DNA from: Eutreptiella sp. 'Long Island Sound 2002'
Lineage: Eukaryota; Protista; Euglenida
DNA length: 64,000 bases
Direction: 5' to 3'
NCBI GenBank assembly: GCA_964036045.1
Contig: OZ038379.1
Span: 15,376,001-15,440,000 of the forward strand
Notes under the pieces: model-generated
What the model was told of the DNA's origin: nothing
Databases searched by the model: none
The model's input: the letters and a program-made list of their open reading frames with translations, nothing else
Made by a program: the position numbers and the translations under genes
In this document: positions 1-64,000 of the stretch, one piece after another
Numbering within the stretch: position 1 is the stretch's first letter
Layout of the letters: each line of letters begins with the position of its first letter

Positions 1-3000
1 AGACCTGGATGCAGCTGGTTACAGCAGCTTGAACAATATGGGGGAAACGGAATGGCCATGGCCCGGGGGTGGGCCATATCTTGGCTATCAGGGAAAAATG
101 GAGCTGAACATTGGAAATGCCACTGAAATTGCAGTGCAATCAACGTCAGTGAGAACAAGGGAAACGACTTGCGATTGATGTTTGCAACATGCTGCCTGAA
201 CGGCTGAGCACCGGAATAGCCGGGCTGAAGCTTCGGCTTTTTGATGCTCTGCCTTTCATGCGCTCAAATCTCAAAGCTGTTTCCAAAGGAGCTGTCTGTG
301 TCCATAAGAGCCGTATCCTTTATCCATTGACTGCCCAAAAAACATAGACGCATCGCATGGGGGCGGTTCGAAGGCCAGCAGCTTGGAGGCTTTCTTGGGG
401 TGCAGATCACATGAGCGGTTGGGGTGGAGCGGAGTCAAAACCCATAAATTGTTTCGCTGCCCGCCACCTCATTGCCGAGTTCGACCAGATTGGCCATCAC
501 TGCAAATTGTATGCAGGGATGGGGGGTGTCCATCTCTACTGACCGCGTGCCCATGCCCGGGTGGCACAGCGCCACAATTGAGTTCCCAAAGAGAGAATAG
601 GAGGGTTCCAGTGGCTTTGCTGGCTGTGAGCTGCTGGGGGGCAGGCCTGCTCCGAGGCTCTGGGCAGAGGTGGCATGCCCTGAACCCTCGGTGCTAATGA
701 TGAGATAGCGGCACTGTCCATGCGCAGCATTCGTTGTTGGTTCTGCGTCGTCTCACATCAGTGAGAAACCTGGGCAATACTGCACGACCGAAGGCATTTA
801 GGGGGGGGCGGTAGCCAGCGTGTCACATTGACACACCGCAGATTGGGCTGACCATGGAGAATGGCCCATGCACAGCGGTGCCTTGGACTCGAGACCGCGT
901 TGTTGGCGGTTGGGTGTTGTGGGGAAGGAGACGGGGAGACGTGTTGTTGCCTGGGGACTATTTCCAAGACCGGCACTGAGGTTGCTGGGGTGAATCACCC
1001 CATTTACAGACGTGCAAATATCCTGCAAATCTAACATTTCCAAAGGCCACATACAGTGTGTTGGGCATCACAAGAGCAAAATCAAAGCCCTCCCCACCAC
1101 CTTTTCCTGGTGCTGGGGGGGGGGGGGGGGGCAAAAAATACGAAAAAATGCTGCGGATTTGCAAAATGCCCTTCCATTCCTTGGACGTATTTTCAAAACT
1201 GTCATAATCAATTGGGGGACTGTTGCCTTGGCTGGGTCCCATAAATTGTACAACTCACAGCTGCGCGGCCAACCCTCTTAATCAGCTGCATTCTCCTTTG
1301 TTGTCTCTTGGGTGTACGCCTTGTGCACAACTTGCAAACTGGTGATGGATGCATGCACAGATGCATGCCCAGCATTGCCCGTGCAAAAGAAAGAAACAGA
1401 CTGCCCTGTTACACTGCATCACAAAACGCAGTCGATGACAATTGACCACCAGCGCCTTGCCCAGCAGTTGGCTTGCAATCGACAGCAGTTGGCGCTTGCC
1501 CAATAGGAGTCGACAGCAGCAGGCAGCTGTGAGCGGCTAGCGGTAATCACAAACACTAACGACAAGCCGCCGTTGGCCAATGGCCAGTGTTGGCAGGTGG
1601 AGAAAATGTAAGCTGGGCACAAAAAAAATCGTACGGTTGAGGAATTTTTGTTGGCTGTACGCAGTGTCATCAATCTCCATGTGGCAGAGCTCTTGATCAA
1701 GCCAATATACAATATCCCTGCCTACCAACCAATCTACACCCACCAATCAGGCCATTCCACTTGGAACGGAATGGAACGGGAATCAAAAAGGGCTGCATAA
1801 CCCTTGCCGTCCCAGGTCCCATATTAAGGAGGAACCGAAAAGCGCTAGATAACTCTGCTGTCTCAGGGCTCCAAAGCAAAGAGGAAGCAAAATGGCTACA
1901 TACCCTGCTGTCTAGGGGACCCCAAAATGGGGAGCATTCCATCAATGGTACATAGGGCCCCAAAAGCAAAACGTTGCTTTTGCTGGAGAAATGAGTAATT
2001 TTGATTGCTGTTGTACGAGCAAGTAATTTTTTCCTTGCCGCAAAGGAGTCTACTTTTATTTGTGGCAAGGGCAAATACCAATTATTTTTATTATTTGTGG
2101 AGTTATTTAAATTTTTGTGGTAAAATCAAGGACCTAGTTTTGCAGTACTCGCCAACACAACTTTTTTTGTACTCACCTCCAAAAAAAAAACATCACCTGC
2201 ACGAATTTTTTTGTACTCACCATTACAGCAAAAAAAAAAAATACACAACTTACAGCATGCACTTGGCAGTTAAGCGAGAGCACTTGGCCAGGAACCACCA
2301 CCCGAGAGGCGTGTCCCTTCTTGGCGGGGGGGGGGGGGGGCTCTAGGTCTTTCTTGCCAGCCATGCCGATGCTTGGTGATTCCCCAAAAATGCCGTTGCA
2401 GGTCCGTGTGCCCCACTAATTCTATCCTATCCGGTCTGTCGGTTTCTCAAGCCTGCAGCACGCAGCTGTAACTACCAGTTGTGGTTGCAGTCCATACAGA
2501 CTCCCCCATTTGGTTCTAACCAGTCGTGTCTTGCACCACCACCGGTGAATGCGAAACTCACACTTGAACTCAGAACTGCTGTTACATGGCGGTGACTTCA
2601 CACCAAGCAGAGGCTCGTCGAGGTACCGAGGGTGTGTTTGCCCAGTGTGTGCCCTGGGCACAAGCAACAGCAGTGACAGAGTTGGGGAATGGTCTGGCTT
2701 CATGATTTCTACACTTGTGATTTGCGGTTTAACAGGCAATACGGTTTTGGAGCCCATCTGTCGCAGGCACTCCCTCACAACCTCCCTATGATACAATGGG
2801 ACATGAAAAACTGTCTATAACGGTGTGGTTTGTGGACACCATGTCCGCTGCACGACTACATGTGCCCACTTGGCCCACCACAGGGGGCTGCGTTATGAAC
2901 AACCCATTTCGCTGTTGCGTTCGGGGTCGGAGATTTGGGGGGCAAACATGATTAACTTTAGGCGGCCGAACCCGCCCTCCTTTTTCATAGAGAGTGCAGC

Positions 3001-4805
3001 CTCTCGCAGCAACCAAAACACAATAGGCATTCGGCCTAATCTACCTGCATTTGAGACAGCACTATTGTCGCCGTTGCGAATTTCGACATTTCACAATTGA
3101 TTGTAGGCCATGGACTTCGACGGCACGAAAACAAGAGGGCATTCGTGGTTTTCGTGTAGCGCGCAGCTGACGAATGATGCTCTTTGCTCTTTGAAACCAG
3201 TAATGCGAGGCCTATCAGTGTGTTTTGACAGTTTTCATGTGTTAGCCCTCAGATGGACCACCTTCTGGAACGAGATGGAGCGAATGCGTTTGTAGACTTC
3301 AACACAAATGGTCACTCATGTCGCCTGCGGAGCCCATTGAAGTGGTAACAGAATGGCATCAGCCCGATGGCGCTTTGTGGCAGCCCTGCAGACAATGCAC
3401 CGTCACCTTTCATGGCAAATGTCATTGCGCTGCACAAGGCACGCCTCTGTCGTCTCGAGTATTCATATGTACAATGACAGTCTACCCCTGACCCCTGCCA
3501 CATTGCATTCCGGGGTTGATCGTCAAGGGAACAACATCAGCCACGGCCCTTGTGGTGCTCCACAGCGCAGGGGCAAACTTGTGGGGACGAAGTACTCCCC
3601 TCCACTTGAGGTCATGCCCACACGGCGCTTCCCTATGCACCCCTCCTCTCAAGCCACTCAGCAGCGAACCGTTCCTACTTTTGGTGCTGCCGGTGCAGGG
3701 CCTTTCTCGTGTGCGTGCGTGTGGCCGTACATTCAAGCGTGTCTTAGCAAAATGCCCGAAGACACAAATATGGCGGGTGACCTGTGCACATCGGGTACAT
3801 CGCATGATGTGCAGCGGGACATCCGCCTGAGCCTGAGAATCCACCTCGAATCAATTGGTTGCGATGAACGGGGCCTGTCACGCACGGCGTCCACAGCCGG
3901 ATGCTCTTGCGAAACTCGGACCCACCGATCCGGTCCTGCCTTCCGCGGCCTTCATCCTTTGGTCCGGAATCGGGTCATGCACTGGCACGTGCGCAGTCCC
4001 ACACATGCCACCCCAGCCCATACTTCGCCCCCCGGCCCCTCCTCCTTCGCCCCTTTACGCGATGGCCCGGTCCCAGTCTGAGTGTGGCGTGCGTGTCGTG
4101 TCCCCTGCTTTGCACCTCCGCCCCCCCCCCAGCCCCACATGCTCATGCCTCGCACTCGGCGGGGGGGGGGGGGGCACCCAATGCACCCAACCATTCAAAA
4201 CGCCCCCAGCGGCGCTAAGCATCCGGAGTCATGTTTGTTCCGCGGGTGCCAAAGGTTGTGTCCTGCTCAGCCCTGACGTGGACCCCCGGGGGTTGCGGCC
4301 GGGGGACTGGGGGTTGCGTATGAGGGGACCAGTACAGGTCCGGGGGGCGTTTCGGGGTACTTCTGGACACCGACCCCTGCGGCCTGAGGAGGGGGGGGGG
4401 GGGGGGTAATGGGGAAATCTTTGGCTGTTGATTTTTGGGACATTTGAATTACCCGCATTTTGACTCCACTACACCGGCCACGAGCGTTGACCGCTCACCA
4501 CAAGTGAAACGATGAAAAAGAACCCAAGGCAACCCGGGCAGACACATCAACGACCCTCCCAAAGCCCCCAGCGAGCCCCAGTATTGTTGTCAGCCCCACT
4601 GTGGGGGCGTCAAAGGGCTGCCCCCCATGGGCGTGGGTTTGAGGCTCTCGAGGCAGGCGGTCCTCGGCACCCCCGCCACCCCCCGCCCTCCCCCGGCGGG
4701 GGGACCAGGCCTCTCAGGACCCCAACCCCCCCCCCCCCCCCGCGCGGCAAACGGTGCGTATCCACAGGCATTGGCGCGATGCCGCTCGACACGGGGACCG
4801 ACGCG

Positions 4806-5369
4806 TCAGTGAGGGCCGGGGGTGAAGCTGATGGAGTACAGATCATGTCGGCGCCCAGAGTCGATGGGCAGCTTACTTTTGACCTCCGTGATCCGCTGCA
4901 GGTCGACCTCCGCGTACACGATGGTCTCGTCCTCCCCCGCCTCGACCAGCACCTCTCCCCAGGGGTCCACGACGATGGAGTGCCCGTAGGCCACGTACCC
5001 ACTCACAGAGTCGGGGTCCCGCGCCGGGGAGCACATCATGACGTAGGACTGCGTGTCCACCGCGCGGGCCTTGGCATGGAGCTGCCAGTGCGGGGGGCCA
5101 GTGACCATGTTGAAGGCCCCCGGGTAGCAGAGCACGTTCACGCCGCGGCGGTTGTAGTTCAGCGCGAACTCCCCGAACCGCAAGTCAAAGCAGATCCCCA
5201 TCCCGATCTTCAGGCCGTTGGCGTCGAACTCCGCAAGCCGGTCCCCGGCCGTGAGGGTCTCTGACTCATCGAACTTCACCTGCTCTGTGTTGAGCTTGAA
5301 GAGGTGCATTTTGCGATACTTGCCCAAGAGACTGCCATCCGCCCCCCACGCCACCGAACAATTGAAGAC
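4806..5369 (-). CDS. NIT2: NIT2 exon 2
   Basis: 564 nt; acceptor ttctctgaaag|GTC; catalytic Lys (YRKMH) and Cys (GICFD); TGA at 4806-4808. Confidence 0.95.
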   Translation of the reverse strand, partial: VFNCSVAWGADGSLLGKYRKMHLFKLNTEQVKFDESETLTAGDRLAEFDANGLKIGMGICFDLRFGEFALNYNRRGVNVLCYPGAFNMVTGPPHWQLHAKARAVDTQSYVMMCSPARDPDSVSGYVAYGHSIVVDPWGEVLVEAGEDETIVYAEVDLQRITEVKSKLPIDSGRRHDLYSISFTPGPH

Positions 5370-6991
5370 CTTTCAGAGAAATGTAGAGTACCGGAGAATA
5401 TGCGTGAAAGCCGGTACACCGGCCCCGTGTTATGATTCCCTCAATTACCTCAAAGCATCACACGGTGCTCATTGGGGGAGGGGGAGGGTGTTGGAAACGG
5501 GGCTCGATATATCAGGGCCTGGATGAAAGGGCAGTGTGAAGACTGGCGCGGAGTAGATCTTGTGGACCAAAAATGGCCCCAGTCATCTGCATCTAAAAAC
5601 GACCAGCGCTCCGCATTGCACAGGCATGCGTCAGCGGTACATGGCATGGACCAGATGCTCGTCAGTGGCCCGTCACACTGGGGGGGGCGCAGGGGGGGGG
5701 GGGGGGTCCGAGTGCAGCCCGGGAGAAGTTCTGTGTGTTGTTGGCCAAACAAATGAGAACACACAGGACAACAGAAGAGGGTACAGCAAAGGAACGGACG
5801 GGAAGGCCCTCGGTGTCCTTCACGCCCTCATCGGGCATGTGTTGTTCATCACGGAGCCAGACGACCACGTTGATGGTTCATGAGTCGCTCCTTTCCCGAT
5901 CTGCAGGAGGCGCACGGGGAGGGGTGCGGGTTCATGGGCGCAGGCGGAATGCGTGCCCCACTACTCACGATTGCAGCGTCCTGCCCCCGTGGCGTCCACT
6001 CTGCTGCCGGAGCCGGAAGAGGCTTGCATTGAGTCATTGCCAAACTGTGATGTTTTGGGGGGTGCTCTGATATGCTGCGGTACCATGGACCCTCCCTCCC
6101 CCCCCCTCCCCCTCCTGATGGGCTCTGGATGGTTGCTGACAATTCCTTGTGGTCATACAACAGTCACAGGACACAACGAGCATACGACGGTACACTCCTT
6201 CCGTGGGCCGCACCTGCGACCCAGCGCACACACACGAATTGCAAACAAACAGACGAGCAGCACAACGCCGGGTCCGGATGTCAATTCCTCGTCAGTTGGT
6301 CATCAAACAAGACAAAGCATGTTCAACGCCAGTAGGCGCCTTTCTGCGGGGACAGGCGCGCAGCAGTGATCTTGTCCTTAGAAGGAAGAAGGACGGTGCT
6401 GCCCTATGGCAGTACCGGCCTGAACTCACGACGACATCACCAGGGGATCACCCACCTTTTCGGTTTATCACAGAGCAGGGTCGCACACACACACACACAC
6501 ACTCTCTCTCCCCTCCCCTCATCCCCCCCCCACCCCCAACTGCCCACCCCAACGGCATTCATAACTGATGGTAACTGCTCCAACACCGTTTGCCTGTTTG
6601 CCAACCCCTCCAACAGCCTGACATCCCCGCACTGGTCCCCCCTCCAACGCATTGGGGGTTAAGAGCGTGCACATTCACAGAAGATGAGGGCAATGCGAGG
6701 GCATGGGACCTTGCCCCCATCACTCTCCGGGATGCTGCCTGCCAGCAGCGTGATCTTGTTGTCCATGGCCGCCTTGCGCATGGCCTGGCTGGTCTCGCCG
6801 GACGGGATGTCCTCCGCGTACTCTGGGAAGTACTTGGTCCCGTAGGGTGTCTGGAAACACTCGGGCAGCATCACGAAGTTGGCCCCCTCCTGCGCCGCCT
6901 TCTGGATGTGCTTGACGGCGTTGGCGATGTTGGCGGCTTTGTCGGCCCCGACCTTGAGCTGGAGGAGGGCGACTCGAAGCTTCCCGGCCAT
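4806..6991 (-). CDS. NIT2: Omega-amidase (nitrilase superfamily, Nit2/Nit3 branch); 2 exons, about 281 aa; join(6710..6991, 4806..5369)
   Basis: Exon 1 MAGKLRVALLQLKV...LPECFQTPYGTKYFPEYAE...GSIPESDGGK joins via a GT(6709)...AG(5370) phase-0 intron to exon 2 VFNCSVAWGADGSLLGKYRKMHLF...GICFDLRF...YPGAFNMVTGPPHW...ARAVD...SPARD...YGHS...PWGEV...RRHDLY*. The E-K-C catalytic triad is intact and the motifs match NIT2 as I recall them. An alternative ATG lies at 6994. Confidence 0.95.
6710..6991 (-). CDS. NIT2: NIT2 exon 1
   Basis: 282 nt; contains catalytic Glu (LPEC); donor AAG|GTCCCA at 6709. Confidence 0.93.
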
Positions 6992-8682
6992 CATTGGCAA
7001 AAATACACCCTGAAAGTGAAGGGGGTTTGACCGCAGGGGCGTGTGTAGACCACGCCGAGGAGGGGGATCACAAGATTAGGGAGAGCGCCAGGGGCATTAG
7101 GGTCCTGGGCGTCCTGGAGTTGGTGGGTTAGGGCTGGCTTGGCGCCTGCTCTAGCCCCACCCCCCACCCCCCTGTGCATTGCGACGCGTCAGGGGGACCC
7201 GATCCTCGCGTTCACGTTGGGTCCTCCGAGGCGCGCCCATGCTCCGCCTGCGGGTTTGATGCCCCCGTCTCTGCCCTGGGGGGCGAGGGATCCGCCTCCT
7301 GCTGCGGCCGCACCACGAAGCCCACCATATTGGGGGCATCCCGCAACATGGATGCGTTGCCGTGCAGTCGCCCTTTGCACCAGCGCAGCCGTATCTCAGC
7401 TTCAACAAAAAGCATCCCCGGGTTTTCAGGCGCTTGTCACGAGCACGTCGGTTCTTTTTGGTCAACCCCAGACCTTTGGCGAGCAAAGTCGTCCATTGCT
7501 GCAAAGTCTGAGGCTGGCAGTCGAGGGTCTCACATGCATTTGCACATGAGCGTGCGCTCGATGATGATAAATCGATGTTCATGAAGCGGCTTTGTTTTGC
7601 GGGGGGGGGGGGGGGGCTGTCGGAAAACCCCTCCAAAGCTGAAAGCTGGGATCGAAACAGGGATGGGTGCTCCTGGCTGGGCCCATTTGACTGGAAATCT
7701 GAATGATCTGGCGTGCAAAATGGTCAAAAAGTTTCACTGAATCCCGGACAGATGACTTTTCGAGACCCCGTCGTTGCACTGAGTCCACAGACCTCATTTT
7801 CCTTTTTTTTTTTGGACATTTGGAGTCTGGGTCACCCCCCAAGGCCATGGCGGGGGGGGGCTTTGACAGGTGCAGTGAGGGGAGCCCTTTCGGGGAAGGG
7901 GGCCGGTTCCGGCCACGATGGTCTAAACCCCCCAGCCCCCACACATACAATGAAAAAAAAATTCTGGGGCGTCCAGCAGGTGTACAAGGCGCATTCATTT
8001 TTGGGACCGAGGGCGGCTTCGATCCGGGGGGGGCGGGGGTTGAAGGCGCTGTACGCACTGAATGCGCTGCATTGTCAATGCAACGCAGGCACAAGGCACG
8101 CGGGAGTCAGGGCCAATGGATATCGCTGCGGTGGGCACATATGGTGTGTGGCACATGGCGCGGACTTGTCCCAGTACACTACTGCCGCAACGCCATCGCC
8201 TTTGGGGCTGTTCTGTTCTGAGTTCTCATTCACAAGATGAGCGCTTGCAAATCGGGGCGGGCTGTGCGAACGATCAGGCCATGCGGCAGATCCGGGTCCC
8301 TGCACCTGTGCCTTCCCCTTGTTTGGACCCTCCCGTGACTTGGGGCTGGGTGCCGTCTGAAGACCTTGGCGTCGAGGAAAGCTCGTGGGTAGGGCTATGG
8401 GAACACTACCAGGCCCACTTGCCTGCACTTAATGTTCACTGATGAAGCTTCGATTGGGCGTTGATCAGTGACCACCAAAATGGCAGTCAGGCAAACAACA
8501 GTCCGACAGGGACGGGGTCACCGCAGCAGACAAACAGGTGCTTCGTCAATCAAACAGGTTGTGGGACTGGGTCATCAAAACAGGACCTTGGCTGACTTCA
8601 CAGCGAAAAAAGAGAGAATATTGTCCCACAATACCGACTGCTGCAACACACGCCAGACAGAACATGGTGTAGGGCAGCCCTG

Positions 8683-8772
<90 letters not shown>
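8683..8772. repeat. (CA)n microsatellite, about 45 units
   Basis: Near-perfect CA run with one AA interruption. Confidence 0.98.
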
Positions 8773-8774
<2 letters not shown>

Positions 8775-9366
8775 ACATGCCTTGCACTGTGGGCTAAAAA
8801 AATCAGCAATACAAAGCTCATCACCAGCGATTGGTGCTCTGGGCCCACTGCAACTTGGGTTCACCCAAGTCATCCCTCTCCATCAGCGAGCACCTTGGTG
8901 TGACGTCTCACTGACATCGCCAATTTCTTGGAGGGGTGGGCCGCTGCACCCAGGGTCCAATCGCTCATACAAATTGTGCACTAAAAAACACACCGTAACC
9001 GGTATGCTGCCCCTCACACATGTGTATTAGGGTCCAGACCTTCACATACCGTGGACTTCAGCGGATTGGACCACCACGCACCTCCTTTTGCAGTCATGGG
9101 CGCGGACCCAGAGCACAGTATAAAAGAATACAATCAACTGCATGTGTTGTCCAACATTAAACTAGATTGCTGCCTGCCATGGGCTTCACGGGAATGGCAC
9201 CTCAGCATCTTGTCCAACTAAAAAGTATGTGGATAGGGAACAACACAGCTACCATAACTGGGATGCTACTCCCCCCAGACACACACAAACACTGACGCAT
9301 GTACTTACACAAAAGCAGACATATATACAGTGTGCATAGCTCAGCCAGCGGCAGGTAGCAGCTGGT

Positions 9367-9402
9367 GCCACACACACACACACACACGTTGGGAACCGCG
9401 AG

Positions 9403-9445
<43 letters not shown>

Positions 9446-9457
9446 CACACACACACA
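9367..9457. repeat. Interrupted (CA)n microsatellite
   Basis: Two CA tracts (9367-9387 and 9401-9457). Confidence 0.95.
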
Positions 9458-12400
9458 AGTAATGGACATATTTGTGTTAGAACACTGTTTACAAAATTTT
9501 CTGTGCGCCACCTTTGGCCCCAAATGGAAACGATGGTCCCTGCCAATAGAGCCCGTTTCCCCAACCTCCCGGCTCTATTGACCGCACTCCCCAGCGTCCC
9601 GGATTGAAAATCCACGGCCCTTTGTGATATGGTGCAAAAAAAGTTTTTTGTGGCAGGGGATCAGAATTCGGTTCTGGATCTCGTTCTTGGAATCCCCCTG
9701 CCCGGTGTTGGGGGACAGTGTTGGGGACAGTCACAATGAAAAGGTGCACAGAAACCAGCCACACAAAACATGGCTCATCAACGGTACCATAAGCACCAAA
9801 CAACAGCCCCACACTGCTGTATTTGGATTCATGCAAAGCCATGTCCCTGCGGTCCGTAGTACACCATCACACCATTTCTAAGAGCCAAAGCGGGTGCCTT
9901 CTCTTTATTTAAGCTGAACGCATTGCGCGGGGGGTTGTGCCGTGTCCCCATATGGCCTGCTGGGATGGCCTGCTCTGATCCTCAATGACGGGAATGGCAA
10001 TTTTCTCCCTGCAACTGTGAATTTCACCACCTCTAGTCCTATGAACCTCCGTCCAGCATTAAGCCTGGGTTCTAAGAAGGCTCGGCTCACCCACCGGGTA
10101 CCCTCCCTCCCACCCCATCCAAAGCAGTATCACAAGTGCAAAAGTGCATTGGATCATTCAGCCATGGCTTCTGAACACAGAGGGACACCAATATTCAAAT
10201 GTATGTTCCCCTAACGACTCTTTTGTTGAGCAACGCATGAGCAATACAACTCCTGTTCACACTCTCAAAAGGGGCAAGCTCCCGCATCCAACTCCTCCAC
10301 AGGGTGAACACACCGGCATTCAAGCGCTGTAGCCACAGCGCAGGAAAGGTGTGTAGATCTGTATTGTTGCCCCCTGTGCCATGACCACCTGCGCTGTGTG
10401 CATTTGTGTGTGCGTGTGGGTGGGTGTGGGGGTGGGTGGGTGCATGTGCGTGTGCACGCGTGCATGCGCTGGGCGTACTTGTGTGTGTGTCTGTGCGCGC
10501 GTGCTCTACTTTGTCAACAAGGCACATGTGGGTGTACATTGGAGGCATAGGAGGAGCACTCGGTCCGCAGGTGTGGATAGAGCATCAAAGAGGGTGCATG
10601 GCCCCAGCATGCCCCATTATGGTCCGTCCCCTTGTGGGATCCATGCTGCAGTGGAGGAGAGGAGCCGGGCTAAGCCCTGGCACCCCTACCATCTGCCTCT
10701 ACTCCTCCCGGCCGCTGTACAAAGAGGTAGCCTACCACACGAGGAATTGAGCACCAGATGTACACGGTGGCAGAAATGAAATACGGCAGCAGAGGATGCG
10801 GCGTGCCACTTCTGCCTGCCCCTTGAGTTGTCTCCACGTGAACTTTAAAAAGTGTGACGGTAACGCAAATGATCTCAGTTGAGCGGGGGTGTTGGTCCCC
10901 AAGCATGGATTGATTGGACTGGCTGGGCGCAAAAACTGACGGCCGCCGAAACAACATTAGCAGCGTCACCAACAACACTCATGTGCGCGGCAACACCAGC
11001 ACCACCACCACCACATGCACGGAATGCTTCCACTACTATCACAGCCACTGTAACAATGACCCAACGACATCCATTTCAAAGCAAGTTCTGAACACAATCC
11101 GATCACAGCAGGAATGACCTAATCGCATCCCACGGGAGCCTCCCCACAAACGATCCATGGGTGCCCTGCTCCACGGAGTTGGAGCAACACACCATCTCTG
11201 GTACATGTGTAACCCACCGCAAGAACCAATTACCCTCGTGCCAGATGGCTTGTACAACCCACTTGTTGGTAGAGGTCGGTGGTGGGAGACCGTGTGTGGT
11301 TCTGAGGGAGTGTGTGGTGACGGGCCTCAAAAGGTCAGGGGTGGGCTCCCCACTGAGCTCTAGCCGCGCCTTCACACGGCCTTCATGGCCCACCCAGCTC
11401 GCACAGGACCACCTTGTTCCATGCGCTTTGCTGGCTCATCCCCTAGTCCTCCCTGGCTGGAAGTAGGGCATTGCCATGGGCGGTTCCCGTGATCTCTCCT
11501 GCTTCAGCACTGGCTGGTCAGGGAACGTCCTCTCTTGTTTGTGCATGCCCCATGTCAGACCCCGGAAATGCAACAGCGCGGGTCTGAATGAAGTGAGACT
11601 CTGTGGAGGGAGCGAGCACTGACTGAGTGGGGAAACACCCCCTAGACCACCGATCCCCGTGAGAATCTGCGCCTTGTCTTCTGCTTCCCCTCGAGGCCTT
11701 ATATGCTCATGTGATCATACACTCACGCCCAGCAACACGAAACATGCACCACAGCGCTGGTGATGCATAACAGGGGACATCATAAGATTCCCAACCCAAC
11801 AAGTGATAGCGCAGAGTGCACGGGTGCCGAACAAGCAGATGCATGGCCGCGGGTGGGGCCCAAGGCCTTTGCTTTTGTTGTTGCTGTTGCGGGTGTTGCT
11901 ATTGCTGTTATTGACGTTGGTACCGAGGAGGAGATGCGTGGAAGAAAGCACTGGGGGAAGAAAGATGGGGACAGCACAACAGAAACAGCAGCAGCAGCAC
12001 GATCACTGTCACTGTGACCATCACTGTCACTACCACTGCCACTCAGTACTGCACTTCTACTCTGCTTCTCTAGCCCTGTAGCACTCCTCTATAATGTCCC
12101 TCGTCGGGAGCCCTCAATCTATGTTGCCATCCCTGTCCTTGCACTGAGTGACACCGCCCCCTCAAAACGTTTTCCCACCGCTCCCGTTAGTTGGACTCAA
12201 AGCAGGGTGCACACCGCAGCTAAGAGTTGCTTCAGAGGGTTAGCAGACCACTGCAGACCTTCACATACCTGCGGTTGCGCGCCGTTTTCAGGGCCGTTGG
12301 TGAAGCTACACATGCTCCACAGTACACCATCGGCGCGACGCAGCCGGGCACACGACACCCGCAGTAGAGCAATTAGGCACACAAACAAAGTGGAAAGGCC

Positions 12401-15400
12401 CAGCACCAGGCCCTTGCGGGGTGCTGCTAGGGATTGGCTCACAGGACTGCTGCTGGTGCTCGGACCGTTGGCTTTCACTCTCAGTCCTATTGCGTTGCTC
12501 CCTGCGCGTGGAGCGGCCCAGGCAGCGTGTACAGTGGTGGGGGCATCATGAGGCTTGACAGTCGGGCGGCTCAAGTGTCTGCGGATGTGGTCAAGGCCTT
12601 CACGGGGGCTGCGAGTTCCGACGTGGAGCAGAAGCACGTCTGAGCCCCAAAATCCGCTGCCCGCAGAGGCAAGACGTAGCACTGCCGTGCCAAGCACCAG
12701 GAGTACTGATGCCAACACAACAAGGATGCGCTGAGCACTGCGGCCTGTGTGCGGTACCTCGTGCTGAACGGGCAGCCACACCACGAAAGCTCGATCGTGG
12801 TCCGGGGTAGCGCTGGGGCAACCAGACATTCGCATCGTGTTAGTGCAATAGGTGCATGTCTGCAATAAGCGGCAGTGATATCATACATTAAACGTGGCAC
12901 AGCAACGGAAGCAATGCCCTGGAGCCAGGAAGCAGTATGGCAGGTTTTTGGACAATGGGCCAGCCCGGCACCCCAGCGCAAAGCATCAAAACCCCACACA
13001 TCGACCCCTCGTCGAATGGTAACGCACCCGGCCGCGGAATTTTTAGGGGGACGTCAGCCCCTGAACAAGTTGATGCGGTTAAGAACATTAAAAAAAGCAT
13101 CAAAACCCCGGCAGGTCATATCCCGTTCCGGAACAAGCATTCTTGAATCGGCTCGTCCACCAGGGAATCCCTCGAAGTGGGGTCGCATTGGCCGATGGTA
13201 CGGTGCCCTCAAGTGCGGGTGAAAGGAGTGCGCTGCCACCCCGCAGTCGCCCTGCACCTCAGTGCGCAGCATAGAGGTGGCTTTGTCTAAACCACTGGAA
13301 AATCACATTGAGCCCATTTACCACGATATCTCGAGCCTATTCCTCGCTCCTTCGCCAACTATCAAGATGAAGACCACTGCATGGCCTGTGCAAGCGAAGA
13401 GCCCTCTGAACAGGAGTTCACCCAAAACATTTGACCAACAACATGTCATGGTTGCGGAGGCCTATTGTCCCACAGTTTTGTAAGCAGGGGGACGCTCCAC
13501 AGTCAAATTACACCATACACAGCTATATTGCAGATGGCTGTGCACCACATGGAGCGGTACATTGTATACTGAATGCTGATGGGCTAATCCAACGTCTGAG
13601 TGTTGCACAATTTTTTTTGTGCAAAAAATTTCACTCCAAAACGCACAACTGCCTAAACCCTCTGGGTGTTATACATATGGTGGCCCAGCCTCCAAAGTGT
13701 ATTCCATGATGTGCACATCCCTAGAAAGTGTGGCCTCCCATCAATGAGATGCCTTGGGCCCTCATTTGACAACTAAGGAAGAGGAATGATGCGAGGACTC
13801 AGACCCTACACCCAGGTTAGTTTCCTGCAGATGCAGGGTGTATGCTCTTGTTGCTTTGACCAGACAAATGTCAAGTTGTTTGGTGTTCATCTTGACCACC
13901 CAAGAAATTGGCCGTTTGAAAAATGATGAATAAAAGTAAAACCAAAATGGAGGTGCATGCTGTTGATTGCACCAATTTCTGTCCCATAAAAATCAAATTT
14001 GTAGCTGTCCAAAACACAAGCAATGAATGCCTGAAGAAATTGCAGGAATACGCATGCATTATTGTGTTTCTCTCATCTTCATCACGCATCCAAACCCTGA
14101 TTACAGGGACCTATGACAGTTTTGCATCTATGCCAGATTGCATACGGGGACAGTCAGCACCCACATTTATGGCGTCAGAAGCATCCAAATCCAAAGTGTG
14201 GTTTGGGTCAGAGAGAATTTCTACACATGCGCCCCTCAGGCACCGTCCTGAAGCTTGTGCGACACCCTTTTCCTGAAGCGGTTGCCTCTCTACCCATCCC
14301 TTTTCCCTTGTGCACGCCGCATATTGGCGAAGTTGCGTAGCCTCCAAGTGTGTAGGGCAATCAAAGCCAAAGGCAATCATTGACATAGACCATTGCGGAC
14401 TGTGCCAGACTGCCAGCAATGCATGTCACTTGGCCCCTCCAACACACCCTTAACACGTCAACTTTTTCCGCTCAGTACCCACATGCATATAGTCACATCC
14501 TCTCCTTCCACTTTGAATGATGAGGGCTGGATGACTCAATTTTTTTTCAATGAAGGAGCACCCTGATGCCCCAGCACAAATGAAGTGGTGAGCGACATAT
14601 CATTTCCATAGTACATTTTTGCTTTCAACGTTTTTGTGTGGAGAATACTACGGCATCACTATGCCAATTTGGCTTCCAAAAGAGCATTCTGAAGTCCGAG
14701 AGTCACTTTTAGTATTGATGGTTGCCTGTTGCCTTAAAGGCCTTACTTAGTGACGCTGTTATTTGCCTCAAATTCCTGTTGCTCTGGAAAGCATGATGCG
14801 TGGAACATCGTTGCAATTACTTCAGCTTTTCGCCTTTGTTGTGATACTACTGGTAAAGTCTGGCTATCAATGGGTTGAAAGAAAGGAAAATCGAATTGCG
14901 CACTCTAGTTCTGACCATTGTTTTCAAGTATGAGTGAGAATTTTTGGTGCATGCGTCTTCATGTGATGGCCCTGCATAGCCATGAATGCAATGCAAAGGT
15001 GAAGCTCCTCTTTTTCGAGCAAAATATATGAAATCACATGCTCCTGCACTTACATCTTGGGTCATGACGTGCCTTGGTCAGCTTAATCTATAAACATAGA
15101 TCTATGATGTACAAGGTTGTATTCTGAATTGCAGGCTGCAAAATGCTACAGCCTCCTCGGGTAGGACACAGAGTAAGCCAACGGACCGTGGCCGGACGCC
15201 CCCTCGGACCACATGGCGCTAGGCTACATAACTCAGGGTCTCCAAAGTGGAGAGCAATGATGGGGCTGTGGGCAGCCACAGACAAAAATAATCCTTCGAG
15301 GGTCTTCGGCGCCTGTGGGCAAGTCAACCGCCTGAGCCCAGTACCTGGGGGGCCTGCAACCAACCGTGGCTGCAGGCCCCCCTGAGGGGGTAGCGGTCTG

Positions 15401-15424
15401 CGTTCCTGGGCCTGTAGCCCCCCC

Positions 15425-15690
15425 CCCCCAACCCCCTGTGTGGCATTCCATCTGGTTGTTGTTTCTTTGCGGGGCCCTGGACAGTCACCCGTTCTTCCCT
15501 TCGCTGCTTGCTGTCGGCCGCTGCGGCCGGTGCTCCTGCTGGTGTCGGTTCCGCGTTCATGGAGCCCAGTGGTTGGTGTGCTGGGGCTGTGCTGGTTGTG
15601 GCAGTATGTGCCGTTTGTGTGTCAGCAGCGCCCAGTGGTTGGCGTATTGAGGTTGTGCTGGTTGGTGTGGGGGCCGTTTGACTGCCCCCC
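15425..15690. mobile_element. Dispersed SINE-like repeat family, copy 1
   Basis: Shares the core GGACAGTCACCCGTTCT (15479-15495) and flanking blocks (ctcctgctggtgtcg, gagcccagtggttggt, ggggctgtgctggttg) with copies near 16000-16300 and 48630-48860. The class assignment is inference. Confidence 0.75.
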
Positions 15691-15994
15691 CTCCCCCCAC
15701 CAACAAATGCCCCTCGGCCACAGCAGAGAACCACAAGAGGAAGGTTGTCAGGGCCTGCAGGTCCCTGGAAGGGCAAGACCCCAAGAGAGCCTGACGTCGA
15801 AGTCCTGCAGCGGGTGCGCTCAGGCCTTTGCTTGAAGAGAGAGGGCGGGGGGTCTGGGGCGGATCTATGATTGCCTCAACACCTGGGGGCCCTTGTGTAC
15901 ATTTCATGGCTTTCTGAGGAAAACATCGCTGACGTAGTCTGTGGACTTTGTAGGGGGAGATGGGTCAGACCTGCATGACCACGCAATCCCCCCC

Positions 15995-16300
15995 CCCTCT
16001 GTGACATTCCGTCCTTCGTTGGTTCCCTTGCAAGGCCGTGGACAGTCACCCGTTCTCCCCTTCACAAATTGCGTCGGGTCGTCGTTGCTCGCTCGGCCAT
16101 GGGGTCGGTGTGTGTTGCTTCGTTTGGGTGTGCGTGGGGCGAAACCATTGGTCTGCTGAGGCCGTGGCTGGTGCTGTGGGGGTCGTTCTGTTCCGTTCAC
16201 GAAGGGGGTCGGGTTACCGTTATCTGCTCGCGTCGCTTGCGTGTGAGCGGGGCCCAATGGTTGGTCTGCTGGGGCTGCGGCGGGCGCTGTGGGGGCCTTT
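15995..16300. mobile_element. Dispersed SINE-like repeat family, copy 2
   Basis: Core GGACAGTCACCCGTTCT at 16040-16056; more diverged than copies 1 and 3. Confidence 0.7.
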
Positions 16301-17761
16301 TCTTTGGAAGATCAGCAGCGGAGTGCACCGAAGGAGTGGCCCACAGCACCAAACAATGGGGGCCTGTCTGGGCCCCCTCCACTTCCTACACTCAGTGAAC
16401 CTGGTGCTGCATGCGGGTCCCTATGTACGCCGCGCAGGTTGCGCTCCATCGTGGTTGCCGCGGGTGTCGTGCGCCCGATCGTGCACGCGGGCGTCGCGCG
16501 CTCATTCGCTGTTTCCGCGGGTGTCGCGCAGCTCAGCTCAGCGCCCCTCCACAGACACTAAAGGCGATTGAAAGGGGTTGATGGACGATCTGAAGAGGAG
16601 CGAGCAAAGAGCGCCAGGACACAAGAACTCGGAACTGGTACATTCGACTCGCTTTCACAGTGTAAAGTGGTTGACTGCTGTGGCCGTGTTGCGGCCCCAC
16701 CACAACCGCGGCCGCTTTTTGCATCCGAGTCCTGAGGCCCGCCCCCCCCTTGAGCCCCCCTTGCCCTTGATGCAGTTTCTGCCACAGCGAACCCAAAGCG
16801 GATCCCGTTGTTCGCGAATTTCTGGGCACTCCCGAATCACTTTTCGACTTCGGGGCGGAGCAACACGAAGTGAACAAATCCGTCCCAACATTTTAATGTA
16901 CGTTTTGTGCTCTTGACGGTTGTTCGGGGCGGTGTCCAGTGTGCGGCACCCAGAACAGCCTCCCTGACGGACGCCCTGCGTATGACTGGGCCCAGTGACT
17001 TGCCCACCACCAAAGATTGCCGGACTCCCGGACGCCTGGACTTTGCGGGTGGACCGGCATCGGTACCATTTTGTTGGCAGAAGGCCCAACTGCCACTCTT
17101 TTGGCCGGCCGTTCGCCCCGCGTGCTCTGTTCTTCTCGCAGCACAGCCAAATGGTGTTGGTGAGAGCATTGCGGAAGGGACATCGGTGGGCTCTTGCAGT
17201 GGCTGGTGGTCAACCGAGTAGTACCTGACGCCCCCGCCCCCGGCCGCGGTGTTGAAGTCCTGTGGTCACTGACCGGCACAGAGAAGTGGCAGAGTAGAGC
17301 TGCCGTGCAGAGTGGTATGCCTTGGAGGCACTCGTATCTGCAGCGTCAACAGGCAGGCTTTCGATAGGCAGGCCCAATGGCGGGGCCTCCCAAGTTCAGC
17401 CCCACCGCACCGCGACCTGAACCCCTCCCCCCCCCCCCCAACTGCATTCATGAGCAGTGGGACGGACATTCCACCCTCACTGACAAATCACTCCATCAGC
17501 ACCAAACAGCACCATTCTCTTTATGAACACCCAACAGCGACGCGATTACTAACTCCCCCCCCCCCACACGCCCTACACCTCCCACAAACAATCTCGATCA
17601 ACGTCAGCAGGTCACAAAAAACACAGTATGTCACGTACTCAGCTTCATCGAAACACCCCCCGCCAGAGCACCCTCAACCGCAGGGAAATCGCAATAGCGC
17701 GCCGACCATGCGGGACAGGCACCGTGGCAGGGCAAGGCCCCGTCCTCATCTACATTGCCGT

Positions 17762-17974
17762 TCAACAGGACCCCCCAGCACCAGTGCCGCCATCTTCGCT
17801 GTGGCCGCGATCGGGCGCAGGAGCGGCATCGCCGATGCCGTAGAACTGCAAGGCATTGTCGTGAGCCGCCTGCAACACCTCTTCAACGGTAATACGCTTC
17901 AGTTGCGCCAGGGCCCGTGCGGTGAAAGGCAAATGGAACGGGGAGCTGAAGTCGTACTGCGACTGAGTGGGGCC
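17762..17974 (-). CDS. CCHC-TatD gene exon 9 (terminal)
   Basis: ccttgcag|GPTQSQYDFSSPFHLPFTARALAQLKRITVEEVLQAAHDNALQFYG...TGA; matches the TatD C-terminal helix pattern. Confidence 0.88.
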   Translation of the reverse strand, partial: GPTQSQYDFSSPFHLPFTARALAQLKRITVEEVLQAAHDNALQFYGIGDAAPAPDRGHSEDGGTGAGGSC

Positions 17975-20900
17975 CTGCAAGGCACGGCATGTGAATCCAT
18001 CGAAGGGGGTTGCATGCAGCAGGGGCAGGGGGATGGGGGGGGGGGATTGGCACAGTGGACTCTCCTCAACATATTACTGAGGGTGAGAACCAACACGACT
18101 CCCAAACCCATGGTGTAGCTTAGGATGCGTCGCGCGCGTGCAAAAATAAAGGATTCTCCGTTCATGAAAAGTGCTGTTTTACATTGAAAATTCTGTTTGT
18201 AATTCAGGGTATTATAATGGATGAACAATCTTTTTGTGCTCTGTTGTTGTTGCTTTTGTACCTGTTATGGTAAATGCAACCGTACCAATCCGGCACATAC
18301 CGCTGAGGCCAGCGCGGTCCAGTCAGTCGGTGGCACGTCGGCAAGGGCAAGGTGCAACGCTGTAGGGGTGGGCTATTCATCTACAAAGCAGGGGGCACGA
18401 GTTCCCAGAGCAGTGCGTACAACTGCAAAGGCAGGGCGCACCGCTGCAAGGGCAGGCAGAGTTCCACTTAAGAGGGGGATGGGGGGGGGGGGGAGCCCCC
18501 ACCTCCCTTCTGGTCCTGGAACTTTTCAAGGGCAATGGTTGGGCCAGCCAGGAAAGCGGTCCCCCAAGAACCGCCCGCTGCCATCCGGCGCCCCTACCCC
18601 CTCCCACCACTCCCCATCTTTGGAGAAGAGTGCGCCAATGGCACCACAAACACTCGTCGTGACGTGGGGCATATGTAGTGGAGATCCAAAGCCACCGTTT
18701 GCAGTTGTTCCTCCATTTTCATGGTCGGTTGCCTGCTGCATGCTCCTGCAACCCACAACGGGCGCCTGCGTGCCCTGGTGCTCCCACACACACATGGGGC
18801 GCCTGCCTGGGCTTTGCAATTCAACACCTGCTGACCGGGAAGGTGGCCTGTCCAGTGCTTGTTGGTGCCCTGCGTGTTCCCTGTGTAGAGGTGTTGCTCC
18901 TTGAAGCTTCGGGGGGTTTGGTTACGGCACCGCGATTCTTCTGCAATTTTCCGCAATTCTTTGCAATTGGATTTGACGGTCCCTGACCACAATCGTCCCC
19001 CTTTCCCCCGGCAGAAAGCAATTGCGGAAAAATTGCGGAAATTGCGGGAAATTGCGAAAAATGGCGGGAAACTGCAAAAAGTTGCGAAAAATGCGAACCT
19101 CAATCCCCCCCCCCTGTCTTTTCCCCGTCGCAGCCAACTCTCCGGTGCCTCACTGCAAAGCAACGAGGTCACGTGGCTCAGCTGTCATACAACATGATGC
19201 CTGAACAGCGGGTCCCAAGACTGCGCCTCGGGTGCAGCACAAGTGATAGGGCCAAGTGGAGCCTGCGGGGCGTACTACTTCTCCCTCTATCGACTCTCGG
19301 GCGCCTGAATGCAAAGCGCATACCCCCGTGGGTACCTCCAGTGGGGCATTGGACTCCAGGAGCACTTTGCGCAAAGGAATGTCAAAGGCGAGCTCGTGCA
19401 GGGGCTTGGCTTTGTCCGCGCGGAACGTGAGCGCCCCACTGAAACTTAAGTACAGATTGGGCAGCGCACGGGCCAACTTGAGCGGGAGCTCCGGATGCGT
19501 TCCCTGGTACCTGAGCCACGGGGGGGGGGGGGGGGTGCATGGCACCAAACCAGCACAGCCCGCGCCCAACAAACAGGACAGCGCTGCAAGGACTCAATAT
19601 TGGGACGGAGCTCGTCAAGGAAAGGGCATTGCGCACTAAAGACCATGCACCCCCACAGACAGCCGTGCCCTAACCCTCCGTCCTTGTTTGTATCCCAACA
19701 CAGTGACATGGGGACGGCTACATCATACGGGTATGTATTAGGCAGAGAGGGGGGCTTCAAATGGCCAGGTTGCATTGTCCGCATTAGGCTCTGGCTGCGC
19801 CTGCCCCACAGCTGTCATCGCCTTCTGTCCAGTGTGTCAGCGTCCTGCGCTTCTCCAGGCGCCATTGGATTGTGCATCCTGGCTCCACGCTGTTCTCTGG
19901 CCCTTTGGACTCCACTGGGTTATGCGTACATCCAGGTCAGCGGTCACTCCCTCCCTGAGGTGCTTCTGCTGGCCCCGTTCGGCCCCTCTCGGTTGGGCTG
20001 CGTTTGGTCCTTAGGTTGAGGGTAGGGGGGGGGGGGGTTGCCCGACCCCTCCTCCTCCACCCACAGCACCAGAAAAATACGTGGCACAATCGAAATCGTC
20101 CCAGCACAAAACAAGCATCAGCACAACAAAGACCATGGCTCCGTCGGGTCGGTGTGCAGCACCCATCGGCCAACAGACAATAGACAACAGACACAATGTG
20201 CTCCAGGACAGCCACCGACCTCTCCCAAGGGTGGGTTCTCTCAGGGACTGGAGTGGGTCCACAACATTTCTTACCCGAATGATGCATTAGAACAGTAGGA
20301 ATCGGGGGGGGTCTAGGAGGGGGGGGGGGGGCAGGGGGCAGGGACTTGCTTGAGCGGGGGGAGGGGGGGGAGGGGGTCCAGGGGGGAGGGGTCCCCCCCG
20401 TCGGAATGAAAATTAAAGCAAGTCCCTGGGGGGGGGGGGGCAGGGGGGGTTTCTCCCCCCCGTCCTGTGGGTGTCACCCGTTCCAACACATCCCTGCCCC
20501 AACAAACAGCACAGCCGGCACCCACAGCCCAAACAGCACCAGCATGACCCACCCCGACCCGGGACACCCAAGGCAGCACCGACCAAACAGCACCACATAA
20601 CCGCCACGGCACACCCGGCCCCAACACCGAAGCGAATCACACAAGCACCACCGGCACCTGGACGGCCCCCCGCGCACAAGCGCAGCCCCGCCGGCACCGA
20701 CACAGCCCACTCCAGCCCAACACAAGCGGGGCAACGGTACAACCAAAACCGGACCGGCACAGGTACAGGGCATGGGGTACGCACAACGCTTGGCGCACCC
20801 ATCGACACAGGCACCCCCTGCGGGTATACCGTGGCCTGGACCTACAACTCCAGCCCCTGGTCGCGCACCTGATCAGCACTCGGGAGTCCATGTCCACTAC

Positions 20901-23900
20901 GTCCGGGTCCGTCAGCAGTTCCAGTGTGCGTTTGTCGGCGTCCTTTGTGAAGAACACCACGGGCAACTGATGGGCCTTGGCGAAAGCCATCTGCTCCTTG
21001 CACACACGGACCTGCTCCTCCTCATCAACGGGGAGGCTGAAGTTCAGCCCACAAGACAGTCCCACCTGCCAAGGCCGGTGACAGCAACGCTGGGGATCAT
21101 GGCGACGTTTTTGGGACAGGGCTGCGAGGGCGAGTCCTTCCCAGCGGAACGCTGGGGTGGTGGGTGACCTCTTCACGAGTTTCTGGGGTAGGGGAAGGGG
21201 GGGGGAGGCCCCTGCAAGCCTTCGACAGAGTCTTCAAATTTGTCATTGTTTACTCCGTGCCCGCCGGTACACCCCAATCCATGCCACGGCGGTCTGTGCC
21301 GAAAAGCACAACCAGGGGCTGGACTCTCGCACCCCCCAACTTCAAGAAAGCACCGGCTGCTGGCGGCGTGTTGCGGCCGTTTACCTCTTCAGGGCATTAC
21401 CACAGGACCTGACATCGGATGCCCACAACTCGCCATCCGAGGAATGGCAACCGACGCGGACACCTGGAGGACCGCCGTTCCCAAAATCCGCCCGGGCCCG
21501 GGCCGCGTCCCCAAACACTCTTCCGCACTTGATCTGAATGCGAGTTACCCCCATGCACTAGCCCAGGGGACAAAGGTCCCCTCCCCTGCCACACCAGCCC
21601 ATGGGGGGTTCTGCAGTTCAGTTCTAGACACCAACCCCCGCGGCATGGGCGGGGGGGGTCCGGGAGGGGGGGGTAGTCGAAAAATTTTCTCCATTTTGGG
21701 GGCATTTTTGAATTCCCCGTTTCATTCTGAGCATTTTGAATATACACAAATGGAGTGAAATTTGGTTTTACCCCTCACAACGACTGAAAAACAGTACCAT
21801 ATTCCAACAGATGTACCTGTGAATCAGCAAAGGCCTCCCGGCCAGCAGAAGAAGGCATGTCGCACGGCATTCCCTAACTCATTGTGAGCATTTTGAATGT
21901 AAACAACTGGGGGGAAATGAAGGTTTTTGCAAATTTTCCAGGCTCAAAAAAATTTCCGGGCGCCGCTAGCGCCCAAATTGCCAGTTCTAACCAAGTGCTG
22001 ACTAGTGTGGGTTGGGGGGTCCAGAGGGGGGGTGGGGGGGTGGGGGGTGGGGGGGGGGGATTGGTGTCAGGCCTCACAGGTAAGCGCCCCCCATGCACCA
22101 GCCCGTACCTAAAGCCCTGCATCCATCAGACCACATACCACACGGTCCCCCCAGCGCTCAAGGCTGGACGTGAATTGCTCCTGGACCTCCACGTCCCATT
22201 CCATCGCACGTTCTGGGGGCAGGCCAATCAGGCCATAGACAGCGGCGGTGCTGTTGCCGGCAGTGTGGTCATTGGTCAACAAGCATTCTGCAGACACGCA
22301 ACGCATGCAGATGTTGCATGGCCGGAGAGAAGGGCAAATCTTACCATCAAAGCGCGCCAGGGCAATGCCGTGGTAAGGTAAAGAAGAAGCAGGCAGAGAG
22401 GGACAGAGGGAGCAAAGAAGGAAATGAAGAAGAAACGAGGAAGAAGAGGATGGGCAAGTGTATGCAACAGTGGACAGGTGCGACGAAGGAAAGGCTCTGT
22501 TAAAGAGGGGCAAGTGGGCACAGTAACAAAAACAGTGACAACAATAATACCAATAGAAGATACACTAGCAATGCCACCACAGTGCAATGCAATACAATGC
22601 AACTCAGAACAATATAATGCAGTGGAATACGGTGCAATAGAAAGCAATGCAATACAAGTCAATACAATGCAAGTGGACATAAAGCAGCCCACAACAACAC
22701 AACGCAAAACAGAACAATACAATGCAAGACAGTGCATTGATCCAAATCTGACTTCGCCGCCCACCCTCTCCACCCGTGCCTCCCTTTGTCCCTCCCTCCA
22801 TCCGTCCGTCCGTCCGTCCCTCAGTCACCTCCCTCCCTCCCTCGCAAGCCGCCAGCATTGCCATGCAGACACAGACCTGCCAAGGAATCCTGCCCAACGG
22901 GCGGGAAGTGGCTCACACACGTCTTCACGGTGCAGTTCTCTGCGGCGGTTCTGGGCAAGTGTTGCCGCGCAAAGCGTGTCAATGCGGTCCCCACGTGGTC
23001 GGCATGCCCCCCCACAGAGAAGCGCGACTTGGAGAACAGGCTCCGGAGGTTGGCGAAGCCGTCCACAAGCGGGACTGCGATCTGAGGCCATCTGCAGAGG
23101 CGGACATACGCGGCGTGCTGTGTTGCCACATGGACGGCGTGCAGAACCCTCGGATTCCCTGACTACCATGACTGTGCGTTTGTCCTACCCCGCCCCCCCC
23201 ATGTCCAGCCCCCCCCCAGGGTACACGGTTCCCCCCCACCCCGGGGGGAACCGTCACCAAGTGACGGTTCCCCCCCTGGGGGGGGGGGGGGAACCGTACA
23301 CCACTCCCGACCAGCCAATTCTAGTATAACCCAACTAAAAATTTTCTTCGGCGCCTTTGGCGCCTGTGATTTCCTATTGATTTCTTATTGTTCATGGGCC
23401 AAGTGACGGTTCCCCCCCTGGGGGGGGGGATGGACACGGGGGGGGGATGGACATGGGGGGGGGGGGGTAATTCCCCGGCCCCGGCCCCGCATTGCGCCGC
23501 TCTGTGCGGGCCCAGTCTGCCCCGCCAGTGTGCCCCCTGGAGCCCTGCGGCAGACCAGTACCTGCCCCCCGGGTCCAGCCCCACGCCAGGCGGGGCATAT
23601 TGCAGGCATACTCGAACTCCTCTTGGACTTCGGCGCGGGCCCCTCGGTCCTTTGCACGCAGCGACTCCGCGGTCGCTGTACACTCAGACTTGATGTGGCC
23701 TGACCAGAACGCGCAGCAGCCGCAGGACGCACCGTTGGTGGGGGTTATCGCGCACAGCGGGTGCGGCACGCAGTGGTCGGTGCGATGCCTTGCTGCATGG
23801 GCCCGAAAGGGGACCGTTGCACTGCGTTTGTGCACCGTGCGCCCCTTCGCAGGCCCAAAGGGAAGCAAATATCATTCATGTGGGGGGGGGGGGGTCATTG

Positions 23901-26900
23901 TAGTTCTACGGCGTGACGGGGGGGGGAGGCAAAAATGTCGTTTGTTGTTTTTTTGCCACACCCTCCAACAACGCAGAAATGCACCAAACCGTCTGATGAA
24001 AGATGAACACACAAATGGCAGAGTCCCGTTCTGGCCCCCACCCCCATCCCTGCTACTGGGGGCGTCCGAACAATACATGAGGTTAACACCTGCCATGGCA
24101 GGTGTTGGCAGGTGCAAGCACTTTTGTGGCTGGTGGTGGACGTGCATGCACACACACGTACACACAACCCCCTGCAGTCTCAGGGACGATCATTGATTCA
24201 CCAAATCATAGATTGGGCAACGATGAGCACTTGCTCACCTTTGTTGAGCACGGTGAAAATCACCAACCTCCGTCACACTAAAATGAAACGTTTAATGGCA
24301 TTTGTCAAAAAGGTGAATTTATTCGCTTTTATTTAAAGCAGAAAAACACTTCTTCCGCACTCGCCCAACTTAAGTGAGTAAAGATTCGATAAAACTGAGT
24401 AACTTACGTGACAACCTTCAATCATGAAAGTTGAACTTGAAACTGAGGTTTCAAATCTCACAAAACGTTTTTCTCAGTCGTACTGAGGAGCCATTGCGCA
24501 CGCCAACACAGAAGAGCTCACTACGCCAACAGGGTGCGGTGCAGGAAACACAATGTGCGGCAGTCACAGACAATAAATCGGAACCCCCATGCCCCAAAGT
24601 GCGTATCATTTGCACCTTCTTAAAGCACACCCATTGTAAGAAGCACCGTGTTATTGACGCGGTGCACTGCACCAAGGCCTCCCACTCACTTTTGGTGCCT
24701 GACACGGGAGCAGAAGCACATGGCGCACGCAATGAGACACCATACCCGACTTCCCACAAATGTGGCACTTCATCTTTGTGCGTCGGTCTGCCCTCCCTAT
24801 TGCAGCATGACGGACGTGACTTCGAACAGGCTGAAGGTCATGGTTTGGGGGGGCAGAAATGGACGACGGCACCAAGCAGGAGGGCAGCCATCAGCGCCGC
24901 AAGCACATCCATTGATGCGGATTTGCGTTCTTAGGGGGGGCAGCAGAGCGTATTGCGTCAATCAGGGGATTGCACAGAGGGTCCCTGCACCATGTTTCGA
25001 ACCCCCCGGGGCAAGCACAGCCGAAACAGCAGACAGACGGAGATCCTGTGCTCAGACAAAGCTGTGCGTGGGCACGGCCCACGAGCAGGCGGTTCCTAGG
25101 GAGTGGGACCCAGTACAGCAGTAGTGACTGAAAACTATGAGGACCACACGTGCGTCCCGGGCTTAGACAAGGCCGCGCTTCTACATGACCCACAGACAAC
25201 CGGCTCTTGGGGGATTTCGGCCCCATTGCAACGACATTGGGGGAATCCTTGCACTGCGTGCGCACTGCGTGCTACTTTTAGACTATGTTCTCCCCGAAGA
25301 GCCCCCAGGCACACCCCTTGGAAACGCCCTTAGAGTTAGGTGACCCAAACTGCCCCAGCTCAGGAAAGTTGCAAACCACCTTCCTTGCACATAACACCCA
25401 TCATGCACAACTAGAAAAGCCATGAACAGCGCATTGGTCGCCACCCTCAACAACACACAACTGTCTTTTTGTTCCATTGTCAACGAAGTACAAATTGAGA
25501 ATACGCAACTTGTGTGCACAACATGACACAGTTGCAGAATTAAAGAAATGTCACATTGTCATATGTGTGTGTGTCGATGCAATCCGTACAATATTGCAGT
25601 TCACACTTGTCACACATGGACATCTTTTCAGGGTCAGACTTGGTGCAACAAAGGGCACATACATCCCCATCATCACCCACAACATCCTCATCATCATTGT
25701 CCTCCTGTGTAGGTGCGGTCCATATGTGCGAGTACGTGTTCCCACGGACCATATGGAGGGTACCGTACCTGTCTGCGAATCAAAAATTGCTGCAAATGCA
25801 AGAGTGCACGCACGTACTCATGCAACTGGGTACTGGATCCCCTCCACGTGTTCCTTACGATGCCCCAGTGCCACATGCGTGCAAACAAGTGCTCAATACG
25901 TGCCCTGTAGAAACCATGAACACCATTGCACTCCTGTTGTCGCTCGGTCAAAGTCTTTCGACCGATAAATGGCCATGCCAAATGGAGGCGCCCCCTGTAT
26001 GCACCATCCATGGAGCCAATCTCATAATCCATATAATGCCCCTTGCTCCTTTTCGGCCCTTCGCAATCCCAAATGAGAACATCCGCCGATGTCCCGGGGG
26101 CCAACGGACAAATCCAAACGATATTACCAAGACTATCAATGGGGGTCGGAAATAGCCAAAAAAGATGCCCTGCATGCGCCTAAGGCTCCCTCCTAAAAAA
26201 GAGTGGATGTGGTGGAGATGAGCCAAAAAATGTGAAACGGGGTGGAAATGGGTGAAATCGGGTGAAAATCCAAAAATGCCATATCCCCAATGTGGAAAGC
26301 ATCAAAACCTACGCAACGGGGCAACAATGATGCCCCTAGTATCTCATAGCATGGGTCTCTAGTACGGCCATACGCCCAAATAGTTGCACTGCGCGCGCAC
26401 TGCGCTTAAGGCGCCCCCATTCACTCATAATCACACCAGAAACAAATGGAAAGCAAGTTGCAGTCTGAGGCACACGGTCATGATGCGCAGACACAACTGT
26501 GCACGCACATGACCCGCCCCCCCTTTCCCACGACAACCGGCTCACGAACATGTCATCTCACCTTATCGGACACAACAACTGCAGTCACGATAACGCTGGT
26601 CAAACGGGTCACCGTGCTGAGCCATGATCTGACGATGGCCGTCACGCACACCCAATGCTCAGTGCAACTTGTCCATAGGCGCCGGAACGCACCCTCACGA
26701 CATGTGCCCTGGATCCAACAAGACGCCGTCAGGCACCCCAAATCGGTCCCGCGTGCCGCGTGGCCGCTGGGCTGGCGTAAGAGGGGGGGCGGGGGGCACT
26801 ACCAGCTGAGCACCGGAATCCGCGGTGCCCCAACAGGCGTCACTCCACCGGCAGCAGTCTGCCGATTGCCATGCCAGCAACCGCGAACGACAGCCCGCGG

Positions 26901-28983
26901 AATGGGAACCGCCCCTCAGTGAGGGCGGTTCTTTTGAGCGAGGGGGGGAGGGGGGTGGGGGTTTTGAGGGTGGAGGGAGGGTGGGGGGGTTTGGCCAGCG
27001 CACCCCCCCCCCCCTTGTCTTTGCACCCCAAAATGTATCACAGCAGGTCTTTTTCCTTTTGGTGCTGGGTTTTGTTGTAAAAACAGATGATTCATTCCTG
27101 GAGGGTTGCTGTCAATTCATGGACATTTTCTGAACTTCCCGGAGCAGTGCACAACCCTTGCCCTAGCCCTGCGTATGCAATAGTGGCCCAGTAGAGACGG
27201 AAACAATCTTGTTCAAATGTACTGCATGCTGGTCAACGTGAAACTAATGTTGTTGTTCATTCTCATTTACTCACTCTCTGAACCAGAGCTGGAGTCAGAG
27301 CTAGAGCTACTGCCAGAGTCGGAGCTAGAGCTGGAGCTCGAGGAGTAGGTCATTGCAGGACCCTCATCTCCCTTGTCACAGGAGGTCATAGGAGCCAGCT
27401 CTTCTTCACTATCATCAGAACTACTATCCTGTGCCTCCAGGTCCATGTCAATCTTGCGTCGCTTCCCTTTGTCTTTGCGTGACTGCCGAATTACACGCAC
27501 CCTCCGTGTCTGTCTGTACCGCTGTACCACTTGACTGAAATCATACTCCGACCAAGAAATGGCATCTCTGGCAACCACCAGCAACTTTTCAAGTTGGTCC
27601 ATTCCTAAGGTACGGCGGTCATGGGAATTGATGCAGACATATGCAGACAGAGCACATACTTTGAACACAACACAACAGGCAAAGGGGGGGGGGGGCAGGA
27701 CAGTGCAGCATCCCAATGATTCTGTCCTCGGTGTCCTACACTGAATTTTCCCCTAACCAACACCTTCAAAAGCCGAAGCAGGAGGGGTTACCGGTAGGGG
27801 AGGGCCGAGAGTCTCGTAGGGGCATTATTTACAGCATTAAGGTAACCCTCTGCCTTGCTCTCCTGGGCTCCCCTGTGCCAAGGCATGCTCTCGGCCCCCC
27901 ACACCCGGCCAAAGAACCCCTTGGCCTACCTTGGCACGAGACCTGCAGACAGCGTCGTTTAACTGACAGGAAAGAAAATATATAAAAAAAAAGAGAAACA
28001 AAAGTTTTGGAAGTGACGCAGTCTCAGGCCCCCAATGCTCTGTTTAACGGAGGGTGGGAAGAGTCGAGAGCAAGGAGAGGGGGGTAGACAGCAGATTTGG
28101 TCCCCCATGATGAAGGGGGGACCCCCAGTAAGTATGCACTGTCACGAACCACAAAACTGAACTTTTGCAGAATTGGAATGGGGGGGGAGGGGGGGAGGGG
28201 GGGAGGGGGTTTGTGGGAGGGAGGGAGGGGGTTTTGCACCCCCTCCCCCCCCTCCCCTTGGTATTTAATTATTCTAAAGAAGCCCTGCCCCTCACGGTCC
28301 ACCTGCATTCTGCTGAGAGAGACCCTGCCACCCGCCGTCAGTGAACCGACAACCGCCGTCAATGGACTGCCAACTGCAATGGACTGAACCACCAACAGCA
28401 CGTCATTCCATCCTCCGCATGGAGACACCCCGCCACGATAACGCAGGACGCAATGCGCTGCTCTGCCCTACATCGACCCGCTGCCCTCGTTGTGGAGGCG
28501 TACCAATTGGGCACTGCTTGGAGGTGTGGCCGTGCTTGCCACATTTGAAGCAGTGCTGGTTTGACTGCTTTGGTCTGCCACGCTCTTCTTCCTCATCCTC
28601 TGGTTCGGCGTGCCGGTCTTCTGCAATGCAAAGAGGCAGAGCGATCGAGTGCGTAGCGAATGATGCACTGCACAATGCTACCCCGAGATGCATGGGATCG
28701 GGGGGGTACCCTCCCTTTCGGTGGCCCCAGCCCAGCTGCCCCGCCATTCTCCCTTCGCTGTCCCCGCCGCAACGGCATTTGTAACCGATGGCAAGGGCTC
28801 CGGGTCATTCCCGACCGCTCCCGATGGCGAAAAATGTCCCTCTTGCAGCAATGAACGATCGGTCCCTCTTCGTGCGCGAGAGCGCCTGTGCGCCACTCCA
28901 CCAGGGCGTGAGGATAGCCACCGCGTGGAAGCAAACACCGACAGCCGCGCTGCCGTCTCAGTGCCTTGGGGTGAAGACTGCAT
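17762..28983 (-). CDS. Tandem CCHC zinc-knuckle plus TatD-like (probably catalytically dead) protein; 9 exons, about 496 aa
   Basis: join(28710..28983, 28504..28620, 24746..24796, 23612..23699, 22877..23091, 22139..22287, 20869..21065, 19324..19510, 17762..17974) = 1491 nt. All introns are GT-AG with matching phases (1,1,1,2,1,0,2,0). Knuckles: CFKCGKHGHTSKQC and CHICGKSG|HIKSEC. TatD motifs: LVDGFANL, VYGLIGLPPERA, VGLSCGLNF, EQVRVCKEQMAFAKAHQLPVVFF, LYLSFSGALTF, IPLRKVLLESNAP, LAQLKRITVEEVLQAAHDNALQFY. Confidence 0.85.
18935..19095. repeat. Fold-back repeat built from AATTGCG(G/A)AA units (MITE-like), in TatD intron 8
   Basis: TTTTCCGCAATT near 18947 is the reverse complement of the tandem AATTGCGGAAAA units at 19020-19090. 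Confidence 0.7.
19324..19510 (-). CDS. CCHC-TatD gene exon 8
   Basis: ctcag|G YQGTHPELPLKLARALPNLYLSFSGALTF...IPLRKVLLESNAPLEVPTG|GTATGC. An alternative phase-0 donor GAG|GTACCC lies 12 nt upstream. Confidence 0.85.
20869..21065 (-). CDS. CCHC-TatD gene exon 7
   Basis: ttggcag|VGLSCGLNFSLPVDEEEQVRVCKEQMAFAKAHQLPVVFFTKDADKRTLELL...RVLI-AG|GTGCGC. Confidence 0.88.
22139..22287 (-). CDS. CCHC-TatD gene exon 6
   Basis: tctgcag|AA CLLTND...VYGLIGLPPERAMEWD...WGDRV|GTATGT. Confidence 0.85.
22530..22740. repeat. Degenerate (AATRC)n pentamer array in TatD intron 5
   Basis: Recurrent caatg/caata/aatgc units. Confidence 0.75.
22877..23091 (-). CDS. CCHC-TatD gene exon 5 (start of TatD barrel)
   Basis: ctctgcag|A WPQIAVPLVDGFANLRSLF...TVKTCVSHFPPVGQDSLA G|GTCTGT. 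Confidence 0.8.
23205..23470. mobile_element. Palindromic poly-G/C MITE-like insertion in TatD intron 4
   Basis: Hairpin GGAACCGTCAC-caa-GTGACGGTTCC at about 23247-23271. CCAAGTGACGGTTCCCCCCCTGGGGG recurs at about 23399. The family motif aaattttcttcggcgcctttggcgcc is at about 23338. Confidence 0.6.
23612..23699 (-). CDS. CCHC-TatD gene exon 4
   Basis: tcag|GC CAC ATC AAG TCT GAG TGT (HIKSEC)...EVQEEF-GA|GTATGC; phase 1 to phase 2. Confidence 0.85.
24746..24796 (-). CDS. CCHC-TatD gene exon 3 (first half of knuckle 2)
   Basis: 51 nt: aatag|GG AGG ... KMKCHICGKSG|GTATGG; completes a C-X2-C-X4-H-X4-C motif with the next exon. Confidence 0.85.
25540..26135 (-). pseudogene. Harbinger/IS5-like (DDE_Tnp_4) transposase C-terminal remnant with an acidic plus Cys-rich tail; one frameshift
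   Basis: DSLGNIVWICPLAPGTSADVLIW...DGAYRGRLHLAWPFIGRKTLTERQQECNGVHGFYRARIEHLFARMWHWGIVR matches the D-GY...PF...LT..Q..N..H...R..IE..F pattern. A frameshift near 25730 leads into HIWTAPTQEDNDDED...CALC...CDKC...C..C. Lies in TatD intron 2. Confidence 0.8.
27270..27660 (-). pseudogene. hAT-like transposase C-terminal (dimerisation domain) remnant with an acidic Ser-rich tail
   Basis: SAYVCINSHDRRTLGMDQLEKLLVVARD resembles the hAT S..N.I....R..L....L..LL motif. It is followed by a KGKRRK NLS-like segment and an S/D/E tail. Lies in TatD intron 2. Confidence 0.55.
28504..28620 (-). CDS. CCHC-TatD gene exon 2 (zinc knuckle 1)
   Basis: Acceptor ctctttgcattgcag|; EDRHAEPEDEEEERGRPKQSNQHCFKCGKHGHTSKQCPI; donor G|GTACGC. 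Confidence 0.85.
28710..28983 (-). CDS. CCHC-TatD gene exon 1 (putative N-terminus)
   Basis: MQSSPQGTETAARLSVFASTRWLSS...ATERE; phase-1 donor G|GTACCC; 89-nt intron to exon 2. The start codon is not independently confirmed. Confidence 0.6.
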
Positions 28984-31149
28984 GGTGCACGGGGCGTTCC
29001 CCCGTGGGTGACGCTTGCGGACATGCCAACAGCGTCCGTGCGGAAGTCAACGCATTATTCGGGACAGCCGGGGGGCGGTCTCAACAACTCCGACCCGGGG
29101 GCATTGCACTTGAGTGAGGGGGTTTGGGAAAAACGGGTGGGGGCAGCACCTACTCCAGCGCACTTCCAAAAATGCCTCATACACATCCCCCCCCCCGCCT
29201 CCCATGGCAATGGCAATGGCACAGGCAATGGCAAAGCAAACATCCAGCAGACGCTGCATGTCCGAGTTCCGGGACCCCTGCTGGCGTAAAGGCGGAAGGT
29301 GGGGAGGGGGGTGACCGGGGCAGCAATCCACAGCGCAACGGGGCATACCTTCCTCCCGCTTGGGCACCGTTTCCGGATCTGTCACAATGGGGGCCTCCGC
29401 ACGGTGCTTGCCTTTCCGCTTGCCTCTAGAAATCGCACGGCGGCAGCCAGACCGCTCCCCAACGCCATACTCCACAAGTACTCTTCACCCACATCACCTC
29501 GGTGCCCGATCCACTACCACTGCCTTCTTCCATGCCACTTTAGAAATCACCATCAACTGATGGGAGAGACTCTGCATCCGAAAGAGTCTTGGTGTGTGAA
29601 GCTGCACCGTGAACTTGGCGCAGAAATCCCACGAAAGCACAAAAATCCTAAAGTCTGAAAAAACACTGTTGAGCTGTAAAGTAGAATGTTCAAGTTGACC
29701 CCCCCCAACCGGAGGAAATTGCAAGGGCACAGGAATCGCACAGGCAGGGGGGGGGGGGGTACTTCCGGGTATGAAAAGTGTTTTGGGTATCAGAAAGAAA
29801 GTGGTGCGGGGAAAGGTAATTTGGTAGGTGCCCTCCCAAGTCCCTGTGACACTTGGTAAGAGGGAGGTGCACCAACGGTCCCAAATCTGCAAAACTGTCT
29901 TCAAACTGTTCTAGAAGACATCCAATCCATTCAGCCGCACGCTTTGGGCCAGGTTTTGGAGGCCCAGGTTGCTCCACAGGTTTCAAATCCCTGGGAATCC
30001 ACTTCTCCTCACGTATGCCGGTGCCGTCCTCTTTTGTCTGACGACAAACTTCAACGCAATATCACGTACGCAGATGACGAGCCCCGCAAAATTACAAGTG
30101 GCCAAGTGACCATTCCCCCCTCGTCCCAAAGAGGGGGGGGATTTCAAGGAAGGAGGGTCTCTGGCGTACAGGTTTTGCAGCATTAGTCATGGCTGAAAAG
30201 CTCATCAAACCACAGGGACGGGGGTTGCAGTGTCAAGCACAATTTCGTATGACTGGAACCCAGGCATTAGAACAGGCGTGATCCAGCTGCTCTGTCCAAG
30301 TATACGCAGCTCACAAACAAGTCGTCGCGCATCTTGCACGCCAAAAATAGCGGTTCAAAAAAAACAACAACAGTCAGACGGGGTCGCCGTGCTTGCCTGG
30401 GGGGTGGGGGGGCTCAGGCGCGCTCGCGTGAGCCCCCGGGATTCACAGTACCGAACCGACGGCACCGAATTCAATTACGGTGCCAAAACATGACGGTTCC
30501 TGCGGGTAGTGTGGCTTGGGCAGCGCGTAGCTCAAACGGATGCCAGGTCCAATTTACTGAAACGCGCGAGTCCACCCCGATAATCCGCCACTGGCTGTCT
30601 CCCTGCCAACTACGAGAGGGGCGTCTCTGTTGCATTGAGCTCACCTGACGCCTGAGACACAGCCACAGCAACTTACTTGGACGGCTTCACCGGACTCTCT
30701 TCGCCGCTGTCAATGCCCCCCTCAAGCTCTGCCGCAAGGTCCTTTGTCTTTCTTCGGCTCATCTTTCCAAAGAACTCCGAGGCATTGCTTCAAAGTCGTT
30801 TAGCGTGAAATACGACGGCGAAGCTGCAGAAGCCTCACAGCAACAAAAAGATCAACCGCTCCGAATCTTGACACATCCGGACACGGGGCTGCAAGCGATG
30901 CCAATGCGTGGGACACACTCTACACGGCAGAAGTGTATTACACATAAAACATCAGTACGGCACCCCAAGGACTCGGAAAACACTGAGGGAATGGTGTTGT
31001 TGAATGATGTTGTTGCACTGGGTGCCACCGCAGGGCACTGGCTCACAGCTCCAGGCTTTGACCCTCCCCCCCCCGCCCGTGTGTCTTGCAGCTGGAAGTC
31101 GGCGCCAAAGACTTTCCTAGAGCCCAACATGTGCACAGAGGCCCTCTGC

Positions 31150-32950
31150 ACGTCAGAAACTAGGGGTCTTGCACGAGTATCGGTGTGCAATGGGTGGCAT
31201 GCCAGCAGGTGGCCGCCTCCACACTCCCAAGTCTGCATTGGAGCAGCGCATTGAGAAGGCTGGTCGTTTGTCGTTGTGGCGTCTTGTCCACAAACATGTC
31301 GCGAACAACAAAACAATCACAGACTTCAAGGGGCAAGGTTTCCCCATTTCATCGAAGCAACACAAACAGGCGCCTCGACCAGCCCTGTCCAAGGGCTTTC
31401 TGAATGACGCCACCCCATTCCCGTACCAGATGAATCATCAGGGGGCTGTACAGCAACAGTGGATTGAGTTTGAAATTCTTCATCCCGGCCCCTGCTGGAT
31501 GCTGTACGCATGTGGACACACAAGACCGAAGAAGCAGACACCGTTGGTTCTTGGTCTGCATGGCTTGGACCTTGCGGGACCCGGAGTGGACCTTGAAGTT
31601 CCGGCGCTGTGGATGTCCCTTTCCCATCATGATTGCAAAAAGATGTTCTTTAAACAGTAAGCGGGGCTGAGACAACAATCAGTCCCGGCAGCGGAGCCAC
31701 CACTTCGCTGCACTACTCATCCAGGCACCACTCATCAGCCATACCCACACGAAACGGGGCATCCGGTACATTTGATGTATCCCATTTCTCATTAGGTACC
31801 ATCAACGGCCGGGGGCTACAGGGGGGGGGGGGGGTACTTGTGGCAGCACCAAGTGCCGCAGCATAAAATGGCCTGATAAGGTGTAAATGTGAAAGTCACA
31901 ACGTCATGGTGCAGGTTTCTTCGGAGGGCAGAATTCTTCTTCTCGAAGCTTCGCACCCGTGTACCACTGACTCAGACCACTTTGCACTTGTAGAATGATG
32001 TGTTTTGGAACTAGAGGCTTCTGGTGTGCGTAGGCAGCAGTTGTGGGGTAAATTCATTGGTGCAACATGTCCATGCCTCGACACCACAATACCCTGTGTC
32101 ATAGACTGCGGTGGACAAATGGTTTTGGCGAGTGCCAAGGTACGCCAGACAGGCCGCAATTTGTTGGCTGCATTCTCCTGGTTTCCCTTCACATGCAACT
32201 TACTGGTTGGTGGCTGGCCCGTCCTTGACCGTTTGAGCACAGGGACCAGCGAGGCTTGCCACTCTGACGGGGACGTTGTTCCCATTGATGTTTTCCGCGT
32301 GACAATATATCTGAGGGCACGTTGCACTATTCCCATATGCTTCAGCCACAAGTTTCGATATCTGGTCATACAGTGGGTGTTTGGACCGTGCACAAGTTTC
32401 GGGGCGTACCCCCCCCCCCCCGTGTCCAAGAACCACCTTGCGCAAGAACCAACCCCTGGTTCCGCGGTCAAATTCTCGCATCACTTTTTTTACCAGGGTA
32501 GTGGGTTTTTCATGTTTCTGGTGGATGTAGGACAGCTATTCAGGTGTGCAGGACATCATTTCATGTGTGTTACTATGGGTCCCCCCATCAGGGGGGACCC
32601 TATCAGTCACTCACAGGCGCATTCATTCGTCAACGTGGTTAACTGTGGGAAAGGAGAGGGCACGCATGTCCTGGCGCAACGCGCCGGAAATTTTTTTTTT
32701 TCCGCGGTACGGGGTTGCCCACGGCTGTGCGCAAGAACCAACCCCTGGTTCCGCGGTCAAATTTAGGGGGAAAAGTGTGCGCAAGAACCAACCCCTGGTT
32801 CCGCGGTCAAACATTGCTGGTTCTTGGACACGGGGGGGGGGGGGGGTACTTGGCAGGAAGGGCCCAGAACCACTTGGCCCACAAGCCGACGCAGGTTGCA
32901 GAAAGCAGACACCAGGATTCACCACTGCGTACGCCATTGTCTCGTGCATG
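31150..32950 (-). pseudogene. Degenerate non-LTR (LINE-like) reverse transcriptase remnant
   Basis: Scattered frames give ACGPSG (cf. APGPDG) at about 32880, PSEWQASLVPVLKR...NKLRPVWRTLALAKTI (cf. P..WK.A.V.PI.K...NYRPI.LL...K), and NFKVHSG...LNPLLLYSPLMIHL. Many stops and frameshifts; interrupted by a MITE. Confidence 0.45.
32409..32846. mobile_element. MITE with poly-C/poly-G-tipped TIRs and a TA target duplication
   Basis: TA|C13-GTGTCCAAGAACCA ... TGGTTCTTGGACAC-G15|TA. Three identical internal 33-bp repeats lie at 32440, 32729 and 32779. Confidence 0.85.
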
Positions 32951-35147
32951 AGGTTGGTGGCAAGATGGACGGGCGCTATAGGGGCAGTTACACAAACGGA
33001 GCGGTCGAGCGGCGGGAGGCGGTTTCTGGCGGTTGCACGTGCGGTTGGCTGCGGCTGCGGGTGTTAACAAGTGCTGTTTTGGATGTCCAGGGTAGTCGTC
33101 CAAAACAGCACATATCATTTGTTTGTGGTGGCCCTTGCCCCCCGGTAAGCGAACCCCTGCCCTTGTCTTTTTGAGGGTGAACATCAAATAGCAATTGGTA
33201 CTTCCTGTTCCATGAACGTGGTCGTGTTTTGTGGAGGCACGTGCCTCAAGGCTGTGTACGGCTATGGGGAGCGAGGGAAATACAAAGCAATGCAGAAATA
33301 TCGCAAGCGTGAGACCGTAACCATCTGCCTTGTCCCTGTCTCGCAGGCCGCTATCCAGAAACAGTGCACCTTCAGCGGCATATTGCACAGCAGGAACGCC
33401 ACATGGTCCATCCAGTGAGGGGGAAGGGGGGTGAGAGGGGATGCGATGTTTGTGGGTGAGGACTCTTCTTCGGAAGGCGAGGGGTTCCGCCCAGGGTCGA
33501 TTGTTGAGGGTCCGCCATGCCCGGGGGCCTTCGGGGGTGCGCGGCCGTCCTGAGGGCCACAGCGCCTTTGCATCGGGGAAGACAAAGCGTGGGTCGTCCC
33601 TCATAACGTCGAACAAGAACCGCAGTCGGACCCAGAGGCCGCACCAGAAGGGGACGGTCCGCGCGGCAATGAGTCCGGGAACGGGAGACAAGGGGTTGGG
33701 CAGTTTTTTAGGGAAACATCGCCTCACCCCAAGTCAACATACTTGCCCCCCTGTGCGCAATGGCAGGCGTTGGCCTTTGGTGGGGGGGGGGGGGTCAACA
33801 GGTCACAACAGGTCAGGGGTGGACCTGCCATCGCCTGCCTCCCCACGACCTTCATTGCCCCATCAGTGCACCGCGTAACAGTTTGCGCATTGTGCTGCTG
33901 CACGAGTGCTTCGCATCCCCGTCCTCCCTGAATAGGGTCAGAAGGGGGGTTCACCCCATCCCCGCCACAACCGCCCTCCACATCCCAAACGGCAGTTGTC
34001 TGCGCCCCCAGCCCCCACCAACCGCATGTGCAACCGCCATAAAGCACCTCCCACCGCTGCACTGCTCAGCAGCAACCGCTCGTCTAACTGCCCCTGTGCA
34101 GCCCTTTGCAGCCCGTCTGCCTCCAGCGATCCCCCGTGCGGCCGGGGGGTGAGGGGGGAACACCGCGGGGGGCAGCCCTCATGGCGGAGCGCCGCGCAGT
34201 CCAGGCTTTCAACGTCATCCCAGACGTCTCGCACGTCTCTCTCGGGACGCGCAACGCCACGCCACTGCGCCATGAGGCCTCGTCCAGCAGCACAGCCCCG
34301 CTCCACAGGGCTCACCAGAGGCCAGTCCGCAGAACGGGGTCAGGGCTGACGGATGCAACGACAGGCGGAGCGCAGGGACCGGGGCTCGATACACTGCGAG
34401 GGGGCTCGCGGATGCGAACGCGTGTGTGAGGGCGACCGCCCGAATCTCAAATGGGGACCCAATGCTTGAGAACCGCGAAATGTATTGGGTCGTGGGTGGG
34501 CGGGCGGTGACATGAGCGTTGGGGGGGCCGTTCATGAAATCACCGATACGAGAGGGGGGGGGGGGATTCGACACTGCCACCCGGTGTTCCGACCTTTTGG
34601 GGGGTGCCTTGTGGCCCCGTCAATCGATTGACACTCCTCTGTTTTCGCAGACATATGCGCCCGTGCGGCGCGGTACAATCGCGCGGCGAACAACCCCCAA
34701 AAGCCATGAAGTGGGCGGTGGAGGCATTGCTCACCACGCGGGCCCCATTACGGGCGTCCTCAGGCATGCGGCGCAGGAATGTGCACCGCATGCCGCAGCT
34801 GCTGAGAGCACCGCGTGTGGTGCTGCGGTCTGCCTGTACGCGTGGGTGGCAGGAGGGCGGGTATGCCGCCCCCGCCCCGTCACCTCAGGGCGAGAGGAGT
34901 GTGTGACTCATCACCAGACGCATCACCGTCCTTCCCCTGCTCCCTCCCCGTCCTCAGACCCCTCCGACTTCTTTGCGTCTCGATTCCCTTTCGGCCCGTC
35001 ACCGGACCTTTGCACTTTGGGGAAGGGGGGGGGGGGTCGTTTGGGACCCTGGGGTCGACGCACCCACCCATCCACATCAGAATACATGAAGCAGACGAAA
35101 AAGGGAAGTCAGTAGAAGAGTCGGTCCTGATGGCGTGTCTGGGCGGG

Positions 35148-35545
35148 AAGAAAATTGCTTTACGGGGGGGGGATGGCACGGAAGCCCATTTGCCCAACCC
35201 CCCCCTCCCCCTCCTTGGTCGCCGTGCCGGGAGGGGGGTTTGGGCTGGGGCTGCCCTACCTGCCGTGCCGGGGGGGGGGGGGGAGTTCCGACCCCAACAC
35301 ACATGGCTCAAAATGATCCCCACGTCGCGCTGATCATTTTGACACATTTTGACACATATGTGGGGGAAATTTTTTGGGTGAAAAAAATTTTTCCGGGCCA
35401 AAATTTGTGTTCCGGCGCCTTTGGTGGCAACAACCGTCCTTCCACAAAACAAAGGGCCCGGCACGGAAGCCCATTTCTGGAACCCCCCCCCCCTCCTTCG
35501 CCGGGCGCCCATGCCATCCCCCCCCCCCCGCAAAGCAATTTTCGG
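35148..35545. mobile_element. MITE-like element with about 30-bp imperfect TIRs
   Basis: GAAAATTGCTTTACG(G)nATGGCA at about 35150 is the reverse complement of TGCCAT(C)nGCAAAGCAATTTTC at about 35512-35542. CACGGAAGCCCATTT is repeated internally. Confidence 0.7.
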
Positions 35546-37779
35546 GCCGCCCTGCCGTGCACGCTTGCAGGCAACAGCAGCCCTGGAGTTGGGGGATCCG
35601 TCTGCTTTCGTGATTTACCTCACACCCACAAGTTTGAGGCACTTCCCCCCTGAGGGGCCCATGGGCCCTGTGCTTTGCCTGCGCCATCAATACGCCTGTC
35701 GTCCCTGCAGACAATACATCTCTGCCCCACCCAACCGCCCATGGACCTCCGCCCCCCCTCGATCCATTGGGACCCGAGGTCCAGCAAAGACACGTGTGTG
35801 TGACGACGAGCAGAAGCCTCAGTGCCCAATTTCCGAAGGCAAAGCCGAAACCCATCCCGTCACGGAACCCCCAGTGGACGCCGGTACACATCCCGCTTCG
35901 GGTGGCCCATCACCCGTGCAGTATGAGCTGCGGCTATGAGGGCGGGGTCGTGAGGTCAGGGATAGAGGCGGGAGGGGGGGGGGGTTGGCACGAGGCCATG
36001 GTTTTGGTTTGTTTGCCTTCGGCAGCGCCTATGGGCCTCTCGGCACTGCACATTCTCACGCTCTGTGGGTCCGAACGTTTTTTGGTTGTGTCAACGGTGC
36101 CCCTGGATGACTTGTCCTGTTTGACTACTCCGGGGTCGGCTGTCCCGGAGACGGGCTGTTGCCCGTGCCGTTGACCAGGTGCATCCAGATGCACACTACA
36201 AGTCCATGCCGGGTTTGCCGACTCCAGCACCGACTTGTGCGGGACGGGGGGGGAGGGGAGTTGGCACAAGCCTTGGTGGTTGGACGGGGGGGGGGGGGGT
36301 TCGGATCGTTGTGCAGCGTTGCTGGTCGAATGGCACCGCATGCGCTCTCATGTCGCCCAAAGGACACACCGTCTGAGCAGCAAGGAGCTTCAGCGCCCAG
36401 CACATGACAGAGCCCCTCTCCGACCGAGCTCAGCACTGGAGACTGCATGCCCCATAAAGAGGGGCCATGATATATATGGGCCGCCTTGTCGCTCAACCGG
36501 CATGGCCTCCGTGCACCTGATGTCATTGCTGCCCCATTGGCAACGGCCGCTCATGCGGGACACACATACACATCCCCCGCCCACCCACGAGACCCAAAGT
36601 GTCATCATAGTCAGCCCAACTTTGGCATTGCAGGCGCCGAACACCGAATTCGCCCACGTGCATTTCTGCTCAAAAGATGCACGTGTCCGCACTTAAAATG
36701 GTCGGAATTTCATGGCGATGCCAATTATGGCACCGGAATGAAGAAACGTGCGCGCGTGCGCGCGCGTGTGTGTGTGTGTGTGTGCTCTGTACTAGCAACG
36801 AGGGTTGAAGGCTTTTAATGTCCTGGCCGCTCTGTACTAGTAACGAGGGCAAGGGCCGATTAAAGTCCTGACGCTGCGCGACGGGCTAGGCGAGGGGGTT
36901 ATGGGCACTATGTACGATTAACGAGGGAGACCCATGTGCAATGTGAGGGCGGCAGCCCCATTCATGCTGGCATGTGTGTGTGTGTTGGGGGGGGGGGGGT
37001 GGCGCCATATTATAGAGGAAGGCCTGTATGGGTCTGCAGGTGGGTCAGAGAGGTGTGTGTGTGTGTGTGTGTGTGGTCGCAGGGTGGGGTCTGGATATGG
37101 GCAACCCCTTAGCCCCCCCACCCCCCACCACTTGTCCATGACACACACTCAAGAGCTGACAATCCGTGTGACCGGACGCCCCCAAGGCCCCCCGGAGTCA
37201 GCCATGGTCCGTCCTCCAGAAGGGGATCCCAGTGCAAAAGCCTCCTGGCACTTCCTGGAGGATCCCAAATGGTTGCGGGGATCTCCTGGACACTTCTGGA
37301 GGCTTGCTGTTGGTGTCTGGAGGCCGATGTCATGACCAAAGCAATTTCAGTTTGGGACAGAACGAGACAAGGGGGGCGGGGAGGGGGGGGGATTGAAGGG
37401 GGGTTTAGGCTCGACACTGCCATGCCCCCCCCCCACACACACAGTCTCCTCGGAATGACCTCACAACAGTTCCCATGTGTGCATGTCGCTGCCAGAGGGC
37501 AATGGGTCTTATGATCAAATCACAGTGTTGGGGCTGCCCTGGCCGGCCCTTTGGTTAGTGTTCTGAAGGGTCAGTCATATTATCACATATCACATGCGGT
37601 GTTTCGCACCGCAGGTCACATGCCCTTTGGGGCCAAGAGCCAGAGTGGCGGGGGGTTGGTCGATTTGCAAGGCATACAACCCCTGCACACACCCCGCCCC
37701 ACCGCTTGCAAGGGGCGTCGGGGGCAAGGGCCCCCCGCCCCGCAGCCCCCGCGGACGAGTGCATGCACACGCCCCGGCG

Positions 37780-38244
37780 TCAGTCATCGATGTCGGACCC
37801 CGAATCGTCGTCGTCGGACTCATCGTGAATCCGGTACCCGCTCAATCGCATCTGCTCCGCCACCACATCCCCATTTTCTCGCTCCCGGACCTTCACCCGC
37901 ATGAACGGCCGGTCGTGCCCGATGCCCTGCGCCTGCTCCCGCTTGCCGCGCCCCCAGTACTTGTGCGCGACCTGCCCCGGCGCCTCGTCCTCCGCGACCC
38001 GCGCGGTCAGCCACGGGTGCGCCAGGGCCGCGCCGCTGCCGGGCCGCTCGAAGGGCTTGAGGGTGCACAGCGCCGCCACGAAGCTCTTCGCCTCGGCGGA
38101 CAGGCCCTCGCCGCCCCGGAACGACAGCGGCGTGGCCATCTCCCGGCGGAGCTCGCGGAAGTTGGTGGACTGGAACGGGAGGCGGCCGCACAGCAGCGCG
38201 TAGAGCATGACCCCGAGGCTGAAGATGTCCCGTTTGAAGACGAT
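37780..38244 (-). CDS. Kinase gene exon 9 (terminal; subdomains IX-XI and acidic tail)
   Basis: ccctccag|IVFKRDIFSLGVMLYALLCGRLPF...ERPGSGAALAHPW...DESDDDDSGSDIDD*. Confidence 0.92.
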   Translation of the reverse strand: MVFKRDIFSLGVMLYALLCGRLPFQSTNFRELRREMATPLSFRGGEGLSAEAKSFVAALCTLKPFERPGSGAALAHPWLTARVAEDEAPGQVAHKYWGRGKREQAQGIGHDRPFMRVKVRERENGDVVAEQMRLSGYRIHDESDDDDSGSDIDD

Positions 38245-41200
38245 CTGGAGGGCGACGGGCAGGAAAGGCCCCAATCCGGACCCCATCGCCGCGTATGTGC
38301 GTCGCCCCCCCCCCCCCGGAGTGCCCCACGCCGCACATAAGACGCACCATGCCTTAATGGGGGGGGGCGGGGGGCTCTGCTGCGTCGTGTTCGGTGCGAT
38401 GCCCAAACATGATCTCGTCTCGGCACGACAGGCCCACGGTGCCGTGGTTTTTGGCCCGTGCTCGTGCAGAGGGGGGGGGGCGGGGGGTGTAGTTCGATTG
38501 CCTTGTGGTGCCATCGCATTCTGCGACGGGCGGGAAGCACTTCTGCGGTGGGATTGAGGAGGCTTAGTGCACCGCCGTGGTACGATGTGCCCCTCGACGC
38601 CGCGATGATGTCGCCATGCGCCCTCAGCGTTCCATGGGATGCTACGTCATAAAGTGTGCACCCAGCCCCAAAGAGTACAGCACGGCACTGGCAGGGGAGG
38701 CAAAGGACAAGATTCTGGGGGGTCGCCCGCACGTTGCATCCGGAGGGGGCGTGGGAGGACTTCATTTGGGGGGGGGGGGGGGGCGTTCGGGCCCACTTTC
38801 CGGACCCCCTAAACCCCCTTCAAAAAGGCTCCGTGACCGAGGCCCGTCCCGGTACCCCAACGCACATGAGCCACACTGATCCCCCACAACGCGCTGATCA
38901 CTTTTGGGGTGTGCGTCACGGGCTCTGGCTTCTCCCAAACACCCTCCGTCCGTCGATCCCAAGCCATTGGGGTGCCCTCGGTCACGGAAGCCCCTTTCCC
39001 AACCCCCGTCCCCGTGCGGCATCCACATGGTCCCATAGCGATGCCATTGCACTGCAGCCGCCCCTGCCTCCCCACGGCCCCCACTGCCCAGGGCCCATTT
39101 CTTCGACCATCAGCGTGATCCATGCGTTCCATACCCCCCCCCCCCCGCCCCTGCGTCCGGTCTGCTGGCTTTTGGGACTCCACTGCGTCCGGCGTTCATG
39201 CCGGTCAAAGGCCAGCCCTCGTCCGTGAGCGCAGGCTGCTGGCCCCCGGTTGGCCCCACACGGCTGTGGGCCCGCTGCGGGTCTGTGGGGTTCAGAACCC
39301 GCCGGGCATGGGCCGTTCGTCTCGGGGGCTGCGGCATACAACGCCGTGTTGGGCGGGGGGCGAGACCTCATCAAAAAACAGACCAATGCAAACCAGAGGC
39401 AATGCCCTCCACAGTCAGGCATGAGTGCATCTTCATTCTCGATGCCAAACCTGTCGAAACCTCAACACACAAACGGTGTCTGAAACAGAAAACAGAACAT
39501 CATGTCTGCCGACCGTTAGCCAGACAATAACAATCAGCAGCTGTCAGTCAGACATCAGCATTCAGTGTCGGATAAAGAAACCAGGCATTACCCATTGGGC
39601 TGGGTGGGGGACGGGGGGTGGGGCGTAGAAGTTATCTCCCGCCCTCTGGGGGTCGGCGGGAGGTGCGGGGGGGTGCAGGAGTTCCTCAGATGAAGCAACA
39701 CCAAGAAAAGAGCCACAGGCCCCGCCCCGTTGCCGTGCTCCCGTGCTACTTCGGCGGTGCACGGCCCTGAACACGGGTCCGCGACGGATCTCGTGATGGC
39801 CCCCACGGACGCGCCACAATACCTCGTGAGGGATCTTGCGGTAGTGCCCACTCACGGCCAGCACCTCCGGGGCACAGTACCGGAGGGTCCCGCATGGAGT
39901 GCAGAGCACACCGGCCCCGCGCTTCGGGCGTGCACGGTGTCCGCGCGCTTCGGAGGGGCTGTCGTCATCAACGGCCGGGCTCCGGCACTCGCTGTCGCTG
40001 GAGGGGCCGGAGCCCGGGGGCCTCGAATTGGAAGTGGTGAGCGCTGATGTTGATGTTGATGTTGAGCACAGTCCGTTGCGAGAGCCGCCTGCCAACATCC
40101 GCATGATGCACCGGGGACTGGGGGACTGGGGGACTGGGGGGCATTACAAACATTACAAAGGGGGGGGGGGGGGGTTCTGTACGAGAAAATTTCGATGCGG
40201 GTTCAACCCCCCCCCCCCGTGTTTCGGGGGGGGGGGGAATCCACTGATTCGGGCTCAACGTTTCGGGCTGAAGTAAGTTGGCACAAATCAGGATAAGCAC
40301 ACGTTCCCTTTGGTTGCTGTGATGTTTGAGTCATGTGCAATCACAATATTTCCTTCCACTTCCAAAAAAATTTCTTCATCGGTCATTTGGGAGGTCCCAG
40401 GTTCAATCCCAGCTTCCCGTGGCTCGGAACATTTTTCACTTTTGCTGCAGTTTTCAACCTGATGCAACTGTCAAATGCACACACAAAGTGCATGGAAACA
40501 TTGACTCTCAACACTCTTGACACTCGACACACTGCCTTCGTTGGTGCCTTCGTTGGTACCTGGTACTGATGAGGTAGCTGTCTTCTTTGCAAAGAACGGT
40601 GCTGGTTGAAGGTACCGCACACACAATGTACACAACAGAGACCCTGTTGGCTTTTCCGCATGTTGTTCCTGAAACCGGGCCTGTTGAGTTGCGTCAAGGT
40701 CATCCATTGAAGGCAGCATTGACCCCTTGCTGCCACAAACAGAGCACTGTGTCATGAGACTTGTCTGTTAACAGAAATGGAACACAGTTGAACAGAGGTA
40801 TTCATCACCACAACATAAACACCTTCAGCAAATGGTCTTTTTTACCACCACTATCAGAAATCCACTGATTCAGGCCAACGTTTCGGGCTGATTCGGGGAA
40901 ACCGGGTCCCCAAAACCGGGGGGGGGGGGGGGGGTGCAGGTTTATTTCACATGCAGTCCCGAATTTGCTGTGGGAAATTTCGCGCCCACCTGCTGTGAGC
41001 CTACCTTTGGCAAGGCTAGACTCGTTGTACTAAAGTGCACTAAAGTGCTTTTTGGCTTGTTTCAGCTTGTTTTTTTGAATGGGAATTTTGCTGGGCATGT
41101 TGATTTTTCCTAAATGCTACCGCTGCCTTTTTGCTATCTGGTGGTTTGCTGCTAATTGCTGGTGGTGTGTTGTGAATTCCCAAAAGGGTTGCTGTTACTT

Positions 41201-44200
41201 CCGGGTGGCTTGCTGTTGATTGTACAGCGTATGCAGAAAATGGATGACTGTGCAACAAAGGGATGAATCAATGGCGAGAGGCTTCATACCCACAGAATTC
41301 GACTGTGCCCCGTCTGGGCGTATGGCAAAGGCAAGCGTACAACACGCAGTGTTGCTGAACTTCCATGCGAGTGTATTTGGCACAGCGGCCTGAAAAATGT
41401 GTCGGAAATTTCGTACGGATTTGATACGCCAAACATCCCACAGTGAAAAACTCCCGCCGCGAACCCCCGCCACCCCCCGCGCCTCCCCACCGCATGTGCT
41501 CAGCCAATCCAAAAAAAAAAAAAACAGGAAACAGGGCTCTCCCTCGGCGCCTGACCCCTCCGAGAGCGCTATGCCTGCTGAAGCGCAGCCGCCAAGGCAC
41601 ACCATCCGTTAAGTGGTGTGTGGAGGTGGTCCGGGGCTTCCGTGAGAACGTCCCATGCATTGCAGTGGCCGGTGTGTGTCCATGCCTTTGGGGGACCCCC
41701 CCGCCCCCCGCTGCCCTTCGAAAGTGCGATTCGATAGTTTGCGCTGGGGCGGGGTCTGAGGGAGCGGTGGCGAGGGAGGGTGGGCAGATGCTCCTTCACG
41801 CATCAAGTCTGGATAGGAGGTGGACACTCGAAGCGAGACATGTGTGCCTCCGAGGGGGGGCATAACGGCTGAGTCTCGGAGGGTGGGGGGTCGTAAGGGC
41901 AAAACCGCAAAACCGAAACGCACATTCGGCACATCGCAAACAAGCCGCTGCCTGGACAGTGAACAGTGGCAGTCAATGGCTGTGCACCCTCGGCACAGGG
42001 CAAACCAAATAGCATGTGCAGGGGGGGGGGGTCGACAGGCCTGGCGGGCAGACGGACAACGCCCGTTCATGTGCGGCACGGTACGCCATGGCCCCGTGTG
42101 TGTGCCACCGTCGTACCACCAGCGCGTCGGAGGCCCGGCCCGGACCACACCCGACCAGAACAGACCCGATGTCGGGAACAGCGAGGGAGAGGGCCGGCGG
42201 AGGGAGCAAAGGCAACGGAAGGAAACGGGGAAGGGGACGAAGGGGAAGGGGACGAAGGGGAAGGGGAAACGGTTTGGAGAGTGAACGGGTGCAGCGCAGG
42301 GGGGACTCTGGTCAAGGCGGGGGGCTGCGTGGCCGCCCCCCGTACGGTGGCGTGGCATGGCCTGCCGATGGTCGCCGCCCTATGATAGCCCTCGTGGTCC
42401 ACGATGAAGTGTGCCGATGTGACGACCGGTGGGACTGGTACGTCACGCATGCCCCAGCCATACGTCCAATGCAGCCCTCCTCCCGGGGCACATGGAGGAG
42501 CAGGTGCTGGGCGAAGGGGGCATGGGTCTCGGACCACGGAGGAGAGGGGGCAGACCATGCGTTCCGTGGAGGCTCAGGGATGGGGGACGACTGCTGCCCG
42601 TCGCCGGGACGGCCAATGGGGACCATGTGGGGCTGACTGTTCGGAGCAGGTTCAGGTGGCTGTCGCTGCGTAGGGCGGGCACACTGATGGCGGAGGTCCG
42701 CCGCGGTTCTTCGGCGCCCGGGGGAGGGCCTATGTACTTGGACAACCCGAAGTCGATGACGTACACGCGCATGGCTCCTGCGGGCCGGGGGGGGGGGGGG
42801 GGCGTTGCGAGGGCGACACGGGTGAACCGGCGGGAGAACGGGCACAGGACGCTGGGCATTGGCAATGGGGCGTTGTCACACGCGGGCTCATGCACGGATG
42901 GCGGCACAGTAGTCCCAACCCCAGCCCTCAAACCCTCCGCTTGCCTCCGGTGAGGCTAATACTTTTACGTCCTCATCAATTCTCATTTGATGCATTCATT
43001 TCCCCTCTTGCCCAAGATACCGCCAAGTCCCAAATTAATACGGCACGTACACCCCCTGTATCTGAGACCCGGTGCATCTTGTGTGCAACAGCTAAAAGTG
43101 CCACTTCGAGGCACTTGGACGCAAGCCGCTCCAGTGCCATTTGTATTCCATCGCCTTCAACGGATGGAATGAAAGCCGAATTGATGCAGAAGGGTGAACC
43201 AAATTATCATCGAACCGGTGCGACTCACCCAACAACCGAACATGCATACACAAGAAGCATCTTGGCCCGCATTGGGGGGGTTGCCATAGAAGCTGCGTGC
43301 AGGTAGGCACTTCGGCGAGGGTTCATTGGGGGTTGACCACCTGGTCAACTATCGTATGCCCAGCAGCGTCCCGGAGAGAACATGGGGGGCAATCATGTGG
43401 CATTCCCCTGAATATTCAAAACGTGTGCTCTTGCGTTGGTTTTGGTGCGCGGCACAAAGATGCACTGCTTCTCCCGACAAACCAGAGCAGCAAATTATTC
43501 TCAAAGGAGAGCGGAAATCAGGTACGGCGTTTGGTTAAGGGCACCTTGAATCAGAATGCATTCAGATTGCTGGAGGCTGCTGAATGGCTGCCGTTGATTG
43601 CCGAAGAAAGGTGTGCCTGGAGGCTGCTAGATGGTCAATGACATTTCCTCGAGGCAAGCTGTACTTGCAAATTCCCGGAGGCAGTGGCAAGGGCACGGCA
43701 AAGGAGCAAAGTCCATCTCCAATTCAGAGTGCCGCATAAATCCTTAAAAAAGCCAAACAACCCATCGACAAAATGGTTGTGCAGAATTTGTCCAACAGAA
43801 TCTCTCGCTCATGGGACCCCCCCCCCCTGCCTTCGGTATGGCGACCCTGCAAAATCCCTAAATGCCCTGAAACAAAGCCATTCTGGGGCTGCAGTCGGGT
43901 GAAAACACTTTACAAGAAAGTGACCCGGACCCTCCAGGAGGCTGCAAAGGGGTCGCTCGGCTCGGAAGGCGATGCGGCATCCGGCAGAGACACACTGGAC
44001 CAAAATCTGCTGCAGGGCCATACCGTTCTCTTGGCCAATGATGATGTTGTCCAGCTTCAGGTCGCGATGCACCACATGTACCGTGTGGTGCAGGTAATGC
44101 AGGAACTGTAGCACCTGCAGCGCCAGCTGCTGCACCTGCCTCTCCGGCACTTTGCGCTTGCTGAGGAGGTAGTCCACGAGGTCGCACTCCCCGGCGTGCC

Positions 44201-47200
44201 CCATGACCAGAAACACATCCGTGCGAGTCTGAACCACCTGCAATGGGGGGGGGGGGAGGGGGGCTGTCCGAGTGCCTCAGAGTGGCTTGAGAATGTGGCT
44301 GCAGCTTTCATTCGGTTTCATATCGACGCAGTGCGTTATTGGGGGGGCCTGAAAAGCGAAAAGGGGGGGGGGGTCTGCCTCGGGTTGTGTCGGTCTCCAG
44401 ACTGGTGGCCCATTGACCGCCGACGGCCCTTCGCGGTGCATCGATTGCGGTTGGCAGTTCATCCGACGCGCACAAAAGGCCGGGGGTGGGGGTTGCTTAA
44501 GAAAAAGGGGGGAGAACAGGGGAGGGGCGGGGGTGTCTCATCAAGAACGCTCCTGCGGTTCCTGCCGATGTGGTAGTCCACAGTTTTCTAGAGCACCGTG
44601 TGACCGCACAACATGTGACATGATGCTGCATCGTGCCCTTTGGACTCCGTGCCAATGCCCGGCATGGTGCATGCGGTTTGGGCGGAACCAACCGTGACTT
44701 GCGAAAGGGCGGGGGGGGGCTCCCAAGCCTGCGCCACACACCTCATACATCCGCACGGTGTTGCGGTGGTCCAACCGGAAATGGATGTCGATCTCCTGCT
44801 CAAGCACCTGCACTTTCCCGGGGGTCTTCAGCTTCTTCTTGCTGACGGCCTTCACGGCCCGAGGCTGCCCGGTGCGCTTGCACTCGGCGGCGTAGACCAT
44901 CCCGAAGGCCCCTTGCCCCAGGAGGTCCTTCTTGAGGTCCACGGAGTAGTAGTCCTCCAGGCGGTTGATGGCTGAGGACACCGGCACGGGACATGTCGCA
45001 CTCCAGGGGACCGGACCCGCGCCGGTGGGGGCCACAGAGTTCGGTCGACCAATGCGCGACGGGGGGGGGGGGGGCAAGATACTGACGCCCGATTCGCATG
45101 CCCCCCACACCTCCTACCGGGACCCCTATGCGTTGCAGGGACAACGGCCCGTCCAGCACGCAGCACATTGCCTACCAGCCTCTATGGCACAGTACCCCAG
45201 GTTCCAAGCATCCCCCCTGAAGCGTCTGCCACTATGCCACAAGTAGCCCCTCGAAGGTGAGCGCAGCCACTGCCAGACCCATCACAACCCTCATGCCTGG
45301 GTACGTTAAGAGCGTCAAGCGTTGAAATCTCTTGCTCACGAGGTTGCAGGCCGCACGGCTTTCACGGTTGAGAAAGGCAATCATGTACAATGCGAGGTCA
45401 TACTGCAGAGGACACATACGGGGACTTGGGAACAAATGCAGGCAATAAGCACGGCCACAGGCACTTCCACACACACACACGGGGGACTGCAGAGGCTCGC
45501 AGGGGCACAGGTTTAAAGAGCAGTCAGCAGAGGCACACGCAGAACAGGGCGGTCCTTAACGGAAAAAAAAAAGTGTTCCGGAACCAGTTTTCCCAAAAAA
45601 GCCCGCGGGCACTCCATGTGCTCAACCATGGTTGGTGGCGGTTGGCGGTTGGCGGTTGGCGGCGGTTGGCCATTGGCAGTTGGCAACTGGCAGTTGGTGG
45701 TGGTTGGCGGCGGTTGGTGGTTGGTGATTGGTGGTTGGTGGCGGTTGGCAGTGGTTGGCAGTTGGCGGTTGGTCGCCGCTGGTGGTTGGCGGCGGTTGGT
45801 GGCTGACGGTTGGTGGCGGTTGGCGGTTGATGGGAGTTGGCGGTTGGCGGTTGGTGGTCCCTTGGGGCGGTCCTTAAGGGCGGTCCTTGGGGCGGTCCTT
45901 AAGGGCGGTCCTTAGCAAAAAAAAAAAATCTGGTCCCTTAAGGACCGCTCTGACGCAGAATCTCGGGGATACGCGAAAAAGATGTTACCCCACGCACCCG
46001 TGGGAGCATACAGAACACGCACATAACACAAGAATGCACCATGAAGGTACAGGCACAAGGCCGGGACTTGTCACAAGCACAAGCATCAGCAACATCATTG
46101 GACGTACGGGCAGTTCCGACGTACGCTATGCAGTGGACGAGTGGTATGCCAAGATGCTCAGGGGTCCAAAGTGCAATTACAAAATCGACAAGCGTCGCCA
46201 TGCGATGAAAAAAAAATCAAAAAAAGGGCATGTACGGCCCTGAGCATCAAATGCATCCGATGCTGTGCGACGGGACTGGTGCAGGTGCAGGCACAGACCC
46301 AACGGCACCATCGCACAAGCAGGACACACAATGGGACGAGCACATGCAAGTGGGTGACAGGGCAGAACACCTGCAATCGGAATATTTTTGGCACAAAACA
46401 GCGCTTGCAGATGCAGTTCGGATGCCTCCGAGCCCAAGACAATGGCGTCGCAGAGCAATCCTCACAGATGGTGCGACCGCAGCGTCGGCACCAGTGGCGC
46501 CACCGCAGCAGCCCAAAGGAAGCGGAGCACACCAGGCACTTCTCCACCTGCAAAGGACACCAGAGGACAACCGGTACACAAGCAGACACGGAGACACAAA
46601 AGGGAGGCGGGGCTTGCGGGTTTCTCGGAGCACACATGCCAAAAGGGGGAAGCACCAAACACGGAAACAGGGATGGATATAGGGGGTGGTTTTTGCACAG
46701 CGCCAATTATTGCACTGTTTATCCCGGTAATACCTCTACAGTAATACGGTAATACCCACTTTTACGTCACTTTTGTCCAAAAACATGTATTGGAACCAAT
46801 ATATGTGGGCTCCATGTGTGACAGGCATTGGCGTTAGCCGCAGCCGCATTAGCCAACTAGCCGCAGAGGTAAAGAAAATGGGGGAAATGGAAAAAAGGGG
46901 GGAAATGGGGGAAATGGGGGGAAATGGGGGAAAATGGGAGAAAATGGGGGGAAAAGGAGCAAAATGGCCAAAAGTACTCAGTGGGAAACGTAGAAAAAAT
47001 GTGTGAAATTCGTAGGAAATTGGAGGAAAATCGGAGAAAAATGTGATAATTTGGGACAAATTTCCCAGTTTTCCCTGTCCCATTTTCCCCATTTTTCCAC
47101 AGCCTTGCCACCTTTCCCTCAGGTGCCTTTGATGAATTTTGCTAGCCGAACTGGCCGACTGGAAAAATGGAATTTTCTGACTGGCCGATAATGGCCGATT

Positions 47201-50200
47201 TTTCGGCTAGCGCCGAGGCTTGTAAAGAACACATGAAAATACAACACAAGTAAAGGTCACATGTGGAGCATTCGGAAGTGTCCCTTTTGCCGCAAACTTG
47301 GCAGAGATAGGTATCGTCGTCATCCTCATCAACCTTAGGGGCCACTTCCTCTGACCTTCTAGTGAGAGCCCCACCACTGTGGTAGGAAAGCGCACCCCAT
47401 TGGAGCGGGTGTAGAACACCTTGTCTCCAACATTGAGGTGCATGGTGAACGCAATAGAGGGTCTAAGGCTCAATCATGGTCGGTAACAGATACTGGATGC
47501 CCCCGCCCAGGCAGTTCCAGCCAATTTTCCAAGAGTTCCGCACACAATCAAACTGCTATGCTACATCCAGAAAGAAGTAAGATACAGCCTGTCATGTACA
47601 GCATATAACGTGTGGTACCGGGCGAAATGCAAGTACCTGTCAAAAGCAGGCAATGCAGACAGCACCCGGTCTAAGGACATGAGGGGCAACATATGATGTC
47701 CCGCGGCAGACACCCGAGAATGTATCCCCACAAACCCGGCTCAGGGTGCCCGTTTCCAAAGGTACACACAAGCAAGGGAGGGGAAATGATGCTACCATTA
47801 TGCACAATGGCAACGGCACACTGTGACAATGCTGTGTGGGTGCCCATGCCAATCAGACACCCCCAAAACTGGCTACTAGTGGTGGAAAATAGCCGACTAT
47901 TCGCACATCGCGCACACAGCGCATGGTGCGCCCCCATAGTATAGGAGGGGGGTTGCCCCCCACCCCACCCCCCCAAATGATGAAATGACGATGACTAAAT
48001 TAGGCCAGCCAACACATACATCTTCGCGTTCAGCACAGCCCGCGGATCAATTTGATGGGCCTCATGACATTTTTTGAAAGAAACTTTTTTCGGGATTTTT
48101 AGTACTTTTGGCCCTTCAGAAAAAATATTTGGCGGCTTTGGCGGCAAAATTTTCCCTTTACCATGAGACATCAGAGGGACAAGAGTTTCGTACTCGTCAT
48201 TTCGTCGTCTCGGGGCCCTCAAAGCCCCCACCCCCCTGACCCCACGAAAAGAATTCGGTCACTATCCATCCCTGCACAGAAACATGTGTCTGCCCATTCC
48301 CACACCTGGACCCGCAAATCTTGTATGCTTAACCTTGCACGTACCAAGTAGTGTATCTGCAAGGCAATCACCCCATAATTGTCACGGCATCACTGAGACC
48401 AATGTGTGCAGAACGAACGCACCCTCGAGGCTCCCCCTCCTCGGACCTTAGGCTGATGCATCAGGGGCACTTGGCACGAGGGACCACCCTGGAGAATGGG
48501 GAGCGCAGGGACTTGAATAAGGCCCTCTTGGGGGCCTACAACTCCACAGTCTCCAAAGGTTTGGGGCTCTGTTCAAAACCCTCTTCGTTGGGTTTCGGAT
48601 TTCACAAAGTCGGGGGGCGCCTTGGGGGCTGTACCCCGTGTGTGACATTCCGTCGGGTTGCTGTTTCTTTCCTGGGCCCTGGACAGTCACCCGTTCTTCC
48701 CTTCACATGCTGCGTTGGGTCGCCACGTTCTATTGGCCGCTGCAGCCTGTGTTCCTGCTGGTGTCGTTTCCGCATCAGCAGAGCCCGGTAGTTGGCGCAC
48801 CGGGGTTGTGCTGGTTGGTGCAGGGGTCGTTTTACGGTTTTCACTGCCCACTCCCCTCCGCACTCAGGTGGTCCACCCCATGCCTCGCTGCGTTGCCGTG
48901 TACGTGCGGCCCAACACTTCCCTAACGGTCCAACCTGCGCCGCAGGGGTCCCTTTGGTGGCCCAAAGGGCGCTGTATCCCCTGCGCGCGCCACCAACAAA
49001 GGGATTCCACGGCGCTGCAGGGGTCCCTCCGGTGGCCAAAAGGGCGTGGCATCCCCTGCGCGCACCAACCCCTGTGGTGACCGCCGGCTATCGCGGTAGG
49101 CTCCGTGGCCGGATACCTGTGCGGGTTCCACTTGTGGCGTTGAAGTCCGTGACGCATCCTGTTGTGCGAAAAGGCGCCCCCCCAAAGTACCTGCAGCACC
49201 CGTCCGGATGTGCTGCATTTATGTGTTTGTGTGCGTGCAGCCACAAACTCGGAGTGGTCATGTTCTGTGGAACAGAGGTGACCTCCCCCATTGCATCCTC
49301 CTCTGCTCTGTCACAGTGTCACAGTGTCAGACACCAGCCACGAGATGTCTCTCCTGCGTCCGCCCCTCCCTCCCTCCCTCTACGTGCAATCACGCACGCC
49401 TGCACAAGCCGTCTCCCCCCTCCCCCTCCACCTCCCTCGCGGTCACCTGCTTATCCACGCCAACCCTCCGGTTGTTGAACTTCGGGCCATAAAGACACTC
49501 ACCGCACATCTTTGCAGTGTCGACAGAGTGCGGCTTTTCCACGAGGCATTTGTGGCACCGGATGCGGTCGCACTGCGAGCACTTGTACTGGGGGCGGAAG
49601 AAGGAGAAGGGGCTTCCACATCCATCGCAAGAGTCATCGTCCTGGTCATCGGCCCCCAGGGCTGTGGACGCCTCTGGGCTGCTGATCACCTGAAAGCGCA
49701 TGTCGCCATCCACAGCACCTCCTGCAGTACTTCCCAGTCCCAGTTTTGAGGGTCCCGTGCATGAGGCGCTCCGTCCCCCAGTGGCTGAGTGAGTGCGACA
49801 GACCTTCGATCCGTGCGTTTAAGCTGCCATTCAGCAGAGAGAGCGCATGCGTGCACGATTTTGCGTCGCGACCGTGAGAGAGATCCGCTGCAGAACATCT
49901 CTACGGGTACCGCCGCTGCGCAAAACCATGCGCGCACGCGCCCTACCCTGCGGAATCGCAGCACAAGCGCGATTCCCTGGCACCTTCCGCACGAGCAACA
50001 CCGATGAGGCCCCGGGTGTTGTTCATCTGCACGCGACAGTCTGGCACACACCACCACAATTGGAAGGCAACTGCCCCAGCCCCCCCCCCCCCCCCGCCTC
50101 GCCGCCGCCGGACCGCTTTCGCAACCGTTCCGTGATAATACAACTCCATTCTGCAAACCCCCCGCCACAACCCCATGGGCGTGAGGCCGGTGCATACACG

Positions 50201-51428
50201 GATCCGGGTGACCTGCACACCCGCGGAGCAGGTGCAACCGCTGCAGCGGAGAACAGGGAAGCCGGAGTCGCCAGAAAGGCGTCCGTGCCTACCTCTTCCC
50301 GTTGGCCGGTCACACGGCAACCGGCACCAGACATGCGGCACGTGTCTGGAGCAACAATCGGCGCTCATTAGAGATCACCCCCGTGTCATGCACGGCCCAA
50401 CAACGCGGCCGGGGCATGTACAGCACTCCGCAGGACTCACGCACATCGCATGCGTGACCGAGTAGACCTCAGCTCTCCCCATCACCTCTCAGTACCCGGA
50501 CACCAGCGGCAAGTATGCCCATCACGCCCACCAAGTCGGGCAAAGGAAGGCGGAGGCCTAGTGCCCAATCCGGTCCCTCTCCAGGGGTTTTGCTTAACCG
50601 CCGGGGGGGGCGGGGGGATGATGTGAGATACCCACCACTCCTCCACAGTGTTGGAGAACCCAGGGACTCAAAAATATCCCACCCCCACGGGGGCGGGGGG
50701 GGAACCATTCACTGAATCGTGCGAGTTCATCCAGAATTCCACCGCCAAGGGAGGGGGGGGAGGGCTGTTGGACACCCACCCGACCACCCACCCACCCAGG
50801 CATCCCAGCCACTCACCCAAAGGCAAAGAGGGGCAAGAAGTTTCTTCCGGCGCCTTCGGAGGAGACCCACACGCCTCCCAAAATGACCCACCACCACGGA
50901 GGGGGCGGGGGGGGGGGGGGATGGGTTGACACCCACCCACCCCCGGAATTCTGAAATACCCTTCCAGGGGGTCGGCCAAGCCAGACGCACCCAGCCCTCT
51001 CCACGCCCCCCATCGAGATCCCATACCGCATGGCTGCTGGTCATTTTAAATGCGTCCGCTTCATTTTGATGGGGAACGCCGCCCTTCCCTTTCCCCTTTG
51101 CACAGTGGCGGCAAATGCCGGTGGGCTGCGTGCGCTCCAGCTGCAGGACGGGGGAGCTGCAGCAGTCCGGACACAGCGTGCTCCCGCACTTCGGGCACCA
51201 AATACGGCGCACCGGCTCGAACTGCCGGTCACAATGCGCACACTGTGCTGCGGTGCAATCCAGCCCGCGCCTCTCGGCCCGCATTTTTCGATGCCGCCGC
51301 TGCTTCATTCGGGCCACGGCCTCGAACTCCGCAGCAAGGCCCCCAGTAGCAGCTGCGCTGGTGGAACTATCAGCCTCTGAGTCCGGATCCATGGAATCGG
51401 AGGACTCCTGCTCAACATCGGGTGGCAT
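37780..51428 (-). CDS. Triple FYVE-like zinc finger, F-box and CAMK-like Ser/Thr kinase; 9 exons, about 780 aa
   Basis: join(51027..51428, 49447..49689, 46371..46547, 45279..45402, 44742..44971, 44024..44237, 42556..42777, 39823..40088, 37780..38244) = 2343 nt, with all GT-AG introns and consistent phases (0,0,0,1,0,1,1,0). Kinase motifs: GQGAFGMV, AVK, EIDIH, HRDLKLDN, DFG, CGTLRYCAPE, DIFSLG, RP...ALAHPW. Confidence 0.85.
39823..40088 (-). CDS. Kinase gene exon 8 (end of insert and APE)
   Basis: ttggcag|GC GSRNG...LCTPCGTLRYCAPEVLAVSGHYRKIPHE|GTATTG. Confidence 0.85.
42556..42777 (-). CDS. Kinase gene exon 7 (DFG and start of the long insert)
   Basis: cccgcag|GA AMRVYVIDFGLSKY...; phase-1 donor CAT G|GTCTGC inferred from the phase of the next exon. 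Confidence 0.8.
44024..44237 (-). CDS. Kinase gene exon 6 (subdomains V-VIb)
   Basis: cattgcag|VVQTRTDVFLVM...VVHRDLKLDNIIIGQEN G|GTATGG. Confidence 0.92.
44742..44971 (-). CDS. Kinase gene exon 5 (subdomains I-IV)
   Basis: tcctcag|CC INRLEDYY...LLGQGAFGMVYAAECKRTGQPRAVK...EQEIDIHFRLDHRNTVRMYE|GTGTGT. Confidence 0.92.
45279..45402 (-). CDS. Kinase gene exon 4 (F-box-like motif)
   Basis: cctctgcag|YDLALYMIAFLNRESRAACNLVSKRFQRLT fits the F-box pattern. The phase-1 donor is ambiguous: GT at 45278 or GC at 45296. Confidence 0.7.
45628..45856. repeat. Degenerate (GGCGGTT)n / (GGTGGTT)n G-rich array, followed by GGGCGGTCCTT repeats
   Basis: About 30 heptamer-like units. GGGCGGTCCTT occurs at 45547 and four times at 45863-45913. 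Lies in the kinase intron between the FYVE3 and F-box exons. Confidence 0.9.
46371..46547 (-). CDS. Kinase gene exon 3 (FYVE finger 3)
   Basis: cctttgcag|VEKCLVCSASFGLLRWRHWCRRCGRTICEDCS...CICKRCFVPKIFRLQ|GTGTTC. Confidence 0.88.
46690..47940. mobile_element. Degenerate copy of the Harbinger-like transposon family (composite), in kinase intron 2
   Basis: Blocks at 46695-46815, 47225-47330 and 47780-47935 are direct repeats of 51870-52030, 52046-52190 and 52380-52530. The minus strand at 47220-47345 reads DEDDDDTYLCQVCGKRDTSECSTCDLYLC, like the tail at 25540-25700. Confidence 0.65.
48630..48860. mobile_element. Dispersed SINE-like repeat family, copy 3
   Basis: Core GGACAGTCACCCGTTCT at 48681-48697 plus matching flanking blocks. 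Confidence 0.75.
49447..49689 (-). CDS. Kinase gene exon 2 (FYVE-like finger 2)
   Basis: tttcag|VISSP...CDGCGSPFSFFRPQYKCSQCDRIRCHKC...MCGEC...VDKQ|GTGACC. Confidence 0.85.
51027..51428 (-). CDS. Kinase gene exon 1 (FYVE-like finger 1)
   Basis: MPPDVEQE...CAHCDRQFEPVRRIWCPKCGSTLCPDCC...ICRHC; donor GCG|GTATGG; AG acceptor-like site (tgtcttag) 11 nt upstream of the ATG. Confidence 0.8.
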
Positions 51429-51859
51429 GGCGGGGAATACTAAGACAGCACACGGAATTGTATGTGACTGCAGGGTGCAGTTTCATCAGGTAGCAAAAGC
51501 ACTTGCCAAGAGTTGTGCACAAGGTGTCATTCACAATGTGCACGCAGAGTAGGCGCAAAACAGAACCAGTGCCTATTCTGCAAACCGACAAGCTTTGCAA
51601 CATGAAGCAACAGCCCCCACCCACAAAAAACCCTCCTCTTGGTCTTCACATACCAGAGGGTCCACCGATTGCCTGATCTTCACGGGACTGGAGTACGGCG
51701 GGTGAAAACAGCATTTTGGGGGGGGGGGGGGGTTCGAGCCACACACCCTCCTTGTTTACAGTAGGGGGGCGTTGGAAAAGGGAGTCCTGTGACTGAACGC
51801 ATGTTTTGCTCCAGAAAAGCGCTGTTTGGGGTCAGTAGGGGGGCGTTTTCGCACAGCGC

Positions 51860-52530
51860 GGGCACAGTGCGCGCACAGCGCCAATTATTGCACTGTTTAT
51901 CCCGGTAATACCTCTGAAAACCACCCACCTACAGAAGCATGCATGCTCAATTCCAAAACTGTGCAATTGAAACGTCTCGTGTTCTCAACGTCACATTTGT
52001 CCAAAAAACATATATTGGAACCAATATATTTGGGTTGCATGTGTTAAAGAACACATGAAAATATATGAAGGGCTACTTCAATCTCACAAGGATGTTCACG
52101 CATGCAACCTCAACACAAGTAAAGGTCACATGTGGAGCATTCGGAGGTGTCCCTTTTGCCGGAAACTTGGCAGAGATCGGTATCATCATCCACCTTTGGT
52201 TTGGGAGAGTGGTTCGCGACATTTGGCCGGGGTCACATCAAGAGTTGCATGCCAACACATGTATCCTTCTCCATTTTTCACAATTTATGTTGCGGAGACA
52301 AAAATGGTATCAGCCCTATAGCCCATGGGAACACATTCCTTCTTCCATTTGGGCACAGGAAGTGGCCCCTGTAGTGGGGGAGGGAAAATGATGCTACAAT
52401 TATGTACAATGGCAACAGCACACACTATGACAATGCTGTGTGGGTGCCCATGCCAATCATACACCCAAAAAACTGGCTACCGGTTGGTGGAAAATAACCG
52501 ACTTTTCGCACAGCGCACGGTGCGCCCCCT
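51860..52530. mobile_element. Degenerate Harbinger-like family copy (rearranged)
   Basis: Plus strand 52195-52350 VVRDIWPGSHQELH...ILLHFSQFMLRRQKWYQPYSPWEHIPSSIW is homologous to IVRNTWRGSSTQLH...ALLHLQQFLIRRQVRYPPYGPWEH at about 25730-25870. The minus strand at 52110-52195 encodes the Cys-rich tail. Confidence 0.7.
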
Positions 52531-53412
52531 AGGGGCTCGAACTCGGGCCGCAAAGCGCCCCTGATGTGAGGGCGGTACCGTGTCAAACCCCAATACGTCT
52601 GGCAGTTATGTGGGCTGCGGTTTCTTCGGTGTGGCTTGGCAAGCGGTTTTGGGTGCATTGTTGTGGTTTTCGCCAACGCATGGCTTGTGCGAGTGGTTGC
52701 TGGTGGGGCTCGGCGTGTCCCCAAATCCGTCTTATCATATGCAACCTTTGTTAGTACTTTTGTAGAGGTCTCGCCATTTCACAGGACTCCCAGGGCTCCC
52801 AGCACAGGTTTCCTCGGAGCAATGGCGAAGCAAAGTGATACCTATGTACACCGCCTTCCCCATTTTTACCTCAGGTCTACCGAACGGCGTGTCCAACGAT
52901 CACTCCCGTTCGGACCCCATTTTTTAGAAATGTGTTTGGGTACACATTGAGAGTGGGCGTCATCAGTGAGCAAGGAAGGCCACATTTCATGACGAAGTTC
53001 AGAAGTATGCGAGCCATAACCAACCAACGCAAACAGTACTTTCCCATACTTCGTTTGGTCTCTCTGCACACCGTTTATGTAGGGCACCTTGGGTTGTCCT
53101 GTACCTATACTATCAGGAGAAGAGTGAGAGTGTGTGTGCACGGAGGGGCGGACTGGCAAGCTGTCACACACTGACCTGTGTTCCCCTTGCTGGCCCTTGC
53201 ATTCCCCACCCCTAACACACCCTAGGCACAAGTTACCCAGCCCATTCAAAGCACAATGCGATGGAGGCCTCCAATTAGCACTTTTCAGAGCAAAAGCCCT
53301 TGTTGCGGTCCCGCTTCATGTGGAAAAGCTGAACATGCTCATTCCGTGGAAGGCCCAAGAGTTGTGGCTTCTACAAGCTCACCAGTGCGGTACCACTTGT
53401 ATAGCACCTCCC

Positions 53413-54347
53413 GGCCGGGTACAAGCAGAGAATAAGTCATGGTGGGCAATAGAGGTCCTGTAGTTGAGGGACACCATTCCCTCACAACCTGCTTTACAAA
53501 TTTGCTCACCCTTACTTCAAGATACATCACAACAGCCCCTCATTTCCCCAAACCTTTCACCTAAAACCGCGGTTCTAGAGCCCGGTACCTAATTACGTAC
53601 CTATGAATTAGATCCTCAAAAATACGGTCCGAACGGAAGTGTTCATTGGACACAGTGTTCGTTGGACACGGGAGGGGGCGGGGGGTACAACAATGCAACA
53701 AGGAACTTCGGGGACAGATTTTTTTGCGGTGGGTCAACTACATTATTTGGCACAACCAGTCTAAATTTGTTAAGCGGGAAAGAAACCAAAGTGGCTACAT
53801 AACGTTTGTGAAATGTCTGAACAGGCATTGACAAAATTTTTCAGCCCCATCGAAAAAAACAGGGCAGTTTGACCAAACTATACCCCGCATTGAGAATTCG
53901 AACGCCCCCCCCCCCCTAGCCCCTGACCAACCTTCATCCTTTGAGCACTCGGTTGTATATGTAGCTTGGACAAGGGGTGCTCTGGAGATCCAGTGCAGAG
54001 TGTGCAGTGCAGGTGCCTCCTTCTGCCCTGCAAGTGCTTGTCTCTGACGTCTTCATCAAAAAGCCCCAAACACAGAGATTGCAGTGCACGTGCTTCTTTC
54101 AGCCCCCAAACAATCTAGTCCACTTGTGGTGCCCAAACGGATGAATACAGCTCATTTTGAGCCCCTTTTGAGCCGCCCTCATCCACTTTCCTGTGTACCT
54201 CATTTGTGGTTGAAGTCTCCTAGACGATGTTCCCTCCCCCACCAGCTTGGTCCCAATATCCAATCCTGGTTAGGGTTAGGGTCACCGAGCTGGTGGAACC
54301 AGTCTTGGTTTTATAACCCTCTTTAGTGTCTAGGGTGGACCTACCAG
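53413..54347. repeat. 935-bp direct repeat, copy 1 (left flank of the YR element; target unit)
   Basis: Matches 60817-61732 except an 18-nt indel, one C in a homopolymer and the three substitutions I could see. Contains GGTTAGGGTTAGGG at about 54269-54282. Confidence 0.95.
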
Positions 54348-54388
54348 TTTGCACAAGCAGAGCACAAGAAAACTGCACAGGACTTGGG
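54348..54388. repeat. Split direct repeat B2 (3' terminal, 41 bp)
   Basis: TTTGCACAAGCAGAGCACAAGAAAACTGCACAGGACTTGGG, identical to 54693-54733. Confidence 0.95.
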
Positions 54389-54626
54389 ATGGCAGTACTG
54401 AAGTATCACCAAGGCCGGAATTCCGGCGGTTGTATGGACGGGTGCGCTGCGGACCACTCCGCTGGATGCGGGACCCCACTCTGATACGGACCCTGACCCT
54501 ATACCCTGGTCCACACGCTGCAGCACGGTTAGATCCCCCACTCTACCCGAGGGAATCGGTTTCAAAAGGGACAGGAAAGGGCAGGTGCTCTCAGGGGGTC
54601 AGCCGGTCAGTGGGTGGGTGGGCGGG

Positions 54627-54733
54627 CAAAGACAGGAAAACTGCCTAAACATTGGAGACGCAAACAAAAGTTGAGACGAGGCACAACTAGTGTTTGCACA
54701 AGCAGAGCACAAGAAAACTGCACAGGACTTGGG
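54627..54733. repeat. Internal B1-A2 junction (copy of the predicted circle junction)
   Basis: The 66-bp A copy (54627-54692) directly abuts the 41-bp B copy (54693-54733): ...ACTAGTG|TTTGCAC... Confidence 0.92.
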
Positions 54734-54984
54734 TATTCATTCTCCGCTGTACCCAGATCCCACACCACAGGTCCCACATCCGGTCCAAGCCCCAGAGGAA
54801 TGTGAACTGAGGTAGTATTCAAGCAAAAGGCAAAGCAACAGAAGCAACCCCCCCCCCCCCCTCGACAACCAGGGGACCCGCCACCGTGCACTGCTGACCC
54901 GCATCTTCCCGAGACACGGCGCCGCGCTCAATGGCAGAGGCCAGAGGCTGAAGTGGAGGGAGGTCAGGAATCGTGTCTTGCACC

Positions 54985-55700
54985 GGGCCCAAATCAGCAA
55001 CGCCACCCCCGGCGGACCCCTCCAGCGGCCGCGCCGCCCGGACAGTCACCACAGTGGACAGACACAGGTGGTCACGACGGTCATCGTGCCCCACGAACAG
55101 ATAAGGCGGGTAAATCGCACCAACCGGCCGTCAGCCCCAGCCGGACGCGGAGTGAGGTCGGCCCAAAAAGGTATCCGCCATATCCTGGTATCCACCACAG
55201 GGTCCACAACCTAAGCCCGGCGGTCTCCTCCAGCGGCCACGCCGCCCCGGACAGCCACCACAGCGGACAGATACAGGCGATCACGACGGTCGCCTTGCCC
55301 TGCGGACAAAGAGGCGGTCTAATCGCACCAACCGGCCGTCAGCCCCAGCCGGATGCGGAGTGATGCTGGCCCAAAAAGGTGAATAAATAAACACCCAGCG
55401 GCCGTGCAGCCAACCATGTAAAAAGATAACACAACAGGCGCACCCAGCGGCCACGCCGCCGGAGTCAACCTCTGCAGAGGGCAGATACAGTCGAGCACGA
55501 CTGTCGCTGAATCTCACAAACGGTAAAAGGCGGCCAGTCCTCGCACCCGGCCTTCAGCTCCAGCGGAATGCGGACCGACGCGGCCCAAAAATACAAACCC
55601 AAAGTAGCACCCAGCGGCCAAGCCGTCAGGGACACCCACTGCATCGGGCAGGCACAGACGACGACGACAGTCGTCAGACCTCACGGGTTGAAGAGGCGGG
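54985..55700. repeat. About 3.5 diverged tandem units of 170-210 bp in the 3' region of the YR element
   Basis: Recurrent blocks CCAGCGGCCACGCC (about 55020, 55230, 55444, 55612) and CGGCCGTCAGCCCCAGCCGGA...GGCCCAAAAA (about 55124, 55334, 55550). Confidence 0.85.
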
Positions 55701-56190
55701 CAATTCGCAACACCAGCCCATACCGGGCCTGGATCCATATATAGGGTACAGCAACCCTGCGTCCCTGGTTCCAGTCCGTTAGGGAGGCCACCGCGACTCC
55801 CCCCGGCAGCCTTACCTCCCAGACCTGGCAGCAGGCATGCCGCCCTGGGGGCTTGACGCTGCGGCCGCCGGGGGTCGTGCGGCGGTGCGGCGTGCCTCCC
55901 GCGCGCGCGGCCACGTCCCGGACCGCCCGTTCCAAAAATCCCTCCCTGTCGTCAGGGAGGGGGCACTAGGGGCACAGGCGCACCCCGTTGCCGAGCAGCA
56001 CCCGGCGGACGGGCAGGCGCGCCAACCTGCCGCGAAGGCGGGTGCGGAGCACGCTGCTCCACCTCGCCGCCCGGCGCTGCTGGGCGTCCGCGGAACGCTG
56101 GTGCCGTTGTCCGCCATGGCGACCCTTTCGGTGGGCTCCACGGGAACCCCGTCGCTTGTGGGCGCCACGCGAGCCCCGACGCTTGGTCAT
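55681..56190 (-). CDS. Putative accessory ORF4 of the YR element: Arg-rich basic N-terminus, interrupted by one TAG (55966-55968)
   Basis: MTKRRGSRGAHKRRGSRGAHRKGRH...RLCP*CPLPDDREGFLERAV...LFNP*. The duplicated 9-codon repeat differs only at synonymous sites. Confidence 0.55.
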
Positions 56191-56284
56191 AGGTGCGGAC
56201 AGCAAAAGAAAAAGGTTGCTACATGGAGGGCGCATGCTCTGCCGCCGCTGCTCTGCTGGGGGGGGGGGGGGTGGGGGGGGGGGG

Positions 56285-57700
56285 CTAGCATCCCCGGAGA
56301 CACACCACCCCCCTCACCCTAGCCTCGCCCAGATTCTCCAGCAATGCATCCCACGTGCACCAAGCCTGGACTTCCGCTCTGGCCTGCGAGCCTCCGAACA
56401 CTGACGTCACCCTGGACATAGGGTCTCCCGGCTGAAGCGCCGAGGGCACCCACACGAGGCGGAGCACGATCCCCGATACCCACAGGATTCTAGCCAATGA
56501 CCGAAGGACCGTTTGGTGGTGGGTCAGGTGGCTAGTCGCGCGCAGCCTTAGGACCTGAGCAATGGCTGCCTCACTGTCGCTACAGACCGTAACAGATCGG
56601 TGTCCCGTCCTGACTGCAAACCTGACAGCCCACGCCACTCCCCTCAGTTCCGTGGTTTGCTGGCTGGCGAAGCGGGCAGGAGGTGTCACATGCGTACGCA
56701 CACCCACTCCCGGCACGAGCGCCCGAACCCTCCAGCACCCCGCATCGCGCGCTCCATCGACACAGATGACGACGCCCCCGCACCACAGAGATGATCGCGA
56801 AAGCCTATCCTCAGTCCCAAACTTGAGGGTCCTCAATTGCCGCCAGGCCTCCCCGCCCGGCGCCTGCCAGGGCTCGGCCGCCAACGCCACCAATGTTGCG
56901 AGGCTGCCCAGCATTTTCAGGGGGAAGCCCTGGGCCGGCTGTTTGACCCCCCCCACCGTCCTACCCCAGCGCAACCAGCAGTAGGCTCCCGCCGCGAAAG
57001 GGCAACCCAATCCCCTCGGACGCACATGCCAATTCAGCAAACCCAGGAAGCTTTGGAGGTGCCGGTCGTTGCCTGCGCCAACCGCCAGCCTCAGCCATCC
57101 CGCCCACAACTGGAGCAGTGCTTGTTCATGGCTCCTGATCCGCCTGGCCTGCAAGTCGAGCTCCTTCCCCAGGAATGACGCCACAGGCACGGGGTCCAGG
57201 ACACTCTTAGGACTTATGAGGAAACCAGCCTCGATCAGGGCACGCACTGCCACTCGCCCCGCCTCCCTGAGCACCTCCCTATCAGTGAAGACGAGCAAAA
57301 AGTCATCGAGGTAGTGCACAAGGAGTATCTCGGGGGGCAGTACCCCCTGGAGAATGCGCGCCAAACTCGTTTGGCACAGATAGGGGCTGTATTTCCAGCC
57401 AAACGGTAGGCGCGACAGCGCCACAGGCGGAGCCCCGGGGGCGGGCCGGAAGCGAAAAACCCGGCGCGCACCCTGGGGCAAGCAAAAGCTCCAGAACGCA
57501 TTTTTGAGGTCAATGTGGAGGCCGTAGAGGTCCACATCAGGCGGGAATGCCGACAAGGACCTAGCCAAATCCTCCCGGGAATCCAATCTAAAAGTGGGGG
57601 GCTTGCCCCCGTCACTCTTGTTGATCTTGACGCAACTCAATATCAAGGAGACCTTCTCGGATGATTTGGGGATGACGAAGGGGTAACACGTGGGCGGGGG
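56285..57700 (-). CDS. Reverse transcriptase plus RNase H (DIRS-type) of the YR element
   Basis: PTCYPFVIPKSSEKVSLIL...PPTFRLD, HIDLKNAFWSF, RLPFGWKYSP, VHYLDDFLLV. RNase H: VDGARD, QTTELRG, CSDSEAA, WVPSALQPGDPMSR. The frame begins at the C13 run (57696-57708). No DAM methylase domain is visible. Confidence 0.93.
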   Translation of the reverse strand, partial: PPPTCYPFVIPKSSEKVSLILSCVKINKSDGGKPPTFRLDSREDLARSLSAFPPDVDLYGLHIDLKNAFWSFCLPQGARRVFRFRPAPGAPPVALSRLPFGWKYSPYLCQTSLARILQGVLPPEILLVHYLDDFLLVFTDREVLREAGRVAVRALIEAGFLISPKSVLDPVPVASFLGKELDLQARRIRSHEQALLQLWAGWLRLAVGAGNDRHLQSFLGLLNWHVRPRGLGCPFAAGAYCWLRWGRTVGGVKQPAQGFPLKMLGSLATLVALAAEPWQAPGGEAWRQLRTLKFGTEDRLSRSSLWCGGVVICVDGARDAGCWRVRALVPGVGVRTHVTPPARFASQQTTELRGVAWAVRFAVRTGHRSVTVCSDSEAAIAQVLRLRATSHLTHHQTVLRSLARILWVSGIVLRLVWVPSALQPGDPMSRVTSVFGGSQARAEVQAWCTWDALLENLGEARVRGVVCLRGC

Positions 57701-59951
57701 GGGGGGGGTCAGCCGGCTCCTCGTAGACCCCCGCCCCCCTCAACGCCTGCACTATCCTCTGGACCTGCTGCGACACCCATCTGGTTGCCCCTCGGACCAC
57801 CCTATCCCCGTCCTGCCACTCTTGCTCGACGTCAAAATCCTGGAGCCCTCCGTGGTAGAAGGGCGGTACGACAGCGTCCCACAGATCGTCCGGTAGCTGG
57901 TGGGAGCCTACCGGTCCCAATCCCCAGTCCAAAATGGCATCCTCGACCCCCCCCATGAACCGCGGAATGGGGGAGGTGTTGATATGGAGGCATGCCTCCC
58001 AGGCGTCCGGGTGGAGCTTGCGCAAGGCGCCCAGGAGAGCGGGCAAAGCCCCTTGCAAGCGGAAATCCTCGGCTGTATCGAATACTCTATTCAACCACAA
58101 ATCCACCCTCTTCGCAACCATCCACAAGCCACAACGTTCCCGCTCGGCTATCCAGTGAAAATGGGGGGTGATCGCCTGCATGAACTCCAGGAAGAGGGGG
58201 GGCTGTTCCTGCACCCTCCCACCCCTGTCGGGACCCTTACAGCGGGGGGGGGGCGACGCCACTGGGCCCGCCCTCCCCCAAGCCTTGGCCTTGAGACGCT
58301 CAGCTGCAGCCACGAAGGCACCCTCCACCGGGCCTTGCGCCTCCGGCGTCCGGACACGCCCGCCCTGCCCGAGCTTGATGCGCTTGGGCTGCGGCGTTCC
58401 GATCTGCTGGGCCAAACGAGGTCTCCCAGCTTGACGGCGTGCGGGGGCTCGGGATCGCACGGCCTGCGCACCATCCAGGACCACCTTAGCGCGACGCGGC
58501 CCCGCGTATGTGCGGTAGACACGGCCCACCACTCCAGCTTTCGAGCCCGCTGCGGGCCCTCCTCTGACTGGGCCAACGGCTGCCCTGGAGGACCACGGCT
58601 TACGCTCTCGTCCAACGAACCTGGCAATTCCGGCCTGTCGACGCCCGGGGGAGCCCCTGGCGCTGCCGACTGCGAATTCGCCAGAGGGCTCGCTTCCGGA
58701 ATCCTCGCTGTTGTCGTCGGTGTCCACGTCGGAATCGACCTTGATGGGTCCGGCTGCCGTCCCCGGCCCGCACGCCCCCCCCCCCACGGCCACCAAAGGC
58801 CCCGCCACCGTGCACAGCTGACCCGCATCTTCCCGAGACACGGCGCCGCGCTCAATGGCAGAGGCCAAAGGAGGAAGTGGAGGGGGGGTAGGAGCTGTGT
58901 CAGGCCCCAGGCCCACCTCAGCAGAGCCGTCCCCCGGGGATTCCTCCAGCTCGGCCGCGGTTTGGTCTCCGTCGCCTCCTCCCCCAAGCGTGCCGCTCGC
59001 AGCGGATTCCAGCTTCTGACCTCGCGGAAGTCTCGGCTTGCGCCTGGTCGGGGTGTTGAGGGCGCTCGCGATACTGGGGAACATCGGGGATCCCCACAGG
59101 GCCAGGACGCCCACGCGTTCCGGAGTCGGCAAAGGCCCCTGGTCACGGGACCATGCGGGCAGCACCGTAGGGGCAACGACTCCCGGGTCTGACCATTTGG
59201 TGCCGTATTGCATCGCCACGGCCGTGCTTTGCCATCTGCCCCACCATTTGTAGTAGGCGAGGTCCGGCTTACGGGCCCAAGTCGCTGCGGCGCCTCCCCT
59301 GCGCAGGGCGTGCCACCTGGCCCGGAAGTGGGCGGTGCTCGCCAGGGCGTCGGCCATGCCCGCCTCCAACCCCGCTTCCCCTGACTGCCAGACGAGCATG
59401 TCTGAGGACCGGCCCAGCAAAACCATGTGGCCATGAAGCCACGCCCGGACACTGTCCGCATACCTGTACAGGGGGCGGGTGGTGTACCCCTCCTCCACTG
59501 TCTTGGAGTTCCAAAACTGGACAAAGCCTGGCATAGCCAGGTCAGTAACCCTGATGCCAGCTGCTTCGCCCACCCGCAGGTAGCATACCCAGCTGATGAT
59601 GGCCAATGCGCTGAACACTGCTCCGTGTCTGGAGTCTCTGGCCTTTTCGACCAGCTGGACCAAGCCTGCTGGGGACAGATAGGGCTGAGAGCCCGAGGAT
59701 GCGGCTCCCGCCGCGATCCGCTTGTGCAAGGTGGTGACTGTTGGGGGCAGCCACTGGAGGTCCTCCACGGCTCTGACCGCGGAGGTAATACCCCGCAGGG
59801 CTGACGCTGTAGCGCCGGCTTGCGCCCGCTCCGCCAGGAGGCCTGCCAGTGCTGCGGCTGTATCAGGCGGGCCCGTGCGGTCCGCGTAAGCCGCCAAGGC
59901 CCGGAGTCGGGACGCGTACTGCGAGCGGGTTCTCGGTCTCCAGGACTGCAT
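57612..59951 (-). CDS. Tyrosine recombinase plus long linker and RT N-terminal region
   Basis: The catalytic R-K-H-R-W-Y set is intact: LRVGE, NSKT, WHALRRGG, WGRW, MQY. The frame is open upstream to the gag stop. The C-terminal WVSQQVQRIVQALRGAGVYEE resembles the start of a DIRS RT. Confidence 0.93.
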   Translation of the reverse strand: MQSWRPRTRSQYASRLRALAAYADRTGPPDTAAALAGLLAERAQAGATASALRGITSAVRAVEDLQWLPPTVTTLHKRIAAGAASSGSQPYLSPAGLVQLVEKARDSRHGAVFSALAIISWVCYLRVGEAAGIRVTDLAMPGFVQFWNSKTVEEGYTTRPLYRYADSVRAWLHGHMVLLGRSSDMLVWQSGEAGLEAGMADALASTAHFRARWHALRRGGAAATWARKPDLAYYKWWGRWQSTAVAMQYGTKWSDPGVVAPTVLPAWSRDQGPLPTPERVGVLALWGSPMFPSIASALNTPTRRKPRLPRGQKLESAASGTLGGGGDGDQTAAELEESPGDGSAEVGLGPDTAPTPPPLPPLASAIERGAVSREDAGQLCTVAGPLVAVGGGACGPGTAAGPIKVDSDVDTDDNSEDSGSEPSGEFAVGSARGSPGRRQAGIARFVGRERKPWSSRAAVGPVRGGPAAGSKAGVVGRVYRTYAGPRRAKVVLDGAQAVRSRAPARRQAGRPRLAQQIGTPQPKRIKLGQGGRVRTPEAQGPVEGAFVAAAERLKAKAWGRAGPVASPPPRCKGPDRGGRVQEQPPLFLEFMQAITPHFHWIAERERCGLWMVAKRVDLWLNRVFDTAEDFRLQGALPALLGALRKLHPDAWEACLHINTSPIPRFMGGVEDAILDWGLGPVGSHQLPDDLWDAVVPPFYHGGLQDFDVEQEWQDGDRVVRGATRWVSQQVQRIVQALRGAGVYEEPADPPPPAHVLPLRHPQIIREGLLDIELRQDQQE

Positions 59952-60086
59952 GGCACTTTCCTCCGGTGAGCAGGGGTCGTCTGACCGAGCTGCTGTCTCC
60001 CACCGGCGGGCGACCGCCCGCAGCTCTGCCGCCGTGTCCGCAACGCCGGAGCCCGGGGCGGCCAGTCCGGGCTCCAGTCGGCCCTG

Positions 60087-60719
60087 TCAGGACCAGTGTG
60101 GGCATCTAAAGTGCCAGTGGCGTTCGTCGGGGGAGCCCCGCTGCGCGCACCTCTGGCACCCCCCGCTCGGCGGCGAGTCCACAGGGATCCACTCGCCCTG
60201 CCTCGACTGCCATTGCAGTACTCCTCCCACCTCCCTGAATTTCACGCTCCGCCACGTGAACGCCGATCCTTGTTCCTTCCATGCCTCCTCCAGCGTGGTG
60301 TACTGGTTGGACTCGGAGCTGGTTTTTCCGTGCGTCCCTGCATACCTTCGGGCATATGCCGCCTGGGACTGGGACACGCAGTCCCAGACCCTCCACGCCA
60401 GCTGCTCTCCTGGGTCGACTGCGGCCTCCGTCGCCTGGCCGCCAAACCCACTTGGTCGGGGGATCTCCCCCACCTCACCAGCTCTAAGGCGCACGTACGC
60501 CTTGATGTTGGACAGCATGAGTCTCATCCACTGTGCCAACTGGGGCTTCTCGAGGGCTCGGTTTACTTCTGGTACGCTCAGTGGGGGCAGGCGGGGCCCC
60601 TCCTTCACTGCCACTCGGGCGAGTTGCTCTCTGAGTTCTTGAATTTCTTTGGCTTGCGCCGCCAGCCGCTCCTCGGCTGACTCGTGCTGGTTCTGGCTAG
60701 GCTGCTCAACCCCGTCCAT
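60087..60719 (-). CDS. gag-like ORF (coiled-coil N-terminus, C-terminal C-X2-C-X9-H-X4-C finger), 210 aa
   Basis: EERLAAQAKEIQELREQLARV is coiled-coil-like, and CQRCAQRGSPDERHWHFRC is the finger. It is the first ORF after repeat A1. Confidence 0.8.
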   Translation of the reverse strand: MDGVEQPSQNQHESAEERLAAQAKEIQELREQLARVAVKEGPRLPPLSVPEVNRALEKPQLAQWMRLMLSNIKAYVRLRAGEVGEIPRPSGFGGQATEAAVDPGEQLAWRVWDCVSQSQAAYARRYAGTHGKTSSESNQYTTLEEAWKEQGSAFTWRSVKFREVGGVLQWQSRQGEWIPVDSPPSGGCQRCAQRGSPDERHWHFRCPHWS

Positions 60720-60732
60720 GGGTTAACAAAAA

Positions 60733-60798
60733 CAAAGACAGGAAAACTGCCTAAACATTGGAGACGCAAACAAAAGTTGAGACGAGGCACAACTAGTG
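60733..60798. repeat. Split direct repeat A1 (5' terminal, 66 bp)
   Basis: CAAAGACAGG...GCACAACTAGTG, identical to 54627-54692. Confidence 0.95.
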
Positions 60799-60816
60799 GT
60801 TTAGGAGCAGCAAGCA

Positions 60817-61751
60817 GGCCGGGTACAAGCAGAGAATAAGTCATGGTGGGCAATAGAGGTCCTGTAGTTGAGGGACACCATTCCCTCACAACCTGCTTTA
60901 CAAATTTGCTCACCCTTACTTCAAGATACATCACAACAGCCCCTCATTTCCCCAAACCTTTCACCTAAAACCGCGGTTCTAGAGCCCGGTACCTAATTAC
61001 GTACCTATGAATTAGATCCTCAAAAATACGGTCCGAACGGAAGTGTTCATTGGACACAGTGTTCGTTGGACACGGGAGGGGGCGGGGGGTACAACAATGC
61101 AACAAGGAACTTCGGGGACAGATTTTTTTGCGGTGGGTCAACTACATTATTTGGCACAACCAGTCTAAATTTGTTAAGCGGGAAAGAAACCAAAGTGGCT
61201 ACATAACGTTTGTGAAATGTCTGAACAGGCATTGACAAAATTTTTCAGCCCCATCGAAAAAAACAGGGCAGTTTGACCAAACTATACCCCGCATTGAGAA
61301 TTCGAACGCCCCCCCCCCCTAGCCCCTGACCAACCTTCATCCTTTGAGCACTCGGTTGTATATGTAGCTTGGACAAGGGGTGCTCTGGAGATCCAGTGCA
61401 GAGTGTGCAGTGCAGGTGCCTCCTTCTGCCCTGCAAGTGCTTGTCTCTGACGTCTTCATCAAAAAGCCCCACACGTGCTTCTTTCAGCCCCCAAACAATC
61501 TAGTCCACTTGTGGTGCCCAAACGGATGAATACAGCTCATTTTGAGCCCCTTTTGAGCCGCCCTCATCCACTTTCCTGTGTACCTCATTTGTGGTTGCAG
61601 TCTCCTAGACGATGTTCCCTCCCGCACCAGCTTGGTCCCAATATCCAATCCTGGTTAGGGTTAGGGTCACCGAGCTGGCGGAACCAGTCTTGGTTTTATA
61701 ACCCTCTTTAGTGTCTAGGGTGGACCTACCAGGTTTAGGAGCAGCAAGCAG
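60817..61751. repeat. Direct repeat copy 2, including the empty integration site
   Basis: 60817-61732 matches 53413-54347 and continues into GTTTAGGAGCAGCAAGCAG (61733-61751), which also occurs at 60799-60817. Confidence 0.95.
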
Positions 61752-61790
61752 CAAGCAGCAAGCAGCAAGCAAGCAAGCAAGCAGCAGCAC
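61741..61790. repeat. (GCAA/GCAGCAA)n microsatellite
   Basis: gcagcaagcagcaagcagcaagcagcaagcaagcaagcaagcagcagc. Confidence 0.9.
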
Positions 61791-62813
61791 GCGCGAAATG
61801 GCTAAAAAGCAGAACTCCGTCGTGGTGCTTCAGATTCGGGTGAAATTTTGGTGGATGCTACCTATGGGTGTGAAGTACAATCACACAAAGTTTTAGCAAG
61901 AAACTCAACGGTGGCGGCCGGGAACGGCATTCACAAGTGGCGGACCTCAGTTTCAAAAACTGCAGTTTAGGGCCAAAAACAGCCATTTTTGGGCCAAAAA
62001 AGCCCTGGAACACATTCAAAACGGCCAAACGAAGGGAAACGGTGGGTACCCTCCACGTGCGGCTTGACTTCTCCGTGTCAACGAGCTCTTTGCGGCCCTC
62101 TAACTCCGTGATAACTCCAAGAAACGGTCCAAAAAGGCCCCCAAAAGCTCCAAATGCCGACAACCACAAACCAAGAATAGGCCATATCTTTGGCTACATG
62201 GCTCAAAATGTGATTCCGAGGGCACCTACACCACCCGCAACCCCCACTTTTTGTGGTTTCCACCCCTCAGAATTGCCCAAACGGACGCCTAGACCCCAAT
62301 ACCTAGGCCCAGCGGGCCGCGGCAAGCTGCAAGCTCAAGCCCAAACAGGTGGGTGCCCAAATGGGTCAACAGGGTCCAATACGGGCAAAAAGATGACTTT
62401 TCTCAAAAATGATCCTAGACCATGCGCGACGCTAAAACAAGTGTTTTTGGACTGTTTTGAGCTTGTGGTGGCCCATTTTGGTCCTCCGAAAATCCCCAAA
62501 TGTCTTGAAAATGGGCTGTTTTGGGACCAAAAATGGGTCAAAAATGGGTCAAAAACGCATTTTTCCAAACCTCATCCTAAACCATTTGGGGTGCACAAAC
62601 GGGTGAAGTGAGCCCATTTTGAGCCCATTTCGGGGTATTTTGGCCCCTCAGAAGTCCAAAAAGCCTTGAAAGTGGGCCTGGTGGTGATGGGGTTCACTTG
62701 CAAGCTGATTTCACTTTGTCAAGAGCCATCAATGTGTGAATCATTCTTGATGTCCCTCACGAGTCATAGCTGATGTCCCTCTCCCACCAGCTCGGTCCCA
62801 ATATTCAGTCTTG

Positions 62814-62930
62814 ATTAGGGTTAGGGCTACGGGTAGGCTTAGGTCTTGGGGTAGGGTTAGGCGTAGGTGTAGGGTTAGTACTAGGCTGAGGGTTGGGGTG
62901 GGTGTTAGGGTCAGGGTTGGGTTTAAGGAT
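62814..62930 (+). repeat. Degenerate interstitial telomere-like (TTAGGG) hexamer array
   Basis: TTAGGGTTAGGG followed by about 17 variant hexamers (ggtagg, cttagg, cgtagg, tgtagg, gtcagg and others). Confidence 0.8.
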
Positions 62931-63399
62931 AGTGTTGGGGTGCAAAGTGGACAAAATTTTCCTTTGGGCGGCTTTGGTGCCCGTGGAGCGTCGGGCGCCT
63001 TTGGCGCCCATGGACTCCACAAGCCGGCACCTTTGGCAACTAATCGTTGGCCCGAGGCCCCCTAAGGGGGGGGAGGTAGTTGGCGTCCTAGGACCCGCGG
63101 AGTCGCCCCCCCCCCCCCCCGGGGCCTCCCACCCAGGTGTTGCATGTTGCTGAAGGTGTATGATTCAAGCGTCAAACAGTCAGTCCAAGCCAATGGCTGT
63201 CATCATCGCTCTATGAGGGTTGAGAAAGTGCAAACAGAAGTGGGGTTGCATCTAGCCTTTTTTTTCAATACAATGGAGCACCCATCCCACATGCAGCAAC
63301 ACAAGGGAAAGACGATGTAGTGTTGAACAAGTCAAAAGTCAAAAACTCACCTCTAATCTCATATCTGGGAGCTCAGGCATGTTTTTACGATTCTTATCT

Positions 63400-64000
63400 T
63401 TGTGGAGGGTCGAGAGCACAATCTCTGATCTAAGCGAGCATGCACCTACATGTGAATCTCCCAGAGGAAATTTGCAATTCCCCCATTGGAGAGCGCTGCA
63501 TTGATCACTATGTGTGAGGCTCAAAGAAGATCTTGCTTGATCAAGCTTCTGGCGAACAACGAAGAGACCTACATGTTTACGTCGCAGCCAAACTCTTTTC
63601 GAAGGACCATGCCGCCCTTAAATTCAGTTTCCCCCTCATTCCCACCATTCGCAGCCACTTATCGCCACAATGCCGGAGAAGCTTGGATTCCTGGCCAACA
63701 GAAACCATGGTCTAGTGTTCACTAACTGAACCTATTCATGTGCAGAATCCATACACCTATGGACCTACAGCAAAAGCAAAATCTGTGAGTAGGTGTTGAA
63801 CAGGGAGTGTGTCATGGGGTACGTGTCAGGTGGCAACTCTGCAATCAATGGCCACACTACATATCCAAGGGGTAGATTGCATCAAACCAGGCGAGGCCTC
63901 GGGCGTGGTTCTACCCTTAGAAGACGTCTCATGGGATGACGTCTTCAGGAGGTGTTGCAACGAAATTGTGCGCGTGGCAAAGGAGGCCCAACAGGGACCT
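63400..64000 (+). pseudogene. Possible degenerate LINE ORF2 fragment (end of the AP-endonuclease domain and linker)
   Basis: LDQ...VYVAAKLFSKDHAALKFSF resembles the ID......SDH..V pattern, and SWDDVFRRCCNEIVRVAKE resembles the LINE linker. Stops are present and the resemblance is weak. Confidence 0.3.

Follow-up and report, generated by a model that had tools for sequence, protein, structure and literature searches.

Can a nuclease fold that has lost its metal ligands be maintained as part of a functional gene, and what might it do when joined to a pair of zinc knuckles? This question is raised by a locus within a 64,000-nucleotide stretch of contig OZ038379.1 of Eutreptiella sp. 'Long Island Sound 2002' (the window, to whose numbering all coordinates refer). 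An earlier note, made from the sequence alone, had described it as a nine-exon gene at 17762-28983 whose product, a TatD-type protein with replaced metal ligands and two CCHC knuckles, was suggested to have been converted from a nuclease into a nucleic-acid-binding scaffold. The best overall explanation, to which we assign a probability of about 0.75, is that of a live gene in which a dead TatD barrel would serve as a non-catalytic platform and the knuckles would bind nucleic acid.

The gene was found to occupy positions 17762-30762 of the minus strand and to consist of ten coding exons, with the ATG at 30762, the stop at 17762 and nine GT-AG introns. Neither a stop codon nor a frameshift interrupts its reading frame, in agreement with the canonical splice sites and the open frame reported previously, and the 459-aa translation is identical, letter for letter, to UniRef100_A0A7S4LLN1, a transcriptome-derived protein of Eutreptiella gymnastica. 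Eight of the nine exons proposed earlier match real exons, a comparison made without sight of the proposed boundaries. The proposed first exon (28621-28983, ATG at 28983) was misplaced, as it lies inside intron 2 (29348-28621), where no RNA contig is found; the true ATG lies beyond the range then given for the gene, 1.8 kb upstream and two exons earlier.

The protein is composed of a charged N-terminal region (residues 1-77), two knuckles (78-91 and 104-117), a short acidic linker and a TatD-type TIM barrel (147-437). Exon 1 (30677..30762, aa 1-29) carries the start codon at 30762-30760, encodes a basic N-terminus and ends at the donor GTAAGT; an independent partial peptide from MMETSP0811 begins here and covers exons 1-5. 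Exon 2 (29349..29425, aa 29-54) encodes a Lys/Arg-rich and then acidic segment, matched by this peptide, by the UniRef entry and by the end of an RNA-run contig. An acidic run and the first knuckle follow in exon 3 (28504..28620, aa 55-93), from which alone the Pfam zf-CCHC profile is recognized (E 6.4e-6). Exon 4 (24746..24796, aa 94-110), colinear with a transcript of the heterotrophic euglenid Jenningsia, holds the inter-knuckle linker and the first half of the second knuckle, and the junction is crossed by both Eutreptiella peptides. The remaining half is encoded by exon 5 (23612..23699, aa 111-139; donor GTATGC at 23611) together with the linker to the barrel, so that a GT-AG intron (24745-23700) splits the second knuckle, as had been implied. 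Both knuckles conform exactly to the C-X2-C-X4-H-X4-C pattern, are separated by a linker of 12 residues and have a combined net charge of approximately +8. The zf-CCHC profile (PF00098) matches in two stretches with 36.7 bits against a cutoff of 20.8, and PDB matches include HIV-1 NCp7 (E about 2e-4) and, weakly, ZCCHC8. In CNBP-type proteins and retroviral nucleocapsids, such knuckles bind single-stranded RNA or DNA. By analogy, the basic pair would probably do the same, and the chances that its target is RNA rather than DNA are roughly even.

It might be argued that the joining of knuckles and barrel is an artefact of chimeric transcript assembly, or that the locus is a decaying pseudogene. 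Expression is low: among four RNA runs, two of them from an estuary, which were mapped over 22870-28869, a single short contig was found over an exon, most of the signal in this interval stemmed from intronic repeats, and the estuary runs yielded no contig over any exon. Moreover, an exhaustive phmmer search with exon 8 returned only an ORF call on this contig and the Jenningsia protein, and thus did not directly return the full-length protein. The latter is apparently represented by its N-terminal fragment, the MMETSP0811 peptide, so that absence from this search carries little weight. The single RNA-run contig (X5) matches 28503-28622 without a mismatch and has spliced flanks, and its loose end maps to 29351-29380, which demonstrates that exon 3 is spliced to exon 2. 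As the ten-exon model equals a transcript-derived protein, the knuckle and TatD exons are present on one mRNA. The knuckle-to-barrel junction (23612|23091) is genomic, an in-frame GT-AG splice that is also present in UniRef100_A0A7S4LLN1, all nine introns are of the GT-AG type and the frame has neither stop nor frameshift, and the same fusion occurs in the independent transcript from another genus, Jenningsia. An artefact is therefore extremely improbable: the gene is live, transcribed and spliced as one mRNA, which removes the possibility, raised in the earlier note, that the knuckle exons are not spliced to the TatD exons.

The barrel is encoded by exons 6 to 10. Exon 6 (22877..23091, aa 140-211) contains strand 1 and a conserved RQHLP segment; a second donor and acceptor pair for the exon 5/6 junction (23561 and 23075) would be in frame as well, but the transcript uses 23612|23091. 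Exon 7 (22139..22287, aa 212-261) contains GLPP (233-236) in place of GxHP. Exon 8 (20869..21065, aa 262-327) includes a LELLTDP segment and exon 9 (19324..19510, aa 327-389) ends at 19324, three codons past LESNAPLE; each matches the Pfam TatD profile, exon 8 by itself (profile positions 92-147 and 161-205, respectively). The last barrel helices and a Gly/Asp-rich tail are located in exon 10 (17762..17974, aa 390-459; profile 217-253), which closes with TGA at 17764-17762.

This barrel is a TatD homologue, with scores far above chance. Its residues 221-435 align with positions 48-253 of TatD_DNase (PF01026) at 80.7 bits against a cutoff of 27 (E 1.5e-22), so that both Pfam families named for the proposed HMMER check exceed their cutoffs. 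A comparison with the three E. coli TatD paralogues by hhalign gave a probability of 98.7%, and PDB matches to TatD structures reach down to E 3e-12, including 2GZX, 4PE8, 2Y1H and 1YIX; human TATDN1 is absent from these matches. In the ESM Atlas, the model of the exact sequence superimposes residues 147-437 on TatD hydrolases of 254-255 aa (253 aligned, TM 0.90 by hit); with predicted models on both sides of this comparison, a TatD TIM-barrel fold over the whole domain, strand 1 included, is predicted. An AF2 model built from two sequences (UniRef100_A0A7S4LLN1 and the Jenningsia protein) was unusable, with a mean pLDDT of 39. Signals for its class of origin are mixed, since the strand-1 Asn is of class I type and the strand-7 segment resembles class II YcfH.

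All motifs quoted earlier for the ligand positions are present in the protein: DGFAN (150-154), GLSCGLNF (263-270), VVFFTK (297-302), VLIRYQG (324-330) and LESNAP (378-383), in addition to the aforementioned GLPP. In human TATDN1, Glu112 bridges both metals, His149 and His174 are ligands of metal B, Asn12 and Asp222 are ligands of metal A, His77 contacts the phosphate, which is held through this residue and the two metals, and Arg119 inserts into the DNA (PMC10085689). The bridging Glu91 of E. coli TatD corresponds to Ser265 or a gap, His127 to Phe300, His152 to Ile326 (whose codon lies in the region of the exon 8/9 junction) and Asp203 to Asn381; the phosphate-contacting His62 is replaced by Pro235 and Arg98 by Leu272. 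In strand 1, where DxHxH or (G/A)xN would be expected, D150, F152 and N154 are found; this register is based on the motif and on the residue at which the structural alignment in the Atlas begins (147) rather than on a profile alignment. The MAFFT placement of the strand was four residues off, and MAFFT was unreliable both here and on fragments. Since class I enzymes normally use an Asn in strand 1 to bind metal A (PMC10085689), Asn154 cannot be counted as a clear loss, and the claim that essentially all ligands had disappeared holds for the Glu91, His127, His152 and Asp203 positions. Likewise, within LESNAP the Asp203 position has become Asn, while the non-liganding Glu379 is kept. These two residues, Asn154 and Glu379, are the only active-site positions retained, and of the ligand set of TatD enzymes (strand-1 HxH or (G/A)xN, Glu, two His and Asp) the Asn is the sole possible ligand. 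Judged from the alignment, metal-holding positions carry residues unable to coordinate metal (Ser or a gap, Phe, Ile). The barrel would no longer hydrolyze nucleic acid, since hydrophobic residues occupy the whole of metal site B and an Asn is all that remains of site A.

The Jenningsia transcript shares the N-terminal architecture, including the 12-residue knuckle linker, and shows equivalent losses. Its protein scores 28.4 bits with TatD_DNase (PF01026) and is 39-43% identical to that of Eutreptiella (42% over the exon 6 region, E 1.6e-12). The Jenningsia sequence ends after the equivalent of exon 8, so that the comparison bears on the replacements that precede I326 and N381. Residues at equivalent positions are F93/N95, L166, A196, L232 and E203; the replacements of the bridging Glu (S/A) and of His127 (F/L) differ between the two species, and the position of the DNA-inserting Arg is Leu272 in Eutreptiella and Glu in Jenningsia. 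Conservation is evident near the strands of the former active site (LELLTDP, CG(L/V)xF and a β7 SFSGxxTFR-like segment), and H172, H184, H201, H219, H293, C266 and C283 are invariant between the two orthologues. A TatD fold devoid of catalytic residues is thus expressed and kept between lineages, as expected for a pseudoenzyme, with conservation judged qualitatively from two orthologues. The same fusion with equivalent losses in a distant euglenid suggests a conserved pseudoenzyme of long standing and not a gene in decay.

Further relatives were sought in several ways. A word search with exon 8 (in its ORF) identified nothing beyond an ORF call of prokaryotic style on this contig, a search with the Jenningsia protein found that protein alone, and no contigs on record encode either it or UniRef100_A0A7S4LLN1. 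Metagenome scans with conserved peptides yielded no relatives, and ESM Atlas searches gave ordinary TatD or amidohydrolase clusters alone, none of them with knuckles; relatives beyond Jenningsia were not found in these searches. In a literature search, no paper was found to pair TatD with pseudoenzymes, CCHC/zinc knuckles or Euglena, nor to describe a characterized TatD with such N-terminal knuckles.

Could the barrel nevertheless be enzymatically active, as a TatD variant that relies on another set of residues with one metal or none and perhaps acts on another substrate? In human TATDN1, the substitutions H149A, H174A and D222A barely lower activity and E112Q even raises it, although E112A abolishes it (PMC10085689). 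As single ligand losses are tolerated, the argument for a pseudoenzyme rests on the combined losses. The invariant His and Cys residues might conceivably rebuild a metal site, and there are known pseudoenzymes whose catalytic residues have migrated (PMC10211241). Against this, four of the five metal ligands have changed together; Phe, Ile and Ser (or a gap) now stand at three of these positions, and Leu and Ala at the two that can be compared in Jenningsia. Replacements that differ between species fit relaxed chemistry rather than a new catalytic set, and NCBIfam scores remain far below every curated TatD cutoff (TIGR00010, 77.2 against 206; PRK10425, 53.5 against 395; PRK10812, 38.8 against 438). 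Retained catalysis is accordingly quite unlikely, and the protein is probably a pseudoenzyme.

A dead barrel might still hold a 3' end of nucleic acid or a nucleotide without cutting it, in which case knuckles and old active-site groove would form a two-module grip. This would correspond to the 'binding scaffold' of the earlier note in the strict sense. No part of the barrel is missing and conservation near the former active-site strands is high, Asn154 and Glu379 are kept, and RNase II-type pseudonucleases retain RNA binding after losing catalysis (PMC8097288). However, the phosphate in TATDN1 is held by the metals and His77, and here both metal sites and the His are gone; the DNA-inserting Arg has given way to Leu or Glu, and the barrel has an acidic pI of 5.8, a property, however, that is also seen in E. 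coli TatD. A grip of this kind is possible but rather doubtful. With both the Arg and the phosphate-binding His positions lost, the barrel of the preferred reading, a non-catalytic platform carrying nucleic-acid-binding knuckles, would probably be a surface for docking a partner rather than a second nucleic-acid site. In this form, the proposed conversion of a nuclease into a binding scaffold is supported by the ligand map, the single mRNA and the likeness to Jenningsia, with inactivity probable and RNA a possible target.

A conserved and expressed dead TatD barrel with a binding module would add TatD to the families that have given rise to non-catalytic binders, and for euglenid biology the protein is a candidate lineage-specific nucleic-acid-binding factor. 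It also represents a natural multiple-ligand mutant, of value given the surprising tolerance of TATDN1 towards single ligand substitutions. More speculatively, and with little likelihood at present, it could belong to a euglenid-wide family in which the dead barrel docks a partner enzyme and, together with the nucleocapsid-like knuckle pair, forms a dedicated adaptor or chaperone in an RNA process specific to the lineage. The TatD fold would then have been put to a non-catalytic use for the first time. The handling of spliced-leader or intron-derived RNAs would be an example of such a process, and such a family would be no younger than the divergence of peranemid-type heterotrophs from phototrophic euglenophytes.

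Among known systems, the closest are the TatD nucleases themselves (E. coli TatD, YcfH and YjjV, human TATDN1-3 and S. aureus SAV0491), which belong to the same TIM-barrel family. All eight strand motifs are recognizable in the Eutreptiella protein, with order and spacing kept, but replacements have affected the Glu that bridges the metals, the two His of metal B, the Asp of metal A and the His that contacts phosphate, and approximately 146 N-terminal residues with two CCHC knuckles are added. Fungal RNase II/Dis3-like pseudonucleases of the Ssd1 type are likewise a 3'-5' exonuclease fold without catalytic residues that was kept as a nucleic-acid binder (PMC8097288). Their RNB fold is unrelated to the TIM barrel, and they bind through the old nuclease and cold-shock domains, whereas the Eutreptiella protein has gained a separate knuckle module, for which binding is predicted. 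Retroviral nucleocapsids, CNBP-type proteins and ZCCHC8 share two canonical CCHC knuckles in a basic context, a likeness at the level of the motif. Unlike in Gag or RNA-surveillance adaptors, the module precedes a dead enzyme barrel, and its 12-residue linker is kept in two euglenids. In the kinetoplastid editosome, KREPB4/B5 combine a degenerate euglenozoan RNase III domain with a zinc finger and act as structural partners. Nuclease fold and finger type are different and there is no sequence relationship, so that the analogy is confined to the mode of action.

The exon model, refined with the Jenningsia orthologue and a transcript-derived protein, comprises ten coding exons on the minus strand: exon 1 with the start codon (30762-30677), exon 2 (29425-29349), exon 3 with the first CCHC knuckle (28620-28504), exons 4 (24796-24746) and 5 (23699-23612) with the first and second halves of the second knuckle, exon 6 with barrel strand 1 (23091-22877), exons 7 (22287-22139), 8 (21065-20869) and 9 (19510-19324), and exon 10 with the stop codon (17974-17762). 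All nine introns are of the GT-AG type, and the translation is identical over 459/459 residues to P0005 (UniRef100_A0A7S4LLN1), a protein of Eutreptiella gymnastica whose sole name is 'CCHC-type domain-containing protein'; the sequence is already public and uncharacterised. Translations of single minus-strand exons match Pfam TatD_DNase colinearly at profile positions 92-147, 161-205, and 217-253, and zf-CCHC in one exon upstream of these. P0004, a 115-aa peptide from transcriptome MMETSP0811 labeled Eutreptiella braarudii in EukProt, belongs to the same 90% cluster as P0005; it spans exons 1-5 and reads through the splice within knuckle 2. Contigs from public sequencing runs were matched to 22870-28869 only. 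A contig from RNA run X5 equals exon 3 at 28503-28622 without mismatches and carries 219 unmatched upstream letters, the first 30 of which map to the end of exon 2 (29351-29380). As this contig joins exon 3 to exon 2, the first exon proposed in the earlier note (ATG at 28983) falls inside intron 2 and is ruled out. The other RNA-run signal over the read-matched stretch consists of intronic repeats, and exons 6-10 are supported by the exact identity to P0005. Knuckle and barrel exons are therefore carried on one mRNA. No further copy of the gene was found in the window. An 8-codon upstream ORF (30759-30785, minus strand) has a TGA that overlaps the main start codon (ATGA); whether the mature 5' UTR would include it hinges on where the spliced-leader acceptor site lies.

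Introns 3 and 5 contain repeated sequences. Intron 3 harbors a very high-copy repeat (25070-26470), copies of which occur in RNA-run contigs at 95-99% identity and which includes a minus-strand ORF (25697-26104) with a weak, below-cutoff match to DDE_Tnp_4 (PIF/Harbinger transposase). A second minus-strand ORF in this intron (27190-27716; 149 aa, Ser/Asp/Glu-rich) has no Pfam match. It is part of a repeated sequence that contigs from three RNA runs match at 95-99% identity; one of these contigs, 2.4 kb long, runs on into unrelated sequence. The ORF may represent an expressed repeat or a gene family nested in intron 3. Intron 5 contains an element of ~285 bp (23186-23469) whose terminal inverted repeats are 32 nt long and 94% complementary and which has C/G-run palindromes inside. 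It reaches a contig depth of ~1000x its flanks in the DNA-like run X6 and looks like a very high-copy MITE. In intron 4, positions 24321-24471 and 24552-24702 are matched without mismatch by two 151-nt contigs of the estuary metatranscriptome X1, and thus DNA or unspliced RNA of the organism is present in that sample. Together with the exact 459-residue identity to Eutreptiella transcriptome proteins, such estuarine matches argue that the assembly is probably from a Eutreptiella, a euglenophyte of marine or estuarine waters.

P0005 scores 80.7 bits against Pfam TatD_DNase, where the cutoff is 27, and zf-CCHC matches it in two stretches at 36.7 bits. It matches the solved TatD structures 2GZX (S. 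aureus), 4PE8 (E. coli TatD), 2Y1H (human TATDN3), and 1YIX (YcfH) with a best E of 3e-12; human TATDN1 was not found among its PDB matches. A barrel profile of the two euglenid sequences aligned to three E. coli paralogues with an hhalign probability of 98.7%, and the strand-7 segment shows likeness to YcfH. Sequence alignments to TatD start at about residue 227; the barrel's first third is too diverged to align and contains insertions. AF2 prediction from two sequences gave a pLDDT of 39. The ESM Atlas contains the exact P0005 sequence (model pTM 0.65), and residues 147-437 of this model superpose on TatD hydrolases of 254-255 aa over 253 aligned residues (TM 0.90 by hit). Based on this superposition, the TatD barrel is predicted to be complete and to begin at Pro147-Leu-Val-Asp150. 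This start sets the strand 1 register, in which PLVDGFANL lies opposite FLVDSHCHL in YcfH and MFDIGVNL in E. coli TatD. A MAFFT placement of strand 1, four residues off, was judged an alignment failure against this register. As to a class I or class II ancestor the signs are mixed: among NCBIfam models, the Jenningsia protein scores best with that of E. coli TatD, and the strand-7 likeness is to the class II enzyme YcfH. P0005 scores far under all curated NCBIfam TatD cutoffs. Its fold and Pfam score make the protein a TatD family member; judged on the metal ligands that define TatD enzymes, it is not one of them.

In human TATDN1, metal A is held by Asn12 and Asp222, metal B by His149 and His174, and Glu112 bridges both metals, its E112A mutation abolishing activity; His77 contacts the phosphate, Arg119 inserts into DNA, and on strand 1 of TatD proteins the class II HxH takes the place of the class I (G/A)xN (Dorival and Eichman, PMC10085689). 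In E. coli TatD numbering, Gly5 of the strand 1 motif (first His of HxH) corresponds to Phe152 in Eutreptiella and Phe93 in Jenningsia, and the metal A ligand Asn7 (second His) is kept as Asn154 and Asn95, respectively. The phosphate-contacting His62 (GxHP) is replaced by Pro235 and Leu166, the bridging Glu91 by Ser265 (or a one-residue gap) and Ala196, the DNA-inserting Arg98 by Leu272 and Glu203, and the metal B ligand His127 by Phe300 and Leu232. At three positions that the homologous part of the Jenningsia sequence does not reach, Eutreptiella exhibits Ile326 for His152 (metal B), Asn381 for Asp203 (metal A), and a kept Glu379 for Glu201, which is not a ligand and whose TATDN1 counterpart can be mutated without effect (PMC10085689). 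In this alignment, metal site B of the Eutreptiella protein has zero ligands left and site A keeps one Asn. The earlier note had thus placed its ligand replacements in the correct register, but the strand 1 Asn, which class I enzymes normally use as a ligand, does not clearly count as lost, and Glu379 is kept.

Exon 8 was compared exhaustively by phmmer with 1.84 billion representatives, and the one relative that emerged was P0002 (287 aa; EukProt), which stems from the single-cell transcriptome of a heterotrophic euglenid, Jenningsia sp. PLL12. Following a short, basic N-terminus, it carries two CCHC knuckles with the 12-residue spacing of Eutreptiella (linker identity 6/12) and a barrel of 39-43% identity, with common segments including D-x-FAN, RF-x-RQHLP, AxEW, CG-x-x-F, and LELLTDP. 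The design is conserved across two distant euglenid lineages. Homology ends precisely at the Eutreptiella exon 8/9 boundary (P0002 residues 257-287 are non-homologous), which hints that the Jenningsia transcript contig still carries an unspliced intron, conserved in position, and leaves the last third of the barrel out of the comparison. Ligands are replaced at the same positions by different residues (Phe/Leu, Ser/Ala, Pro/Leu), a pattern that fits replaced sites free of chemical constraint in an otherwise conserved protein and that speaks, qualitatively, for purifying selection on a non-catalytic function.

In the Eutreptiella protein, a TatD barrel that is complete but lacks a metal site is joined to two canonical knuckles, whose segment is strongly basic (charge about +8). 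We propose as the most likely reading that the knuckles bind single-stranded nucleic acid and that the barrel serves as a non-catalytic platform without hydrolyzing phosphodiesters, residual catalysis via other residues being unlikely. The former active-site groove may still hold a 3' end; however, with the metals gone along with the His that contacts phosphate and the Arg that inserts into DNA, we lean toward docking rather than a second nucleic-acid site as the role of the barrel.

Literature searches gave no paper that links TatD to zinc knuckles or CCHC motifs, or to pseudoenzyme terms; no ESM Atlas cluster that joins knuckles to a TatD barrel came up, and metagenome scans revealed no relatives. 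These absences are weak, as the representative search missed full-length P0005 itself, apparently because an N-terminal fragment stands as its representative. The nearest concept to the Eutreptiella protein is that of the fungal pseudonucleases derived from RNase II (PMC8097288).

Follow-up and report, generated by a model that had tools for sequence, protein, structure and literature searches.

The 64,000-nt stretch of the Eutreptiella sp. 'Long Island Sound 2002' genome analysed here (the window; GCA_964036045.1, OZ038379.1:15,376,001-15,440,000) carries a gene that belongs to a hitherto undescribed, Euglenozoa-wide protein family. With moderate confidence, we interpret the locus as one intact, intron-rich euglenid gene, and the family as one of (FYVE)n–F-box–CAMK-type Ser/Thr kinases in which n is 3 for the window protein. 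Nine collinear exon blocks encode, in this order, FYVE1-FYVE2-FYVE3, an F-box-like segment of ~40 residues and a putative CAMK-group kinase (Table 1).

The family was revealed by a full HMMER scan and not by a word-index protein search, in which a FYVE/linker query from an intronless paralog returned three proteins only. Exons of the window gene were searched singly, with two intronless paralogs (L011 and L012) and two mRNA products (P0152 and P0003) as whole-protein stand-ins. Among 29 cluster representatives, Pfam recognized FYVE in all 29, Pkinase in 25, F-box-like in 12 and F-box in seven. Every source-named member is euglenozoan, with three to four fingers in euglenids and a single canonical FYVE domain in diplonemids and one prokinetoplastid. 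The Euglena gracilis member EG_transcript_2671 is 51% identical to its best locus in the Eutreptiella genome. The families that Pfam listed for the 29 full-span members included no Ras family. Of the best 150 HMMER matches, the remaining 122 were screened for a P-loop plus NKxD motif, which flagged P0122 (1096 aa) alone.

Table 1. Exon blocks of the Eutreptiella gene, with encoded features and borders (window positions).
Feature	Position	Strand	Encoded features	Borders and conservation
Gene	37780..51428	-	nine collinear exon blocks	start ATG 51428-51426; stop TGA 37782-37780
Exon 1	51027..51428	-	acidic/Ser-rich N-terminus, then FYVE-like finger 1 (Cys span 51242-51102)	pyrimidine-rich AG acceptors 5' of the ATG and upstream in-frame stop (ORF scan); 3' end 51027, donor GTATGG, tentative; conserved with paralogs C19, C17, C22 and with P0152
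Exon 2	49447..49689	-	FYVE-like finger 2 (49629-49495), then RRVGVDKQ	5' end 49689 tentative; donor past 49447 (GTGACC) well supported; 68% identity to paralog C17, 67% to P0006; exon 2/3 junction peptide RRVGVDKQ/VEKC agrees with relatives
Exon 3	46371..46547	-	FYVE finger 3 (46538-46398; RWRHWCRRCG, NCIC) and F-box start FRLQ (46382-46371)	acceptor TGTCCTTTGCAG; donor CAG/GTGTTC
Exon 4	45297..45402	-	F-box-like core YDLALYMIAFLNRESRAACNLVSKRFQRL (45402-45316), then TLLTYP	end 45297 is a GC donor, CAG/GCATGA; alternative GT donor past 45279
Exon 5	44742..44971	-	kinase N-lobe: INRLEDYY, G-loop (GQGAFG, 44918-44901), catalytic Lys (AVK in RAVKAV, 44861-44844), alphaC Glu (in EQEIDI); Pfam Pkinase positions 4-67	69% identity to P0152; junction RMYE/VVQTRT, GT-AG, phase 0
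Exon 6	44024..44237	-	hinge to catalytic loop HRDLKLDN (44069-44046); Pfam Pkinase positions 65-135	donor ACG/GTATGG
Exon 7	42450..42777	-	DFG (42754-42746) and first part of long low-complexity activation-segment insert	start 42777 or 42774; 42450 is the open-frame limit only, not a mapped 3' end
Exon 8	39823..40140	-	insert end, then TPCGTLRYCAPE (39900-39865)	40140 is the open-frame limit, not a mapped 5' end; donor past 39823 (GTATTG) well supported; exon 8/9 junction HYRKIPHE/IVFKRDIF equals the intronless paralog in length
Exon 9	37780..38244	-	kinase C-lobe (KRDIFSLG ... ERP ... HPWL; Pfam Pkinase positions 176-263), conserved tail motif RPFMRVKV...VVAEQMRLSGY (37911-37834), acidic tail DESDDDDSGSDIDD (37824-37783), stop	59% identity to P0152 across 138 residues, tail motif included

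Two exon joins had been singled out for confirmation in the first-pass annotation of this DNA. The one linking 46371 to 45402 proved sound: a clean phase-0 GT-AG intron separates FRLQ from YDLAL...FQRL, which together make up the F-box-like segment. The second, 45279 to 44971, obeys the GT-AG rule but adds the residues MRVVM, whereas the GC-AG join 45297/44971 yields YPA-INRLEDYY, equal in length to every relative; donor 45279 is therefore probably wrong. The exon 1/2 and 7/8 borders, like the exon 4 donor, are tentative placements based on the genomic sequence and the relatives. The introns of the gene are long and repeat-rich. P0152 has an N-terminus of 225 residues and other members have MG-start N-termini; a search of the window for exons resembling either gave nothing.

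The three 8-Cys FYVE-like fingers of the initial description are indeed present, each with four CxxC pairs and, in FYVE3, one additional Cys. When each exon was scanned alone against Pfam FYVE (PF01363; gathering cut-off 27.8 bits), FYVE1 (26.5 bits) and FYVE2 (26.8 bits) scored below the cut-off and FYVE3 (35.1 bits) above it, the best PDB matches of the latter being the FYVE domains of EEA1 (top, E 1.7e-7) and Vps27. Whole relatives reached 52-66 bits over two to three matched stretches. PI3P binding by FYVE domains is associated with a signature of three motifs, WxxD, R(R/K)HHCR and RVC. It is entirely missing from FYVE1 and FYVE2, which are devoid of the basic motif. FYVE3 has RWRHWCR in place of R(R/K)HHCR, GVD without the Trp of WxxD, and NCIC in place of RVC, and so lacks the second His and the RVC Arg while retaining R, H and R of the basic motif, the WxxD Asp and an RRHP basic patch. 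Given this degeneration in FYVE3 and the missing basic motif in the other two fingers, PI3P binding by the window protein is doubtful; of the membrane or lipid targeting proposed earlier, the FYVE-type fingers stand and the targeting itself is uncertain for this copy. An ESM Atlas look-up with a FYVE plus F-box fragment returned a viral FYVE cluster alone, at 0.84, which is under the level that the tool treats as meaningful and hence uninformative.

It is quite possible, if short of probable, that the euglenid fingers do not bind lipids at all and serve instead as FYVE-derived zinc modules for protein-protein or other contacts, with membrane association, where present, achieved by N-terminal acylation. 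In all euglenid members, neither of the first two fingers has kept the PI3P signature and finger 3 has it in altered form, whereas the one-finger diplonemid and prokinetoplastid relatives keep all three motifs. The C6 paralogs, like P0002 and P0003, open with MGxxxS/T, an N-terminus of the myristoylation type, and on euglenozoan Rheb myristoylation and a FYVE domain can stand in for one another (PMC5869587). The residues retained in finger 3 argue against this reading, as does the window protein itself, which has no MG start.

Between finger 3 and the kinase lies what we predict, from profile comparison and the modelled fold, to be a divergent F-box. Canonical F-boxes have a Leu-Pro near their start and a Trp in helix 3; the window segment has L-Q for LP (Pro replaced by Gln) and Phe for Trp. 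Across the family, L-P occurs in many relatives, the non-euglenid members among them, and Trp has given way to Phe or Leu in every case. Pfam alone would not sustain the F-box assigned in the first-pass annotation: the window segment scores 15.4 bits with F-box-like (E 0.016), below the cut-off, and every member tested stays under the gathering thresholds of both models (PF00646, 20.5 bits; PF12937, 24.3 bits), with P0061 best at 23.4 bits and C19 at 21.2 bits. Nevertheless, sub-threshold matches occur at the same place in five of seven members, and family F-box matches always directly follow the FYVE domain.

Profile comparison bore the assignment out, and the predicted fold is compatible with it. 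Aligned with hhalign to 12 Pfam-passing F-boxes of the same genome, a profile of 33 linker sequences gave a probability of 94.7% (E 6e-8, score 35.5), versus 0.6% for the reversed control and at most 4.4% for 20 column shuffles; a smaller profile of six sequences gave 74.8%. A PDB profile search returned FBXW8, FBXW7 and FBXW11 as six of the seven matches listed, including the top six. AlphaFold modelled the segment at pLDDT 78 with helices in F-box positions, the third being short, and every Foldseek match listed was an F-box domain, taken in nearly every case from a Skp1 complex. First among them was Skp2 (1fs2; probability 0.92, rmsd 1.1 A over 31 columns, 35% identity), and the family's ...VCKRF.RL parallels VCKRWYRL of Skp2. 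Foldseek E-values ranged from 0.5 to 8, as the domain is short, and individual Foldseek and PDB-sequence E-values for the segment were weak overall (0.1 to 8). The predicted three-helix segment superposes on the F-boxes of canonical proteins such as Skp2, FBXW7 and beta-TrCP, in which LRR, WD40 or another substrate-binding domain follows; in the window protein, a kinase does. Skp1 genes occur in the genome, one of them at C9:27353852.

We regard as unlikely, though worth serious attention, the alternative that these helices are a structural linker, an N-terminal extension lying against the N-lobe of the kinase or an F-box relic, leaving a membrane-tethered CAMK-type kinase with no link to Skp1 or SCF. 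The uniformly sub-threshold Pfam scores, the replaced Pro and Trp and the short third helix would all fit it, and the pTM of 0.64 of the whole-chain AlphaFold model (P0152) leaves room for a fixed linker–kinase arrangement. However, the family profile matches real F-boxes strongly relative to its controls, the non-euglenid members, which keep LP, reach as much as 23.4 bits, and the fold matches listed are exclusively F-boxes. Functional precedent for F-boxes next to FYVE domains in Euglenozoa comes from the kinetoplastid protein Flp3 of Leishmania infantum (LINF_140018100), whose annotation combines a FYVE-type domain with an F-box-like motif and which co-immunoprecipitates with Skp1; PMC11285970 reports no kinase domain in Flp3, which is likened to the window family by description.

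The kinase looks active, as first proposed, since every catalytic motif is kept, from the G-loop, catalytic Lys and alphaC Glu to HRDLKLDN, DFG and CAPE. Its closest PDB relatives (Rad53, TSSK6, MARK, Snf1, CDPK1, CaMKI and DAPK) place the predicted domain in the CAMK group. A PDB profile search with alignment A6, tried as an F-box test, matched kinases because most of its rows are whole proteins, and served kinase classification instead. Pfam found no match C-terminal to the kinase domain, and hence no calmodulin-binding or EF-hand tail; the family-specific tail motif and the acidic tail occupy the place of such a regulatory tail. The equivalent of the activation-segment insert in P0152 is disordered in the AlphaFold model.

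That FYVE fingers, F-box and kinase share one chain, the central claim of the earlier annotation, is upheld by single-ORF paralogs and full-length euglenid mRNAs alike. Two intronless C6 paralogs of the same genome (778 and 773 aa) encode three FYVE fingers, linker and kinase in single ORFs, and all nine window blocks align in order with the 778-aa protein. They are also collinear with P0006 and P0152, both euglenid mRNA products, the latter full-length; judged by these alignments, the collinearity is far beyond chance. The P0152 contig begins with ATTTTTTTTCG, a spliced-leader remnant, and ends in poly(A), and that of P0003 likewise begins with TTTTTTTTCG, which identifies both as trans-spliced mRNAs. 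Proteins from the Euglena gracilis and E. longa transcriptomes have the same layout. Because the F-box is split over the exon 3/4 junction, the FYVE part and the part leading to the kinase cannot be independent units. Finally, dN/dS of the window gene is 0.26 versus C19 and 0.14 versus C17, and the coding exons have evolved under purifying selection.

It is accordingly very improbable that the window copy is a decaying paralog or two adjacent transcription units, with true fusions confined to the paralogs: close paralogs are degenerate (C19 has HQN for HRD, a broken G-loop and one stop; C5 is a fragment containing a stop), the introns are long and repeat-rich and the N-terminus differs from that of other members, but the nine blocks are all open and ordered on a single strand, junction peptide lengths match the relatives, the catalytic and zinc-binding residues are all intact, dN/dS is low and the F-box itself spans a junction.

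Our literature search yielded no paper describing FYVE–F-box–kinase itself, in line with the first impression that the combination is not known from model organisms; its parts, however, have precedents in TbFRP, in the Leishmania FYVE-type F-box-like protein and in protist FYVE kinases. TbFRP (Tb927.7.3790), which Trypanosoma brucei shares with other Euglenozoa, is a FYVE–F-box–Ras-like GTPase whose FYVE domain confers wortmannin-sensitive, PI3P-dependent membrane/endosomal localisation and adjoins the F-box (PMC3593210). As in the window family, an N-terminal FYVE leads straight into an F-box, behind which comes a signalling enzyme, and the protein is restricted to Euglenozoa, including Euglena gracilis; endosomal PI3P targeting and SCF-linked turnover have been proposed for it (PMC3593210). 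The enzyme is a GTPase behind a single FYVE with an insertion in TbFRP, in contrast to a kinase behind three FYVE fingers here, and the two FYVE–F-box heads are compared by domain order and published description.

Proteins that combine FYVE and kinase have been described in protists (PMC10381902, PMC1266030), and the combination is said to be exclusive to them. It is found in T. brucei ZFK and its relatives, entered in PMC1266030 as one FYVE ePK of the AGC group, and in the Phytophthora FYVE kinases PsZFPK1-5 and PITG_01365 (PMC10381902, PMC3019232); for PsZFPK1, the FYVE domain is dispensable for localisation (PMC10381902). These proteins resemble the window protein in having a FYVE finger N-terminal to a Ser/Thr kinase and differ from it in being AGC-group enzymes with one FYVE, unlike the predicted CAMK-group kinase with three fingers. 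According to PMC10381902, ZFK carries a PX domain besides FYVE. No F-box is reported for the protist FYVE kinases, and the term 'F-box' appears nowhere in PMC10381902.

We propose that the window gene encodes a kinase whose zinc fingers would hold it on an endomembrane. In one-finger relatives this hold would operate through PI3P, and the extra, derived fingers of euglenids may provide avidity or protein contacts. The F-box would dock Skp1 and thereby couple the kinase to an SCF-type ligase at the endomembrane. The protein might then be a substrate receptor with kinase activity towards the substrates that it presents; alternatively, kinase levels might be set by its own SCF-dependent turnover, as proposed for TbFRP. 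Regulatory roles are likely for the disordered activation-segment insert and for the C-terminal motif that the family conserves. A bolder scenario, which we offer as speculation with little expectation that it holds in full, is a portable euglenozoan FYVE–F-box cassette that plugs enzymes (the FRP GTPase and the CAMK-type kinase) into endosomal PI3P and SCF; the kinase version would write a phosphodegron and present the substrate to Skp1-Cul1, and euglenids would have multiplied and re-purposed the fingers.

To our knowledge, few kinases carry an F-box of their own. Should the F-box bind Skp1, one protein would link the identity of a membrane to phosphorylation and ubiquitin ligation, in a lineage, the Euglenozoa, that controls its genes mostly after transcription and whose signalling has been little charted. 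The family adds a second and independent case of the FYVE–F-box head described in TbFRP, and it shows expansion and alteration of FYVE fingers in euglenids. It also holds a lesson for annotation, as a multi-exon FYVE–F-box–kinase family was missed by ORF-based gene calls. The function of the FYVE–F-box head can now be tested in the free-living, tractable Euglena gracilis and Diplonema papillatum.

Nine coding blocks lie in one order on the minus strand of the window (G000:C2:15376001-15440000), within stop-to-stop frames between 51482 and 37783, in a eukaryotic, non-human assembly of 2.28 Gb. A per-exon Pfam scan matched FYVE in three blocks (26.5, 26.8 and 35.1 bits; cut-off 27.8), F-box-like in one (13.7-15.4 bits; cut-off 24.3) and pieces of Pkinase in others (profile positions 4-67, 65-135, 154-174 and 176-263). 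Each of the three fingers has four CxxC pairs, and the catalytic motifs GQGAFG, AVK, HRDLKLDN, DFG and TPCGTLRYCAPE are all intact, in line with the first-pass annotation of the kinase as apparently active. The further proposal that these domains belong to one chain was assessed on natural proteins with the same domain order, in place of joined window exons. Two intronless paralogs on contig C6 of this assembly each have one ORF (778 and 773 aa) that spans three FYVE fingers, the linker (the F-box-like segment of ~40 residues between finger 3 and the kinase) and the kinase, and the nine blocks of the window gene are collinear with both. With a FYVE3-plus-linker profile, HMMER matched finger and linker together in ~28 clusters among 1.84 billion representatives, and for the window gene the best match was the database protein P0006/P0152, which aligned in order to all the blocks (37-75% identity). 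The mRNA contig of P0152 (3,020 nt) starts with ATTTTTTTTCG at its 5' end and finishes in poly(A) at its 3' end; that of another family protein, P0003, likewise starts with TTTTTTTTCG, which is the 3' terminus of the spliced leader in euglenids. Both are therefore mature trans-spliced mRNAs with the whole architecture. Moreover, the F-box is itself split by the exon 3/4 junction (FRLQ/YDLAL; CAG/GT donor, CAG acceptor, phase 0), so that exons on the FYVE side and on the kinase side cannot belong to separate genes. Collectively, these data uphold the one-chain model. Compared with paralog C19 the window exons have a dN/dS of 0.26, and compared with C17 one of 0.14; dS is close to or beyond saturation. 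Contigs L045 (1-11) and L032 (1-10), from JGI samples 3300052695 and 3300050388, open with T8CG, the end of the euglenid spliced leader; these samples therefore include full-length euglenid mRNAs, useful for annotating this genome.

At every well-supported junction, including the previously proposed join 46371-45402, the junction peptide has the length found in relatives. The linker-to-kinase join 45279/44971, also proposed before, is a legal GT-AG but adds MRVVM, whereas a GC-AG join, 45297/44971, yields ...TLLTYPA-INRLEDYY, with the spacing of FNAINRVDDYY in P0152 and all other members. Because of this shared spacing, and because similarity between the window and paralog C19 fades directly after YPG, we favor the GC donor at 45297 over the GT donor at 45279. 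The frame's first ATG, at 51428, is preceded by pyrimidine-rich AG acceptors; no exons upstream of it were detectable by homology in the window.

Junctions, motif and repeats of the window gene, and other loci elsewhere in the assembly (G000)
Feature	Position	Strand	Remarks
Junction E1/E2	51027/49689	minus	GT-AG; plausible, not unique
Junction	49447/46547	minus	GT-AG; well supported
Junction	46371/45402	minus	GT-AG; well supported
Junction	44742/44237	minus	GT-AG; well supported
Junction	44024/42777 or 42774	minus	GT-AG; well supported, ambiguous start
Junction E7/E8		minus	activation-loop insert; exon limits tentative
Junction	39823/38244	minus	GT-AG; well supported
Tail motif RPFMxxKV...NGxVVAE...LSGY	37911-37834		after kinase; kept in C22, C8 and P0152
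Dispersed repeat	47229-47889 and 52098-52493		intron 2 and upstream of gene; 86-88% identity, same orientation
Second repeated element	51966-51816		found again in intron of C22 paralog
G/T-rich minisatellite	45630-45858		intron 3; units 7 to 41 nt; similar arrays in introns of C3 and C8 paralogs
C19 paralog (L025-L027)	G000:C19:10406000-10433999		closest paralog; finger 3 81% identical
C5 copy (L028:8143-8586)	G000:C5:14664142 region		isolated F-box exon and downstream intron; 86% identical (protein); in-frame stop
Intronless kinase genes	G000:C25:24914236-25136989		tandem array, at least 9 near-identical copies; 659-660 aa ORFs; spacing 17-54 kb
FYVE-like exon	G000:C12:32468743-34063262 and several small contigs		at least 15 copies in 392-492 aa ORFs

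The F-box assignment of the linker missed the Pfam cut-off but held in a profile comparison. All single-sequence Pfam F-box scores are sub-threshold (window 15.4 bits; C19 21.2; C8 19.3/19.0; P0002 14.1; P0003 15.9; P0061 23.4), yet they recur at the same place, where no competing family appears; F-box-like was matched in 12 of 29 family representatives and F-box in 7 of 29. The linker alignment displays the F-box pattern (L-P/S)-x-x-[LV]-x-Q-Y-x-x-x-F-L-...-L-R-V-C-K-R-F-Q-x-L, with L-P retained by many non-euglenid members and Phe at the F-box Trp position. When 33 linkers were compared as a profile with 12 Pfam-passing F-boxes of the same genome, the match reached a probability of 94.7% (E 6e-8, score 35.5), against 0.6% for the reversed control and at most 4.4% for twenty column-shuffled ones. 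With a 6-sequence profile, six of seven PDB matches were FBXW8, FBXW7 and FBXW11, aligned at their F-boxes (E 0.1-1.7). AlphaFold placed helices at ELAQYMME, DGRLNANRVC and RFNR (pLDDT ~80 in the whole chain, 78 in a 60-residue fragment), and Foldseek returned 44 matches to the fragment; all those listed were F-box domains, in nearly every case from a Skp1 complex, and the shortness of the domain holds the E-values at a weak 0.5-8. The best listed match, Skp2 (1fs2_A), had a probability of 0.92 and an rmsd of 1.1 A over 31 columns at 35% identity, with a weak E-value. By homology, then, the segment is a divergent F-box, with putative Skp1 binding; Skp1 genes are present in the genome. The main rival, a box that no longer binds Skp1 and acts only as a linker, appears less likely, at somewhat over one chance in four.

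The best solved relatives of the kinase are CAMK-group enzymes (Rad53, TSSK6, MARK, Snf1, CDPK1, CaMKI/IV and DAPK); EF-hand and calmodulin-type tails are absent from the window kinase. Between DFG and the P+1 loop lies a long Ser/Pro-rich insert, which the AlphaFold model of P0152 shows as disordered (residues 447-542). The conserved tail motif has no Pfam match, may form a beta-hairpin (a low-confidence prediction), and is followed by an acidic tail. As for the fingers, finger 3 had as its best PDB matches the FYVE domains of EEA1 (E 1.7e-7) and Vps27 (E 3.8e-7). The finger number is three or four in euglenid members and one in the others. The F-box-adjacent single FYVE of diplonemid, prokinetoplastid and several other members is canonical (WxxD, R(R/K)HHCR, RVC), whereas the corresponding finger reads GVD, RRHWCR, NCIC in all euglenid members; window finger 3 is further altered (RWRHWCR), and fingers 1 and 2 are without the basic motif. 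Judged from these motifs, PI3P binding is likely for the ancestral form and uncertain for the window protein. A myristoylation-type N-terminus, MGxxxS/T, opens the C6 paralogs L011 (736-) and L012 (751-) as well as P0002 and P0003, which also have in common a duplicated LMLFGATMP motif; neither feature occurs in the window protein.

All full-span members with a source name are euglenozoan, and many further matches are metagenome or assembly proteins. Named members comprise the euglenids Euglena gracilis, E. longa, Chasmostoma nieuportense and Anisonema acinus, the sources of the nearest relatives of the window gene, the diplonemids Namystynia karyoxenos, Artemidia motanka and Diplonema papillatum (KAJ9458769.1, with FYVE and F-box-like only), and the prokinetoplastid Papus ankaliazontas; no trypanosomatid occurs among the named matches. 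EG_transcript_2671 of E. gracilis and the best locus of this genome share only 51% identity, so that the species is a euglenid other than E. gracilis; the genome has at least 8 family loci (C2, the window; C19, C5, C17, C22, C8, C3; and two on C6). The C19 paralog reads HQNLRLDN instead of HRD, its G-loop is degenerate (GPSREGACG) and a stop closely follows the kinase domain; it is probably a pseudokinase or pseudogene. The C5 copy, with no other exons detected nearby, looks like a fragment left by segmental duplication. The C12 FYVE-like copies, mostly spread over ~1.6 Mb of that contig and all matching finger 3 at the same 46%, are an amplified gene family or repeat.

Proteins that combine FYVE with a kinase have been reported from protists exclusively, among them the single trypanosomatid FYVE ePK (PMC1266030), PITG_01365 of P. 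infestans (PMC3019232) and PsZFPK1-5 of P. sojae (PMC10381902). These described cases are AGC-group kinases with no reported F-box, whereas the window protein has CAMK-group relatives and an F-box-like segment. The closest design is that of trypanosome TbFRP, with FYVE, F-box and then a Ras-like GTPase, found in Euglenozoa only; the FYVE domain directs it to PI3P membranes, and the authors tie its F-box to rapid turnover (PMC3593210). Both proteins have FYVE followed by F-box, with a kinase here in place of the GTPase. Flp3, a FYVE-type F-box-like protein of Leishmania infantum, co-precipitates with Skp1 (PMC11285970). The combination had been presented as unfamiliar from model organisms; our full-text literature search found no description of FYVE–F-box–kinase, but the FYVE–F-box head is precedented by TbFRP. 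We therefore regard the window protein as carrying an FRP-type head, joined to a kinase rather than to the GTPase, with fingers that are multiplied and derived in euglenids.

Follow-up and report, generated by a model that had tools for sequence, protein, structure and literature searches.

A tyrosine-recombinase retrotransposon of Eutreptiella with precise joints and a duplicated target flank

When an inserted element and an uninterrupted copy of its target stand side by side, the question arises whether insertion itself created the pair or whether the element entered one of two sites that were already present. This question is raised by a stretch of 64,000 nucleotides from Eutreptiella sp. 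'Long Island Sound 2002', referred to here as the window. In a preliminary description, four 14-mers of this locus were taken as the substrates and products of a single conservative crossover, and all four are found as claimed: the left joint CTACCAG^TTTGCAC (54341-54354) and the right joint ACTAGTG^GTTTAGG (60792-60805) of the filled site, the uninterrupted site CTACCAG^GTTTAGG (61726-61739) and an internal circle-junction copy ACTAGTG^TTTGCAC (54686-54699). The underlying matches run far past 14 nt. Hereby, the element end 54348-54388 equals 54693-54733 (41/41), 54627-54692 equals 60733-60798 (66/66), and the right flank 60799-60817 equals 61733-61751 (19/19), a 19-mer which is seen twice in the window while zero occurrences are expected by chance. 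The four 14-mers are exactly reciprocal about one common G on the plus strand (C on the element strand), the sole base that is identical in register where the crossover took place, and comparison of both joints with the uninterrupted sequence gives zero bases lost or gained, so that joints and uninterrupted site are indeed exact reciprocal products. The same locus structure is present in the ENA contig containing the window, which belongs to the same assembly.

The 6,451-bp insert, which occupies 54348-60798 on the minus strand, belongs to the tyrosine-recombinase (YR) retrotransposons and has the gene order gag-like ORF, YR, RT/RNase H (Table 1). Its layout reads A1 (66 nt), gag-like ORF, YR ORF, RT/RNase H ORF, 3' UTR, B1 (41 nt), A2, a 238-bp spacer and B2. 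The split direct repeats are thus arranged as A1...B1A2-spacer-B2, with B1A2 representing the internal copy of the circle junction, i.e. of the joint of the element's two ends. Together with the ORFs, this bears out the earlier assignment to the YR retroelements. The recombinase domain of ORF2 contains the invariant residues R126, K150 and Y249, and shows profile matches to Cre (6e-6) and XerD (6e-5); the Pfam family Phage_integrase is matched by 8 of 30 homologues. Its predicted fold (AF2, pLDDT 92.9) resembles Cre in Foldseek with a TM of 0.71-0.74 and, more weakly, Tn1549 Int and IntI. ORF3 matches RVT_1 (5.9e-13) and RVT_3 (0.0054), as well as the reverse transcriptases of MMLV, XMRV and HIV (best 2.8e-07). 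ORF1 matched no Pfam family; the 210-aa ORF is also present in copies L001, L003-L005, L007, L008 and L010 of the family. A methyltransferase-like domain was not found in the element. The segment 54851-55033, which adjoins the tandem-repeat region near the 3' end, is an 83% copy of ORF2 DNA at 58775-58959.

Table 1. Features of the insert and its flanks in the window (window positions).
Feature	Position	Strand	Remark
R1, duplicated target copy at element 3' end (TTTGCAC side)	53413..54347	.	last ~80 bp are dispersed host repeat
B2, 3' terminal split direct repeat, 41 nt	54348..54388	-	equals B1; element strand ends ...GTGCAAA
Unique spacer A2-B2, 238 bp	54389..54626	-	
A2, internal copy of 5' terminal repeat, 66 nt	54627..54692	-	66/66 vs A1
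B1, internal copy of 3' terminal repeat	54693..54733	-	B1^A2 14-mer 54686-54699 is the circle-junction copy
Non-coding 3' region, ~208-bp tandem repeats	55008..55700	-	
ORF3, 453 aa, reverse transcriptase, weaker RNase H match	56285..57646	-	35-nt overlap with ORF2, different frame
ORF2, 779 aa	57612..59951	-	assigned part is the first 280 aa (59112-59951), a tyrosine recombinase
ORF1, 210 aa, gag-like by position	60087..60719	-	N-terminus coiled-coil
A1, 5' terminal split direct repeat, 66 nt	60733..60798	-	element strand begins CACTAGT
j1, 19 bp target (GTTTAGGAGCAGCAAGCAG) at element 5' end	60799..60817	.	breakpoint j1^R2 at far end, 1-nt microhomology
R2, second copy of duplicated target	60817..61732	.	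derived state at both polarisable substitutions
Dispersed host repeat (T-unit) holding target	61653..62830	+	flanked by degenerate TTAGGG-like tracts
Uninterrupted (empty) site CTACCAG^GTTTAGG and j2	61726..61751	.	then (CAAGCAG)n microsatellite

The target is part of a dispersed host repeat, and repeats of this family are abundant in this region of the window. Three other uninterrupted copies of this repeat read CTACTAG^GTTTAGC, CTACCAG^GTTTAGC and CTACCAG^ATTTAGC and thus independently confirm the pre-insertion sequence. The family shows no preference for CTACCAG^GTTTAGG: the 5' flanks of other element copies are unrelated to it and only weakly A-rich at -2 and -3. All sampled other copies of the host repeat are unoccupied by the element.

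To characterize the family, the window was compared with 11 further loci of the same assembly, giving 12 copies that were selected for a recombinase or RT ORF with 90% or more identity to that of the window; chosen through ORF identity, this sample is non-random. The element termini are common to the 11 further loci, with exactly the same cut nucleotides at 20 of 24 ends, and the B2 terminus is also present in L001 and L005-L012. The circle-junction 14-mer is kept internally in nine copies at eight loci. The 935-bp repeat R, in contrast, is present at none of the 11 further loci and is thus not an LTR, so the ends first described recur throughout, never with R as an LTR-like terminus. Six full-length copies carry no flank duplication, as judged from filled-site flanks, which may hide target deletions.

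All 11 of 11 3' ends are followed by a C, and this C/G is the sole constant shared base. The overlap is in this respect shorter than the 3 bp of the DIRS1-like model (PMC3266345), as originally suggested. However, a single product cannot give a measure of the recombinase overlap length, because a heterology-tolerant staggered exchange, once replicated, also mimics a one-point crossover. Such tolerance is known from Tn916/Tn1549 Int, IntDOT and the integron IntI, where a circular intermediate recombines with many targets of little or no overlap identity; these are DNA elements with coupling or overlap regions of 6-7 bp. The targets of the present family likewise show little apparent overlap identity. 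Among retrotransposons, DIRS1-like and PAT-like elements (Pat1, Toc, kangaroo) also contain an internal sequence that reproduces the joined termini, and a very short junction, 3 bp in the DIRS1-like model, recombines with an identical target sequence without TSD (PMC3266345). DIRS1-like elements, however, have inverted terminal repeats and ICRs with their 3-bp junction, whereas direct repeats and one shared nucleotide are found here, and both PAT and DIRS1 encode a methyltransferase-like domain, which was not found in this element.

Why, then, does an empty site adjoin the filled one? R together with 19 bp (~954 bp) of target is present as a tandem duplicate, the element lying 19 bp inside the second copy. 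R1 and R2 are 97.6% identical over 935 bp and differ by three substitutions (in 916 bp), all within 135 bp of the joint, as well as by one 18-bp and one 1-bp indel. A derived GGAG is common to j1 and j2 but missing from other copies of the host repeat, which indicates a recent duplication. Locus-specific duplications of ~50, 54, 262, 611, 816 and 935 bp adjoin the element in 6 of 12 loci, compared to 32 of 5000 (0.6%) random segments; the duplicated segments (X), being locus-specific, lie outside the element. The side-by-side sites are thus most likely a product of insertion and not a chance pre-existing pair. X pairs differ by 0-2% and the repeat pairs A1/A2 and B1/B2 by 0-4.5%, so that duplication and insertion are of similarly recent age; in the window the terminal repeats show no difference in 107 bp. 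All three copies that are truncated at one end, as well as both that are internally rearranged, belong to the duplication class. L005 and L006 are 5'-truncated, start at element position 50-53 without A2-spacer-B2 and have intact 3' ends and flank duplications of 262 and 816 bp, respectively; in L003 and L004 it is the 3' end that is truncated, whereas the 5' end is intact; in L001 both ends are intact, and the C/G forms part of a GTG microhomology through which the 5' end is joined. The improper joints show microhomologies of 1-3 nt (CA, CA, CAG, GTG, G, C), and copies of the duplication class lack a poly(A) or any other tail. The earlier statement of a TSD-free insertion with no base gained or lost thus stands only for the joints, since the locus carries a young ~954-bp duplication and duplications of this kind adjoin half of the 12 copies, and the earlier reading as a whole is partly supported. 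Insertion reads as conservative at the joints, yet not as invariably duplication-free, and the target duplication of ~950 bases is apparently a by-product of insertion, of a kind seen at half of the family's copies.

We consider it probable that one joint is made precisely, in the manner of a recombinase, while the second is sometimes finished by host repair synthesis, which duplicates the flank. The element's recombinase would open the B^A junction, giving precise ends, and the opened junction would be joined to nearly any target offering C, so that the required identity amounts to about 1 nt. With moderate confidence, the duplication can be placed during insertion itself, one end being joined precisely and host repair completing the other end or strand in about half of the events. 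How this might proceed is more speculative. The element may first be attached in one strand, whereupon a 3'-OH located at the joint or slightly upstream of it could be extended along the uninterrupted strand, re-copying the flank, and the new end would then be ligated to the displaced 5' end. This tentative scheme yields msat-j2-R2-j1-E-R1 (E, element) in the window and X-E-X elsewhere, and R2, the copy it predicts to be newly synthesised, is the one with the derived states; for L003 and L004 it would be needed in mirror image. Other routes, i.e. unequal joining of filled and empty sisters or homologues, or widely staggered nicks, could reach the same product.

The duplication breakpoint lies 19 bp from the element in the window, but at the element end in the other five loci, an offset that leaves room for a pre-existing tandem duplication at the window locus alone. 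Hereby, circular cDNA would have entered one site of a host duplication [R+j][R+j] by conservative YR recombination, the empty site being an independent paralogue. In line with this, both joints are exactly conservative with respect to the neighbouring site, the element sits within the second unit away from the breakpoint, the region is rich in T-unit repeats and six other copies are clean. Yet the locus-specific duplications at five other elements, each with a chance of about 0.6%, the few R1/R2 substitutions, which make the duplication no older than the insertion, and the shared GGAG render this account unlikely. It is likewise distinctly improbable that a clean insertion U1-R-E-j-U2 was converted, later or in the same cell cycle, to U1-R-E-j19^R-j-U2, whether filled and empty chromatids or homologues were united unequally through end joining of the non-homologous or microhomology type, or the recombinase exchanged an end of the element with a pseudo-site on the sister. 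The 1-nt microhomology at j1^R2, R1/R2 differences that could be allelic, the GTG joint of the end-intact L001 and the association of Chlamydomonas Crypton recombinase activity with rearrangements between element ends and distant targets (PMC9977147) would all fit; however, two breaks on two molecules would be required at each of six loci, the confinement of truncated and rearranged copies to the duplication class is left without an account, and the recombinase-only version cannot yield a 19-bp offset or truncated ends.

Alternatively, the copies with duplications might owe nothing to the element recombinase, linear or incomplete cDNA or RNA having been inserted through host break repair or LINE-type target priming in trans. 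L005 and L006 do look RNA-length, the genome contains LINE-type RTs (L006), the cDNA of DIRS-1 consists mostly of linear single strands (PMC7192593), and the Dualen LINE of Chlamydomonas, with duplications above 50 bp at more than half of its new insertions and a median of 900 bp, provides a precedent (PMC9977147). We nevertheless regard this as very unlikely, since the restored, precise ends in the window and in L001 need a B^A junction opened at one exact nucleotide, the truncation in L003 and L004 is the opposite of that expected from target-primed reverse transcription, and tails are missing. An assembly artefact, in which a mis-linearised heterozygous insertion shows its flank twice, is scarcely credible: all contigs do stem from a single long-read assembly with 27-50x coverage, and the slight differences of R1 from R2 resemble those of alleles, but the novel breakpoints (j1^R2, and truncated ends at 1-3 nt microhomology) offer an assembler no overlap, and six separate contigs show the pattern, with differing lengths and ages.

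By layout, the element resembles VIPER and TATE of kinetoplastids, which share the three ORFs (gag-like, YR, RT/RH), the lack of a methyltransferase and split direct repeats, A1 being placed 5' and B1-A2-B2 3' (PMC6681497). The repeats of 66 and 41 nt are, however, shorter than those of trypanosomatid VIPER/TATE (A 136-381 bp, B 219-294 bp), and A2 and B2 are split by the unique spacer. Moreover, TATE is reported within telomeric hexamers at GGG^TTA, whereas the present family has no fixed target. For Ngaro, the gene order in the descriptions of Poulter and Goodwin is reportedly gag, RT/RH, YR. Ngaro elements are also similar in layout, as YR retrotransposons of ~6 kb without methyltransferase and with A1-[ORFs]-B1A2B2 (PMC8547959, PMC4157794), but in Ngaro the internal repeats are found downstream of the YR gene (PMC4157794), whereas here YR precedes RT/RH. 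Cryptons, too, rely for insertion on a eukaryotic YR, which recombines a short terminal motif with a near-identical target; their short 'direct repeats' represent target microhomology, not true TSDs, and their recombinase has been linked to nearby rearrangements (PMC9977147, PMC13465315). In contrast to the present element, Cryptons have neither reverse transcriptase nor split repeats, and the shared motif comprises 4-6 bp instead of 1 nt. Long flank duplications, finally, are shared with Dualen, whose duplicates lie on either side of the insert (PMC9977147); Dualen, however, is a non-LTR element with two endonucleases and target-primed reverse transcription, whereas the element described here is a YR retrotransposon with half of its copies duplication-free.

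The preliminary description of this locus held that the filled and the empty version of one integration site lie side by side, the outcome of a conservative insertion free of a target-site duplication. All four 14-nt sequences behind that claim, i.e. the two joints, the uninterrupted site and the internal copy of the circle junction, are present where they were placed (see table), each being the tip of a far longer match, and a base count against the uninterrupted sequence confirms that the two joints contain neither an additional nor a missing base. The in-register identity between junction and target amounts to one G, plus TT at +2/+3, which is unlike Cre/lambda-type recombination with its identical 6-8 bp overlap and inverted binding arms. 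A 4-bp core (GTTT/AAAC) common to junction and target was also considered and rejected, as it is one base out of register with the observed products. The window sequence is contained in contig ctg10230_36x_l of ENA assembly ERZ25074135. Between 50088 and 64000 the two differ by one 1-bp gap in 13.9 kb, which may mean that the window derives from another, slightly altered version of this assembly.

Since a recombinase could be identified and the ends recur internally as split direct repeats (A1/A2, B1/B2), the insert is a tyrosine-recombinase (YR) retrotransposon, and its B1A2 segment is the stored end-to-end joint. B1A2 (54627-54733) is identical to B2 plus A1 at 107 of 107 positions, the left 41 nt and the right 66 nt of the insert recurring perfectly as B1 and A2, respectively; the junction 14-mer is kept in nine copies of the family. 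No Rfam match and no further YR-element copies were found in the window.

Coordinates of the element, its joints, the surrounding host repeat and the duplications X that flank element copies (window positions unless a locus is named; E, position in the element, with E1 = 60798 and E6451 = 54348)
Feature	Position	Strand	Length	Remarks
Left joint CTACCAG^TTTGCAC	54341-54354
Right joint ACTAGTG^GTTTAGG	60792-60805
Uninterrupted ('empty') site CTACCAG^GTTTAGG	61726-61739
Internal junction copy ACTAGTG^TTTGCAC	54686-54699
A1	E1-66	minus	66 nt	begins CACTAGT
gag-like ORF	60719-60087	minus	210 aa	no Pfam family
ORF2	59951-57612	minus	779 aa	residues 1-280 (59951-59112), predicted tyrosine recombinase
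ORF3	57646-56285	minus	453 aa	RVT_1 5.9e-13; weak RNase H-like match
Non-coding 3' region			about 1.5 kb	~208-bp tandem repeats
B1	54693-54733		41 nt	terminus GTGCAAA
A2	54627-54692		66 nt
Unique spacer			238 bp
B2	54348-54388		41 nt
Dispersed host repeat	61653-62830; L002 (ENA contig stretch holding the window) 4515-5671, beyond window end; L007 7903-8654; L005 1326-2353
Degenerate TTAGGG-like tracts in host repeat	54269-54281; 61654-61666; 62810-62930
(CAAGCAG)n microsatellite in host repeat	61740-61790
X at L003			~50 bp	1 substitution; 3' end of element truncated near E6385
X at L004			54 bp	0 substitutions; 3' end of element truncated near E5640
X at L005			262 bp	identical; element 5' end at E50-53, without A2-spacer-B2
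X at L001			611 bp	5 substitutions; outer ends both intact, internal head-to-head rearrangement
X at L006			816 bp	6 substitutions; element 5' end at E50-53, without A2-spacer-B2, internal inversions
X in window			935 bp	3 substitutions; both ends intact
L006 element copy with internal inversions	L006 5792-11664			816-bp flanking duplication

The reverse transcriptase (RT) is of the retroviral/LTR type according to its Pfam match and its best PDB matches (MMLV, XMRV and HIV RT, 2.8e-07), and is followed by a sub-threshold RVT_3 match only (E 0.0054, 17.1 bits against a cut-off of 21.6) as a sign of RNase H. The ORF2 recombinase gave no Pfam or PDB match, either as a single sequence or as a 10-sequence profile. 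An exhaustive profile search returned 755 homologues, and the recombinase was identified with a 30-sequence alignment drawn from that search. Here, R126, K150 and Y249 are invariant and H214, R218 and W240 nearly so; the corresponding profile matches Cre at 6e-6 and XerD at 6e-5, and 8 of the 30 homologues match Pfam Phage_integrase. An AlphaFold (AF2) model of the domain (pLDDT 92.9; an earlier model was poor, pLDDT 38) was matched by Foldseek to Cre with a TM score of 0.71-0.74. Judged by alignment and predicted fold, residues 1-280 of ORF2 represent a tyrosine recombinase and not a DDE integrase or endonuclease; Pfam searches found no integrase or endonuclease domain in the element.

With its retroviral/LTR-type RT, its tyrosine recombinase and its internal copy of the joined termini the element fits the DIRS order. 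Likened by architecture description alone, it is closest in layout to VIPER/TATE, where gag-like, YR and RT/RH genes follow in this order, accompanied by A1...B1-A2-B2 repeats and no methyltransferase (PMC6681497). Gene order and repeat layout are shared, and no methyltransferase was detected by Pfam, which is weak evidence because the methyltransferase domain of DIRS elements is divergent. The architecture can thus be described, as far as the sequence allows, as VIPER-like. In Ngaro elements the internal repeats lie downstream of the YR (PMC4157794, PMC8547959). The Ngaro YR follows RT/RH, whereas here the YR (59951-59112) is upstream of the RT (57646-56285) on the element strand. DIRS1-like elements carry inverted terminal repeats and internal complementary regions that overlap on a 3-bp circular junction (PMC3266345). 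These features are not matched by the direct split repeats and the 1-nt junction overlap found here, and none of the inverted pairs detected is a terminal repeat. PAT-like elements (Pat1, Toc, kangaroo) may differ in the methyltransferase-like domain downstream of RT/RH, none being detected in the present element by Pfam.

Several minor features concern the coding and 3' untranslated regions. ORF2 and ORF3 overlap by 35 nt (57612-57646) in different frames in the window copy, whose ORF2 is the longest among the copies seen; at locus L004 (11740-13665) the RT frame extends further upstream, being open for 641 aa. This points either to the use of a frameshift or to an indel in one of the copies. 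Between 56285 and 54734, where tandem repeats are located, no ORF or Pfam match was found. The 3' untranslated region contains an 83% copy (54851-55033) of 185 bp of the element's own ORF2 DNA (58775-58959), and about three units of the ~208-bp repeat at 55008-55700. Part of this untranslated region is missing in the shorter family variants at L007 and L009-L011. The L003 copy has an extra B-like repeat (14792-14832, 3 mismatches) within its 3' repeat region, upstream of the normal B1A2.

Ends and targets were compared across 12 loci, namely the window and eleven others of the same assembly (L001, L003-L012), which were not randomly chosen. The family is abundant in ERZ25074135, and exact-protein look-ups found each sequence at one place only. 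An intact 5' end (CACTAGT) is found in the window, L003, L004 and L007-L012, L001 retaining a fragment of it; the 3' end (GTGCAAA) is complete in the window, in L001 and in L005-L012. Altogether, 20 of 24 ends lie at identical nucleotides. GTGCAAA is followed by C at 11 of 11 ends and, because the stored junction reads GTGCAAA-C-ACTAGT, one C is common to both ends. The target C is present in the known uninterrupted targets of the window, L005 (W-X joint) and L001 (X-Y joint); at L006 it is absent from the uninterrupted target, and the joint has two extra bases. The 5' flanks are dissimilar (AAAC, AAAC, AAAA, AGTT, GAAT, CATA, GCAG, TTGT, GTAC). CTACCAG^GTTTAGG is therefore no target motif, and a fixed motif of any kind was rejected, since the flanks of the 12 copies have just the C in common. 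Beyond this, the targets show a weak A-richness at -2/-3, and 9 of 14 positions in the L009 target agree with the B end.

The near-absent identity between junction and target points either to a very short overlap or to a recombinase tolerant of heterology in a staggered overlap. As a staggered mismatched exchange, once replicated, also appears as a one-point reciprocal one, a single lineage cannot separate the two. Of the original interpretation as a direct footprint of recombination between a circle and the chromosome, the conservative joints and the 1-nt shared identity hold. The site is not a specific target, however, and one product does not measure the length of the recombinase overlap, so that the earlier conclusion on this length is one of two readings.

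The host repeat in which the insertion site lies is dispersed and spans about 1.2 kb or more. Three other sampled copies of it are uninterrupted across the same position and provide independent confirmation of the 'empty' sequence. Conservation between L005 and L007 continues upstream of the telomere-like tract, so that the full unit exceeds the part delimited here; it may be a transposable element or a former subtelomeric unit.

To the left of the element, a 935-bp stretch of target DNA (R1, 53413-54347) recurs as R2 (60817-61732) with 97.6% identity, the differences being 3 substitutions and two indels, of 18 bp and 1 bp. To the right of the element, the 19-bp stretch j1 (60799-60817) recurs as j2 (61733-61751), and this 19-mer is found nowhere else in the window (0 expected by chance). 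An LTR-like terminus, i.e. an outer split-repeat layout R1-E-j1-R2-j2 with E as the element, can be dismissed: R is absent from 11 of 11 other loci, where the inner ends are conserved. Another dispersed repeat, also present at L008 5996-6234 and L011 7536-7700, makes up the first ~240 bp of R (53413-53650), and R is thus composed of several host repeats.

A locus-specific direct duplication X abuts the element as X-E-X in 6 of the 12 loci, the window included, compared to 0.64% of 5,000 random same-size segments. Each X was found at its own locus only, which excludes that it belongs to an element variant or a periodic host satellite; an older repeat near L003 (78%) lies apart from the element. 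X pairs diverge by 0-2%, A1/A2 and B1/B2 by 0-4.5%; the duplicates are as young as the insertions. At the duplication loci one joint is proper, with an intact end at the target C, and the other shows 1-3 nt of microhomology (CA, CA, CAG, GTG, G, C). All truncated or rearranged copies belong to this class. The window is a special case in which both joints are proper, the breakpoint j1-R2 (1-nt microhomology) lying 19 bp from the element 5' end. The remaining six copies (L007-L012) are full-length with both ends intact and without flank duplication, which is consistent with conservative insertion. The window joints and these six copies would suit the label 'TSD-free', but half of the sample is flanked by duplications of 50-935 bp. 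A limited literature search revealed no description of such long duplications beside YR retrotransposons; among insertions of the Dualen LINE in Chlamydomonas, more than half show duplications, their median length being 900 bp (PMC9977147). At L001 (2787-15600) two nearly full copies lie head to head (junction 9180) as a near-perfect palindrome, and at the outer edge 16 nt of the 5' end recur in inverted orientation.

The restored 5' end E1 cannot have been made by copying A2, since synthesis would enter B1. This argues that the ends are produced by site-specific cleavage of the B-A junction, i.e. presumably by the recombinase. We infer that the flank duplications arise during insertion, with a precise first joint and with host repair sometimes completing the second end or strand; most likely, the empty site of the window is adjacent through a duplication of ~954 bp that accompanied the insertion. 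More generally we tentatively suggest, as a possibility short of an even chance, that YR retrotransposon integration is not purely conservative: the recombinase would make one precise joint for which ~1 nt of identity suffices, and host repair would complete the second in about half of the cases, duplicating 50-950 bp and leaving a filled site beside a freshly copied 'empty' one as well as truncated, RNA-length and inverted copies. In one scheme, which accounts fully for the window arrangement, the element would be attached in one strand at the target site; synthesis from a 3'-OH 19 nt upstream would proceed on the uninterrupted strand, first through j and then through R, with displacement of j-E-R, and the new end would be ligated to the displaced 5' end. 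In the window this would yield microsatellite-j2-R2-j1-E-R1 on the element strand; a free 5' end that is the element's own, intact or unrestored, would yield X-E-X.

According to this scheme R2 would be the newly synthesised copy. The R1/R2 substitutions (54213/61598, 54239/61624, 54294/61679) all lie within 135 bp of the joint, the indels are at 54069-54086 and 53905, and the first ~800 bp are otherwise identical. R2 is derived at both substitutions that can be polarised against other host-repeat copies, which together with the clustering near the joint is suggestive, if weakly, of R2 as the new copy. L005 (9203-9206) and L006 (11655-11664) are independent 5' truncations at the same element position, 50-53, and both end at the B repeat without A2-spacer-B2. 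This suggests that they are unrestored cDNA of RNA length and that the transcript starts near E50 (window about 60746-60749). The cDNA of DIRS-1 is mainly linear and single-stranded (PMC7192593).

For the window locus alone, a pre-existing tandem duplication that was hit once, as originally assumed, is a possible explanation and would suit the 19-bp offset of the breakpoint from the element; yet it leaves the five other loci and the youth of the duplication unexplained. Unequal joining of filled and empty chromatids or homologues would give the same product, and the R1/R2 differences would become allelic, but as it requires two breaks at each of six loci we regard it as unlikely. We give still less credence to insertion by repair only or by a LINE acting in trans, which suits L005 and L006 and conflicts with the window and L001, whose ends are restored and precisely cut, as well as with the 3'-truncated L003 and L004. 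An assembly artefact is unlikely because the breakpoints offer no overlap that an assembler could use and recur on six contigs.

To our knowledge, no study has directly demonstrated how DIRS-order retrotransposons enter the genome. The accepted picture, drawn from sequence anatomy, involves a double-stranded circle, the recombinase, a 3-bp identity and no duplication. In the present family, young copies in one genome carry both clean insertions with 1-nt overlap and long duplications with microhomology joints and RNA-length truncations, so that recombinase specificity, the nature of the integrating molecule and the share of host repair in completing the insertion are measurable. If correct, the proposed non-conservative reading of integration would provide the first footprint-level evidence of a one-ended or single-strand integration step in the DIRS order, and the long-untested integration model would become directly testable in a family that still looks active. 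While this kind of YR retrotransposon is itself known, the recurrent long flank duplications are the part of most value for follow-up. They also call for caution, as insertion itself can create a filled site next to an empty one, and boundaries annotated on the assumption that duplications are absent would be misplaced in half of the sampled copies.

Two further YR-element families were encountered in the same genome. In the second family (L010 1822-7366), whose A repeat measures 82 nt, the 3' end carries 2.3 copies, in tandem, of a 386-bp A-B unit. The junction overlap of this family is 2 nt (AA); a very short overlap thus seems to be usual in this genome. The third (L009, from 17003) is 67% identical over its first 700 bp and begins CACTAGTTGAGCC.

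Follow-up and report, generated by a model that had tools for sequence, protein, structure and literature searches.

A tyrosine-recombinase retrotransposon with VIPER/TATE-type anatomy and a putatively recoded pol frame

Among retrotransposons coding for a tyrosine recombinase (YR), the DIRS1, PAT and Ngaro elements carry the catalytic domain of this enzyme 3' of pol (PMC3266345, PMC4157794). The opposite order is found in the VIPER/TATE group, whose members possess a gag-like ORF, overlapped ORFs for the YR and for the reverse transcriptase and RNase H (RT/RH), and split direct repeats, and are not flanked by target-site duplications (TSD; PMC12278014, PMC6681497). VIPER-like elements are also described as being without a methyltransferase (PMC6681497, PMC12278014). 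The group is defined by the monophyly of its RT, an affinity of the VIPER RNase H to that of hepadnaviruses has been reported, and bacterial assemblies contaminated with kinetoplastid DNA have been mentioned (PMC6681497). Overall, recombinase-first YR retrotransposons have been treated as a kinetoplastid curiosity, known from few sequences (PMC3783388, PMC6681497, PMC12440569).

Here we describe an element in a stretch of 64,000 nucleotides (the window), in which an earlier note had proposed a YR retrotransposon of the order gag, YR, RT, RNase H, assigning recombinase-first order to VIPER/TATE, in agreement with the published descriptions (PMC12278014, PMC6681497), and a YR after RT/RH to DIRS, PAT and Ngaro, equally in line with the literature (PMC3266345, PMC4157794). 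Our main reading, to which we give a probability of about 0.7, is that the window contains one insertion of a YR retrotransposon of VIPER/TATE-type anatomy, with UGA readthrough proposed between ORF1 and the YR, with pol in the +1 frame, and with the pol of this particular copy split.

Anatomy of the element

The element (Table 1) is composed, in order, of repeat A1, a gag-like ORF1, YR, RT/RNase H, a 3' non-coding region, the B1A2 repeats, a spacer and B2. Its boundaries are pinned to within 1 nt by comparison with an uninterrupted paralogous site located 934 bp away, the ambiguity of 1 nt resulting from a single C (sense strand) common to the element end and the target. The repeats follow the layout A1 ... 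B1A2 ... B2 with the copies of each repeat identical, as had been claimed for the terminal copies (65/65 and 42/42), and the internal B1|A2 junction is the same sequence as the joined ends of the element. TSDs are absent, both when the filled and the empty site are compared and in four family copies, whose flanks are unrelated to each other; the insertion point adjoins a short match between element end and target (AAAC / C). The termini are direct, and the inverted repeats detected in the window are G/C tracts only. Neither Rfam nor a tRNA scan yielded a match in the window, rRNA is absent from it, and a dinoflagellate spliced-leader relic was looked for and is absent. Within the 3' non-coding region, a 208-bp repeat unit occurs approximately three times in degenerate form (55008-55619), and a stretch of 176 nt (54851-55026) is a copy, at 83% identity, of positions 58775-58950 in the ORF2 linker. 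Under the accepted model for split-repeat YR elements, the full-length RNA of the element would be reverse-transcribed, the internal B1A2 junction would be used to regenerate the ends and to join them into a circle, and the YR would recombine the B1A2 junction with the target.

Table 1. Features of the element and of its target site, in positions of the window.
Feature	Position	Strand	Remarks
Whole element	54348..60797	-	6450 nt; filled site versus uninterrupted paralogous site
Split direct repeat A1 (5' end)	60733..60797	-	65/65 identical to A2 54627-54691
ORF1	60087..60719	-	210 codons and TGA at 60089..60087; gag-like by position and zinc knuckle
Open +1 frame	58151..60241	-	697 codons; begins 155 nt before ORF1 TGA; spans whole YR gene and linker
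ORF1 C-terminal knuckle	60158..60096	-	C-x2-C ... H-W-x-F-x-C; conserved motif
Spacer from ORF1 TGA to first YR-frame ATG	59952..60086	-	45 sense codons, in frame with both
12-bp hairpin	60078..60045	-	Begins 8 nt past ORF1 TGA; invariant in 4 copies
779-codon ORF (YR frame)	59951..57612	-	ORF list; overlaps 453-codon ORF at 57646..57612
YR, core-binding and catalytic domains	59142..59951	-	Fold and motifs
YR R126; K150; H214	59576..59574; 59504..59502; 59312..59310	-	Catalytic; conserved
YR R217; W240; Y249	59303..59301; 59234..59232; 59207..59205	-	Catalytic; conserved
Low-complexity linker after YR	58254..59141	-	Contains G11 tract
G11 tract	58785..58775	-	One base longer in L003, L007, L008, giving the majority 450-residue ORF2
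C10 tract, start of pol N-terminal region	58244..58253	-	10 here, 11 in L001, 12 in L008, 14 in L003
pol N-terminal region (RT-N)	57709..58243	-	Conserved; aligns to P0001, P0020, P0040
C-rich tract (C13-G-CCC)	57692..57708	-	17 nt; pol frame switch point in window copy
RT core and RNase H	56285..57646	-	453-codon ORF, TAG stop
RT motifs HIDLKN; FGWKYSP; YLDD	57517..57500; 57403..57383; 57313..57302	-	Present
RNase H motifs VDGA; TELRG; SDSE; GDPMSR	56761..56750; 56653..56639; 56581..56570; 56428..56411	-	DEDD complete
Non-coding 3' region	54734..56284	-	C12 and C14 tracts; most variable part between copies
Split direct repeat B1 (internal)	54692..54733	-	42/42 identical to B2 (54347-54388)
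Split direct repeat A2 (internal)	54627..54695	-	Abuts B1, 4-nt overlap
Split direct repeat B2 (3' end)	54348..54388	-	238 nt beyond A2
Uninterrupted paralogous target site	61725..61751	+	Neighbouring copy of 934-bp tandem duplication

As to the recombinase, Pfam and NCBIfam gave no match in the YR region, which was therefore assigned from its fold and its motifs. Residues 1-270, modelled with AlphaFold (pLDDT 77.6), matched tyrosine recombinases only in a fold search of the PDB (lambda Int, 2e-5; Cre; XerA/D), and R126, K150, H214-x-x-R217, W240 and Y249 are conserved; an rve domain is absent from the element by Pfam. In the linker that follows, codon periodicity is absent in every frame from about 59000 to 58250, and the analysis could not assign a reading frame there.

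The RT is matched by Pfam RVT_1 (5.9e-13), and the RT and RNase H motifs all fall at columns invariant in 31 relatives. The pol is of the LTR-retrotransposon RT/RNase H type, the nearest named proteins being Ty3/gypsy pol (profile search; plant, 1e-15) and the nearest PDB matches of the RT being retroviral and foamy-virus RTs. Of the 31 relatives, 12 match RVT_3. No methyltransferase follows the RNase H (pol of the window family and of the divergent family L002 ends about 45 residues past this domain), and no Dam match was obtained in ORF1 of either family. In the window copy the N-terminal region of pol is read in the YR frame, with a strong third-position signal in that frame.

ORF1 begins with a coiled-coil helix, and its substitutions fall on third codon positions. 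Eight residues (L29, W64, W112, F161, C188, C191, H201 and C206) are invariant in eight sequences from six lineages; a knuckle-like C-x2-C ... H ... C is kept in all six, with the classic C-x2-C-x4-H-x4-C in L026 only. A structural model (pLDDT 76.8) found no match at E < 0.4 in a PDB search for a capsid or other fold, and we call ORF1 gag-like solely on account of its position and zinc knuckle.

The features proposed in the earlier note are all in place, and the catalytic residues of YR (R-K-HxxR-W-Y), RT (YLDD) and RNase H (DEDD motifs) are complete, as it stated; its "gag" corresponds to an ORF that is gag-like in position and zinc knuckle, with no capsid fold found.

Relatives and affinity to described groups

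The element belongs to a family that is young, as had been suspected, and multicopy: many copies, at 85-97% identity, occupy unrelated sites, and protein clusters at 90% identity comprise 79, 31, 27, 25, 19, 17 and 16 members. In all, 241 cluster representatives were matched at E < 1e-30, in assemblies from several sources; a search of a prokaryote genome collection with a six-sequence alignment returned no related locus. L003, one of the copies referred to below, is 96% identical to the window copy. The divergent L002 (ORF1 35% and YR 38% identical) displays the same gene order and the same split-repeat geometry, its repeat copies being 100% identical. The YR is also located 5' of RT in L004, L005, L006, L009, L011, L012 and L026, and in L004 and L005 a Dam-like methyltransferase is encoded upstream of the YR. 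In two more distant relatives, L017 and L018, which are neighbours in the RT/RH tree, the YR is 3' of RT. Six lineages with a common recoding layout fall in a 27-row RT/RH clade (support 98/94). Monophyly of all recombinase-first elements is not claimed, having an SH-aLRT of 92 in a quick tree and 44% of bootstraps in a careful one.

The window element matches the VIPER/TATE group on every structural criterion, a likeness drawn from anatomy and not from sequence phylogeny. The two have in common a gag-like ORF1 (which in some VIPER/TATE members includes a zinc knuckle), a YR placed before RT/RNase H with overlapping YR and RT/RH ORFs (here no stop interrupts the pol frame along the whole YR), the split direct repeats A1 ... 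B1 A2 B2, and the absence of a methyltransferase and of TSDs. A weak affinity to hepadnaviral RNase H may be a further point in common, 6 of the 31 relatives giving sub-threshold Pfam matches to the model PF00336 (best E 1.5e-4). The differences are that the host of the window element has spliceosomal introns, that L004 and L005 bear their methyltransferase, and that neither a single in-frame TGA between ORF1 and YR nor a pol frame open over the entire YR is described for VIPER/TATE (PMC6681497, PMC12278014).

That these elements are true members of VIPER/TATE, of the VIPER-like kind, we consider somewhat unlikely. Such membership would imply a lineage older or wider than Kinetoplastida, another euglenozoan as the host (diplonemid or euglenid), or horizontal transfer, and it would amount to a new host range of a known family and not to a new group. 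The agreement with the layout of VIPER-like elements (PMC12278014, PMC6681497) and the weak hepadnaviral matches, which echo the report for VIPER (PMC6681497), speak for it. Against it, kinetoplastid or named VIPER/TATE proteins are absent from the matches, though the searches could not have ranked them; a methyltransferase of the kind found in L004 and L005 is missing from VIPER-like elements; and the host genes carry introns. Since its genes are interrupted by spliceosomal introns, the host is not a trypanosomatid, and a location outside the kinetoplastids, claimed from the outset, agrees with a genome that is not of the trypanosomatid type.

The other described groups are less similar in order. 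Ngaro elements (zebrafish, fungi, Cafeteria) share the A1-[ORFs]-B1A2B2 structure, the lack of a methyltransferase, the gag-like ORF1, an RT/RH of the Ty3/gypsy-related type and integration by YR (PMC8547959, PMC4157794). However, their genes follow the order gag, RT/RH, YR, and their ORFs do not usually overlap (PMC3266345), whereas in the window element the YR (59951..59142) is 5' of RT (57646..56285) on the coding strand, with the pol frame running across it. Elements of the DIRS1-like and PAT-like kinds are likewise YR retrotransposons with long overlaps of the YR and pol ORFs, PAT-like elements also have split direct repeats, and in both a Dam-like methyltransferase adjoins the YR, as in L004 and L005. 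Their order is nevertheless RT, RH, MT, YR with the catalytic domain 3' of pol, while the window family is without a methyltransferase; DIRS1 moreover has inverted terminal repeats and an internal complementary region (PMC3266345), neither of which is present in the window element.

Homopolymer tracts and the state of the window copy

In the window copy, ORF1 and the 779-codon ORF share one frame, split by one TGA and the 45 sense codons of the spacer, in which substitutions show a third-position excess in the ORF1/YR frame. The 453-codon ORF is +1 relative to both, and the span 60719..56285 measures 4435 nt, or 1478 codons and 1 nt. The earlier note saw here one potential frame of 1478 codons, broken by the TGA and a 1-nt slip; the span, the TGA and the slip are real, but the arrangement is peculiar to the window copy, the pol of its relatives being in a different, overlapping frame. 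The differences of the window copy from other copies in the coding part are all in homopolymer tracts, and it is because three of these differ in length from those of other copies that its frame layout diverges. The third, C-rich tract measures 17 nt in the window copy and L003, 16 nt in L001 and L007, and 18 nt in L008, and P0001, P0006 (79 members), P0010, P0019 and P0021 read through it with no change of frame. The pol of the window copy is broken at this tract, so that its N-terminal region is cut off from the RT core, whereas in most other copies no break occurs at this point.

As assembled, the window copy probably cannot make its own RT, judging from its reading frames, and, barring errors of assembly in the tract lengths, it is probably non-autonomous; mobilisation in trans could still occur. 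The initial suggestion of possible activity therefore fits the family and not this copy, whose pol is interrupted where most are continuous. Homopolymer lengths are the least reliable bases in long-read assemblies, and thus the break may not be real. An autonomous window copy, with the tract differences due to long-read errors or bypassed by transcriptional or ribosomal slippage on G11, C10 and C13, appears unlikely to us: its coding differences are indeed confined to such tracts with all else intact, its repeat copies are identical, and L003 has a third tract of equal length, but most database copies pass this tract with no shift, and tract lengths vary between copies by up to 4 nt, which is above typical consensus error.

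Overlapping frames, putative recoding and implications

The arrangement of ORF1 and YR in one frame with a single TGA between them is found in six of six lineages. The +1 frame of the window element, which lacks ATG in its first 260 codons, contains no stops, versus a mean of 4.0 in synonymous-codon shuffles that preserve the protein and codon usage (P = 0.002), and its +2 frame contains seven, as expected. Over the YR, six lineages have no stops in the +1 frame versus 3.6-14.3 expected (P from 0.0085 to <0.0005), with stop counts in the +2 frame as expected and not depleted. In L002, L004, L005, L006 and L026 the +1 frame is continuous with RT/RH for 977-1293 codons, and for more than 600 nt past the stop it is free of ATG in the window family and L002. 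The YR frame of L004, L006 and L026 has its first ATG 122, 126 and 117 codons past the stop, respectively, beyond the point where the YR domain starts. One exception to continuity is presented by most copies of the window family (the G12 form with a 450-residue ORF2), in which both the YR frame and the +1 frame end short of pol.

From the six-lineage comparison, ORF1 would terminate at the single UGA and readthrough would yield an ORF1-YR fusion, while pol would occupy a +1 frame that opens before the UGA and has been kept stop-free across the whole YR gene; given where this frame opens and how far it stays open, access to pol is probably by a +1 shift close to where ORF1 ends. Both events are inferred from reading frames. 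Reassignment of UGA to sense in the host was considered and rejected, as no other in-frame TGA was found in ORFs of at least 1000 codons.

Stop-codon readthrough is known from gammaretrovirus gag-pol, and +1 frameshifting from Ty1/Ty3 and antizyme. In these systems too, the enzymes are encoded beyond the one stop that closes a structural ORF, in the same or the +1 frame, but in the present elements a single stop would mark, exactly or nearly, the start of both putative routes, and the overlap of the two downstream genes is complete. The UCC UGA at the end of ORF1 in the window family, with a conserved hairpin beginning 8 nt further on, is the same hexamer as in the antizyme shift site; it is not conserved in the other lineages. 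The six share no shift-site or readthrough motif, the codons before UGA being UCC, UCG, UUU, CAA, CAC and CAG, and folding of the hairpin after the UGA is no better than in shuffles (z = 0.08), with no covariation.

The stop-free +1 frame and the in-frame TGA might instead be by-products of high GC, with the proteins made separately by re-initiation, internal initiation or from subgenomic RNAs, a reading that we find distinctly improbable. GC is 58-67% and GC3 58-74%, and long spurious ORFs are therefore common; in addition, a second recombinase-first clade (L009, L011, L012) has TAA stops and one stop in the +1 frame, with an early ATG (six codons past the stop) in L009 and L012. However, the same shuffles give 3.6-14.3 stops where six lineages have none, the +2 frame is not depleted, frame sharing between ORF1 and YR in six lineages has a chance probability of about (1/3)^6 or less, and three lineages lack any ATG ahead of the YR domain.

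That the recombinase-first order is itself an artefact (a Crypton-type YR transposon lying within or beside an RT element, a tandem or circular array of Ngaro/DIRS type seen in permuted form, or a misassembly) is barely credible even though YR elements do form tandem arrays and circles and L017 and L018 have their YR downstream of RT, since a single split-repeat pair brackets all three ORFs, the empty site fixes both ends, order and repeat geometry recur at unrelated loci in L002, L003, L007 and L008, the same order is seen in short contigs from other samples, and the shared and overlapping frames lock ORF1, YR and pol together; the split repeats, the empty site and the recurrence led us to reject an origin by nesting or chimerism as well as a tandem array in permuted form.

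Tentatively, and at somewhat less than even odds, we propose from these comparisons of sequence that the elements may constitute a widespread, undescribed clade of YR retrotransposons in which the UGA would act as a branch point, Gag-YR being made by readthrough and Gag-X-RT/RNase H by a +1 shift, with X the alternative frame of the whole YR gene; some members would have the order MT, YR, RT, RH, which occurs in none of the DIRS1-, PAT-, Ngaro- and VIPER-like groups.

In conclusion, the recombinase-first order is present in a well-supported clade with at least one intron-bearing eukaryote as host. If this clade groups with VIPER/TATE, the age and breadth of that superfamily are far greater than has been assumed; otherwise, either the order has two origins or there is a fifth group. 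The single UGA, which is conserved, and the pol frame, which overlaps in full, offer a testable case of two putative recoding events from one stop, and of a long overprinted region maintained across deep divergence, while the methyltransferase-bearing relatives bear on the shuffling of the DIRS-type modules (MT, YR and RT/RH).

Structure of the element and its insertion site

The tyrosine-recombinase (YR) retrotransposon that the earlier note described in the window is real (see table). Its gag-like ORF1 and its YR-containing ORF2 share one frame, with a single TGA (60089..60087) and 45 sense codons between them, and the third ORF, encoding the RT and RNase H of pol, is +1 relative to both, with the change of frame inside a C-rich tract; the earlier arithmetic of 1478 codons plus one nucleotide is correct. 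The third ORF matches Pfam RVT_1 at 5.9e-13, and HIDLKN, FGWKYSP, YLDD, VDGA, the E in TELRG, SDSE and GDPMSR are invariant columns among 31 relatives. It carries no methyltransferase, as the protein stops about 45 residues past the RNase H. As to the recombinase domain, no match was found in Pfam or NCBIfam. When an AlphaFold model of ORF2 residues 1-270 (15 homologues, pLDDT 77.6) was compared with the PDB, only tyrosine recombinases matched, across both domains (lambda integrase at 2e-5, Cre, XerA, XerD and the Tn1549 integrase), and the YR alignment keeps R126, K150, H214-x-x-R217, W240 and Y249. ORF1 has a long N-terminal helix and a C-terminal knuckle, C-x2-C ... H-W-x-F-x-C, immediately 5' of the stop; its model (pLDDT 76.8) found no structural match in the PDB, and "gag" is therefore a label by position.

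Features of the element and of the window around it (window positions)
Feature	Position	Strand	Remarks
ORF1	60719..60087	minus	210 codons
ORF2 (YR)	59951..57612	minus	779 codons
Third ORF (RT, RNase H)	57646..56285	minus	453 codons
Repeats A1; A2	60733-60797; 54627-54691		65/65 identical
Repeats B1; B2	54692-54733; 54347-54388		42/42 identical
G tract	58785-58775		window copy 11; L003 12; L007, L008 one more than window copy; L001 uncovered
C tract	58253-58244		window copy 10; L001 11; L003 14; L007 net one more than window copy (interrupted tract); L008 12
C-rich tract	57708-57692		window copy 17 nt; L001 16; L003 17; L007 16; L008 18
C12 and C14 tracts	56258-56284		directly after pol stop
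Copy of ORF2 linker (58775-58950)	54851-55026		176 nt, 83% identity
208-bp repeats	55008-55619		about three, degenerate
934-bp unit, copy 1	53413-54347 + 60798-60816		98-100% identical to copy 2
934-bp unit, copy 2	60817-61751		uninterrupted
934-bp unit, third copy	about 62577-62826		degenerate
(AGCAGCA)n microsatellite	61740-61789		
Carbon-nitrogen hydrolase	7075..6662 (Pfam 1-91), 5372..4809 (Pfam 91-255)	minus	exons about 1.3 kb apart
Protein kinase	45113..44544 (Pfam 4-67), 44276..43812 (Pfam 65-135)	minus	exons about 270 nt apart
Further kinase C-lobe piece; TatD-like piece	38646..37783; 21233..20640	minus	
FYVE zinc finger ORFs	51482..50730, 49818..49393, 46706..46161	minus	within 5.3 kb

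The element ends in two short direct repeats, split like those of Ngaro, PAT and VIPER elements, the order on the coding strand being A1, the ORFs, B1A2, 238 nt and B2. B1 and A2 share a 4-nt overlap, so that the joined ends are reproduced by the internal junction. The insertion lies in copy 1 of a 934-bp tandem duplication, of which copy 2 represents the empty site, and comparison of the filled with the empty site reveals no target duplication, with a one-base ambiguity only, and a short match between element end and target (AAAC / AACC, sense strand). Three other full copies of the family (L003, L007 and L008) have unrelated flanks, again without target duplication, and their 5' flanks tend to end AAAC-C or ACAA-C. 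No further matches to the element were found elsewhere in the 64-kb window. The 934-bp host unit holds GGTTAGGGTTAGGG, and the microsatellite follows.

The window also holds cellular genes split by introns (the hydrolase and the kinase, with the further kinase and TatD-like pieces listed among them), a structure unlike that of trypanosomatid genes, and the placement of the host outside trypanosomatids stands; it may be a euglenozoan with introns (a diplonemid or euglenid). The three FYVE ORFs resemble a small family of tandem genes. DDE_Tnp_4 (PIF/Harbinger transposase) is matched at 7.5e-6 by an ORF piece of 135 codons or more, pointing to another transposon fragment.

Copies of the family and their homopolymer tracts

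The close relatives all come from one ENA assembly, ERZ25074135, whose contigs, going by their names, reach 6.5 Mb with coverage of about 27-38x. Their proteins form 90%-identity clusters of up to 79 members, and the copies retrieved share 85-96% identity with the window copy. The family is multicopy and recently active, in agreement with the proposal of a young element.

Five copies (window, L001, L003, L007 and L008) were aligned for tract comparison. In the coding part, L001 and L003 differ from the window copy only at homopolymer tracts, and L007 and L008 have a few extra single-base indels besides. With a longer G tract ORF2 stops at 450 residues, the form that predominates in the database (clusters P0042, P0045 and P0048, with 31, 19 and 16 members). 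At the C-rich tract, the N-terminal region of pol (RT-N) reads directly into the RT core in most database proteins (P0006 with 79 members, P0001, P0010, P0019, P0021), and neither the window copy nor L003 permits such a straight reading. The real coding frames are confirmed by an excess of third-position substitutions, which runs in a single frame through ORF1, the spacer, YR and RT-N, shifts to +1 in the RT core, and is absent from the linker (about 59000-58250). The long YR-linker-RT-N ORF of the window copy thus results from its particular tract lengths, and the near-single reading frame is a peculiarity of this copy. Its pol, as assembled, is interrupted where most copies are continuous.

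The 3' non-coding region, with its linker copy and degenerate repeats, is the most variable part among copies, L001 and L007 lacking 0.8-1 kb and L008 having a 2.2-kb insertion. L001 also has inverted fragments of the same RT (1636-2644 and 7147-7923, both minus) beside a 5'-truncated copy, which suggests nested or rearranged insertions.

Relatives, the in-frame UGA and the +1 frame

Among 1.84 billion cluster representatives, a profile search returned 241 proteins below 1e-30; those inspected originate from ENA, Logan and JGI. Sequence context is available for the divergent relative L002 and for L026 (both ERZ25074135; RT 29-42% identical), L004 (ERZ28616029), L005 (SRR29454055) and L006 (SRR31154554), and for 17 JGI metagenome contigs. 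By six-frame HMM searches, YR lies 5' of RT in the first five of these and in L009, L011 and L012, and 3' of RT, the Ngaro-like order, in L017 (68-2723) and L018 (2008-4547), more distant relatives from JGI metagenomes; both gene orders thus exist among neighbours in the RT tree. In an RT/RH tree of 56 rows with Ty3/gypsy as outgroup, a 27-row clade (support 98/94) takes in the window family, L002, L004, L005, L006 and L026, and L009, L011 and L012 form a small clade, likewise recombinase-first. The split repeats of L002 match the window geometry (A of 88 nt, B of 41 nt, copies 100% identical, 4-nt overlap). L002 sits within a 215-bp satellite array (4500-5659, 11710-12466), and in the same assembly a LINE-like element with endonuclease, RVT_1, zf-RVT and RNase H lies just 3' of the YR element (L026:10341-15703).

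The six lineages compared within the 27-row clade all have the YR ORF in the same frame as the ORF upstream of it, with exactly one stop, always TGA, between the two. Their ORF1 ends are homologous, knuckle included; L026 additionally has a classic CCHC knuckle. The first ATG of the YR frame after the stop comes at 122 (L004), 126 (L006) and 117 (L026) codons, after the YR domain has begun, so that in these three YR would hardly be made except via stop readthrough. In all six, the +1 frame is free of stops over the full length of the YR ORF, whereas synonymous-codon shuffles give 3.6 to 14.3 (P from 0.0085 to <0.0005), and in the +2 frame stops are as numerous as expected. This +1 frame opens 50-416 nt 5' of the TGA, lacks an ATG for more than 600 nt past the stop in the window family and L002, and in L002, L004, L005, L006 and L026 continues for 977-1293 codons, RT and RNase H included, without meeting a stop. 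The simplest reading of these frames would be two extensions from ORF1, readthrough of its stop giving ORF1-YR and a +1 shift near its end giving ORF1-X-RT/RNase H. In the window family ORF1 ends UCC UGA, which we take to be the antizyme shift hexamer, and an invariant 12-bp hairpin begins 8 nt after it. The hexamer is absent from the ORF1 ends of the other lineages among the six compared, and neither statistical support nor covariation was found for the hairpin when sought.

Gene order and named groups

VIPER-like elements are a clade defined by RT monophyly. Compared with the published descriptions, the window element has every structural feature listed there for VIPER/TATE, and as far as structure goes the earlier interpretation was right in kind: the YR retrotransposon is recombinase-first and has VIPER/TATE anatomy. 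It does not fit Ngaro, where YR is expected downstream, nor PAT, which should carry a methyltransferase and have its YR downstream, nor DIRS1, with its inverted repeats, internal complementary region and methyltransferase. Six relatives match a hepadnaviral RNase H model weakly, and these sub-threshold matches parallel a report for VIPER. The features of VIPER/TATE include B1A2B2 and the absence of a TSD, and the group is represented by few sequences, from kinetoplastids only (PMC6681497, PMC12278014, PMC3783388, PMC12440569).

In L004 (3-3350) and L005 (1080-2753), the long ORF 5' of YR contains a Dam-like N6-adenine methyltransferase (MT) domain (PF05869 at 6e-8, above the Pfam threshold, and at 6e-4, respectively), making the order MT, knuckle, TGA, YR, RT, RNase H. 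In DIRS1 and PAT a domain of the same type stands between RNase H and YR (PMC3266345; bioRxiv 10.64898/2026.05.21.726589); the adjacency of MT and YR is preserved, but the RT/RH block is on the opposite side. The order MT, YR, RT, RNase H matches no named group of YR retrotransposons. In the literature, Repbase lying outside the search, no description was found of the clade, of the in-frame UGA or of the fully overlapped pol. Greater interest attaches to the clade, with its conserved UGA, its architecture of overlap in the +1 frame, and its relatives that place the methyltransferase first.
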